Source of the DNA: Eledone cirrhosa
Taxonomy: Eukaryota
Length of the DNA stretch: 64,000 nucleotides
Direction: 5' to 3'
Assembly (NCBI GenBank): GCA_964016885.1
Contig: OZ024751.1
Coordinates: 6,014,001 to 6,078,000 of the forward strand
Of the stretch, positions 1 through 64,000 are shown one piece after another; position 1 is the stretch's first letter; each line of letters starts with the position of its first letter. A model generated the notes under the pieces. The model saw only the letters and a program-made list of their open reading frames with translations, was not told the DNA's origin and searched no databases. Made by a program: the position numbers and the translations under genes.

Positions 1-754
1 TAAACTCTACAGGCATGGAGGTGCCGTCAGCCGGGCATGTCCGAGATGCGCGCAGGGCGACGAAACCGTCCTGCACGCACTCGTCCAGTGTCCGAAAATT
101 GCTGACTTGTGGGTTTATGTCGAACACCTGCTGTCGCGTTTAGGACGGATCCAGCTATCATCTGAGTCTATCGTGAGGATTGCCCCGCCCTCCTCCTTTA
201 GCCGGGAAGGGCAGGCAGTTTTTATCTGTCTGGTGACAATGGCGAAAGAGATAGTATGGTGGACACGTTTGAAAGGGCTGAAGACGAGCACTTACCTCTT
301 CGGTGATGCTCTGATTGACTTTTTCAAATTTCATTTGAAAAGGAAAATCAGAGTAGAGAGGGAAGTGCTCTCTTCCCAGCATTTTGTTGAAAGATGGGTG
401 AGAGAAGCAAGAATGGCCCGAGTGAATGGGCCGACTCTGAGTATATATCTGTAAACTAAAGGTGGAAAACTGGGAGAGGGCACTTGCCTTGGTGGTCAGG
501 GTCATTGTGGCTTTTTACTGGGCTTTCTCCACAAATGTCCCTCCGAAGTCTCCCCCCTATTGGGGAATTTTTCATTGTTATTTTCATTGTTATTTTTGTT
601 ACATCCTCTGTTTTTGTTTTTTTACACGCAGAAATGCCTATTTGTACCGTCCTGCATTGTCCTGCACTGTCCTTAATGTCTACTTTATGTAAACCCTTGT
701 GGTTAATAAAGAAATCATTATTATTATTATTATTTTATTATTATTATTATTATT
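1..754 (+). mobile_element. Tx1/L1-like non-LTR retrotransposon, 3' end (subfamily T1): ORF2 C-terminus, 3'UTR, (ATT)n tail
   Basis: Encodes CPRCAQGDETVLHALVQC (CCHC finger of L1/Tx1 ORF2); stop at 452-454; AATAAA at 705-710 then (ATT)n; near-copies at 10260-10958 and 34160-34480. Confidence 0.85.
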
Positions 755-819
755 TATCTAATCCGACGACTTTTGCTCGCTCCCAGTAAGTACACGGCTG
801 AGCCACGCCACCCAGCAAT

Positions 820-2782
820 ATGCTGTCGTCTGACAATGGCGTAAAAGTTGTGAGGAGGGATACAAACATTGTTACAACAGACACCACCACAAACAACGTG
901 AACAATGACAACACTGAGAACACTAATTTTGAAAATATTACCACACCGACTAAAACAATAACAGCGTCAACCAAAATACAGACAACAGAAAAAATGACAA
1001 CAAAGCAACAACGATATTAACACCACTAACAATAAAATAAACAACAACACCGACAGCAACAATACAAATTGCACCGAAAACAACAACGGTGGCACCAAAA
1101 ACACAACCAACTACAACAGTGATAACATCAACAACACTAACAACACCGTTTGTAGCAGTAGCAACAGCAACAGCACCAACAACAAGACCAGTAGCAGCAG
1201 TAACGGCAGCAATAATGGTGCCGCTGAAAAAGGGGCCACTTCTTTCGCAGGTGTGGCCCGAAATATAGGAACAGTGCTAGTCACTGAGGAGGATATGGCA
1301 GTCGCAAGAGCCATGGTGTCTAGAAATGACAACAGAGTTTCCCTGAAACCTCCACCCGATTTCTTCAAAGACCAGGAACTGAGCACTGTGACTTACCGCA
1401 CCATAAGCAAAATGTTGCATCGGGTGGGAGAGCCATGGAGGCTCAAATCCAAAAGGCTTTGGAGTGCGTGCTGGCGCCCAAGACCCACATCACCCGAGGC
1501 AAGAAGTACGGCACAGTAGACGTACTTTTCGCCACCCCCAAGAGGCGAAGTCTCACTCTTTGGAAACCCTAAAGAGTGAGGAGATAGTCTTGGTGCTCTC
1601 CTATTGTGGGCAGAAAATTGTGAGGGTCAAAGTGACCCAGGTCCCGCCCGACGAGCCCATACCCTGGCTGGCGGCGTCTGTACTGGCTGGAATCGAGGAG
1701 AAGACCACCATGTTACAAATACAGGGAATGGGAAGAGAGTACTGATCAGGAATAGGCATGCAAATGCTAATATAGACTGACCAGGAGTGCATCGAGGCCA
1801 TCCCAGACCTCATCGACCTCGAAGAAGGGCTCCATCTCCCTATAAGCGTGGAAGGAAGGCGCCCAAAGTGCTATCTCTGTGGGCAGAACGGTCACCTCAA
1901 GGCCTTCTGCCCGCAGAAGACATGCAATAAGAGCCCCCCCCCCCTCCTTCCGATGCCTGATCCGCTGTTACCAAGAGCAGTGCAGGCAACAGAAACAGAA
2001 GAGCCTTCCATGGTGAATATGATGGCAACGTCCGTGGCAACCAAACCAAGGCCACGGACAACTAAAGCAGCGGCAGCAGTGGCGGCAACACCAACAGTCG
2101 CAGTGGCTGCGCCGGCGGTAACATCGCCGGAGGGGGCTCCACTACCACCACTAACAGCAGTGGAGCTCATGCCCCTCCCAGACACCGCGGGTTCCGACAT
2201 GGAGTGTGAGGCGGGAGGGAAGTGGCAAACGGTCTGCCACAAAGAAACAAAAAACAAAAAAAGCCTTTAGCTTCACCCTCCAAAAGCGAAAGCAGACAAA
2301 GAGGGGTAAAGGCTGCAAGGCGATTTGCAGCAACACCACCACAAGCATCGCCACCAACAACAACCACACCCCCACCAGCCTGACCAAAAACACCAACATC
2401 GTAAACACAACAAAACACACACACCCAACAGCAACAAGAACAAAACGGCAACAAAATCGCCCCCCCCCCCCACCCCGAAAAAAAGTACACAGCCATAAAC
2501 ATGGCAAATAAAGAACTCCTACAACACATAAAGCAGCACACAGACATCACAAAACAAAACTACTACACCCCACCAACACCTAGAACTCTCCCGACAAATA
2601 TAAGCATCATTGAAATATCAATAGAACATTACAAACTTTTAAAGCAAAAATTCCCCAACGCAGTTGGGGACTTCAGAGGGTCGGTTACCAAGAGGATATA
2701 CACCGACATCATCTTGGAAACACCCATGACCAACCAAAGGGACGGTTCTACTGTACCTTCACCACACGATCAAGGTAAGTGA
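820..2782 (+). pseudogene. Tx1-like ORF1 (gag-like, CX2CX4HX4C knuckle, Asn/Thr- and Pro-rich low-complexity flanks), frameshifted
   Basis: Fragments 1253-1519, 1464-1745, 1848-2270 and 2501-2782 are collinear with the paralogous ORF1 at 7369-8196. Confidence 0.75.
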
Positions 2783-2814
2783 TCCTTTCTCACTTACCCC
2801 GTTTCTCATCCAAC

Positions 2815-5800
2815 ATGGCCGTACTTAGAATAGGCAGTATACATGTACGTGGCCTGGGGTCAACCTGGAAGCAGGGTCACCTGCTCAACGACCTCAGGTC
2901 ACTAAACAGAGATGTGGTGGCCATCAGCGAGACCAGAATCTCCGAAGCACGAGTCTTCGCACCGATCTTCGGCGGCTACGATGTATGCGCATCTCCAAGA
3001 CGTCTAGGACCGGGTAGGGGCAGTGGTTGCAGTGCTTTTTCGGAGAGGCTTGGATCTCGCCATACAGGCCATCTTCCTGGACCCAGAAGGTAACTCAGTG
3101 GTGCTGGACGTGACCGGCAGCGAAGGCAATGCTTTCAGGCTAGTAGCCGTCTACGCCCCAACAGGGGCAGGCCGGCCTGATTTCTTCAGACGTCTAGATA
3201 CCTTTCTTGGAGCGTCCCGCTCTTTAGTGTTAGTGGATGACTGAAACAGTATCTTAGATACACGCTGGGATTATGTGGGGCTAGTAGACAGGACAGGAGG
3301 GTGTAAAAGCCTCAACAACCTGCTCAGACATTTTGAACTGTCTGACCGGTATAGACTGAATTATCCGAATGTGCCAATGTGGACATGGGCAAACCGCATC
3401 GGGTCATTTAGATCGTATTTAAATAGGGTATTCTGTAGGGAAACAGATAAGCCTAGTGTAGGTTGTCCACAATTTAAAGTAGTCGACTACACGGACCACA
3501 AATTTGTGATCCGTGAAGTTGACATAGATAGACTCCATAGGCAAGGGCCCGGCTACAGGAAGCTGAACGCGTTGTTCCCGTCGTGCAAAGCTTACAGAGA
3601 CCGGATTAGGGAATTATTTAAGCCTGCGTTGACGGGTGCGATCGTCAGCAACAGGTGGTGGTTTACCCTGAAAAGGGCTATTAGAGTAGAATCTTTAAGG
3701 TTTAGCAAAGGAGTAAGTGATAGAGGAAAATAGAGGAGAGGGAGAGCTAGTTAGAAAGCTAGATGAGGCGTTTAAGACATGCATCGCTACCGACGTGCAT
3801 GCGGCGAGATTGGCACTCGACCAATTCTTCAACGCAAAGCATGAAGGCTCCGTTCTCAGAGCTAGAGCGCGTGCTCTATGACACGAGGGGACGAAATCCG
3901 TTCAATGGACCCGGTTGGTGGAGGCGCCACGTGGAAACAAGTCCACAATTCGGTCTTTGCCTGATCAAAACGGGCGCATTTTGCTCGAACCCGAGCAGAT
4001 GTCTGCGGATTTTCAACAGCACTTGCTCAACTGTTCGAGATCGGCGGAGGGGCCGGATCGGAGTATGGATACCTCGACGGACTGCCGCGGCTCTCGATGA
4101 CCGCAGCGCAGTGCTGCGAATAGCCGATAACAGCAGGTGAAATACGGGAGTGACGTCTGAATGCACGAGGAGTAAATCGTCAGGTTTGGATGGTCTGCTT
4201 TATGAGCTTTATGCGTATATGCCAGACTTGTTCGGCGACCTCTTGGCAGATGTCTACTGCTACTGGCAGCAGAACGGGAGCCTTCCCAGTTGTGAGCCGG
4301 GGAGCGGTGGCGCTGCTGAGAAAAGACCCGAACAAAGGGGACGTTATAGACAACTTCAGGCCGATAACTCTGCTAAACGCAGAGTTTAAGATTTTGGCCA
4401 AAGTGTTAGCAAAGAGATTGGCGCTTGTCGTCGGTGATCTGGTGGGAGAGGCGTAGAAATGCGCCATTCCGGACAGAGCCATCCACGACAAGCTCCATCT
4501 CATGCGATACATCATAGAGAAGGTGGTTAAGGATCCTGGCACGGGTGGGGCCTTGATCAACTTGGATCAATCTAAAGCATTTGATAGGGTCGACATCGGT
4601 ACCTGGGTGCGGTCTTTGAGGGGGTCGGCTTCGGGCCCATTTTTAAGGGATGGATCGCTGCGATGCACAGCGAGATCTGCTAGATTGTGAGGGTGAATGG
4701 TCACCTGTCGCAGCCTTTCAGCATCATGCGCTCGGTCCGCCAGGGTTGCCTCCTCTCGTCCCTCTTGTACGTACTGGCCCACGAGCCGTTACATCACAAA
4801 TTGGAGACGATGAGGGGGATCCCACGCAACTGGGGTGCGGGATATCCGTGTCATCTTACGCCGACGATATCACCGTGGTGGTGTCCAGCACCAAACACGT
4901 CCAGATTCTCGGCACCGCTCTCAAGGAATACGAAGCGGTGACAGGAGCAAAGATAAACCAGGAAATGTCGGTGGGATTGCAACTCGGCACCTGGAGAGGC
5001 ATGTCCATGCCGTCCGACAGCGTCGTGGGGCGCTGGACGGAAAAGACCGGTTAAATTGCTCGGAGTCTGGTTCGGTCCGAACCTCCAGATGGAGAAAACC
5101 TGGAGCAAGGTGACGAGCTGGGTCGCCTCTCTCACCCAGAAATGGGCCGAGAGGAGGCTGTCTCTGAAAGGTCGGGCGGAGGTTGCGACGCGTACATAGC
5201 GTCCGTCATCTGCTACTGCCTGACCGTCGTACCTTACCCCGCCCAACTCTAACCGAAACGGAGCGCCTTCTCTTCCGCTTTTTGTGGAAGGGACGTGCTC
5301 CCATGGGCAGACGATCAATTTGCTGTCAACACCCTTTGTGTGAAGGACTAGGCATGCCGTGGCTGATGATGCGCAAACATGCGATGAAGCTGCGACATCT
5401 CTGGTGCTTCCTTGACGGTGAACAGGTGTGGTCGCCGTTTGTCAGACGCGCTTTTCCCACAGCTCGTCTCCTTGACGGAGCTGCCGTCCTGGATCAGGAA
5501 AAGACCGAGGGATAGCGCTTGGAAGCTGGAATGTCTCCAAGTGCTCACCGCCCTCTACCAGCTGGGCACTAGTATCGGTGGAACACCCACCTCGGCGTTC
5601 TATAGAGGGCTAGTGGAGGGAAAGAGCGACGACGTTCTCGGGGAGACCCTAGTCGTCGAAGACGATCAGCTGTTCGCTCTCTTCAAGAGAACTTTCAGAC
5701 CGGGGCCTATGGACAACTTCCAGAAATCCCTGGCCTGGTAGTGCTACCAGGGAGTGTTGCCGGTTCGGGATTAGCTCTACAGGCACGGAGGTGCTGTCAG

Positions 5801-6227
5801 CCGAGCCTGTTCGAGATGCGCGCAGGGCGACGAAACCGTTCTGCACGCACTCGTTCAGTGCCCGAGCATTGCTGACTTGTGGATCTATGTCGAACAGCTG
5901 CTGTCGCGTGTAGGACGGATCCGTTTATCGACTGAGTCCATTGTTCAGATAGCCCCGCCATCCTCCTTTAAAGAGGAGGAAGGGCAGGCAGTTTTCATCT
6001 GCCTGGTGGCCATGGCGAAAGAGATTGTGTGGTGGACAAGGTTGAAAGGGTTGAAGGCGGACACTTTCCTCTCCGGTCAATCACAGATTAACTTTCTCAA
6101 GTTTCACTTGAAGAGGAAAATCAGGGTGGAGAGACAAGTGCTGTCTTCTAGTAAGTTTGTTGAAAGGTGGGTGAAAGTGGCGAGTCTAGTCCGAGTGAAC
6201 GGGCCCGCTCTGAATATACGCATGTAG
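2815..6227 (+). pseudogene. Tx1-like ORF2 (APE endonuclease, reverse transcriptase, CCHC), multiple stops and frameshifts
   Basis: MAVLRIGSIHVRGLG, AISET, VYAP, YTDH (APE); NFRPITLLN, DQSKAFDRV, VRQGC, YADD (RT); C-terminal zinc finger. Confidence 0.9.
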
Positions 6228-6505
6228 ACTGAGGAGTGGGAAAAGTGAGAGAGGGCGCTTGCCCTGATGGTCATAGTAGCCGTGGTCTTTTGTGTGGTTT
6301 TCCCCACGAGTGACCCTCGGAGGTTTCTCCCTTCTTGGGGAATTTTTGTTGTTTACATTTTTTGGGATTTCTAGCCCGATTTATTTGTAACCTGTTTACA
6401 CGACCAAAATCCACTTTGTATCATCCTGTACTGTTCTGTGCCGTCTCTAATGTTTTTCTTCGTGTCAGCCCTTGTGGCCAATAAAGAAATAATAATTATT
6501 ATTAT

Positions 6506-8404
6506 TCGTGACCTACGTAGGAAATCGTATTATCGTGAGCTCAGCAAATGTTTGTTGTTTTCAGTTGTTTCAAATTGGCAGTTATCGAAAATGTTTGTTA
6601 AGTCTCTATAATTTCACTTATATTGCTTTCTGAAAAGGACACTCAAAAAGATTTTGGCCTTGAGCCCAAAATTTAAACAGTTAGAATTATCAAACAAAAA
6701 CATTCTTTGAAAAAAAACATGGACGGCTCTCAGCCACATAAAGCTGACAGCCTTCCTAACAGACCAACACCTCCCACCACCACCATTGTAGACATTACTA
6801 CGCTTGCTAACACTAAAAATATAAGCAGCGGCAATAATTTAAATTTGTCACATGCAGACATTCATTTCCCGCCATTACCAATAACTGCAGGTGTTAAAGC
6901 TGGCACCCCCACCATCACCACACTTGACAACAGAAAAAAAATATTATCTCGTGAAATCGAAATGGATTCACCCAGAATCGATTCTTCCACGCCGAACACC
7001 CACTGACGCCACCACCACCACCATCACATCTGAAATTAAAAATAACAACAACAAAATAACAACAACAACAACAGCAACAACAACTACAATGACAGTAACA
7101 ACAACAACATCAACACCAGTGCAAAACAAAATCTGTCATTTGCAAAAGCAGCCAAGAAAAGCGAAACAACCGAGGTAAGCCAGGATGAATTAAATGAAGC
7201 CAAGAGAATGGTAAAAAAAGATGGGTACAGAGTCAGCCCCCCCCCCCCCCCCCCATAATAAAATGGAGCATCGGCGCCTATGCTTTTGTCATATCGGACG
7301 ATAAATACGAAATCACGCCGAGTGGAACGGGCACCTGAGTCCCAGATACAAAAAGCTTTGGGACATGTGTGGACGAAAAAAACCCACGTCAGAAATATGG
7401 AACAATGGACGTGTTCTTTGGCACTCCACAGGAAGCCAGAGAGCACTTCATGGCCCCATTAAGAAGTGACGAGTTCACACTCGTCCCAAGCTATTGTGGT
7501 CACAGACTCGTGAAGATCAGGGTGACGCACATTCCACCGGGCATCGAAATTCCCTGGCTAAGGGCTGCCGTCCTCGCCGGCATCGAGGCCAACACGAAAA
7601 TAATTGAGGTAACAAAAGAAAAGCAGGAGAACTGGTCCGGATCTGGAATGGAGCTCCTGATCCAAGCGGACCAAAAAAGCATTGAGGAAATTACAGAGGT
7701 GATAGACCTCAATGACGGCAGCCACTTCACCGTAATCATTGAGGGTAGAAGGCCTAGGTGTGTCGTTTGTGGCGAAGGAACTCACCTAAAGGCTTTCTGC
7801 CTTCAGGCTAAAAAGTTGAGGCCACCTCCCCTACCCACCGCAGTGACTCAACCATCAAAACCACCAGCAGCAGAAATGACAGTAACAACTGTAGCAGCAA
7901 CAACAGAAGCAACTGTAGCAGCAACAACCCCAACAACATTAGCAAAACCAACACCACAACCACCCATCGCGCCTGAATTAGTACTAGCGGCTCCACCATC
8001 CACCACGCCACAACCAAAACCAACGCCTGTGGAGGATTTTCCACTCCCCGACCTATCGCAACTGGAAACAGATTGTGACAATGAGGAGGATGAGAAAAGG
8101 TATCAGGAAAAAAGAAAAAGAAAAAAGAACCCCCAAAAGGAAAAAAATACTCTTCCTTCGCCCTCCAAAAAACAAAATGCAGGGGGAAACAAATAAGCAA
8201 ACAAACAAAAAAGTTAAGACAGATATGCCACCACCCACACCAGCAACACCAGCCCCATCACCACAAACACCAACACCATCACCATCATTAACCCCACAAC
8301 GACCATCGCCAACTTCACAAAAATCACAAAAAAGCCAAACAGAAACTAATCCACAACATACGCAAACAAAACAAAACAACCAAAACGATACACACTACAG
8401 AGCA
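6506..8404 (+). mobile_element. 5' part of a second Tx1-like element (5'UTR + ORF1), cut off by a SINE/inversion complex
   Basis: ORF 7369-8196 contains EGRRPRCVVCGEGTHLKAFC and aligns with ORF1 at 1253-2270; starts right after the previous (ATT) tail. Confidence 0.8.
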
Positions 8405-9030
8405 TGAGTTCAAATCCCGCCGAGGTTAACTTTGCCTTTCATCCTTATGGGGTCGATAAAATAAAGTACCAGTAATGTACTGGATAATTGCTGGCCTTGT
8501 GCCAAAAGTGGAGACAATTACATTTGAACAACAATGGCGGTGGATTGGCAGTATCGGTAGAGGGTCGGACGCCATGCTTTGATGCATAGAGTTACGGCCC
8601 TTGCTATTCTGAGTTCAAATCCCGCCGAGGTTAACTTTGCCTTTCATCCTTACGGGGTCGATAAAATAAAGTACCAGTAATGTACTGGGTAATTTCTGGC
8701 CTTGTGCCAATAGTAGAAACAATTACATTTGAACAACAATTTTTGTTTTAGTGTCGTGTATGTATTCTGTGTGATGCGAATGATTTGTATGTGTTGAGGT
8801 TGTATGCATTTTTGGGTGTTGTGTAGTCTTTTTCTGTGATGCTGGTTCTGTGTTGGGTATAGTGTAATAATTGGTTGTTGTTCAAATTTAATTGTTTCTA
8901 CTTTTGGCACAAGGACAGCAATTACCCAGTGCATTACTGATAAAATAAAGTACCAGTAATGTACTGGATTATTGCTGGCCTTGTGCCAAAATTAGAAACA
9001 ATTAAATTTGAACAACCAATTATTACACTG
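8405..9030 (+). mobile_element. SINE cluster: 5'-truncated copy 8405-8520, full copy 8536-8725, inverted partial about 8888-8938, partial 8939-9004; includes an inverted ORF1-tail fragment at 8741-8880
   Basis: A box TGGCAGTATCGG, B box GAGTTCAAATCC, shared core GCCTTTCATCCTTACGGGGTCGATAAAATAAAGTACCAG. Confidence 0.8.
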
Positions 9031-10958
9031 CTAGGGAACCGGGCACGGGTGGGTCCTTGAACAATTTAGATCAGTTGAAAGCTTTCGATAGGGTCGACCA
9101 TCGTTACCTAGCAGCAGTCCTGAGGGTGGCTGGCTTTGGGCCCGTCTTGAGAGGCTGGATCGCTGCCATGCACAGCGACATCTGCTCTGTGGTGAGAGTG
9201 AACGGTCATCTTTCGAAACCGTTCAACATCATGCGCTCGGTCCGCCAAGGATGTCCCCTCTCGTCCCTCTTGTACGTATTGACTCTCGAGCCATGACTGC
9301 ACAAACTGGAGACGTTGAGGGGCGTCCTGCGCGAACTAGTATGCGGAAGATCCGTGTCAGCATATGCGGACGATGTCACCGTAGTGGTGGCGAACGCCAA
9401 ACACATCGAGGCGATCGGCACTACACTAAGAGAATACAAAGCGGTGACAGGAGCAATGATCAACCAAGAAAAGTCAGTGGGCCTGCAGCTCGGCACCTGG
9501 AGAAGCAGGTCCATGCCGTCCAACAGCGTCGCCGGGCGCTGACCGGTTAAATTGCTAGGGGTCTGGTTCGGTCCGGATCTCCAGACGGACAAAAACTGGG
9601 ACGAGGTGACGAGCAGGGTGGCTTCTCTAACCCAGAAATGGGCGGATAGGAAGTTATCCCTGAAAGGTCGAGCAGAGGTGGCTAACACGTACATCGCGTC
9701 CGTCATCTACTACCGCCTGACCGTCGTACCTTGTCCTAAGCCCCGCCTGACAGCGCTGGAGCGTTTACACTTTCGCTTTTTGTGGAAGGGACGCGCTCCG
9801 ATGGTCAGGCGGTCCATCTGCTGTCAAAACCCGCTACGTGGAGGGCTGGGCATGCCGTGACTGATGATGCGCAGACACGCGCTCAGGCTACGACATGTCT
9901 CACCTCTTCCTCGACGGTGATCAGGTGTGGTCGCCGTTTGCTAGACGCGTTTTTCCCCAGCTCGTCTCCTTGACGGAGCTGCAGTCCTTGGTCAAGCGAG
10001 AGGTAGCGCTTGGAACTGGAATATCTTCAGGCGCTCACAGCCCTCGACCAATCTGGCAATGTGATCGGTACAAACTCCACCTTGGCGTTATATAGAGGAT
10101 TAGTGGAGGGAAAGAGCGACGACGTACTAGGGGAAAGAAAAAGGCGTCGACGAAAATCAACTAGCGAATCTCTTCGGAAGAACTTTCGGGCCAGGGCCTA
10201 TGGACAACTTCCAGAAATCCCTGGCCTGGCAGTGCTACCAAGGAGCTTTGTCAGTTCGGGATAAACTCTACAGGAATGGAGGTGCCGTCAGCCGGGCATG
10301 TCTGAGATGCGCGCAGGGCGACGAAACTGTCCTGCACGCACTCGTCCAGTGTCCGAACATTGCTGACTTGTGGGTTTATGTCTAACAACTGCTGTCGCGT
10401 GTAGGACGGATCCAGCAATCAGCTGAGTCCATCGTGAGGATCGCCCCGCTCATTTCCTTTAGCCGGGAAAGGCAGACAGTTTTTATCTGTCTGGTGGCCA
10501 TGGCGAAAGAGATAGTATGGTGGACACGTTTGAAAGGGCTGAAGACGAGCATTTACCTCTTCGGTGATGCCCTGATTAACTTTTTCAAATTTCATTTGAA
10601 AAGGAAAATCAGGGTAGAGAGGGGACTGCTTTCTTCCCAGCATTTTGTTGAAAGATGGGTGAGAGAGGCAAGAAAGGCCCGAGTGAATGGGCCTACTCTG
10701 AATATGTGTCTGCAAATTAAAGGGGGAAAACTGGGAGAGGGCACTTGCCCTGGTGGTCAGGGTCATGTGGCTTTTTAATGGGCTTTCTCCACGAATGTCC
10801 CTCGTAAGTCCCCCCCCTTGTTGGGGAATTTTTCATTGTTTTTTTTTGTTACATCCTCTCTTTTTGTTTTTTACACGCAGAAATGCCCATTTGTACCGCC
10901 CTGTATTGTCCTGTACTGTCATTAATGTTTACTTCATTTAAACCCTTGTGGTTAATAA
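9031..10958 (+). mobile_element. 5'-truncated Tx1-like LINE (T1), from RT to 3'UTR, degenerate
   Basis: DQLKAFDRV, VRQGCPLS, AYADD, CLRC..H..C; 3'UTR matches 455-710. Confidence 0.88.
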
Positions 10959-10959
10959 G

Positions 10960-13900
10960 CAAGAGCCTCACCAACCTGCTCAGACGTTTTGAACTGTCTG
11001 ACAGGTATCGACTGGATCACCCGAATGTGCCAATGTGGACATGGACAAACCGCATCGGATCATCCAGATCGTATCTCGATAGGGTATTGTGCAGAGAACT
11101 AGATGAGGCTAGTATAAGTTGTCCACAATTTAAAATAGTCGACTACACAGACCACAAATTTGTGATCTGTGAGATCGACATAGACAGATTCCATAGACAA
11201 GGGCCTAGTTACTGGAAGCTGAATGCGTCTTTCCCGGCGCGCAAAGACTACAGAGACCGGATTAGCGTATTAGTTAAGCGGGCGTTGACGGGAGCGGTCG
11301 TCAACAATAGGTGGTGGTTCGCCCTGAAAAGGGCAATTAAAGTAGAGTCGATTAGGTTTAGCAAAGGAGTAGTGATAGAGGAATATAGAGTAGAGGGAGA
11401 GCTAGTCAGAAAGCTAGAAGAGGCGTTTAGGACAGGCATCGCAACCGACGTGCTTGCTGCGAGATTGGCACTCGACCAATTCTTCAACGCAAAACACGAA
11501 GGATGCGTTGTCAGAGCTAGAGCGCGTGCTCTGAAATACGAGGGGACAAAAGCCGTCCAATGGGCCCGGGTGGCAGAGGCGCGACGTGGCAACAAAGCCA
11601 CAATTCGGTCTTTGTCTGAGCAAAACGGGTCCTGATGCTCGAACCCGAGCGGATGTGTGAAAATTTTCAGCAGCACTTTGCTGAACTATTCGGGTGCAGC
11701 CGCGGCCCGGATCGGGGCATGGACTTCAGTGCATACCTCGACGGACTGCCTCGGCTCTCGACGACCGCAGCACAGTGTTGCGGTAAGCCAATAACAGCCG
11801 GTGAAATACGGCAAGCGATGGCTAACTGCACAAGGGCTAAATCGCCAGGTTTGGATGATCTGCCCTACGAGCTTTATGCAGCAGAACGGGAGCATTCCCA
11901 GTTTTGTGAGCCGGGGAGCAGTGGCGCTGCTAAGAAAAGACCCGAACAGGGGGGGGGGGGGGTGTTATTGATAATTTCAGGCCCATAACCCTCCTAAACG
12001 CAGAGTTCAAGATTTTGGCCAAGGTGTTAGCACCGAGGTTGGCGCTTGTCGTCAAGTGTCTGGTGGGAGAGGCGCAGACATGCGCCATTCCGAACAGATC
12101 CATACACGACAAACTCCACCTCATGCGATATATCATAGAGAGCGTGGTTAAGGAATCTGGCAAGGGTGGGGCCCTGATCAACTTGGATCAATCCAAAGCA
12201 TTCGATAGGGTCGACCATCGGTACCGGGCGGCGGTCCTCGAGGCAGCCGGTTGCGGGCCCGTTTTCAGGGGTTGGATCGCAGCAATGTACAGCGACATCT
12301 GCTCAGTTGTGAGGGAGAACGGTCACCTGTCGCAGCCGTTCAGTATCATGCGCTTAGTCCGCCAGGGTTGTCCCCTCTTGTCCCTCATGTACGTATTGGC
12401 TCTCGAGCCGTTACTGCATAAACTGGGGGCGATGATGGGCGTCCCACGCGAACTAGGATGCGGGAAATCCGAGTCGGCTTTCGCCGACGACGTCACCGTG
12501 GTGGTGTCGAGCACCAGACACCTCCAGATGCTCGGCACCTCTCTCAAGAAATACGAAGCGGCGACAGGATCCAAAGATAAACCAGGAAAAGTCGATGGGC
12601 TTGCAGCTCGGCACCTGGAGAGGCAAGTCCATGCCGTCCGACAGCGTCGTGGGGCCGACGGGCCGGTTAAATTGCTCGGTGTCTGGTTCGGACCGGACCT
12701 CCAGATGGAGAAAAACTGGAACGAGGTGACGAGCAGGGTGGCCTCCCTCACCCAGAAATTGGCCGAGAGGAAGCTGTCCCTAAAAGGCCGGGCGGAGGTG
12801 GCGAATGCGTACATCGCATCCGTCATCTGCTACCGCCTCACCGTCGTCCCTTGCTCCAGCCCAACTCTCACCAAAATGGAGCGCCTCCTCTTCCGCTTTT
12901 TGTGGAAGGGACGCGCTCCCATGGTCAGACGATCCATCTGCTGTCAACACCCGTTGCGTGGAGGACTGGGCATTCCATGGCTCATGATGCGCAAACATGC
13001 GCTGAGGCGGCGACATCTCTGGTGCTTCCTTGACGGTGAACAGGTGTGGTCGCCGTTCGCCAGGCACGTTTTCCCACAGCTCGTCTCCTTGACGGAGCTG
13101 CAGTCGTTGGTCAGAAAAAGACCGAGGGATAGCGCTTGAAAACTGGAATGTCTCCAGGCGCTCACTGCTCTCTGCTAGCTGGGCACCAGTATCGGTGGAA
13201 CATCCACCTCGGCGTTCTATAGAGGACTAGTGGAGGGGAAGTGTGACGACATTCTCGGAGAGATCCTGGGCGTCGAAGAAGATCAGCTGTTTTCTCTCTT
13301 CCGGAGAACTTTCATCCCAGGGCCTATGGATAACTTCCAAAAATCTCTGGCCTGGCAGTGCTACCGGGGAGCGCTGCCAGTTCGAGATAAGCTCTATAGG
13401 CACGGAAGTGCCGTCAGCCGAGCCTGTCCGAGATGCGCGCATAGCGGCGAAACCGTCGTGCACGCACTCGTTCAGTGCCCGAGCATTGCTGACTTGGGAG
13501 CTATGTTGAACAGTTGCTGTCCCATGTAGGACTGATCCGGTTATCGACTGAGTCCATTGTGAAGATGGTCTCGCCGTCTTCCTTCGAGGAGGAAGGGCAG
13601 GCGGTTTTCATCTGCCTGGTGGCCATGGCGAAAGAGATTGCGTGGTGGACAAGGTTAAAAGGGTTAAAGACAGACACTTTCCTCTTCAGCGAATCCCTAA
13701 TTAACTTTTTCAAGTTTCACTTGAAGAGGAACATCAGGGTGGAGAGGCAAGTGCTGCCTTCTAGCAAGTTTGTTGAAAGGTGGGTGAATGTAGCGAGAAT
13801 GGTCCGAGTGAACGGGACCACTCTGAATATACGTCTGTAGTTTGAGAAATGGAAAAATTGAGAGAGGGCGCTTGCTCTGCTGGTCAGGGTGGCCGTGGTC

Positions 13901-14153
13901 TTTTGTGTGGTTTTCGCCACGAGTAACCCTCGGAGGTTTCCCCCCTATTGGGGAATTTTTCCTTGTTTCAATTTTCATTTTTATTGTTTATATATATATA
14001 TGTTTCTATGTCCTTTTTTTCTTTCCTTATATAAATAATAAAAATATTTACACGCACAAAACCCACATCGTACCGCCCTGTACCGTCCTGTGCCGTCTGT
14101 AATGTTTTTCTTGATGTCAGCCCTTGTGGCCAATAAGGAAATCATTATTATAA

Positions 14154-14188
<35 letters not shown>

Positions 14189-14190
14189 GT
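10960..14190 (+). mobile_element. 5'-truncated Tx1-like LINE (T2), from late APE to the 3' tail, degenerate
   Basis: SYLDR and YTDH (APE), DQSKAFDRV, RQGCP, FADD, CPRC..H..C; AATAAG then (ATT)n at about 14143-14188. Confidence 0.88.
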
Positions 14191-14194
14191 TATT

Positions 14195-17100
14195 CTTTGA
14201 GTCACAGTCATTGATGTTATTTAGCGGGAAAGTTTGTTGAAATGAATATCTAGCCGCTCCCTGCAGCCTCAGATATTCAGGACGTATCGGAGGGTTCTTG
14301 CTGTTCACAGCAAGCATGCCTTTTGAAGTGTTCCAAAAAGCGGGACTAGACTAATCTTGAACCATCCTTGGAAACTCTTTGAGATATTACCTAGTGCGCC
14401 TATGATAATCGGGACGACCTTGATTTCATGGCAGTTCCAAATCCTTTTTACCTCCCACTTTAAGTCCTGGTATAGGTTGATTTTCTCCCTTCCCTTTTCT
14501 TGCACTCTCGTGTCAAATGAGCAGGCTACACTCTACAACTAGGCACGATTTTCTTTCCTTGTCCAAAACCACCAGGTCAGGTCTATTGTGTTCTAGTTTC
14601 TTGTCCGTCTGTATCCTAAAATCTCACAGCACCTTCACCTGATCATTTTCTATCACCGACTCTGTCTTCTGCTCATACCACTTCTCAGAATGTGGTAAAT
14701 TGTTTACTTTGCATAGATACCAGTGGATGACCCTGCCCATCACATCATGTCTCCAGCCCTTATAGTGAGTCTCGGATACAATATGAGCCACAATCTCCTC
14801 CCTCTCTCCACAGATTCTACAGGGTGGGCTAGCCTCCTCCTTGTAAATATGGTGTTTCACCCACTTCGTTCTGAGGCCCTGCTCTTGCGCATCCACTAGC
14901 ATTCCTTCTGTAGGCTTTTTAAGGTCTCCTCTTTTTAACCAGTTCCATGTCTGTGGATCTCTGAATTCAGTGTTCTTAAAGAAGGTACTATGAAGGGATT
15001 TTACATGATGGTTGCTCTTCCTCCTTGTTATCTCCTCCTTGGACATCCCCTGTTCTATCGTCTTCTCCTTCAGTACAATTTTGAGCATTGGCTCCTTACT
15101 CTCAGTCACGTATTTGTGCAGGTTGTTTTTCTCCATCTGAACACAGTCCTCTATGCTGATACGGCCTCTTCCACCTTCAGATCTCTTTAAGTAGAGTCTA
15201 TCGACATCACTCCTCTTGTGGAACATGTTGTAGATAGTCAATAGCTTCCTAGTCTTCCTATCCATTTGTTTTTGTTCAGCAACATTCCATCTCAGAATTC
15301 CCGCACTGTACCTAATAATAGACACAGCTCGGGAATTTTCTGCACTTATGGCATTCCTACTGTTCAGATGTGACTTTAATACGCTCCTTACTCTCCGAAT
15401 ATACTCAGATCTTATCAATTCCTTCATTTTTTTGTTTTTGATGTCATCTGCCTCCAGAACACCTAAATATTTGTATCCTTCTTCAGTGTCAATTTCCTTT
15501 ATCATCTCACCTGGATTCCTTTGCTTCTGCTCAATTTACCCATCTTCATCACTAGTACTCCACACTTATTAATCCCAAATTGCATACACATATCATTGCT
15601 GAAAATACGGACAGTGTCAACAAGTACATCCCCCTCCGTCGCACTCTTCCCAAAGAGTTTAAGATCGTCCATGAAGGGGATGTGGTTGATGGTAAGCTCT
15701 CCTCTTCCCAACTTGTATCCTGCTCTCACTTTTCGCAGTATAACGGTCAGGGGGATCAGGGCAAGGACAAACAGCAGAAGGGACAAACTATCTCCCTGAA
15801 AGATACCTCTCTTGATCTTCACGCTTCCCAAGGATACTCCACCCGATGTTAACTCTGTCTCCCAGGATTTCATACTTTTGCCCAACAACTGTCTGATGTT
15901 ATCTGCCATCTTGAAGATATCTAGGCTTTTGTTTATCCAAGAATGAGGTACCATGTCGAATACCTTTTTGTAGTCTATCCATCCCATGGCAAGACCAGTG
16001 TGTCTCCTCCTGCAATTCCTCATTACCATCTTATCAATAAGTAACTGGTCCTTTGTACCACGGGACTTCTTTCGGCATCCTTTCTGTTCGTCCAGTAACA
16101 ATATGTTTATGTGGAGGTGATGGTAGATTTTCTCAGACACAATGCTTGTTAACAGTTTCCACATTACAGACAGGCATGTGATAGGTCTATAGTTGGTAAC
16201 ATCATTACCCTTGTTCGGTCTTTCATTACCAGGACTGTGTTACCTTTTGTCATCCACTCTGGTACCTCACCCGACATCAAGCGGTTATTGAACATGGTTG
16301 TCAGTTTCGGGTGAAGGGATGTTATATTTTTTATCCAATACCCCTGAACAACATCTGCGCCTGATGATTTCCAGTTGGTTAGTTTTTTGGCCTTCCCTTT
16401 AAGAGTTTCAACTGTGATACTCAAATCAGGTTGTTGGTGTGCTTGTTCACTAATCACCTTTTGAACTGTCTCAATCCACACAGCCTAACTATTATGTTCA
16501 ACATCCAGCTCCCATATTCCTCTCTACAATGTCTTAGTCTGTTCCGTCTCAGGGATCAAGTTGTTGCCTCTTTCTTTCCCTTCAAGCTGTCCAAACAACA
16601 TCTTCTGGCTGTTGTCAAACATGCGGTTCTGTATATTCTGACTGACTCTGCTCTCATACTGCCTAATCTTTGCACTTTTTGCTACAATGCATTGCTTCAG
16701 TTCCTCTATGATAATATTTAGCCCCCCCCCCCCTAGTTTTGTACTTTATTTGCAATCTATTTTTAGTGTCTATATTTCGTGTCCTTTCAGTAGGGACACA
16801 AGCTTTCCAATGTCTTTTCTCATTTCCTTGATTTGACCTTTCAGTCGTTTTTTCCACCAAGGTTATGATCTTTCTTGTTTGTTGTTTCCTCTCGTTTTTA
16901 TGCCAAGTAATTTCCTCACCGCATTTGCTGTTGCTTTGAGGATATTGTTGCATTGGTGAAGGTTCCTCGCCTGAAGGTATGGGATGACTTTGTTTACCCT
17001 AGCTGTTGTTTCTTTTAAATTTTTCATGTCTACAAATCTTAGGTTCATAGGTTTTCCACTATCATTGTTCATTTCATCTACCACTAAGTTCAGGATATCT

Positions 17101-17840
17101 TGTCCTAGCCGGTCAGCATTCATTTCCTCAATGGCCGTATCTTTGTTCCAGATGTTATTTATTTCAGCATTCACATCATTGTTTGCTTCGGATGCTTCCT
17201 CGGGTCTCTCAACCTCTTCACCTTCATTTCCCACTTGCTCGTTTGCCTCACATACTCCACTTTCCATTTCCAACTTAATCTCTCTGCTCAGTTCCTCCAG
17301 TTCCAACTGGTTTATCCATTCATTAGTTCTGCCCGGCCAATTTTTGTTCATCTAATTTAAATAGACCAATCTCGTTCCAGATGTTATGCATCCGTTTCCT
17401 ATAGCCATTTTCCATGGGGTTACTCTTCAGGTAACATTCCATGACAGTTTTATTCAATTCTTTCGTCCAGTTGGTTCTTGTCCCTTTCCTTCTTCTTCTT
17501 CCCCCAACACCAGCAGTATTTGGATGACAGCCAGGTCCCTGCTGCTGGGCCAGGGAGGACTTGCTGGTTGAGAGTCTTTCACATGACGTTCCAGTCTCCT
17601 CTTCACCGTTATTCGAACTGTTTAGGTTCGACATTTAAGCACTCATATCGAGGATTGGTGAATGTATGGTAACATAACCACCGGTGATTTCATCACCCCC
17701 AGTGATTTTAGCGTGGCACCATCACGCTGTAGACGAACATAAATAAATAAACAAATAAATAGATACAAACTTTATAAAATAAACATAAGTTTCATTGTCA
17801 TGTTTGAATGTCTGACTTAGTTTTTTTTTTTTTTTTTTTT
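14195..17840 (-). mobile_element. R4/Dong-like RT-RLE non-LTR retrotransposon, family A copy 1, full-length but degenerate
   Basis: Fragments 17634 to 14269 are collinear with the ORF at 26944-30336: QGDSLS, FMDD, CRICG, RHD, LQKACLL; (AAT)n 3' tail on its own strand. Confidence 0.9.
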
Positions 17841-17944
17841 CCTTTTTGTTTTTCAAGGCCAGTAACATCGGTTACAAGTGTTGTTGTTGCTGCTGCTGTT
17901 GTTTCTGATTTTAGCTTAATTATTATGTTGTTGTTGTTAGCTGT

Positions 17945-18470
17945 TTGACCGGGTCACTAAATCAGTCTATTTATATCTTCTGGTGACTTCCTCGCTTCTA
18001 GTCATGTGTAGTGGCATTACTACCATCCCTCTCTTAACAGAAGGGAGTGAGGGAATAGTGGTGGTAGCGATGATGCTATGGTGATAGGTGGTGATGGGGT
18101 AGTAGTACTGTAGTGATGGTGTTGCTGCTGCTGTTGGTTTGTATCTAGGTAAATCTTTTGTGGTAGTGGTGGTGGTGGTGTTGGTGGTGAAATTATTTGG
18201 CTGTTGTTTTCTTCCATTTGTGACCATTTGTAACCATTTTCTTTTTTGACTATAAAATATCTGATACAAAATTAAATATTAAGTATTGCAGCTCTATGTC
18301 ATAATGTTATGCGTTGTCATTCCCTGAGAGTTAAGACTGGTGTCTTATGTCCCATTTGTAATAAGAATTATTGTATCACAATTGTTTTAAATATGTAAAA
18401 AAAATCAAAACTTACGAGAACGATTCCATAACATTCTATCCACCATGTGCGTCCTCTTCCCTATTCATTA
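17945..18470 (-). mobile_element. Isolated 5'UTR of R4/Dong-like family B
   Basis: Homologous to 25540-26265 (shared TTGACCGGGTCACTAA.TCAGTCTATTTATATC and CTTATGTCCCATTT..GTGCGTC.TCTTCCCT). Confidence 0.7.
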
Positions 18471-18479
18471 TTATTATTA

Positions 18480-18665
18480 TGATGGATTGGCAGTATCGGT
18501 AGAGGGTCGGACGCTATGCTTTCCAGCATAGTTATGCCCCGTTACGGTCTGTGTTGAAATCCCGTCGAGGTTAACTTTGCCTTTCATCCTTACGGGGTCG
18601 ATAAAATAAAGTACCAGTAATGCACTGGATAATGGCTGGCCTTGTGCCAAATATAGAAACAGTTA
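18480..18665 (+). mobile_element. tRNA-derived SINE between (ATT)n tracts
   Basis: A/B boxes, shared core, 3' GGCCTTGTGCCAAA..AGAAAC then (ATT)n. Confidence 0.85.
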
Positions 18666-20526
18666 TTATTATTATTATTATTATTACAGTTGCATTCATC
18701 TTGCTTTGTGTCCATACGTGTTATCACCAACCAGTGACCTCAAGAGACAACAAGAAAGAACACACATACACACACACATGCATCTTTAGGTGTTTAGACT
18801 TGTGATGTACTTAGATTGACAGAATCTTCCTTAGTATATGGGCAGTTGCCATTAGTACTATCTTTTGTATTTCTCCTATACGCGGGTTTCCTGGGATTTG
18901 CGATAAGTAATCATTAGCCCCCTTAGGTATCATTCCTAGAGCGCCTACAACAACTGGAATTGTTTTAGTTCTCAATTTCCACATTTTTCCAATTTCTACC
19001 TCCAGGTCCTTATACTCAATTTTTCAAATGTTTTTATAGATACATTCTTGTCTATTGGAACGGACATATCAATTAGCAGGCATACCCTCTTTAGAAAGTC
19101 CTTCAGTATTATATCAGGTCTATTTGCATTTATATTTCGGTCTGTATGGATGCTAAAGTTCCACAAGATTGAGATGTGATCTTTTTCAAGTACGGGGGGT
19201 GGTTGATTTCCCACCAATTCTTTTGATGGTGCAGGTCAAAATGCTTACACATTATTCAATGTATGTATTGTGCATCTCTGTCGTGCCTGTTTAGGTATTC
19301 GATTGGAGCTATAGGACTGCACATTGAAATTATATGTTCAATTGTCTCTGGTTGTATTTTACATACACGGTATAATGGGTGTCATCCACTTCTTATTGTG
19401 TTGGCTTGGTAATTTTTTGTTGGCAGACACTGATTTTGTGCTGATATAATTAGTCCTTCAGTCTCTGATTTCAGTCCAGAGGATGCCAACCACTCATGTG
19501 TTAAAGTTTTGTCAACATCAGGATTGTTAGCTCTTTCTGGGTATTTTCCATACCGAGGCTTTTCTTGCCATTTCTTAGCCAGTTTCTGTAGCAGTTCTTT
19601 CTTTGCAGTTACTTTTACCTGCCTTGCTTTTTCTGTGTTATTCATTTCAGCAGTAAATGGAACTTCTGAAATTTGTAGTCCATTACTGTATCTTTGTGCA
19701 TCTTTTGTAATGGATTATGATCTTTTGACGCTTTCGTGTTTCAAAATGAGTTTGATCATCCATTCATGTGACTCCCTTAGATATGTAGATACTCCAATTG
19801 TTGCAGTTTTCAACGCAATATCTAACTGGATTAACCCACGTCCTCCTTCTTTCCTAGGGAGATATATTCTATCTGTATCTGCCTTAGTGTGATGCATTCT
19901 GTGCATGGTTAATAATTTTCTAATTTTTGTATCGAGCCTACGGATCTCTGTGATTGACCAGTTGATGACATTGTACTGGTGTGGCAAGCCTGTTTATGGC
20001 ATCGATCCTATTCCTTGCATTCAATTCCGTTCTTAAGATTGCTCTTACTCTGCGGTAACATTCCTTCGTTATCCTTTCCCTTATTGTCGAGTGCTTGATT
20101 CCGTCTCCTTCACAAAGACCTAGATATTTGTAGTTTTCCTCTTGATCAAGTTCTCTTATCACATTCCCCCGATAAAGATTAATGTCTGAACTTTTCAGCA
20201 GCTTTCCTCTGGTGAACGTTGCTTTGGCGCATTTATCTAGTCCAAACTCCATTTTAATGTCATCACTGAACTGCTTCACAGTGGATAAAAGCCCTTGCAA
20301 TTGTTCAATATTTTTTGCAAATAGTTTCAGGTCATCCATGTAGAACAAGTGATTAATGGTTTTGTCAGAGATTTTATATCCATGTTTTGTTTCATTGAGC
20401 ATTTTACTTAATGGTATAAGTGCGATGCAGAATAAAAGTGGTGATAAAAATTCCACATTTAATATTAACTTCTCCAGCTTCCAGTGATTCTTTTTCACTA
20501 TTCAAAAGGAGTGTCATTTTACATGT

Positions 20527-23500
20527 TGTAGTAAGACGCCTCACGCTCCTTGATAGAACAACGCCGGTTGAGAACGCCAGAAAGAAAAGACAGACAGCCA
20601 CTGGAAAGCCGACTGATCACACGCCAGAAACCAGCCTCTGTACAACACCATTGTTTGTGCTACATCAAAAAATAAACGTATATTTCATCTCTAATTTCTG
20701 CTGTTATTATGTCACTCGTATCTCGATAACATCTACAACTAATACTGCTAAAGTGGTGACCGACGTAAGAATATCACGCAGCCCTTCTTATTCATTCAGT
20801 TTAACTTTTATTGCCACGTCGCAACTTGCGAAAATCCAGAATATTCCTTTTAAGATTTTTGAAAAATTAGCAGTATTTCAAAAACTTTTTCGCCACCAAA
20901 AAATTTCAAGATGGCTACCGACATGTCATGGCTACGCTTGACAACAACAATGACATCAGTAGCGACTGCGTTGTTTAACCACTGACCAATACAGGGAACA
21001 GTGAGTGGCAGCTTCATAACCTTACCGAAGCCAACCACCACACATCGGAAATTTCAAAACGGCTTGTAACTTTACCGACGCAACCACCATACCTTCTGTC
21101 TCGTTACCATAGGGACGCGAGAAATTGAGACAGTAGTTTTCTCACCATTATGGCGTCAGACGTGACTGCCATATTTGGTGACTCCTACTCTACAGAAGAT
21201 TCTTTGACATTGCTTTAACAATAAGCAACACTACCGTGTGGCGGGACGGTAAGATGGCCACGAAATCTCACAAAAACACCATACATCTAACCCCTAACGG
21301 CATTAACAAACTTCTTTTTCAGTTTTCAGTTAGAACTAGTGTCTGTACACTGGTGATGTGAACTATTTGACTTTGAAACACTTTGAACTTATTGAGCAAT
21401 TTCTCTGCTCCCCTAGATTGACTTTGAATTATCAGTTTGTTACATTCACATATTTCTTTGTAGAATGCATTTACTTGTTTTGTGCTCTTTTGCTATTTGC
21501 TTGCTCATGGTTTTTGTTCATTCACATTCTTTGCTGTTTTACATGCCTGCATATGCACACATTTTTTTTATCACACAGCAACATGTTGTTCTTGGTATAT
21601 TTTCTTCAAACGTAATATTCTGCGAGTCCCTTTTCACCTGGTTGAGATACTGTCACATGCTAGCAGCTCACAGAGCTTAATCCACTGGATTCAAACAGTC
21701 ACCGCAACACGAGAATACTAATTGCAGCTGAACTCAAACGGCTTCGCATCTCGTTGCACACTGATCGTCCATGACGGCCATCCGTCTTGTTGTTTTTGCC
21801 CGACTCGCTGGGAAAGCAACAAATTGAACTGGACTTGTTAGCATTTCGGCCACTTCTGTGGATTCGCCCGAATTATGGAATTTACACTGCAATCCTCCTA
21901 CAGATTAAACTTGCCTTTTGTTCTTTACAAAGCAACCAGCCATTTTTTCCTGGCTCCACAGCACATTCGACAATACATCTGGGGGCCATCATTTTCTCGC
22001 CAGCACTGGTAAACTACCATAATAGCTTCGTTCACAGCTACTGGTACAATGCTTACCATTAACATGTAACGCAAGAACAGCAACCTCGCCCATGTCAGAC
22101 TTTATCCGTTTTTTGTTAGACCTTTGGCGGTCACGTATAAACAACAAAACAACTGATCATTTGACACAGCGGCTCAACACGGCCCGTAGCGCCTAATTTT
22201 TTGTTCTTGCATGCAACCGTCTGCTCAATTATTTGTTCATTGATGTGCTCTTTCAGCATTTGTTCTTGCTGATTTAATAATATGTGGGTCCTTGGTTTCT
22301 TCGTTATCGATTTTCGGCTGAAAATCTGGTTGGAGGTGATGTAGTGACCTACATTCCGCGGGCTCACATACATTCTCTGTGCGTGATTTGGCTCAGTTCA
22401 GCCAATCAGCGCCAGTAGAAGAGGATGTATCCCTACGCGCCCCGAGGAAGAATTTCCCCGCGAAGATTTGAAGAATCTCTAGCTTGTACCGGAAACTTCA
22501 AGCCAGCAACACGCATAATGTAACAGTGAGATATTGCACCCCTAGCCTCGCCGGCTTAACGGCGCAATGGCACATTCCCTTTTGTAACCTCTTTTTATCT
22601 GTAACTTCAACCATATAAATAAACAAACATTTCATCTCTAATGGCTGCTGTTAAAAAACGTTATTATGTTACTCGTGTCACAATAACATCTTTAATCCAT
22701 GCTGCTGGAATTGGCGACCTGACGAAAGGAATATTGTAAGAAGATGGTAAATAGATCGAGGGACCTTCCCTCACGTCTATGTCAACAAGATAATCCAACG
22801 AGAATACTATCACTTACCACACTGGCAACTAACGACCACTGATTCTACCACCCCGCTAAAGTGGCGACTACTCTATAACCAATACTGATAAAGTGTTGAC
22901 CCCGACGTGATTTTAGCAGTATTGGTTATAGAGTAGTCGCCACTTTCCAGGATTTGCCACTTTCCAGGATTTGCCGCCAATGGACACTAGGAAACAATCT
23001 GTCAAGACTGCTGTCCCGGGGGATATTGCCTCGTGGACGCATGTCTTTGTAAGGAATGATACGGTGAAGCCCCCGCTCACACAGCCTTACACTGGACCTT
23101 ACCGTGTCTTAGCGCGCTCGGCTAAGCATTTCACGTTAGATATTAAGGGGTCCAGGGTGACAGTTACATTAGACAGGCTTAAGCAGGCGCACCTTGACAC
23201 GGACGCTGTGGTTCCTGATCCACGAACCCCTTCGTATTTGCCTGTTGAGCGAACGACTGTTCCTGAACCACCATCATCGCCTGTCCCTACACCACCACCA
23301 TCGCCACGTTACAAGACCACGACCCGTTCAGGTCGTAGGGTCCACTGGCCCCAAAAACTTTGCAGCACCGTCTATATTTAGACTATGTTAGCTGCACCTT
23401 TTTTTTGCCTCTGTGTTTCTGCTTTTTCTTTGCCTTGTTTTTTTTATGCATGCATGTCGTTTTTTTTTAACATTTTTCAAATCCTTATTCTGGATTCAAT

Positions 23501-23824
23501 TTTTGCTAGAGCGAATAGCTCCCCCTTGTTGCATTGTTCGCCATCTTACTCCACATGTGAGTAATGACATCGATTTTCAATAATTTGAAAATCTGGCTCG
23601 AGGTACTGTAGTAAGACGCCTCACGCTCCTTGATAGAACAACGCCGGTTGAGAACGCCAGAAAGAAAAGACAGACAGCCACTGGAAAGCCGACTGATCAC
23701 ACGCCAGAAACCAGCCTCTGTACAACACCATTGTTTGTGCTACATAAACGTATATTTCATCTCTAATTTCTGCTGTTATTATGTCACTCGTATCTCGATA
23801 ACATCTACAACTAATACTGCTAAA
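20527..23824 (+). mobile_element. Non-autonomous Gypsy-type LTR retrotransposon (3.3 kb) with 4-bp TSD ATGT
   Basis: LTRs at 20527-20752 and 23607-23824 are identical except an 8-bp indel; start TGTAG, end TGCTAAA; PBS-like TGGTGACCGACGT at 20754; ATGT at 20523-20526 and 23825-23828. Confidence 0.9.
22971..23381 (+). pseudogene. Gypsy integrase C-terminal GPY/F module fragment
   Basis: THVFVRNDTVKPPLTQPYTGPYRV..VTLDRLK..TTRSGRRV is the typical Ty3/Gypsy integrase tail; no upstream gag/RT/RNaseH recognisable. Confidence 0.85.
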
Positions 23825-26278
23825 ATGTCTTCATACTGAATGATAGGAACCTCCTGACAACGGGAGATATTTTGAAAATCTCTAAACATTTTTCAATCCA
23901 ACAGCATGGCAAACTATCGAATGCTTTTTTGTAATCTATCCAAGCAATTGATAGATTTTTGAGTCTATTATCACAATCTTCCAGTATCATTTTGTTAACC
24001 AAAAGCTGATCCTTACAGTCATATGAGCCTCGTTTACACCCTTTCTGCTCATTGGGAAACAGGTCATTTGTTATCAGGTGGTCATATGTATATCAGTTAA
24101 GACTGATGTTAAAATGTTATACATTGTGGTCAAGCAAGTTATCGGTCTGTAATTTTTGAGATTGTTTGTCTCATCATTCTTCGGAAGCAGGAATGTAATG
24201 CCGTTAATTAGCCATGATGGTATCTTTTCTGGCTCCTTAACTATTGCATTTTAAAGTTGGACTAACAGCTCATGAGACTCTGTGAAGGCATTTATCCAAA
24301 AATTTGATATTTTGTCTTTTCCTGGAGATTTCCATTTGATGGTTTTTCTAAAAGCCAAACGCAACTGTTCAACTGTTATATTTTCCCATGTTTGTTCCTC
24401 AAGGTGAGCTGTATCTTTCATTTGTCTGTCTATCCATGGGGATGTACATTATGAACTTTTTCTTCGGTCCAGATCTTTTCCCAGAATTCTTGCACTTCCT
24501 CCTTGGTTGGTATTGATTTAGCAGTTATTGTTGACTTGCCAATTTTTCTGTAGACGTTTCTTTGGTTGTTTTTGAACATATTATCGTCCTTATAGAATCT
24601 AGATCGTTTTTCAAAGCGCCTTAAACGAGCAGCTTGGCCGACACTTTTTGCTTGATTATTTCTATCAGCATGACTATTTCACTTGTTGATTTTATACTGT
24701 ATTTCCTTTTCAATTTTCTAAGTTTAGTTTGTTTAACATGTTCACCTACTTTGTAGTTTGTTACAATTTCTATGTCAGATCGGAGAAGTTTTATCTGGAG
24801 ATTGATGTTCTCGTGCCAAGTAGATTTCTTGTGGGAATTCCTTTGTTTTTTTTCATTTTCACTCCACATAAGTGAGTGGTGACTTTAGTCGATGCATAAT
24901 AGAGATGATTTAGTTCAGTAATGTTTAGTTTGTTTGTGATGATAATGTTTTTGAGAATTATGTTAGTCTTGTGTATTATCTTTTGATTCTGTGTGTAGTT
25001 CTGGATCTTAGGGAGACTGTCTCGTCCCCCCATGTCAGATTCTTTCATTTTCATCCATTCGATCATAATTTCATTCTTCAAGTTGGCAAGTTCATTCTCA
25101 TTCATTTCATTATCATTTACGATCTCATTGTTTTCATTTTGAGTTTCATCTTGAGCATGCACTCCCTCCACTTTTTCGATCTTTTCTTTTATTTGTTCTG
25201 TTGCCAGTGATTCCGCCCCAACCCTGGGATTCGAAGTGTTACAGTTTACCTCGTTTTCACTGATACATGTTTCATTTTCCCTTCGCTGACTTTGTGCGAA
25301 TTGCTTGATCTGATCAATTTCTAGTAACTTTTTTTAAACAATATTTCTTCGTATATTGGCTAGTGTTGTTACTGTCAATATAGCCTCTGATTTCGGGATG
25401 TTTCTTTTTTCATTTGATATATGTCTGTTCTCTATTCGATCTATTTGATGGGTAGTACATGGCAGTGTACAAACCCTCAATGACTTCTTTATTGTCTTCC
25501 CTTGGAAGGGGGTAGCCAGCAGTACCATAGTCGTTGACGTTTGACCGGGTCACTAAGTCAGTCTATTTATATCTTTTGCTAGCCTCTCCCTTGTCTAGTG
25601 ATACCGACACCTTCCCCTTTCTTAAATTAACAGAAGGTAGTGTGATAGTAATGGTGGCAGCGGTGTGATAGCAATGATGGAGTGGTGGCGGCGGTGACTG
25701 TAGTTATGGCGTTGTCGCTACTTAGTTATTTTGAATAGACTGTAACTAGTATGCGTTTGATTGATCTGTATATCTATGCGGTTTGTCGCCTATGTTTAAT
25801 ATATATGTTCACATATTTCTTTAATATTTGAATTAAACATTTTGAGAATACTAGAGACACTATAATTGTAATTATTATTATTATGCTGGGAGTAGTGGTG
25901 TTGGTGGTGAAATTGCCGTTATCTGGCTGTTGTATTTAGTGTACACACGGGGGTGGTGGGATAGGTGCGGTATCTAGGTTTTGGTGGTGGTGAAATTGCT
26001 GTTATTTGGCTGTTTTATATAGTGTAGACAGAGGGGTTTTCTTCCATTTATAACCATTTTCTTTTTTGAATACAAAATTGAATATTTGAGCGATATAACA
26101 GGATATTATGGGTTCTCATTTCCTGAGGGATAAAACCTGGTGCCTTATGTCCCATTTCTAGTAAGAATTGTTATATCACAATTGTTTTAATTTGTTAAAA
26201 ATCAAAAACTTACGGGAGCGATAATATAACACTCTATCCACCACGTGCGTCTTCTTCCCTTCCTTATTATTATTATTA

Positions 26279-26840
26279 TGGTGAATTGGCAGTGTCGGTA
26301 GAGGGTCGGGCACAAAGCTTTGACGCATAGAGCTACGGCACTTGCTATTCTGAGTTCAAATCCCGCCGAGGTTGACTTTGCATTTCATCCTTACGGGGTC
26401 GATAAAATAAAGTACCAGTAATACACTGGGAAATTGCTGGCCGTGTACCTAAAGTAGAAACAATTATTATTTTTATTTGGGAGGGTTGGACGCCATGTTT
26501 TCTAGCATAGTTACGTCCCTTTACAGTCTGAGTTCAAATCCCGCCGAGGTTAACTTTGCCTTTCATCCTTACGGAGTCGATAAAATAAAGTACCAGTAAT
26601 GTAGTGGTTAATTGCTGGCCTTGTGCCTAAAGTAGAAACAATTATTATTAGGGCGGTGGATTGGCAGTATCGGTAGAGGGTCGGAGGCCATGCTTTCCAG
26701 CATAGTTACGTCCCTTTACGATCTGAGTTCAAATCCCGCCGAGGTTGACTTTGCCTTTCATCCTTATGGGGTCGATAAAATAAAGTACCAGTAATGCACT
26801 GGATAAATGTGTGGCCTTGTGTTTAAAGTAGAAACAATTA
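26279..26840 (+). mobile_element. Three tandem SINE copies (26279-26466, 5'-truncated 26479-26645, 26652-26840) separated by short ATT tracts
   Basis: Each has B box, core and AGAAACAATTATT end. Confidence 0.88.
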
Positions 26841-26867
26841 TTATTATTATTATTATTGTTATTGTTA

Positions 26868-29800
26868 TTCCTTGAATCTCAGTCATTGATGTTGGTTAAC
26901 TGGAAAGTCCGTTGGATTGAATATCAAGCCACTACCTGCAGCCTCAGATATTCAGGACGTATCGGAGGGTTCTTGCTGTTCCAAGCAAGCATGCCTTTTG
27001 AAGCGTTCCAAAAAGCGTGAAGGGGCCGATTTTCTTTAACCATCCCTGGAAACCTTTGGAGATAGTCCCCAGTGCGCCTATGACAATCGGGATCACTTTG
27101 ACTTCATGGCAGTTCCAAATCCTTTTCACCTCCCACTTTAGGTCCTGGTATCGGTTAATTTTCTCCCTCTCCTTCTCTTGCACTCTCGTGTCGAACGGGC
27201 AGGCCACATCCACAATCAGGCACGATCTTTTTTCTTTGTCCACAACCACCAGGTCAGGTCTATTGTGTTCCAGTTTTTTGTCCGTCTGTATCCTAAAATC
27301 CCACAGCACCTTCACCTGACTGTTCTCCATCACCGCCTCTGGCCTATGCTCATACCATTTCTCAGAATGTGGTAGATTGTTTACTTTGCACAGGTGCCAG
27401 TGGATCACCCTGCCCATCACATCGTGTCTCCAGCCCTTATAGTGGGTCTGGGCTAGGTGTTTACACTCGGACACAATGTGAGCCACAGTCTCCTCTCTCT
27501 CTCCACAGATCCTGCACAGTGGGCTAGCCTCCTCCTTGTAGATATGGTGCTTCAACCACTTCGTTTTGAGGGCCTGCTCCTGCGCAGCCATTAGCATTCC
27601 TTCTGTAGCCTTTTTGAGGTCTCCTCTTCTCAACCAGTTCCATGTCTGTGGATCTCTAAATTCAGTTTTCTCAAAGAAGGTACTATGAAGGGATTTTCCC
27701 TTAAGGCTGCTCTTCCTCCTTGATGTTATTTCCTCCTTGGATATCCCCTGGCCTACTGTCCCCTCCTTCAGTACAGCTCTGAGCATTGGCTCCTTACTAT
27801 AGGTCACGTATTTGTATAGGTTGTTTTTCTCCATCTGAACACAGTCCTCTATGCTGATAAGACCTCTTCCACCCTCAGATCTCCTTAGGTAAAGTCTATC
27901 GACATCACTCCTCTTGTGGAACATGTTGTAGATAGTCAATATCTTCCTAGTCTTCCTATCCATTTCTTTTTGTTCAGCAACATTCCATCTCAGAATTCCC
28001 GCACTGTACCTAATAATAGACACAGCTCGGGAATTTACTGCGCTTATGGCATTTCTGCTGTTCAGATGTGACTTCAATACGCTCCTTACTCTCCGAATGT
28101 ATTCAGTTCTTAACAATTCCTTCATTTTTTTGTTCTTTATGCCATCAGCCTCCAGAACGCCCAAATACTTGTATCCTTCCTCAGAGTCAATTTCCTTTAT
28201 CATCTCACCTGTTGGTACCTGGATTCCGTTGCTTCTGCTCAATTTAGCCCACTTCATCACAAGGTCTCCACACTTACTAATACCAAATTGCATACATATA
28301 TCATTGCTGAAAATACGGAGAGTGTCAACAAGCACATCCAACTCCTTCTCACTCTTCCCGAAGAGCTTAAGATCGTCCATGAAGATGAGGTGATTGATGG
28401 TAAGCTCTCCATTTCCCAACTTGTATCCTGCTCTTACTTTTCGCAGTATAATGGTCAGGGGCATCAGGGCAAGGACAAACAACAGAGGGGACAGACTATC
28501 TCCCTGGAAAATACCTATCTTGATCTTCACGCCTCCCAAGGATTCTCCAGCTGATGTTAACTCTGTTTTCCAAGACTCCATACTTTTGCCCAGCAACTGT
28601 CTGATGTTATCTGCCACCCTGAAGATCTCCAGGCTTTTGGTGATCCAGGAATGAGGCACCATGTCAAATGCCTTTCTGTAGTCTATCCATCCCATGGCAA
28701 GATCAGTGTGTCTCCTCCTGCAATTCCCCATTACCATCTTATCAATAAGCAACTGGTCCTTTGTACCACGTGACTTCTTTCGGCATCCTTTCTGTTCGTC
28801 CGGTAACAAGTTGTTTGTGTGGAGGTGATGGTAGATTTCCTCAGACACAATGCTCGTCAACAGTTTCCACATTACGGGCAGACATGTGATAGGTCTATAG
28901 TTGGTAACATCATTACCCTTGATTCGGTCTTTCATTATCAGAACTGTGGTACCTTTTGTCAACCACTCTGGCACCTCACCCGACATCAAGCAGTCATTGA
29001 ACATGGCCGTCAGCTTCGGGTGGAGGGATGTTAAATGTTTAATCCAATACCCCTGCACACCATCTGGGCCTGGTGATTTCCAGTTGGTTAGTTTTTTGGC
29101 TTGCCCCTTAAGAGTTTCAACTGTGATACTCAAATCAGTCTGTTGTTGTGCCTGCTCACCGATCTCCCTCTGTACTGTCTCAATCCACCCTGCCTGGGCA
29201 TTGTGTCTAACATCCTGCTCCCATATTCCTCTCCAGAATGTTTTAGCTTGTTCCGCCCCAGGGATCAAGTCGTTGCCTCTTTCTTTCCCCTCAAGCTGTC
29301 CAAACAGCATCTTCTGGTTGTTGTCGAACATGCGGTTCTGTTTATACTGACTGACTCTGTTCTCGTATCGCCTGATTTTGGCACTCTTTGCTACAATGCG
29401 TTGCTTCAATTCCTCTATGATAATATTTAGCTTTTTACTCCTAGTTTTGTATTTTATTTCCAGTCTATTTTTAGTGCCTATGTTTTTTAGTGTCCCATTC
29501 AGTAGTGACTCAAGCTTTCCTATGTCATTTCTCATTTCCCCGATTTGCCCACTCAGTCGCTTCTTCCACCACGGCTCTGCTCTTTCTTGTCTGTTGTTTC
29601 CTCTCGCTTTTATACCAAGTAGTTTCCTCACCGTATTTGCTGTTGCTCTGAGGATATTGTTGCACTGGTGAAGGCTCCTCGCCTCAAGGTATGGGATGAC
29701 TTTGTTTACCTTAGCTGTTGTTTCTTTTAACTTTTTCCTGTCTACAAATCTTAGGTTCATAGGTCTCCCACTATCATTGTTCAATTCATCTACCACTAAA

Positions 29801-30785
29801 TTTAGGATGTCAACCGAATCTTGTCCTAGCCCGTCAGCATTCATCTCCTCAGTGGCCGTATCTCTGTTCCAGGTATTATTTATCTCAGTATTCAGATCAT
29901 TGTCTGCTTCGGGTGGTTCCTCCGTTCTCAGGACCTCCTCACCTTCATTTCCCGCCGGCTCGCTTGTCTGGCATACTACACCCGCCATCTCCAAGCCATT
30001 CTCTCTGCTCAGTTCCTCCAGTTCCAGCTCGCTTATCCACCCATTAGTTCTTATTACCCGAGCCTGCCCGGCCAATTTTTGTTCATCTAATTTAAATAAA
30101 CCAATCTCGTTCCAGATGTTATGCATCCGTCTCCTGTAGCCCCTCTCCTTGGGGTTACTTTTCAGGTAGCATTGCATAACAGTTCTATTCAATTCTTTCG
30201 TCCAGTTGGTTCTGGCCCCTTTCCTTCTTCTTCTTCCTCCAACATCAGCAGTATTTGGTTGACAGTCAGGTTCCTGCTGCTGAGCCAGGGGGCACCTGTT
30301 GGGTGAGAGTCTGTCACATGACGTTCTAGTCTCCATTTCACCGTTATTCGAACTGTTTATGTTCGATATTTAAACACTCTTATCGAGGATTGGCGAATGT
30401 ATGTTTACATAGCCATCTGTGGATCCGCCATCCCACTTGGCCCTTGTGTGGCATTATCACCACGCTGTATACGAACACACATAAACAAACAAACACACGG
30501 GCAGAAAGGGCCCCAAAAATGAATAAGCATAAGTTTCATTGTAATGTAGTATTCGAATGTCTGACTTAGTTTTTGTTTTTTAAGTTTTACTTTTTCCCCC
30601 CTCTTCTCTGTCCGTCCGCCTGCCTCTCTCTTCATTCTTATTTTCTTTACGTTTTTGGGGTTTCTTTTTTTTTGTTTTTGTTTTTCTCTGTTTGTTTTTC
30701 TCGTTTTTTGCTGTTGTTGCTGTGCTGCTTTGGTTTTGTTGTTTGTTTTTTCTTTTTTCTTTTGAGTCTATCTATATATTTTGAT
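26868..30785 (-). mobile_element. R4/Dong-like RT-RLE element, family A copy 2, full-length, flanked by (ATT)n
   Basis: About 450-bp 5'UTR, single long ORF, about 75-bp 3'UTR, ATT repeats on both sides. Confidence 0.93.
26944..30336 (-). CDS. Reverse transcriptase + CCHC + restriction-like endonuclease polyprotein (R4/Dong clade), 1130 aa, open
   Basis: [69 protein letters not shown]. Confidence 0.95.
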   Translation of the reverse strand: METRTSCDRLSPNRCPLAQQQEPDCQPNTADVGGRRRRKGARTNWTKELNRTVMQCYLKSNPKERGYRRRMHNIWNEIGLFKLDEQKLAGQARVIRTNGWISELELEELSRENGLEMAGVVCQTSEPAGNEGEEVLRTEEPPEADNDLNTEINNTWNRDTATEEMNADGLGQDSVDILNLVVDELNNDSGRPMNLRFVDRKKLKETTAKVNKVIPYLEARSLHQCNNILRATANTVRKLLGIKARGNNRQERAEPWWKKRLSGQIGEMRNDIGKLESLLNGTLKNIGTKNRLEIKYKTRSKKLNIIIEELKQRIVAKSAKIRRYENRVSQYKQNRMFDNNQKMLFGQLEGKERGNDLIPGAEQAKTFWRGIWEQDVRHNAQAGWIETVQREIGEQAQQQTDLSITVETLKGQAKKLTNWKSPGPDGVQGYWIKHLTSLHPKLTAMFNDCLMSGEVPEWLTKGTTVLIMKDRIKGNDVTNYRPITCLPVMWKLLTSIVSEEIYHHLHTNNLLPDEQKGCRKKSRGTKDQLLIDKMVMGNCRRRHTDLAMGWIDYRKAFDMVPHSWITKSLEIFRVADNIRQLLGKSMESWKTELTSAGESLGGVKIKIGIFQGDSLSPLLFVLALMPLTIILRKVRAGYKLGNGELTINHLIFMDDLKLFGKSEKELDVLVDTLRIFSNDICMQFGISKCGDLVMKWAKLSRSNGIQVPTGEMIKEIDSEEGYKYLGVLEADGIKNKKMKELLRTEYIRRVRSVLKSHLNSRNAISAVNSRAVSIIRYSAGILRWNVAEQKEMDRKTRKILTIYNMFHKRSDVDRLYLRRSEGGRGLISIEDCVQMEKNNLYKYVTYSKEPMLRAVLKEGTVGQGISKEEITSRRKSSLKGKSLHSTFFEKTEFRDPQTWNWLRRGDLKKATEGMLMAAQEQALKTKWLKHHIYKEEASPLCRICGEREETVAHIVSECKHLAQTHYKGWRHDVMGRVIHWHLCKVNNLPHSEKWYEHRPEAVMENSQVKVLWDFRIQTDKKLEHNRPDLVVVDKEKRSCLIVDVACPFDTRVQEKEREKINRYQDLKWEVKRIWNCHEVKVIPIVIGALGTISKGFQGWLKKIGPFTLFGTLQKACLLGTARTLRYVLNI

Positions 30786-30817
30786 TATTATTATTATTAT
30801 TATTATTGTTATTGTTA

Positions 30818-32253
30818 TTCCTTGAATCTCAGTCATTGATGTTGGTTAACTGGAAAGTCCGTTGGATTGAATATCAAGCCACTACCTGCAGCCTCAGATA
30901 TTCAGGACGTATCGGAGGGTTCTTGCTGTTCCAAGCAAGCATGCCTTTTGAAGCGTTCCAAAAAGCGTGAAGGGGCCGATTTTCTTTAACCATCCCTGGA
31001 AACCTTTGGAGATAGTCCCCAGTGCGCCTATGACAATAGGGATCACTTTGACTTCATGGCAGTTCCAAATCCTTTTCACCTCCCACTTTAGGTCCTGGTA
31101 TCGGTTAATTTTCTCCCTCTCCTTCTCTTGCACTCTCGTGTCGAACGGGCAGGCCACATCCACAATCAGGCACGATCTTTTTTCTTTGTCCACAACCACC
31201 AGGTCAGGTCTATTGTGTTCCAGTTTTTTGTCCGTCTGTATCCTAAAATCCCACAGCACCTTCACCTGACTGTTCTCCATCACCGCCTCTGGCCTATGCT
31301 CATACCATTTCTCAGAATGTGGTAGATTGTTTACTTTGCACAGGTGCCAGTGGATCACCCTGCCCATCACATCGTGTCTCCAGCCCTTATAGTGGGTCTG
31401 GGCTAGGTGTTTACACTCGGACACAATGTGAGCCACAGTCTCCTCTCTCTCTCCACAGATCCTGCACAGTGGGCTAGCCTCCTCCTTGTAGATATGGTGC
31501 TTCAACCACTTCGTTTTGAGGGCCTGCTCCTGCGCAGCCATTAGCATTCCTTCTGTAGCCTTTTTGAGGTCTCCTCTTCTCAACCAGTTCCATGTCTGTG
31601 GATCTCTAAATTCAGTTTTCTCAAAGAAGGTACTATGAAGGGATTTTCCCTTAAGGCTGCTCTTCCTCCTTGATGTTATTTCCTCCTTGGATATCCCCTG
31701 GCCTACTGTCCCCTCCTTCAGTACAGCTCTGAGCATTGGCTCCTTACTATAGGTCACGTATTTGTATAGGTTGTTTTTCTCCATCTGAACACAGTCCTCT
31801 ATGCTGATAAGACCTCTTCCACCCTCAGATCTCCTTAGGTAGAGTCTATCGACATCACTCCTCTTGTGGAACATGTTGTAGATAGTCAATATCTTCCTAG
31901 TCTTCCTATCCATTTCTTTTTGTTCAGCAACATTCCATCTCAGAATTCCCGCACTGTACCTAATAATAGACACAGCTCGGGAATTTACTGCGCTTATGGC
32001 ATTTCTGCTGTTCAGATGTGACTTCAATACGCTCCTTACTCTCCGAATGTATTCAGTTCTTAACAATTCCTTCATTTTTTTGTTCTTTATGCCATCAGCC
32101 TCCAGAACGCCCAAATACTTGTATCCTTCCTCAGAGTCAATTTCCTTTATCATCTCACCTGTTGGTATCTGGATCCCGTTACTTCTGCTCAACCTACCCC
32201 TCTTCATCACAATGACTCCACATTTACCAATACCAAACTGCATACATATATCA
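30818..32253 (-). mobile_element. Family A copy 3, 5'-truncated, 449 open codons
   Basis: Almost base-identical to 26868-28210; ORF 30894-32243. Confidence 0.93.
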
Positions 32254-32315
32254 CATATATATCACATATATATCTGCATACATATATCACATATATATCA
32301 CATATATATCACATA

Positions 32316-32358
<43 letters not shown>

Positions 32359-32359
32359 G

Positions 32360-34138
32360 TTCTTTGAGTCTCAGTCATTGATGTTATTTAACTGGAGAGT
32401 TTGTTGAAATGAATATCAAGCCACTACCTGCAGCCTCAGATATTCAGGACGTATCGGAGTGTTCTTGCTGTTCCCGGCAAGCATGCCTTTTGAGTCGTTC
32501 CCAAGAGCGTGGCGGGGCCAATTATCTTTAACCATCCCTGGAAACTTTTTGAGATAGTACCTAGTGCCCCTATGACAATCGGGACCACTTTGACTTCATG
32601 GCAATTCCAAATCCTTTTTACCTCCCACTTTAAATCCTAATATCGGTTAATTTTCTCCCTCTTCTTCACTTGCACTCTCGTGTCGAATGGGCAGGCCTCA
32701 TCCACAATCAGGCACGATCTTTTGTCCTTGTCCAAAACCACCAGGTAAGGTCTATTGTATTCCAGTTTCTTGTCCGTCTGTATCCTAAATTCCCACAGCA
32801 ACTTCACCTGACCGTTTTCTATCACCGACTGTGGTTTATGCTCATACCACTTATCAGAATGTGGTAAATTGTTTACTTTGCATATGTGCCAGTGGATCAC
32901 CCTGCCCATCACATCATGTCTCCAGCCCTTATAGTGAGTCTGGGCTAGGTGTTTACACTCGGACACAATGTGAGCCACAGTCTCCTCCCTCTCTCTCCAC
33001 AGATCCTGCACAGTGCGCTAGCCTCCTCCTTGTAAATATGGTGTTTCAACCACTTCGTTTTGAGGGCCTGCTCTTGCGCAGCCATTAGCATTCCTTCTGT
33101 AGCCTTTTTAAGGTCTCCTCTTTTCAACCAGTTCCATGTCTGTGGATCTCTGAATTCAGTTTTCTCAAAGAAGGTAATATGAAGGGATTTTTCATGAAGT
33201 CTGCTCTTTCTACTCGTTCTTATTTCCTCCTTGGACATGCACTGGTCTATTGTCTTCTCCTTCCGTAAAATTCTGAGCAATGGCTCCTTACTATCAGTTA
33301 CGTATTTGTGGAGGTTGTTTTTCTCCATCTGAACACAGTCCTCTATGCTGATAAGACCTCTTCCACCTTCAGATCTCCTTAAGTAGAGTCTATCGACATC
33401 ACTCCTCTTGTGGAACATGTTGTAGATAGTCAATAGCTTCCTGGTCTTCCTATCCATTTCTTTTTGTTCAGCAACATTCCGTCTCAGAATTCCTGCACTG
33501 TACCTAATGTAGGTGTGACTTTAATACGCTTCTTACTCTCCGAATGTATTCAGATCTTATCAATTCCTTCATTTTTTTGTTCTTGATATCATCAGCTTCC
33601 AGAACACCCAAATACTTCTATCTTTCTTCAGTGTCAGTTTCCTTTATCATCTCACCTGTTGGTACCTGGATTCCGTTGCTTCTGCTCAATTTAGCCCACT
33701 TCATCACAAGGTCTCCACACTTACTAATACCAAATTGCATACATATATCATTGCTGAAAATACGGAGAGTGTCAACAAGCACATCCAACTCCTTCTCACT
33801 CTTCCCGAAGAGCTTAAGATCGTCCATGAAGATGAGGTGATTGATGGTAAGCTCTCCCTTTCCCAACTTGTATCCTGCTCTTACTTTTCGCAGTATAATG
33901 GTCAGGGGCATCAGGGCAAGGACAAACAACAGAGGGGACAGACTATCTCCCTGGAAAATACCTATCTTGATCTTCACGCCTCCCAAGGATTCTCCAGCTG
34001 ATGTTAACTCTGTTTTCCAGGACTCCATACTTTTGCCCAACAACTGTCTGATGTTATCTGCCACCTTGAAGATCTCTAGGCTTTTGGTGATCCAAGAATG
34101 AGGCACCATGTCAAATGCCTTTTTGTAGTCTATCCATC
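32360..34138 (-). mobile_element. Family A copy 4, 5'-truncated, frameshifted
   Basis: ORF fragments 33618-34109, 32945-33457 and 32637-33011 collinear with the 1130-aa ORF; (ATT)n both sides. Confidence 0.92.
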
Positions 34139-34159
34139 ATTATTATTATTATTATTATT

Positions 34160-34410
34160 ATCTGTAAATTAAAGGTGGACAACTGGGAGAGGGCACTTGC
34201 CCTGCTGGCCAGGGTTACTGTCGCCTTTTAATGGGCTTTCTCCACAAATATCCCTCGGAAGCCTCCCCCCTATTGGGGAATTTTTCATTGTTATTTTTAT
34301 TACATCCTCTGTTTTTTTACTCGCAGAAATGCCCATTTGTACCGTCCTGTATTCTCCCGTACTGTCCTTAATATCTACCTTATGTACACCCTTGTGGTTA
34401 ATAAAGAAAG

Positions 34411-34480
<70 letters not shown>
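34160..34480 (+). mobile_element. Tx1-like T1 3'UTR-only insertion with long (ATT)n tail
   Basis: Matches 447-754 (TATCTGTAAA..CCCTTGTGGTTAATAAAGAAA). Confidence 0.85.
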
Positions 34481-34482
<2 letters not shown>

Positions 34483-34514
34483 CATGGATTTATCATTATT
34501 ATCATGATTGATCA

Positions 34515-34730
34515 TTATTCTTGCTTTAGCCAAGATACCTAACACCACAGCCAGTCGTCTTAGGTATCTTATCTTTGTTTCTTTCTCTTCAGTTTATATC
34601 CAATACCTTTCTTATTATCCTAGCGGTTCCACACGAACAAAGAGTTTGTAATATTTCTACTTTAAGTTTCAACTTTAGTTTTATAATTTTTATGTTTTGC
34701 TTTTACACTTGTTTCTACAAGCTGCCCCCA
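34515..34730 (-). mobile_element. 3' fragment of a third RLE-element family
   Basis: Minus strand translates KVEILQTLCSCGTARIIRKVLDIN*, homologous to LQKACLLGTARTLRYVLNI*. Confidence 0.65.
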
Positions 34731-35354
34731 TAAACCTCAAAAGACAGCATGCTCGTCAAAGTTAAGAGGTGATATACAATGATTGGAATATAAAAGACAA
34801 GTTTTAGATTACAAGGTGTAATTGTGTGCATACACTTCAATGCATGTATATTTGTATGTATAAAGTTTATTCTAATGATGGTCACACATACATGCATATA
34901 AATGTATATGTAGGTGTATATATTATATGTATGTGTATATATTACACATTATCTAAAGTACATACGAGTTAAATTTCGTTTTCTTTCCTTTCAAAATTCA
35001 TGTGTGGTATTAAAAAAAAAATTGTATGTATAGAAATAATCTATATTTTGTGTTCTGTAACCTAATATATGAACCAGTAATATTTCTTTGTGGCAAAATA
35101 ACAAAAAAGTTTGCTTTGAACCTCAGTGTATTAAGAATTAACTGAGTAGGGAATTTATTGATTCCTGTACATGATATCGTTAAGAAATTCTGGTTAATTC
35201 ATTTGTATTAAATTTATTGACTTTAGCTTTCAATTAAACATTACAAAGACAGAGACATGTGTGATATTATCGTCATCAACAAAGGTACAGACGTTGATTT
35301 CTTTAGATTGCAGAAAAATAGAGATGGAAAAAAGAAAATACTATATAAAGTTAC

Positions 35355-35450
35355 ATGTATGTATGTATGTATGTATGTATGTATGTATGTATGTATGTAT
35401 GTATGTATGTATGTATGTATGTATGTATCTGTGTATGTATGTATTTTTTG

Positions 35451-35506
<56 letters not shown>

Positions 35507-35733
35507 CATATACATGTATACACATTTAAATACATATATATAGTGAGAGATGAAGAGAGAGAGAGAGAAGGAGAGATGTATATTTGTATATAAATGTGTA
35601 TATATGTATATATGTATATATATGCATATATATATATATATATATATATAAATATCTATCTATCAATCTATATATATACATATAAATATATATATACATA
35701 TAAATAAATATATATAAATATAAATATATATAT

Positions 35734-35804
<71 letters not shown>

Positions 35805-35820
35805 CAAACATACATACATA
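35355..35820. repeat. (TATG)n/(TA)n compound microsatellite
   Basis: Direct reading. Confidence 0.95.
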
Positions 35821-36414
35821 CTGTATTGTAATTATATGTTTTCCTTCTTTCAGTCTTGAAATGATTCCAATTATTTTGTTGTATTTTAATTCATATTTAT
35901 TTTTATATGTTTGATTTACCATTCTGTGATTTTCTGAAGATTCCTCTTTATTCCCCCCTCTCCCATTTGGTTATCTTTTAGTGCTATTCCTCATGATTGG
36001 CGCCATGTTTGTGTCTCAAGTAAAATGTGATCAGGGTCACAAATCGATTTTATTCATCAAAAACTGATAGAAGATTTTTTTCTAAACCTTTTAACTTTAT
36101 GTCGTGTATGTATGTGTGTGTATATCAGTGTATGTATGCGTATCTATTTATAGATATGAATGTATATATGTATGCATATATGCATGTGAGAAAATATCTA
36201 TGTACGCATGTATCAATGTACATATATACAACATTTTAATAAAATACAAGCTCTTCTCACAATCAGTTTACGTGTCTTGGAAGTGGTAAGATGGTAAGAC
36301 GAAACAACAAGAGTTACTACTACTATTACCATCACCAACGCCACCACAATAATAACTACTACTAATAATAATAATATTTCTCCTGCTGCTACTACCACTA
36401 CAAATAATGAAGAT

Positions 36415-36625
36415 TACTGCTTTAGGCACAATACCAGCAATTTTTGGGGAGCGGGAAAGTCGATTAAATTGACATCAGTACGTACTGGTGCTTTTATTTA
36501 TCGAACTTGTAAGGACAAAAGGCAAACTAAACATCTGTGGGATTTGAAATCAAAGCATAAAGGAAGGTAACTATAAATTACAAAGCATATTATCCGAGGC
36601 TCTACCGATACTGCCAATCCACCGG
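36415..36625 (-). mobile_element. Diverged SINE copy
   Basis: Reverse complement gives GGTGGATTGGCAGTATCGGTAGA..TTTGCCTTT..CGATAAATAAAAGCACCAGTA..TTGTGCCTAAA. Confidence 0.7.
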
Positions 36626-36644
36626 CATAATATCGATAATGATT

Positions 36645-36915
36645 ATAAATGGAAGTTAAATCATTCACCATTGTCCAAGTGGTGGTTAGTGATCTTGGCA
36701 TGGTGACAAAGAACCTTGAAAACAAGCTGTTGAAACTACACTTAAACCGCTTCAGAAGTCATGCCTACTAGGAAGATAACGAATATTGAGAAAGGTTGAC
36801 TACCAGCAATATTGGAATGACAAGGACTGATATGAAAAAGTTGGAGTTACTCTAGTTGTAGCCTGGTATTCTCTAAAATATCCGGCCCAAAGCAACATCA
36901 AAATAGTCAAATAAT
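36645..36915 (+). mobile_element. Old 3' fragment of an RLE element
   Basis: Translates WKLKSFTIVQVVVSDLGMVTKNLE..LQKSCLLG..ILRKV across frameshifts; followed by a short AAT tail. Confidence 0.6.
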
Positions 36916-37655
36916 AAGAAGAAGCGAAGCTACATCTATAGTTTGAAAGTGACAAACGCTTTTGAGACACGAAAAGCTACGAATAAATATTTGAATCTAT
37001 TAATCTATCGAAAAGTATGTAGCTTTTTTTTCTGACTTTCCATCTGATGATTGATTACTGTAGAATACCAATAAGTAAACCCCGTTATTACATTGCTTCT
37101 TATGTCACCTACGAAACATAAAAGCAAGAAACAAACACTATTCGTGCTTGTGTAGGCTTAGCAGGTCTCTTACTTCTCTAGACTGTTCTAATGACAAGAA
37201 CACGATTTCACCATAAAAAGCAAAGTCAAATGAGGCATTTTACTCAAGATCCCCAAGTGCCATCTGCTTCAAGTAGTGGATTGTTAACCATTTGGATGCG
37301 AGTCCGAACCTCAAGTCACTAGGCAGGCTGCTTTCCTCCAACTAACATAAATCTATCTCATTAATATTCATATGTTTAGGCCTTCATCAGTCAATCTATG
37401 CACCCGAAAATTCGGGTGGGTGTTACGATTGCAGGTATTTTATATCAGCCTGTACCAGAGACACATTTTCCCCTTCGTAACTCTCTCTTTTCAGTTACAC
37501 AATACCACCTCATATTTACGATACTAACTGTTTAAAAAAACATGTCATTTATTTCCCCCCACAAAATAATCACGATCGATCAACAACTTGTATAACCAAG
37601 GAATATATGTAACTCCATTGTTTCCAGACAAATCCTTAAAGAAGGCGAAGGGAAC

Positions 37656-37711
<56 letters not shown>

Positions 37712-37717
<6 letters not shown>

Positions 37718-38237
37718 GTAAAAGGAAAAGAAAATGCTGACAAATTGTTCCCAGGGAAAAATAGTTTAATTAGGAATAAGTAAAAATTAGTAATAAGTAT
37801 TAAGTAATCAGATTAGATAAGTAATCAGATTAGAGCAAACATCACGGGCACTCTATCTGAAAAATTATTTTTGAAAAGCATTAGAAATGCGCAACCGGTA
37901 AAAACTTAAATCCAAAACTGAATACTAACCAATACTTATTATTAGTGAATTGGCAGTATCGGTAGAGGGTTGGACGCCATGCTTTCTAGCATAGTTACGT
38001 CCCTTTACAGTCTGAGTTCAAATGCCGCCGAAGTTAACTTTGCCTGTTATCCTTACGGGTCGATAACATAAAGTACCAGTAATGTACTGGGTAATTGCTG
38101 GCCTTGTGCCTAACGTAGAAACAATTATTAATTTTTACTTATTCCTAATTAAACTTTTTTTTAATGGGAACAATTTGCAGCATTTTCTTTTCCTTTTACC
38201 AATATATCACAACTCGTGTGTTACACCTCTATTCTTT

Positions 38238-38242
<5 letters not shown>
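37712..38242. repeat. Foldback element in (TA)n with about 95-bp inverted arms, degenerate HHR-like motif and a nested SINE (37944-38128, +)
   Basis: GGTAAAAGGAAAAGAAAATGCTG..GTAAAAATT at 37717 is inverted at 38130-38200; TTGAAAAGCATTAGAAATGCGCAACCGGTA at about 37871-37900. Confidence 0.7.
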
Positions 38243-38282
<40 letters not shown>

Positions 38283-38286
<4 letters not shown>

Positions 38287-38451
38287 CATTGGAAGAACAT
38301 TGGAAGGTAATAGCCGTAGATGTGGAGAACTCAGTCCTTGGGACGAGTTTGGTAGAAGTAGTAACACAACAGTTAGTTCAGCATACCGAGAACAATTATG
38401 CGGTGAAACAATTGTTTTCGGTATGCTGAACTAACTGTTGTGTTACTACTT
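38283..38451. mobile_element. Miniature foldback derivative of the Penelope-like element at 43931
   Basis: Homologous to 43938-44045 and 46812-46860; about 42-bp inverted arms; flanked by (TA)n. Confidence 0.8.
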
Positions 38452-38577
38452 ATATATATATATTATTCAGTTTAGGAAAGCTGATTGATCAGATGCTATG
38501 CGTATAGACACACGCACTCACACACACACACACACGTACACACACACACACATTGACACACTGACACCCCCTCCACG

Positions 38578-38830
<253 letters not shown>

Positions 38831-38873
38831 ATATATATATATACATATTGTTATGTATAGTATATTTGGCAAT

Positions 38874-40165
<1,292 letters not shown>

Positions 40166-40175
40166 TGTATATGTA

Positions 40176-40206
<31 letters not shown>

Positions 40207-40225
40207 ATATATATATGTATATATG

Positions 40226-40272
<47 letters not shown>

Positions 40273-40274
40273 GC

Positions 40275-40504
<230 letters not shown>

Positions 40505-40709
40505 GTATATATATATATGTATATATATATATGTAAAATACAGTATGTTGAAAAGGTAACACACCAGAGAGAGATATACAGTGCGTTATCAATAAAACAA
40601 GGAAAAAAACCACCAGTGTATGGAATCTATAACCTATGAAAGGCAGACTATAGACACGATAATTAAAAATATAAATTAAAGCGTAAATAAATACCTCTAT
40701 AACTATATA

Positions 40710-40789
40710 ACACACGCACAAATCCAAAGATATGTTTGACCCGTAATTTGTTGAAAGAAATGGGTTAGCCTCGGTTCATCAGCGTGTGT
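40710..40789 (-). ncRNA. Degenerate type I hammerhead
   Basis: ACACACG CTGATGA ACCG..CGGGT CAAA CATATC TTTG GATTTG TG CGTGTGT: 7-bp stem I and a long stem III, but GAAA reads CAAA and the cleavage base is G. Confidence 0.55.
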
Positions 40790-41070
40790 AAGGCTATACA
40801 TTTCAGACAACACTAAGAGACTTTTAAAATTGACTGTTCTGCTACACGTGGGAGAGAGAAGTCCCAGCTTGTTTAAGGGCACTGAACCAGTGGTCTCTGA
40901 GGGACGAACTGCTAGAAAGGGCAGCCCAAAGCCACTCATAGAAGTGTGCTCAACCAAGCAGAGATAGGAAAGACTGTAATAGGAGCGAAATGCCTCCGTT
41001 AATTTATCGTGATATTTCGCTCCTAGTCTCTCCTATCTCTGTTTGTTTGAGCAAATATATATATATATAT

Positions 41071-41390
41071 AAAGATGAAATTGAAAATGCAACTGTAGTC
41101 TTTTTTTTAAAATATATTTATTTGGTTCCTTTACCGGTTTCACAGTTCTTGTGCTATTCAAAACTATAATTGAGATGGAGGGTTTGTGGTTTTTCGTAAA
41201 CCAGAAACCCTCCATCTCAATTCTACTTTTGAAAAGCACAAGTACTGCGAAACCGGTAAAGGAACCAAATAAATACATTTAAAAAAAAAAATTCCAGTTG
41301 CATTTTCCATTTCATCTTTTTTCCTTATACTTTCACTTGTGTAGGACACCTGGTTTTTTGTCCTTTTGGAAAAAAACCTCACTTTCTAAT
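41071..41390. repeat. About 250-bp palindrome (centre about 41195) plus about 70-bp tail in (TA)n; degenerate HHR in both arms
   Basis: TTGAAAA GCACAAGTACTGC GAAA CCGG TA AAGGAA; right end repeated at 43751-43890. Confidence 0.75.
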
Positions 41391-41689
41391 ATATATATAT
41401 ATAACAATATATATATAATAACAATACTGTTTATACACTATATACTATGTATATACTATATACAATAATATATATATATAATATATATATAATATATATT
41501 TATAATATATATATATATATAATAATAATAATATATACATATAAATATATATATAATAATACTATTTATACACTATACACTATATACAACTATAAATAGG
41601 AAAGGTCAGTAATTTATTACTACCTTATTACCGGTAAGAAAAATAGCTCAATGTAATTTATATATATATATATATATACATATTATTGA

Positions 41690-43740
41690 AGTTCAAGTTG
41701 ATACCTTATCGACGACATTCTAAGGCATACAAATCGTAGAGTGCTTAATCCCTGCTTACAACACCATTGGTGGAAATCACCATTCCACTACTAACGGCTT
41801 GATTCCTACTCCTAACAATAAACTTAAAATCAACTTTAATAGAAAACTTAACAAGATACTTCCCTATAATACTAATAACTCACATACCCCTACCTACAAA
41901 AAATTAAAAAGTAACCTTGACTTACCCATAAACAGTTCTAATAATCATAATGCCACCCGCCGTAAGAGGTCTCGTAATCTTTCCTGGCTAAATCCTCCCT
42001 TCCCGATTAATGTTGCTTCTAACTTCCATAGAATGTTCTCTATCCTGCGGAACAATTTCCTCCCTGGCCACAAATACTATAATCTTTTCAATTAAAATAA
42101 TTTTAAGATTTCTTTTTCTACTATCCGCTACTGTTAACCATAATTGCAATTGCAGAAAAGCTAGGAATTGCCCCGTTAATGGGTAATGCCTTACTAATAA
42201 TGTAGTTTATAAATGCACTAGTAAAACCTCTAATGACGCTCAAACTTACATTGGTGTTACTGCTAACTCTTTCAAGACACGCTTTAATACTCATACACAA
42301 TCTTTTATAAATAGTAGCTAAATATCCTCGACCTCTCTCGCCAGGCTACTAGATACTCCTAAAGTATCTAATATTGAATACCCTAATACAAAGGACTTAA
42401 GGGTCACTGTGATCTCTGTTTATCTGAAGCTTATTTTTTAACATTATCTAAACCCTGCCCAATTAATGACCGCAAGGAAAATGTGATTAATTGCCATCGT
42501 CGGTTCTTATATTCTTTTGCTAACATGATTTTTGATCCCACTTAGATTCTTTTAGTTTAGTTATTAATCTCGCCCTTCTATATCTTATTTTCTCGTCTGT
42601 TTTCTTTTGTTTTCTATTTTACTCCTCCTTTGTTTCCGCCTATGCAATTTACTCCCACTTCTTAACCAATTATTTGTTCCCACCTTATCTAATCTAAACC
42701 TTGCCTGTTCCTGATTTTACCTTATCCGCTCCCACCTGTAGTAATACCTCACCAGCTTGGACCTATTTTTAATGTATCCTTTAAAGTAGAACCTAGACTA
42801 TCTATTTCACGATACTATCTCTAGCTAGTAACTATTTTTTTTAATTTTCACTTGTAATACAACCTTACATTACATACTATTACCTACATATACCTCCCGT
42901 CTTATATATTCCCTGTTTAATTTAATTATCTTTAATTATTTCAATATGTTTTTAATGCGGTCTAACTAATTCCCAATAACATTAAATATTTTCCTTAAGG
43001 TTCGTTCTTATAGTTTCGACCATCATACACCCTCCTATTAATAATTAGATATATTTTTTATTCCTTATCATTAAATAAATTAGTTCTTATGTTTATTTTG
43101 TCCTTAACATCTTACTTTATTCTTGATTTCTCTCCTTTTCTTTTTGTAAGAATACTCACCTCAATTTTCCTACACTGTACTACGTATTTATCTCCCCTGA
43201 TCATTAATTACCTCCCTTTGAAAGTCGCTTGTACGTTCATTTTCGAACCCGAACAAAATGGTAGTTCTAACGGTTTATAACGTGTACCTTTTTAATATCA
43301 AGATTCCACCTTTACTGTAGGTCTATCACTTCGGTGACCAGTTTTGAGTTTTGAGTTAATATGTTATAAATGTTTTTCTTTCGGCTCTGATGAGGACACT
43401 AAGTCACACATTTATTTTTATTTTTACTGTATTAATATCGATTTATAATACGTATTCATACCATCTATGTGCATATCAAGGATTTAGTGTTTGAAACAAA
43501 TTGTCTGTCATTAAAAATATATGTATTCATAAATCATTATTGTTCTTTCCACCATTTTATTTATGATTTTTGCTCTGCCTATAATAATTTTGCTAGGCAC
43601 TTCTTTCCATTTACTGTCTTGGTTTGCTAGTCTAGCAAGCTATACGCATCGAGCAACTAACCTTTTCTCTACTGGCTCGCATTCTGCATAACTAATCATC
43701 TATTTCTCCTCTCGATTGGTTTGCTTGCTTTTTATTCGAT
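41690..43740 (+). mobile_element. Degenerate Penelope-like 3' fragment (GIY-YIG relic) with long 3'UTR and HHR
   Basis: WLNPPF..GHKYYNLFN, CNCRKARNCPVNG.CL..VVYKC..TYIGVT..FKTRFNTH..CDLCL; homologous to 45525-46622. Confidence 0.75.
43383..43510 (+). ncRNA. Type I hammerhead with about 100-nt stem II
   Basis: GGCT CTGATGA GGACACTAAGTC..GATTTAGTGTTT GAAA CAAATTG TC TGTC (GUC site). Confidence 0.7.
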
Positions 43741-43884
43741 ATATATATATGAAACAGGTAAATGAACCAATTAAATATATTTAAAAAAAAAAGGTCCAGT
43801 TGCATTTTCGATTCCTTCTTTTCTCCTTATACTTTCACTCGTGTAGCACACCTCGTTTTTATCATTTTATTTTAAAAACCTCAC

Positions 43885-43936
<52 letters not shown>

Positions 43937-44030
43937 GTGGAACACTGGAAGGTAATATCCGTAGTGGTAGAGCACTCAGTCCAAGGGACGAGTTAGGTAG
44001 GAGTGGTTACACAACAGTTAGTTCACCATA

Positions 44031-44070
44031 CCGAGAACAATTGTTTCACCTTCCCGGATCTTCAGCTCGG
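44031..44070 (-). ncRNA. Minimal hammerhead in the inverted pLTR
   Basis: CCGAG CTGAAGA TCCGGGAAGGT GAAA CAATTG TT CTCGG; palindromic stem III. Confidence 0.8.
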
Positions 44071-44536
44071 GATGTGTATGGTTATAGGAACAGGAAGGAC
44101 AACCGTACGAACGCGCATGCGCAGAAACTCGGACACTTCACACAGGCAATACTAGACTGCGTGCGGGAGGTGTAAGGGAGATAACTGCGAAAGTCCGGAA
44201 AGTTTTTAGGTTGAAAATAAAATAAACAAAATTACAAAGAATCAGTCCGGAGCCTTATAGTTATGCAATAGGTTTTTTGTTGATCTGTGGACAACGTGTG
44301 AAAAATTCACTTCTCGTGTTTAGGCAATCACTATTGCGTAATCTCTACCACTACGGATATTACCTTTCAGTGTTCCACCACTATCTACGTCTCCAGCAGC
44401 GGTCAGAAATTCTCCTCACTACGTAGAAGTTTGGCTTTTAGCAGATTCTTCACCACGTGCGAGTTTGGCTTACTACCCTGAGAGCGCTCTATATATCCTC
44501 GTGTCTTACACAATTTTGCGTCTCATCAACGTTAGT

Positions 44537-46622
44537 ATGGATTTATACGAACTGAATTACTCCCTGAAGAACATTCCAACTCCCTCCAACCATGTTTACC
44601 AAAAGCTCCTCCTACAAAAAGCGGAAGATGTCGTCAGACGCTTAAGATGGCGAGCCCTAGCTTTCGACGGCAAAATTACAGGCACAAACAACACCTTCAA
44701 TCTGAAATTCAGAGCCTACCCTCCTAAGGTAACCGAACTTGCTCCTTTCGAGACGGACCTTCTTGACTTAGTCGCCAACATATCCTTTCGCAAACACACT
44801 TGCACCTTTCAAACGAAACTCAGAAACGATATTAAGAAATTTAGGTCTTCTAATAACACCTTCGTCCTTTCCGACAAAACTAATAATATTTACGAAGTCG
44901 ACAACACCACTTTGCGCCACCTGGCCCATAACACTATTACTTCTAAATATAAGAAAGCTAACCCTATGGTCTACCACGACATTAATACAGAAGCCAAGGA
45001 ACTCGCCACCAACCTTAATGTAGATAAGAAGCTACAATCTCTAGCTAAGCGGGAGGCGTTCCTCACCCTGAAAGATCACAAGGTAGAATTTACTTTTAAC
45101 CCCACATGTAGACTAATAAACCAGGCACGCACAGATATGGGACTAGTCAGTAAGGCCATACTTAGAAACATAGTTAAGACCATTAGGACCAAGTCCAACC
45201 TGCCCCAGTGGGAGAACAGCGACTCTGTTAATAAGTGGTTCAACTCCTTAAAATCCCAAAAAGCGAAGTTCACACAGTTTGACATTGTCGATTTTTACCC
45301 GTCGATCTCAGAGACCCTGTTAAACAAAGCGTTGGACTTCGCTACCACTTATACCACCGTCGATAGTTTAGACAGGGAAATCATCGGTCACTGCCGGAAA
45401 ACCCTCCTCTTCAACGACGGAGTAGCCTGGGCAAAGAAGTCTACATCTTCAGACGTCTCCATGGGATCGTTTGACAGTGCTGACGTATGTGACTTGGTTG
45501 GCCTTTTTATCTTAGACATATTACGTGTTAGATTCCCGGACTTCCACACGGGAATATACCATGACGATGGGACTGATTTTATCGAGCCATAAAAGTGGTC
45601 ACGACCTTGACCGGTTTACAAAAGACTTAGCTTCTACCTTCAATGAGTTAGGCCTTAGGATAACAGTAGCCACCAACATCTCTAGCGTAGACATTAATTT
45701 AGACCCTCGCACCCACACCCACAGACCCTTCCATAATCTAAACGAGAAACCTAATTACATTCACAAGGACTCATGCCACCTTCCCACTGTTTTTAGAAAC
45801 TTCGTTAAGAATATCAGTACTAGAATCTCAAACCTCTCCTCTAATAAGGCTATCTTTGACTGGGTGGCACCCTACTATAACACGGCGTTGGCTAACAGCG
45901 GCTTCTCACAACCTATCACCTACTCTCCCACTAGCAACAACATGATTAAGAAAATTAAGCGCATCAATGGACAAACTATCTGGTTCTTTCTTCCCTTCTC
46001 ACGCAACGTTAAAACCAATGTAGGAAAAACATTTCTAGCCCTCTTAGATAGACACTTCCCCATAGGTCATAAATACCGTTCCATCTTTAACAAAGTTAAA
46101 CTAGGATACTCCTGCGCTAAGAACATGAAGGCCCACATCACAAGCAACCCTAGGAGCAACACCCCAATAGGGTGCTCTTGCCGTAAGCCTGAAGCTTGCC
46201 CCTTTCAACAGCAATGCAACACTCCAGCTGTAATCTATGAAGCTGTGGTCACTTCCAACCGACCAAACGAACCACAGGAGGTCAAATCCTATATGGGCAT
46301 GGCGGAGGGCCGATTCAAGGAGCGTTTCCTGAGCCACCAGTCTACCTTCAGATACCCGGACAGACGTTCATCCACGAAACTCGCGAGCCACGTATGGTCC
46401 CTCAAGGACTCAAGTATTGGCTACTCCATTCAATGGAAAGCCATCACTAAGTCCAAGCCATACGAAAGGGGAAATCCGACGTGTGGCTTATGTAATGACG
46501 AACGAATATCTATCCTAAAGAGATTATGCAATAGTGATTGCCTAAACACGAGAAGTGAATTTATCACACGTTGTCCACACGTCACCAAATATCTATTGCA
46601 TAACTACAAGGCTCCGGACTGA
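44537..46622 (+). pseudogene. PLE RT-GIY-YIG ORF split by a frameshift near 45570
   Basis: SDKT, TLKDHK..CRLIN, FDIVDFYPSI, SMGS, GIYHDDG; VIYEAVV..YMGMAE.RFKERF..H; CGLCNDE; LNTRSE. Confidence 0.9.
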
Positions 46623-46792
46623 TTCTTTGTAATTTATTTTATTTTATTTTCAACCTAAAAACTTTTCGGACTTTCGCAGTTATCTCCCTTACACCTCCCG
46701 CGCGCAGTCGAGTATTGTCTGTGTGAAGTGACCGTGTTTCTGCGCATGCGCGTTCGTACGGTTGTCTTCCTCTTCCTATAACCATACACATC

Positions 46793-46832
46793 CCGAGCTG
46801 AAGATTCGCGAAGGTGAAACAATTGTTCTCGG
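46793..46832 (+). ncRNA. Minimal hammerhead in the 3' pLTR
   Basis: CCGAG CTGAAGA TTCGCGAAGGT GAAA CAATTG TT CTCGG. Confidence 0.8.
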
Positions 46833-47091
46833 TATGGTGAACTAACTTGTGTAACCACTTCTCTCTCTCTATATATATATATATGAATGGAGGCGGTGAA
46901 AACCAGTTAGACCTTTACTCACCAGAGTATGGATACTTGGGATAGTAGAGTGGGTAATATGAAAAGGTTAGTGGGTAATAAGAATAACAGGACTCCGGCG
47001 GCTGTGCCCTGCCGTTACGACAGCTAGATCCCAATCCAGAGTACGGATCTCGCTATTGAAACGTCTGCAACTCAGCCGTTAGGGTCCTGAT

Positions 47092-47220
<129 letters not shown>

Positions 47221-47338
47221 AATAAGAGGAATTCCAACTTTGCCTGATTTACTCGTTTTATTTACAATACTTTAAAATATATATAATATGGTATTATAAT
47301 GAAATAGTATGTTAGAATGTTAAATTCTAAGTGTTAAT

Positions 47339-47377
47339 TGAACAAGTACTTTCATGCTTTCGCAATCTTCAGGTTCA
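47339..47377 (-). ncRNA. Minimal hammerhead in the 3' pLTR (second copy at 51515-51553)
   Basis: TGAAC CTGAAGA TTGCGAAAGCAT GAAA GTAC TT GTTCA. Confidence 0.82.
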
Positions 47378-47760
47378 TGATATGTGGTGACAGTCGAGTT
47401 TGCAATTTTCAACTGTAATGAGATGGGTAAATTTACTACCTTTTATACATTTTATACAGAGAAAAGTGGCTCCAGAATGCAAAGCCCTGTAAACTGTATT
47501 TCGACCAATCAGTGTGTAGTTTCACTGAATTACTACAGCTGATTGGTTTAAGCGTCACGGCTGGTTGAGCATGCTAACGACCAATGGTCATACCCAACGT
47601 ATCAATTGTTTTGCTTTTTGAAATGATGAAAATAGCATTTTCTATTAATCATCACCATCAACATCACTTTTATTATTATTATTATTATTATTGTTGTTGT
47701 TGTTGTTGTTGTTAGTGGTCGTGGTCATAGTGGTAGTAGAAGTAATACCCCTAGGCGTTA

Positions 47761-49960
47761 TTATTGTTCATTTAGCTTGGGTTTGAATTTATCAATAAAA
47801 TTCTTTTCTTTGATTTTTCTCTTGATTTCACTTGGGCTGTGTAATTTGTAGAATGGGAATATTATAAATATTCCCTGACCACATGTTGCCAGGTGGCCGC
47901 TTAGGGGTATCTGACGGACATTTGGGTCTCTGATTTGTTGACGGTGTACCCGTGCACGTTCCGATAGTGCATTTCCAGTTTGACCGACATATAGTTCTTC
48001 ACAATTCGGGCATTTAATGCAGTAAATTAGATTTCTGCTTTTGCAGTTCATATTTGCATTTGGGAATATTTTTCCAGTTTTTGTTTTCATATATTGACCG
48101 GCGTGTATGGATTGACATGTGCCGCATCGATTATCATTGCATTTAGATACAGTGAATGATTGGTCTTTGTTGTTAAGGTCAAACTTTGCTTTTGTTAGCA
48201 ATTGCTTCAAATTTTTGGCTGTCTTTTACTAAGAGTCAAAGATCGATCTGTGATTAAGCCTTTTAATTCATTACTTTGAGCAATGATCGGTAGGTTTGCT
48301 TCGGCAGTGTTGAATATATTCTGGTGACATGGGTTGTGTGTCATTATAAATGGTATGACCAGTTCTTGGTTTCTTCTTCCTTGGGTTGTTCTAAGTTGTT
48401 GTATAGGTATTTTTATAGCCCGCTGTATGCCATTTTCTATAAGTAGAAATGGGTATTTTTGTTTGAGCAAAAATTCTCTTAGTTCTGTTAGGCGTTTGTA
48501 CCTGGTATTCGTATCTTCTACAATGGTACAAATTCTTCTGGCTAGGCAGTATGGGATGTTGCGTTTTGTATGAGGTGGATGGCACGACTTAAAATTCAGA
48601 TATTGATGGGTGTCTGTGTGTTTATAATATATATCCGTGGTAATGGTGGTGTCGTTTTTGATTATCATTATATCTAGGAATGGTAATTTGGTCCTACTCA
48701 TCTCTTTTGTGAATTGGAGAGATGGGTGTAGGTTATTCAGGAGGATATTGAACTCATCCAGAGTATCTAGAGATTCTGTCCAGATGATGAAACAGTCGTC
48801 AAGTTATCTCTTCCAAGATTTTTCAATGTACTTTCTAAAGTCAGTACTATATTTTTCCTCTATTTCTTGGTAGAATTGTATCCCATTACAGAGTTCACGT
48901 AAACGGGAACAAACTTCGTTCCCATCGCTGTGCCTCTAATGTGGATGTAATTCTTTCCATTGAAGAAGAAACTGTTGTTTTCCGGAATAAGTTTAACTGC
49001 GTCTATGAATCACTTCTCTATGTTTTTCCACCCAGTATTTAACCGCCTTTATTCCTAAATCATGTGTAATGTTGGTGTAAAGGCTTACCACATCAAAACT
49101 GAGTAGAAGTGAATTCGTTTCCGTGGTTTTGGGAAGATGGGACAGGAAGTCGATATCCTCCCGGATGAAACTGGGTATGGGAATACATAGTGGTTTCAAA
49201 ATAATGTCAACAAAATTGCTTAGACGGTGGGTGGGCATGTTGGACCAGCTATAATAGGTCTAAGTTTTAAGTCTTTTGGGTGTAATAATTTAATGTACTC
49301 ACTGTTTTGTTCTCTTACTGCCAGTTGTATTTCTTTTGACTTATGAACTTTCGGTAGGCCATACAGGTTGCTGGGTTTCGGCTCAAAATTGGTGATGTAT
49401 TCTCTTTCCTTATCAGTAAGTGAGTTGTGGTATTTTGAAGCCAGGTTGTTGATCTTCTTCATGATGTTGTAGTCTATATTTGACGGTATTTCATGATAGA
49501 ATGTTGTGTCTTTCAGTTGTTCCTCAACCAAATCCTTGTAGTATTCCGTATCCATTATAACAACTGCACCCCCTTTATCTGCTTGTTTAATTATTATTGT
49601 TTTATCATTTTGTATACGTTTAAATGCAGACATTTCTGATTTGTTAATGTTTGGCCTAACATTAGTATTATGTCTAAGAGGAAATTTAGACAGGATGTCA
49701 ATGTATTGGTCGAGATAGATATTTCTTCCTTTTGGCGGAGTTAAATTTGATTTATTCTTTACTAGTGATTCATCACTCTCATTACTTTTATCAGTGAAGA
49801 AATCTACAAGACGTAATTTTCGACAGAATTCTTGGGTATCCTCCTTCAGTTCTTGGTGGTTGTCTGTTGGAGTCGGTGTGAATTTCAGTCCTTTTGACAG
49901 AATTTGCATTTCATCATTGTCAAGATCTCTTTTAGATAAATTAATTATTTTAGGATCTAC
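47761..49960 (-). pseudogene. PLE RT + GIY-YIG, several frameshifts
   Basis: LSKGLKF.P, ADKGG, YGLPKVHK..LRPII, FDVVSLYTNI, PFLD, TDIYYK.T; CNDNRCGTC linker; LIYCIKCPNCEELYVGQT..R..H..H. Confidence 0.9.
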
Positions 49961-51306
49961 GTGTACAGTTGATTTGGATATGTTTCCTCCTGGAGTTTTT
50001 CTTTTTCCGGTTTTTGTTGTCCTGACGTTAAAAAATAGATTTTTCTCTGTTCAGGATTTATATTCCTGTTGGTGTTCGCTTGATGAACTTTTGGTCGTGA
50101 TATTATATTTGGTTTCGTTATGTATTTTGTCCTATTTTTGGTATTCTGTATATTATTTTTCTTCCTGTTAGCATTATTTTTAACAATCTGGGGAAATGAC
50201 CTAGGTTTGCTTTCAGGTTTAGATCGTTTTTTCGTCCAGTTTCTTGTGGGCAATCTCTGTTGAGATCTTGAGAGTGATCTGGTTATTCTACGTTTTGTTT
50301 CCACATTCCTTGTTGGTAGTCTCTGTTGAGATCTTGAGAATGATCTCCTGGTTTTACTACTTCTCATGGTCTGGTCAAAGGAATACCTATCGTGTTTGTG
50401 CTTTTTGTTCATGTTGTGTGCGATAGGGTGTTTTTGTCGAAAAAGCGAAGAGTTATTACCGTAGTTCTTCTTTGATTCAAGGTAGGGTGAGTGTTTGTGT
50501 TGGCACGTGTTCTGGCGTATGTTGTGTTGATGAGATTGTCCACTTTTAATGCTTTTTCTCAGGGTTCCAGAGTCTTTACCGTAATTTGCAGCATATTCAT
50601 CGAGAAATAATTGTTTCTGCTGCCATACCTTTCTTGATTTGTTTTCTTCGTTTGAGATATCTCCGATCCATAGTTCTCGTAGTTTTTCAGCTATAATACC
50701 AGTCGTTAGCTTTGAAATTTCAACTTCAATTTGGTTATCAATAGCTTCATATTTGGCTTTGTAGCGGGATTGTTTACATTCAGAAATGGAGATGTCGGTT
50801 CTGAATTTTGTCAATGTAAGTTCCCATCGGAGTTTTGTTTCTTCTTCTGGTTCTCCTGCAATTTCTGTAATTAGGTATTTACGAGGGAGTATGGGTGCCG
50901 TTAGAGAGAGCCATTTCGAATGTGTTTCGACATATTTTTCGCATCTGTATGCTTTCCAGAAATTTTGTTTTCTTATGTTAAGGAATTTTTTCCATGTCTT
51001 CCACATTTCTTTTCTTATTGGATGTGTTTTGTTTTCCAAATTTCTTTCGTTTATTTCTGACATCCAAGGGGGTTGTGGTAGGCTTTCTCTTGTATCTTTG
51101 ATAACTGTTGGTATAATTTCAGCTAAATTCTTAATTTCAGAGTTTATATGTTCAGTTATAAGTTTTCCGTCTGTAGATTGTTTTTCTATTTCCTTTAAAG
51201 TAGAGGATTGTGTGTCCATCATCGTGATAAGTGTTGATAATTTCGATGATATCTCCTTTAGAATTCTTTCTGATTCTGTTGGTTTCATTTGTTGCTTTCC
51301 AGACAT
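49957..51306 (-). CDS. PLE upstream ORF or N-terminal extension (helical N-half, basic Arg/Ser-rich C-half), about 449 aa from MSGKQQ
   Basis: Long open frame between the 5' pLTR and the RT, same strand; no recognisable domain. Confidence 0.65.
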   Translation of the reverse strand: MSGKQQMKPTESERILKEISSKLSTLITMMDTQSSTLKEIEKQSTDGKLITEHINSEIKNLAEIIPTVIKDTRESLPQPPWMSEINERNLENKTHPIRKEMWKTWKKFLNIRKQNFWKAYRCEKYVETHSKWLSLTAPILPRKYLITEIAGEPEEETKLRWELTLTKFRTDISISECKQSRYKAKYEAIDNQIEVEISKLTTGIIAEKLRELWIGDISNEENKSRKVWQQKQLFLDEYAANYGKDSGTLRKSIKSGQSHQHNIRQNTCQHKHSPYLESKKNYGNNSSLFRQKHPIAHNMNKKHKHDRYSFDQTMRSSKTRRSFSRSQQRLPTRNVETKRRITRSLSRSQQRLPTRNWTKKRSKPESKPRSFPQIVKNNANRKKNNIQNTKNRTKYITKPNIISRPKVHQANTNRNINPEQRKIYFLTSGQQKPEKEKLQEETYPNQLYT

Positions 51307-52406
51307 GTTGGCATATACACAATAGGAATATATATATATAGATATAGATAGGTAAATATACACGGGTGTGTATGATTGTGTATAGAAGATTATATTAATA
51401 AGAGGAATTCCAACTTTGTCTGATTTACTCGTTTTATTTACAATCCTTTAAAATATATATAATATGGTATTATAATGAAATAGTATGATAGAATATTAAA
51501 TTCTAAGTCTTAATTGAACAAGTACTTTCATGCTTTCGCAATCTTCAGGTTCATGATATGTGGTGACAGTCGAGTTTGCAATTTTCAACTGTAATGAGAT
51601 GGGTAAATTTACTACCTTTTATACATTTTATACAGAGAAAAGTGGCTCCAGAATGCAAAGCCCTGTAAACTGTATTTCGACCAATCAGTGTGTAGTTTCA
51701 CTGAATTACTACAGCTGATTGGTTTAAGCGTCACGGCTGGTTGAGCATGCTAACGACCAATGGTCATACCCAACGTATCAATTGTTTTGCTTTTTGAAAT
51801 GATGAAAATAGCATTTTCTATTAATCATCACCATCAACATCACTTTTATTATTATTATTATTATTATTGTTGTTGTTGTTGTTGTTGTTAGTGGTCGTGG
51901 TCATAGTGGTAGTAGAAGTAATACCCCTAGGCGTTATTATTGTTCATTTAGCTTGGGTTTGAATTTATCAATAAAATTCTTTTCTTTGATTTTTCTCTTG
52001 ATTTCACTTGGGCTGTGTAATTTGTAGAATGGGAATATTATAAATATTCCCTGACCACATGTTGCCAGGTGGCCGCTTAGGGGTATCTGACGGACATTTG
52101 GGTCTCTGATTTGTTGACGGTGTACCCGTGCACGTTCCGATAGTGCATTTCCAGTTTGACCGACATATAGTTCTTCACAATTCGGGCATTTAATGCAGTA
52201 AATTAGATTTCTGCTTTTGCAGTTCATATTTGCATTTGGGAATATTTTTCCAGTTTTTGTTTTCATATATTGACCGGCGTGTATGGATTGACATGTGCCG
52301 CATATATATATATATCACAGAATAAAGAGAATCAGTGTTGCGACGAAAGGAATTTATTGGACATATTACAATTGATTCTCGAGCGACCAGCTCGAGGCAG
52401 GTAGAA

Positions 52407-52467
<61 letters not shown>

Positions 52468-52977
52468 TGTGTGTGTGTCTGTGTGTGTGTGTGTGTGTGT
52501 GGCATGGCGTGTGAAAGTATGTGTACGCAAAAAAATGATTTGAAAGATTTCGTTAGGTGATGTTATTAGATATATATATCCATATGTACTTGACAAACAG
52601 GAGAAAAGAGTACTCAATACCGTACTACAATATAAACATTCACTAATGGCTAAATATTGAATGTTGTTACACTGGAGTTTCATCTTCTAGAAAAGACCGC
52701 TTAGTGTACAGTTTAACCTCCAAAGTAACAAGTCCTTCTACTTAGTGGGCATAATTAATAAAAATATATATAATATAATGAATAAATAACTAACCAGGGC
52801 TTTATGCATTATATCATTTATTTACGCACGTTTCGTTCAAATAAACATGTAAATAGCATGATATTCCTCTGTATTGGATCCCTCAGAATCATTAAATAAA
52901 ACAAAAAAGATTGTTTTTTTACAAACCACATTTCCGAATGACTCCAAACACGAAGCAATTGTGAACAATTCTAAACT

Positions 52978-53147
<170 letters not shown>

Positions 53148-53238
53148 GGGGGGCCCCAACATTACCTGTACAGGCAATATTTATTCGAATGCACAGTGTG
53201 TGAGTTTAGACCTTTTGGAGCACTCTGTATATATATAT

Positions 53239-53275
<37 letters not shown>

Positions 53276-53277
<2 letters not shown>

Positions 53278-53530
53278 AGAGATGTCAACATGAATGGACC
53301 TATTATTTTTATCTAAAGTCAATTTTTCCAATTACATCCCACCCGTCCGCTTAATCTATTTTATTTCTCATTATTTCTTCTGATGAAGGATAAGCGTCCG
53401 AAACGTTAAGACCCTCTTCCTGCTATATCAAGCGTTAACCTAATATATACCTTCCATATACTGTACCGATTGTGTTGTTATTTCTATTTATATATATATA
53501 TATATATACATTTATTTATAATACCGTGTG
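53276..53530 (+). ncRNA. About 215-bp HHR-bearing element in (TA)n (HHR at 53376-53411)
   Basis: TCTT CTGATGA AGGATAAGCGTCC GAAA CG TT AAGA; diverged copy on - at 61090-61304. Confidence 0.82.
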
Positions 53531-54117
53531 ATTTATGTTCATAGTATATGCTGACTCTTTATTCCTGTGTATAAACATAATTAGGTTTTATGAAATCACT
53601 TATTTATGCATTATTACCTTAATATTGAAATTCAATGGTAAATCATTGTGGCTATTTATACTAATACGTGGTAGGAAATGACTGTTTGGTTTAACCATTA
53701 AAAAGCTCTTTAATAAATGACACTATTACGTTAAGAATAGCGAATATGTATGAATAAATAGGAATATATATTATATATCATATCATTACCTGAATCAACA
53801 ACAGCGAACAATTCATTTGAAGGTAATGTTTCCTGTAAAATATTAATGATAAATAATATATATATAATACAATGGTGTTTGTTATAGTTATTATATATTC
53901 AAATTATAATTGATGATATTAGGTGGAGTAGATATAATGTTTGAAAGATAGCTTTTATGAAATTCAATATCACATTAACAGCTGTATACCATTACATGTA
54001 CAGCGGCTCCGACTACCACTATACATGCTTATGTGTGTGTAGATACGTCCGAGCTTAGTACACCCATATATAATGAAAAGAACACACGCACATATATATA
54101 TACTTATATATCTATGC

Positions 54118-54166
<49 letters not shown>

Positions 54167-54277
54167 TATATGCATATATATATATATATATATGTGTGTG
54201 TGTATGCATATATATATATATGCATATATATGCATACATATATGCATATATATATGTATATATATATATGCATATAT

Positions 54278-54395
<118 letters not shown>

Positions 54396-54627
54396 ATATA
54401 TGCATATATATATATATACATATATATATGCATATATGTATGCATATATATGCATATATATATATATGCATATATTATGTGTATATATAGATATATATAT
54501 ATATATGTGTATATATATATACACATACAGATATATTTGTGCGCGTGTGTCTAAGTATGTGTGTCTATGCATATATATATATGTACATATATGCATATAT
54601 TATGTGTATACATATATATATATATAT

Positions 54628-54704
<77 letters not shown>

Positions 54705-55147
54705 TATTATGTATATATATAGAGAGATAGATATATACACATACACATATAGATATATTTGTGCGTGTGTGACTGTATGTGTGTGTTTATGTATGAGCGT
54801 GTGTACGAAGTTAGCATGTCGTATTGTCTAAATTTTTCCAGATACTATCATTATTTTGAAGAAATATTCATTTGAATTCCAAGTATTGTACAATGGAATA
54901 ATATATGTTTACCGATTCCTTATTCATTATCATAAATGAAGTATAGTGGAGATAAATTTACTGGTGGTTTCGTAAACAATGCAGTATTCATGGCCGTATT
55001 AGTATATCTTCATATATATATTGTAGACATTTGATATATATATACATAAACTAAAACACGCCTACGTTGGAAGAATCATATTCCCGTGTATACATAGTCA
55101 CACATCCACACACACACACACTCACACACACACATATATATATATAT

Positions 55148-55580
55148 ATATACGATATTAATAAATGTAAACTATATTTATAAAACCATATTTATTTCAT
55201 TATACATATTTCAGGGATACCAAATTAAATTATGGTATGCCTTCATCAGACAAAATACAATATATAACAGTTTTACAAATAAGCTTTGACGTACCCTTTT
55301 GAAATGCAACCATTATTTTTAGAAAATAATGGTTGCATTTTAAAAGGGTACGTCAAAGCTTATTTGTAAAACTGTTATATATTGTATTTTGTCTGATGAA
55401 GGCATACCATAATTTAATTTGGTAGCCCTGAAATATGTATAATGAAAGAAATATGGTTTTATAAATATAGTTTCCATTTATTAATATCGTATATCTACTC
55501 CAAATACTTGTCGAGTACTTTATATCAGTTATAAAAATATTTACTTGTTGTATCCCAACAATTTTAAATAGAACTTTTGC
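55148..55580. repeat. About 345-bp near-perfect palindrome plus about 85-bp tail, two outward-facing HHRs (55195-55255 -, 55387-55447 +)
   Basis: TTTTGT CTGATGA AGGCATACCA..TGGTAGCCCT GAAA TATGTATA ATGAAA; centre about 55321. Confidence 0.88.
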
Positions 55581-55597
55581 ATATATATATATATATA

Positions 55598-55673
<76 letters not shown>

Positions 55674-55856
55674 TGCATATATAAACATGCACACAAATAA
55701 TTATATATATATATACATACAATACATACATGTATGCATAAAACATTTACACATATGCATACACACACAGACAAGCACCAAATATATACATATATATGTT
55801 ACTCTTTGTCATTTGGAAGGCACTATTTGTCGCTCTCGCTCTCTCTCTACACACAC

Positions 55857-55956
<100 letters not shown>

Positions 55957-55980
55957 ATATATATATATATTTATATATAT

Positions 55981-56017
<37 letters not shown>

Positions 56018-56064
56018 ATATAAATTATATACAATATTATATAGATAAATATAGATAGACAGGT

Positions 56065-56151
<87 letters not shown>

Positions 56152-56480
56152 AAGAGAGAGAGAGAGACTGAGAGAGATAGAGAGATAGATAGAGAGAGAG
56201 ACAACGAGGACGAGAAATAATGCGTTCCAAATGACAAAGAGTAAATGCTATTTGCAATAGATAACGATATAAAACTAGATGCGTTAGTATATCATTGTTT
56301 TTCAAGTATCTATCTTTTTTTTAGTATACGTGTATTTCTTTCCGTTTGGTTTCCTCTCATTCTTATAACCTGTCTGTATATATATGTATATATATATATA
56401 CATATATATATATAGTATAAAGAAAACCAAAATTCAGTGATGCATCTGGACTTAATTTATTGCGTGTTACCAGTACACCA

Positions 56481-56528
<48 letters not shown>

Positions 56529-56761
56529 CATCCATTGTGTTGTTATATCTGTTTACCTTTCACACACACACACACACACATGTATATATTGTTTCTATTT
56601 CTGTGTAGTCGAATACACTCTCATACATACATAAGCCTCTACACTCACACCTATGTATTTGCGTATGTATCTCCCCCTTTCTCTCTCTATACACACACAT
56701 ATATATATATATGTGCATAGAGAGGGGGGGGAGACAGAGAGACATACGCAAATATATGTAT

Positions 56762-56792
<31 letters not shown>

Positions 56793-58517
56793 CATATGTA
56801 TATGTATGTATATATACACATACACGCGCGCGGACACATATATATATATATATATTTATATATACATATGCATATGTATGTATATACACACATACACCCC
56901 CCCCCACACACACACACATATATATATATATATACACACACATTTGTGTGCATGAACATGTTTATCTCTGCGTGTGTATGAATGTGTGTGTTGGTTACTG
57001 CGTTAATGTATACGTCATAGGTGCACATTCCAACCCAAAACATACCGACCATCATTTACATGCTTAGTAATATGATAATTTTCTTTTCGTTATTACAGAC
57101 ATTATGTAAAATGCACATTTATTTCATTTACCATCAAGAACTATACATTAGTTATTTCGATAAACTGATATTATAATATATGCAATACATTTTCACACGG
57201 TGTTATAATCTCTTGCTTTAGTAAACTCATGAACCTAGCATATTGTTTTGATATTCATAAATACGGTAGGTTAATGGCCTTGCAATGTGCAATATTCGAC
57301 TATTTGATATATTATATTATTGGATATATCTGTTAGCTTTATCACAAAATATCATGCATTCTCATTCTTAAGTTGGTTATTGAAACGTATTTTGGATTTC
57401 GCTAGATAACATAGAATTTCTCTAACATGTGGAAATGAACTCATGAATACTATATGTGAATTTCTTTATCTTTTTTTTTTATTTGTGTAGGGAGGGGTTA
57501 ATTTTAATCATCAGATCTCTTTTTCTTTATGATGAGGTGTGTTTCTGATATATTTTGTTTTTGGTATCTTTTGTTGCTTATTGTTTTTAACACCTCTTCC
57601 ATTCATTTCGTATCTTTAGGATAAATATTTCCAAAATATAATGGATGAAAGGCATTTTAAAACATTACGTTTTTTTTTGTTGTTTTTTTGAGTGCGGTGA
57701 TTGTGCTGGAAGATTATGTATAATATACACACAATACCAGAGGTATCACAATAGGACACCGAGCTTCAATTTATATTAATGATAGACACAGAATTCTACA
57801 GAACAATAGGAAATTTGCTGAGGTAAAAATAACAAAAATACGTTTCTATCAGAAAAGGATATAAATAAGAGATACGTATAATAAATATAATATAATAATA
57901 TCCTCATTTAATAGAAATCCCGAGAAAAATTTCCAGGTATATTCCACCTTTGAAGATTCTCTCCTCGTTAATGCTTGTCGTTCTTGTATTATTGTATAAG
58001 GGAAGTAAATATACTTTAATGGATTCTCAATGACGTTCATACGTGACAATTTCTATTTCATGAGAAAGATTCACTATTTTCTGTAACGATTATTATGTTT
58101 GGGATAATTTCCCTGGTCATCGTCTATTGTAATAGTAAGAAAGGGCAATAAATGCGTAGATTCACAACTGAAACGAGAATAAAACCCATGAGGGAATAGG
58201 CTCCAGGAATTTTATATCCTATCAAAATTACTCAGGGAATACAATATTATTATACACACATTATTATGAATATTATGATACGTGTCAGATTTTATCGACG
58301 AATAAATGCATGAAATACACCCGAGAGCACGCATATCGGAGGATGAATCGATCTATACACACATACAAAAAAAAATATATATACGCCATGACAGACGTAC
58401 AAAAACACACGCATACATCAACCTGGTATTGAGTGAATGAAGTATATATCTTTTTTGGCAGGTTTGAGTCGGCCAAAGATCACATTGTCAAACAGAGACA
58501 TACACAAGCCGCCACTT

Positions 58518-58600
<83 letters not shown>

Positions 58601-58604
<4 letters not shown>

Positions 58605-59379
58605 AATTTATATCTAGTAACATTTATATACATACAGATGCATATCAATGCTAGCAAATATATAGGTTTTGTCTTAGTAACGTTGTGGTTCAATGCATGG
58701 GGTTGCAGAACAATAATATGAGAGGCGTAAGATAAGAAAATTATAAAATTATAAAAAGATTATAAAATTGACTTACTTACTAAAATATCACTTTCAACTA
58801 ATTAGTTTCTGGAATGGAGTAAATATATTTTCCGAAGAACATATTGAAAAGCATTCCGTCGTCAGGAAAGTCTCTTTTCGTGTAAGTTTCCAGGCATAGC
58901 GAGGACTCTGGAAACTTATTAAAAAATAATTCAGTGGATAGGAGATAGCGAAGCGTGGACTGAAATCCTAGCCATTGAGAAAATCACTGCCTCTACGTCT
59001 GTGGCAAATTCAAAAAGAATCAATCACGTGACATCGAGGTCAATCAGTGGAAAGCGAGTTGTTAATAAGACAGCGGCCTGCTTACTACTATAGCAGCAGT
59101 CATGGCCAATATTGCTCGACAAATGAATTGGAGATAATTATAAAGAATTTATATCTAGTAACATTTATATACATACAGATGCATATCAATGCTAGCAAAT
59201 ATATAAGTTTTGTCTTAGTAACGTTGTGGTTCAATGCATGGGGTTGCAGAACAATAATATGAGAGGCGTAATATAAGAAAATTATAAAATTATAGAAACT
59301 AATTAGTTGAAAGTGATATTTTAGTAAGTAAGTCAATTTTATAATCTTTTTATAATTTTATAATTTTCTTATCTTACGC

Positions 59380-59388
<9 letters not shown>
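58601..59388 (-). mobile_element. Non-coding HHR element: 541-nt monomer in partial tandem plus inverted arm; HHR at 58790-58871
   Basis: 58601-58753 repeats at 59142-59294; 59294-59388 inverts 58716-58808; ACTTTC CTGACGA CGGAATG..CATTCCA GAAA CTAATTAG TT GAAAGT. Confidence 0.85.
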
Positions 59389-59429
<41 letters not shown>

Positions 59430-59687
59430 CGTGTGTGTGTGTGGGTGTGGTCATTGATTCATCTTTACAGATGATTGCCGTCTCTCTATTCACCACCATC
59501 AACTATCACGAACTCCAAACGTCCGTCCATGGCCCCTTAGGTGGCTTTTAATTCCAGCATTATATTAGCACGGTCTGCAGCAAATGTGACAGACAAAAGA
59601 TGTGTCGTCTATTGCATTGATAGGGTCAGTTTGGGGGATTTCTGCATATATATATATTATATTAAAATACATATATATATATTAATA

Positions 59688-61065
59688 TACAAATATTAAT
59701 AAAATAGATGTTCTTTTGATCAATTACATTTTATTATACATATTTCGGATGTACAACCGTACGTCCTCATCAGACAAAATATAAAGATACATGACATACC
59801 CTGAGATGTTAAATGGTTAAGATTTAATCAAGGTAGTGATTAACCCAAGAAAAATTTAACATTTATACCCTAATAATGAGAAAATGCGAAAACGTAATAA
59901 ATTCAACAGAGAAAGTGCGAGTAAGAAAAACGTTGCTTAATGTAACAGTTATATAGATATTAAGTTGTATGATACTACTTTTTTTTGAATAAAGGGGGGT
60001 AATAAGCTGAAGGAGATTTATTTTTGCCGAAATTTAAACGGTTAATTTTGAAAATATTAATTTATGGTATTATAGGGTGAAGGCTCGAGATTTTTTTTTT
60101 TTTTTTTTTATTTCTGGTTATTTATATATTAGTTTTATAAATTCTTCAAAGCTTCCTAATTTCATGTGGGTAACATTTATAGGAATTAGCTGGCCAACAG
60201 GAGTGAAAGTTTATACTGTTGATTAATTTCAACTTTAACGGAGATACTGAGCGTATTAGGTATGTAAAGCTTGTGAATTATATATATTAATGAGCCAGTA
60301 TATTTTAGATAGATGATAATAAAATAATAGATTGATGCATGTTAAGGTTAAATATACACCTATATATATAACAGGGTGTAAATGCATTAATTATTCTTAG
60401 TTCAGAGTAAACGTAATCAAAAAATTTAGAAGTTAACTAAAAATTATATATAGTAATATATAGGGAGGTATATATAGATATATATTAGGTATTAATGGTA
60501 CAGTATACTTTAGGTAGATGATAACGGTTACAATTTTAAATATAATAAAGTTCTACGTGTTACAGTTAAATACATATATGTATATAAGAGAAAGAATAAT
60601 AAATAATACATGGATTATTCAGAGTTCAAGATAATGTCTATAATTTATAGTTTGGATATTTGCTCTATATTTGAATCATGGATATATAAATGCAATAGGT
60701 CTATTTAAAAAAAAAGTAACGTTTTTCTTCTCGCACTTTCTCTGTTGAATTTATTACGTTTTCGCATTTTCTCATTATTAGGATATAAATGCTAAATGTT
60801 TCTTGGGTTAATCACTACCTTGATTAAATCTTAACCATTTAACATCACAGGGTATGTCATGTATCATAATATTTTATCTGATGAGGACGTACAGTTGTAC
60901 ATCCGGTATAATAAAATGTAATTGATCAAAAGAACATCTATTTTATTAATATTTGTATTTTAATATTAATAACTCTGGAAAGTTATTTTAACCGTAGAGT
61001 GCTTCCAATCTACTGTAAAACTCATTCTTTAACATACTCATTGAATCTTGTTAAACTATTTAAAA
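59688..61065. repeat. Foldback element: about 245-bp inverted arms (59688-59933 and 60718-60958), about 780-bp AT-rich spacer, about 100-bp tail; HHR in each arm
   Basis: Minus strand 59728-59779: TTTTGT CTGATGA GGACGTAC GGTT GTACATCC GAAA TATGTATA ATAAAA; the plus-arm copy lacks AAATAT. Confidence 0.85.
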
Positions 61066-61089
61066 TATATATATATGTATGTATGTAAA

Positions 61090-61300
61090 AGGTAAACAGA
61101 AATAACAACACAATCGGTAAAGTATATGGAAGGGATATATTAGGTTAACGCTTGATATAGAAGGAATAGGGTCTTAATGTTTCGGACGCTAGTCCTTCAT
61201 CAGAAGAAAGAATGAGAAATAAGACAGATTGAGGAGACGGGCGGGATGGAATTGGAAAACATGTTTTTAGATAAAAATAACAGGTCCATTCATGTTGACA

Positions 61301-61304
<4 letters not shown>
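61090..61304 (-). ncRNA. Second copy of the 53276 HHR element (HHR at 61172-61207)
   Basis: TCTT CTGATGA AGGACTAGCGTCC GAAA CA TT AAGA. Confidence 0.78.
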
Positions 61305-61352
<48 letters not shown>

Positions 61353-61393
61353 ATATCATATATGTATATAATATATATGTGACATCTCATATA

Positions 61394-61424
<31 letters not shown>

Positions 61425-61430
61425 GTCATA

Positions 61431-61497
<67 letters not shown>

Positions 61498-61501
<4 letters not shown>

Positions 61502-62740
61502 TATGTATACGTACATACATATATGTATACAGACGTACAGTACTATGTATATACATACATACATGCACACACATATATATATGTACGTATGGGTTTACCG
61601 AACATTTATTATAATTGTTTCTACGTTTGGCACAAGGCCAGCCAATTACCCAGTGCATTACTGGTACTTTATTTTATCGACCCCGTAAGGATGAAAGGCA
61701 AAGTTAACCTCGACGGGATTTGAACTCAGATCGTAAAGGGACGTAACTATGCTGGAAAGCATGGCGTCCGACCTTCTACCGATACTGCCAAATCACCGAA
61801 CATTTATTATAATGCCGAATTATTAGCCGTACAGTGTTCGGCAACCATCGTTGCCATTTTGTTCAACACTGACAAATGAACGATGAACTAGTTTCTAGCA
61901 TATTAGCTGTCATCAGAAACGTATACCTTCCTGTCAGTTGATTGAACTTTTGAAAGTATATACTTTTCTTATGCCTATTAACGGCTGAGCAACCTAATTT
62001 GCATATCGAGTGAGTTAGTCAGCCGGGCGTACTGAAAACGATAAATGGAAAAAATGAAATTTCATTTCTCACTCTTAGTACGGCCGACTAACTCATTCGG
62101 GCTGTTTGTTTACAAACAAACCGAGCATTATAATACATTTTCGGTAAACCCATACGTATATATATATGTGTGTGCATGTATGTATGTATATACATACTAC
62201 TGTACGTCTGTATACATACATGTATGTACGTATACATACTTTTATTTAAGTATCAGCCCTACTAAGAGTGACAATTGAAATTTCACTTTTTCCATTTATC
62301 CCTTTCGGTACGCCCGGCCGACTAACTCACTCGATATGCAAATTGGCTGCTCAGCCGTTAATATGCATAAGGAACGTATATACTTTCAAACTTTCAATCA
62401 ACTGACAGGAAAGTATACGGTGCTGAAGTCAGCTAATAATGGCACGCAGCTAAACAATAATAGTTCATCGTTCGTTTATCAGTTTTGAACAAAATGGCAA
62501 CGATGGTTGCCGAACACTGTACGGCTAATAATTCGGGCTGTTTGTTTACAAAGAAACCGAGCATTATAATAAATGTTTGGTAAACCCATACGTACATATA
62601 TATATATGTGTGCATGTATGTATGTATATATACATACTACTGTAAGTCTGTATACATATATATATGTACGTGTACATACTTATATTTAAGTATCAGCCGT
62701 ACTAAGAGTGATAAATGAAATTTCATTTTTTCCATTTATA
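61498..62740. mobile_element. Non-coding HHR element: inverted monomer (61498-62092) joined to a 440-nt-period partial tandem (62096-62740)
   Basis: TTAAGTATCAGCC recurs at 62246 and 62686; minus-strand CTGATGA CAGCTAATATGCTA GAAA CTAG TT CATCG at about 61881-61921. Confidence 0.8.
61616..61797 (-). mobile_element. SINE with about 19-bp target-site duplication
   Basis: ACCGAACATTTATTATAAT at 61597-61615 and 61795-61813. Confidence 0.88.
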
Positions 62741-63156
62741 TATATATATATATGTGTGTGTGAGTGTGTGTGTATGTATGTATCTATATATATAATGAAT
62801 TGTCACCGTACGTCTGTTAACAGATGGCTAATATGTTGAGCATATTATATTGAAATATACAGAGAAATCATATATATATGCAACCTGTTCCAGACTTACA
62901 AAGATATAAGAACATATCTCCATAAATATCACCAGCATCGATAAATATCATCACCATCGATACCAAAAATGAAACTTTCAATTGTCCATTGAATGATGAA
63001 TATATATCATTTATTTGATACCAGTTATTATATGGTTTCCTTTACTGGATCCTCACATCAAATTAAAAAACTACGTATATAGTATTCACTTTTTCACCAG
63101 CCGCAACTGAATCATTATATAAAGTTTGCTTTAGAAATTTCATCGTCTTTTAAAAG

Positions 63157-64000
63157 TTCTCTGGATGATGGTATCTCGGGCGGGTCCGTACAAACTGTCT
63201 GCCATGACCTACAATCGGCGGTTCCTGCCCAGGCAGAAATCGGCCTCCAGGTCAACTCGGCCAAGTCGGGGATGGTAAATGTCAGCCACGATGCTGAGAG
63301 GTTTGCAGCCTAAACTCGGACGTGCAGTCCATTCTCCACCAGGTACAGGTGACCCCTAAAGAGGATGTCCTCATCCTCGGGTCACCGATAAACCGCCGGC
63401 CATCCGCTCCACCATCAGGTCCAGGCTTCAATAACTCCAGACTCTCACGAGCCGACTGGGCTTGATCAACGGCCACCCAGCTCTCTTTCTGTTGAGGAAC
63501 TGCTTCGCCATGTCGAAGCTCCTCCATACACTACGCAGCGCTCTCTGCTACACCCAGACTTCTCTCCTCGCTGACCTCGATACCTGTATCCGAGCAGCAG
63601 CCGAGGAGATATGAAACGTCAATTCTGACGACATTAGATGGCAACAGACCACTTTACCTGTCAAGTATGGTGGCTTTGGCCTCCAGTCCCCGATTTCACT
63701 GGCTTTGCTGGCGTATCTTTCGTCGGTAACCTCGTAACGCATCCTCGTCAGCAGGGTTCTCCAAAACACAATAGAACCCTCTGTGTTCAGAGAACGTGAG
63801 GCCGCCTGTGAGACATGGGACCGTTGGGACTCAGCCCAGTAGACGTCACTCCTCCTTCTCCGCCTTCCACGCATGCTGCCTTCAACGAGGTCATAAAGCA
63901 TGGCTTCGACGCTGCAGGTTTTCCTTCCCAGCTCAAGCCGGTGGGGCTGCACCAAGGGGAAAGCAAGAGGCCAGATGGCAGGACCATCTTCCCGTTCCGC
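63157..64000 (+). mobile_element. Degenerate CRE-like RT-RLE retrotransposon fragment running off the window
   Basis: LDDGISGG..IGLQVNSAKS, LLRNCFAMSKL, WQQTTLPVKYGGFGL, HAAFNEVI..KRPDG.TIFPF. Confidence 0.75.

Follow-up and report, generated by a model that had tools for sequence, protein, structure and literature searches.

The insert at positions 58601–59388 of the 64-kb window (the whole stretch of DNA that was analysed) was found to be one copy of a multicopy, protein-less 541-nt repeat bearing a hammerhead motif. It is likely a non-autonomous derivative of Penelope-like elements (PLEs), namely a pseudo-LTR lacking an ORF, and its insertion into a (TA)n tract was likely carried out by the GIY-YIG nuclease and reverse transcriptase of an autonomous partner. 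The probability that we assign to this reading is about 0.72. The element is thereby likely a small retrozyme-like parasite of PLEs, of a kind already described in animals.

Anatomy of the insert and its hammerhead motif

The 788-bp insert is bordered on both sides by (TA)n tracts, to which no strand is assigned. One of them (58520–58600) lies at the long 3' end of the element, where three nucleotides, TAT, match what would continue the unit, and the other (59385–59426), read from the sequence, lies at the opposite end. As both flanks are TA tract, no target site duplication could be read at the insert. Repeat comparison and ORF listing delimited a full 541-nt ORF-less unit on the minus strand (58601–59141), preceded in the direction of that strand by a 5'-truncated direct copy (59142–59298, minus strand) devoid of the hammerhead. 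This copy forms a partial tandem like that of a pseudo-LTR and was recognised by repeat comparison and by its joint in other runs (X1, X5 and X13, see below). The initial annotation had claimed a direct repeat with period 541, present 1.3 times and with no meaningful ORF, and this was confirmed: the stretches 58601–58757 and 59142–59298 are 157 nt long and 98.1% identical, with three mismatches (58665, 58731 and 58754), the direct part of the insert comprises 698/541 = 1.29 units, and the longest ORF starting at ATG has 27 codons, the longest stop-to-stop frame reaching 76. The ORF-less status was read at this locus, and the ends listed for other copies do not cover the sequence beyond 59141. 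No coding remnant was detected by ORF and repeat comparison in the 5' part of the unit at this locus. The G+C content (0.31 for 58001–60000) is below the 50% used as a criterion for retrozymes.

The remaining piece is an inverted copy placed head to head on the plus strand (59294–59388), which repeat comparison identified as the exact reverse complement of 58716–58810 (95 nt, 100% identity). An arm starting at the hammerhead GAAA had been announced from the sequence, and its first base is indeed located one base ahead of that motif; its final four nucleotides, ATAT, could be target sequence. The outer end of this arm, together with X1 contigs, defines a second, internal 3' end at 58716–58720 (minus strand), a putative second site at which reverse transcription could begin, where ATAT provides microhomology to the target. 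The initial annotation had missed this end and also the fact that the locus contains a single complete ribozyme. Along the hammerhead strand, the order is therefore inverted piece, 5'-truncated copy and full unit, and both outer ends are 3' ends joined to TA. The two 3' ends (58601 and 58716–58720) are 115–119 nt apart and are located 195 nt (long end) and 76–80 nt (internal end) past the predicted cut.

Motif scan and folding identified a type I hammerhead motif on the minus strand (58790–58871), with a palindromic stem III and a C·A mismatch at the base of helix II. Stem I has 6 bp (58871–58866 with 58795–58790), the core elements CUGACGA and GAAA are found at 58865–58859 and 58809–58806, helix II has 6 bp (58857–58852 with 58816–58811) and a long 37-nt loop which holds its own 8-bp hairpin, and stem III is a 12-nt palindrome (58796–58807). 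At the GUU site, cleavage is predicted between 58796 and 58795. Every letter of the hammerhead core is present, and helix II is set off from this core by the C·A mismatch. All the parts previously claimed for this minus-strand ribozyme (6-bp stems I and II, long loop, palindromic stem III, GUU site) were thus recovered. In contrast, one complete hammerhead per monomer was found only for the full unit: the partial direct copy stops about 40 nt short of the second cut site, and the inverted arm carries only the 3' half of the hammerhead. Because there is one ribozyme only, this copy would not release a monomer by itself. Both the palindrome at stem III and the additional base that follows A9 match the traits given for PLE hammerheads in PMC4209133.

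A relaxed hammerhead scan found eight cores in the 64-kb window and one in total over 30 Markov-resampled windows. A pattern derived from the motif gave one match in the window and none in 100 shuffles, a result which is not independent as the pattern was written from the motif itself. The hammerhead scan found no plus-strand (ambisense) hammerhead. Rfam gave no match at gathering score in the window, and none of its 31 matches down to E = 10 was a hammerhead; these matches corresponded to miRNA-type models on TA tracts and were taken as chance. With respect to folding, the 106-nt hammerhead fragment folded no better than its shuffles (z −0.05), stems I and II had a predicted formation probability of 0.85–0.98 in isolated fragments, and within the 541-nt unit the active fold was predicted to lie about 9 kcal/mol above the minimum. 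The sense strand of the unit folded with z values of −4.7 to −5.7, the antisense strand with −2.0 and the flank with +0.3.

The repeat family and its joints in other runs

The family was surveyed in four runs (X1, X4, X5 and X13) of a total of 15, part of the unit being contained in 12 of the 15 and no run being recorded as RNA; runs X7–X12, with a small share, were not used. The 541-nt unit is a dispersed multicopy family. Its relatives, mostly 82–99% identical, amounted to 1,580, 63 and 35 contigs and 6,149 reads in the four runs, the 1,580 contigs belonging to a single one, and the family was also found under a second organism label. The summed read depth over the unit does not equal copy number. 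These matches in four runs exclude that the sequence is single-copy, and a multicopy, ORF-less and hammerhead-bearing repeat with 1,580 contigs in one run bears out the retrozyme-type retroelement that had been proposed.

Among the joints listed, the head-to-tail joint (59141 to 58601 or 58604) was present in three X1 contigs, one X5 contig, with 154 letters on its short side, and one X13 read. A variant joint (59138 to 58601, with three letters between) appeared in X1 and X5, and no head-to-tail joint was among those listed for X4. Since one X1 contig carries a different joint (59124 to 58732), the ends of the element are mostly fixed, not perfectly so. Permuted ends had been expected in other copies, but the joints proved mostly fixed, with the same head-to-tail joint in three of the four runs. 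Among the ends listed, 12 X1 contigs had (AT)n directly before 58716, which is the end of the inverted arm. In X5, record 17 (587 nt) aligns to 58795–59141 and then to 58601–58754, comprising unit and partial copy, and a joint to the opposite strand at 58793 with the same depth (33.8) was taken as belonging to this record. No dimer or array was seen in the four runs, in which no listed piece spans the unit. Dips in X13 depth at 58753–58790 and 59133–59141 were rejected as biology, as five of the six read-end peaks shown are on AATT sites clustering there; because these peaks fit a restriction-digest library, X13 says little about the joint.

Variation within the family was also recorded. Among the variants listed, which are unphased, the stem I pair 58867/58794 is U-A, U·G or C-G, all of them compatible; on the sense strand G predominates at 58794, and C is frequent at its partner 58867, with shares of about 25% (X1), about half (X13) and 65% (X4). 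Subfamilies sharing part of the unit end, among the ends listed, at 58685, 58883 and 59049, and one of them diverges 3' of 58685 (748 X13 reads). In one related subfamily the 5' half of the hammerhead differs and contains a CUGAUGA core, and a single related contig lacks the hammerhead through an 89-nt skip. The hammerhead pattern had no match in metagenome contigs or in prokaryote genomes, and a 27-nt motif from the unit had none in viral contigs. Two metagenome loci matching a 19-nt motif (L001 and L002) were attributed to chance, as they have only 21 nt in common with the unit and no upstream core.

Insertion signature and neighbouring Penelope-like elements

The insert displays a set of PLE features: a partial tandem forming a pseudo-LTR (157-nt copy, period 541, joint in three of four runs), an inverted 5'-truncated copy head to head (59294–59388, with the opposite-strand joint in one X5 contig), alternative 3' ends at two positions and a tail on one side only, a hammerhead of type I whose stem III is palindromic, an AT-rich or microsatellite target, and no ORF of its own. 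In the available parts of the published work, partial tandems, an adjacent inverted 5'-truncated copy, a one-end tail and a bias for (TA)n are described for PLEs by Craig et al. (PMC8557442), who also report non-autonomous PLE families with the same insertion structure, and head-to-head joints with palindromes are described by Arkhipova et al. (PMC3846280). According to Frangieh et al. (PMC11167929), AT-rich DNA is cut on both strands by a PLE protein, which then extends each of them; reverse transcription begins internally, at two positions 3' of the hammerhead, and the RNA that serves as main template is uncut. Retrozymes have been proposed to be PLE derivatives (bioRxiv 10.64898/2026.07.22.740005).

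Two coding PLEs are located in the same window. The one at 43932–46860 (plus strand) encodes an RT-like protein according to atlas features (score 0.94), in an ORF broken by a frameshift near 45550, and presumably belongs to the Hydra clade. Its two hammerheads are located at 46798 and, within an inverted arm of 348 nt, at 44065; its ends lie 33 and 104 nt past the cut, about 70 nt apart. The other, at 47221–52303 (minus strand), contains several frameshifts and a GIY-YIG domain at 47764–48225 (Pfam, E 3.6e-7); it shows a 907-nt partial tandem (99.4%) between TA tracts and two identical minimal hammerheads (47372 and 51548), and ends 123 nt past the cut. The PLE reading of the ORF-less insert is supported by these two ORF-bearing elements, which share its insertion signature. 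The view of the initial annotation that a more-than-unit-length copy points to a circle was not supported: a partial tandem with an inverted copy is the ordinary PLE pattern, also found in both PLEs of the window. Some observations count against a PLE derivative. The unit has no meaningful similarity to the pseudo-LTRs of the two window PLEs (best E 0.2), and the gap of 115–119 nt between its 3' ends exceeds the published 30–40 nt and the approximately 70 nt of the neighbouring element.

Several other repeats were observed in the window. A 169-bp insert in a TA tract (38284–38452) consists of two head-to-head end fragments of the 43932–46860 family, joined at the stem III palindrome of the hammerhead and with one arm starting at GAAA; given this insert, stopping at the foot of helix II may recur, the cases being few. 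Three further ORF-less inserts are probably PLE-derived: a near-perfect 353-bp palindrome at 55145–55497 with two hammerhead or hammerhead-like motifs (55249 and 55393), a pair of related inverted arms, 184 nt each, on either side of a long TA-rich tract at 39101–39892 with hammerhead or hammerhead-like cores, and 256-nt inverted arms at 59683–60962 with a canonical-looking hammerhead motif at 59773. The pair at 39101–39892 is itself nested between perfect inverted arms of 161 nt (38870–39030 and 40007–40167). Positions 1–34500 are occupied by a dense nested array of RT-encoding retroelement copies, 75–99% identical to each other, with RVT_1 matches at 11934, 15505, 19941 and 26947 and zf-RVT matches at 26947 and 30897. 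Finally, a repeat of about 190 nt, partly in tandem, is found in at least six places on both strands (8405–8740, 18224–18686, 26266–26861, 36476–36645, 37936–38143 and 61608–61798).

Proposed insertion model, possible templates and relation to known retrozymes

In the insertion model that we propose, the nuclease of an autonomous PLE partner would nick both strands of the TA tract, and each target 3' end would prime on the RNA, through a microhomology of 3–4 nt, at one of two fixed AU-rich sites located 195 and 76–80 nt downstream of the cut site. A long cDNA of about 694 nt would pass an uncut or religated ribozyme site and then the head-to-tail joint, a short one of about 91–95 nt would end at GAAA, the foot of helix II, and both would be joined head to head, microhomology at the joint being almost nil. 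In effect, the template would exceed one unit, by way of a linear multimer, a circle or a jump to a second RNA. Because both cDNAs cross the cut site, the templates would have been uncut or religated. The extra 0.3 unit does not decide between a circle and the other templates, since the same DNA would result from a linear multimer or from two templates.

A true circular-RNA retrozyme is a tentative possibility. In it, arrays elsewhere would give 541-nt monomers cut at the hammerhead and ligated, and the PLE reverse transcriptase would start at a fixed site of the circle and run 1.3 rounds. This explanation names the template and is a refinement of PLE mobilisation, not an alternative to it. 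The predicted circle fold (−123.3) is stronger than that of its shuffles (−94.3 ± 4.4, z −6.5, 40 shuffles, 61% paired), although the pseudo-LTR of the neighbouring coding PLE also folds well (z −3.0). In addition, a 17-nt strand (59041–59057, minus strand) is predicted by folding to pair with 58804–58788 across the cut site, with 16 of its 17 positions paired, three G·U pairs and only the U of the cleavage site unpaired, an arrangement that would suit a splint or a lock. This pairing (−17.7 kcal/mol) was equalled in 0 of 1,000 and 1 of 300 shuffles and ranks first among 55 sliding windows (z −3.9). Applied to three other hammerheads of the 64-kb window, the test was negative (36, 112 and 188 of 300 shuffles as strong). 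Among the variants listed, which are unphased, the common ones leave two inner pairs of this helix intact and disrupt the outermost one. The strand overlaps a word also present in the repeat of the neighbouring PLE; we take this word to be CAAT-like, and conservation of the strand could then reflect a promoter box. A simple on/off switch was rejected as the role of the strand, as stem I was not regained in longer transcripts after its removal: its predicted probability was still 0.00–0.10 in four truncated transcripts. The alignment of the X5 record described above begins at 58795, and its fold-back is at 58793, both within 2 nt of the cut and at the predicted monomer ends; this single record, whose library type is not given, fits a hairpin cDNA of a cut monomer and could also be a genomic copy like this insert. 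Circles of this kind are produced by known retrozymes (PMC7229834), plant retrozymes include cases of blocked hammerheads (PMC4918200), and a circular template has already been proposed for PLEs (PMC4209133). However, the single complete hammerhead of the locus, the absence of dimers or arrays among the listed pieces, the C·A mismatch at helix II and the predicted cost of the active fold in the unit weigh against the circle, as does published work, in which a purified PLE did not need hammerhead cleavage and no reads ended at the cut site (PMC11167929), and eight of nine Xenopus retrozyme dimers were without in vitro cleavage (bioRxiv 10.64898/2026.07.22.740005). A still more specific model, which we consider speculative and rather improbable, would combine these elements in a retrozyme with the full PLE insertion fingerprint, whose 541-nt RNA would carry its own 17-nt splint over the cut site, holding the ends for ligation and locking the circle, and this circle would be the template copied by the PLE reverse transcriptase. 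If true, this would establish a direct link between the circles of animal retrozymes and the transposition of PLEs, and provide a small substrate for the question of the role of the hammerhead in PLEs.

The unit could instead be the 3' non-coding end, or pseudo-LTR, of a longer coding PLE, the insert then being two heavily 5'-truncated copies with an inversion. That PLE insertions are mostly 5'-truncated (PMC8557442, bioRxiv 10.64898/2026.07.22.740005), that the non-coding end of the neighbouring PLE (47221–47760) is also of about 540 nt and that large subfamilies share only part of the unit (the 58685 ends among those listed, with 748 X13 reads) speak for it. We nevertheless find it unlikely, as truncation at random would not place the head-to-tail joint at the same position, to within 3 nt, in three of four runs, including a copy about 5% diverged, and the 5' part of the unit is free of coding remnants at this locus. 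A duplication at DNA level or an assembly artefact in this microsatellite-rich region, where TA tracts and inverted repeats abound and the inverted arm is 100% identical, is very improbable: the direct copies differ at three positions, and the same joints and the same TA-joined end recur in independent runs.

With animal non-LTR retrozymes the element has in common an ORF-less, AT-rich, head-to-tail unit with one type I hammerhead, multiple copies, a structured sense strand and co-occurrence with PLEs. Its 541 nt exceed the 150–450 nt given by Cervera and de la Peña (2020, PMC7229834) and fall within the 51–972 bp of Li, Clavereau and Pollet (2026, bioRxiv 10.64898/2026.07.22.740005), and axolotl HHR_Amex2 likewise has a helix II with a mismatch (U·U) at its base (PMC7229834, bioRxiv 10.64898/2026.07.22.740005). 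Further traits of non-LTR retrozymes are self-cleavage in vitro, monomer RNAs in linear and circular form, the lack of PBS and PPT and, when present, target site duplications of more than 4 bp. With its one complete hammerhead, the insert falls at this locus outside the two-hammerhead definition of an 'active' retrozyme in that preprint, and its hammerhead is predicted to be blocked, whereas most metazoan retrozyme hammerheads are predicted, in the sources available, to be free. Published hammerheads of PLEs and retrozymes are described there as weak or dispensable (bioRxiv 10.64898/2026.07.22.740005, PMC11167929, PMC4209133). A hammerhead predicted to be paired with a complementary strand which prevents the active fold is shared with plant LTR retrozymes (PMC4918200), but these have type III hammerheads, true LTRs, PBS and PPT, 4-bp target site duplications and Gypsy machinery. 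The likeness to endonuclease-positive PLEs and their non-autonomous forms comprises the partial tandem, the head-to-head inverted 5'-truncated copy, the two 3' ends, the (TA)n target and, upstream of these ends, a hammerhead whose stem III is palindromic; the unit differs from these PLEs by having no ORF, a gap between ends of 115–119 instead of 30–40 nt, and a 37-nt helix II loop with a hairpin. MRC1 exemplifies the putatively non-autonomous PLE families that form pseudo-LTRs (PMC8557442, PMC3846280, PMC11167929, PMC4209133). The element likely works like an animal non-LTR retrozyme and is classed as a non-autonomous PLE derivative. The general kind is described in the literature, in which we found no paper on this 541-nt family; a species-level description could have been missed.

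In the available text of bioRxiv 10.64898/2026.07.22.740005, animal retrozymes are argued to be non-autonomous PLEs from co-occurrence and sequence trees, insertion anatomy is not used and the mechanism is left open. In the insert described here, a hammerhead unit devoid of an ORF bears the insertion signature of PLEs, and this is evidence of a direct kind for the tie between retrozymes and PLEs. Two features deserve to be followed: the strand predicted to cover the cut site, and the long distance that separates the 3' ends. Short, young and multicopy, and endowed with two fixed start sites and a strand predicted at the cut site, the family would be a handy substrate for comparing the PLE reverse transcriptase on circles and on linear multimers.
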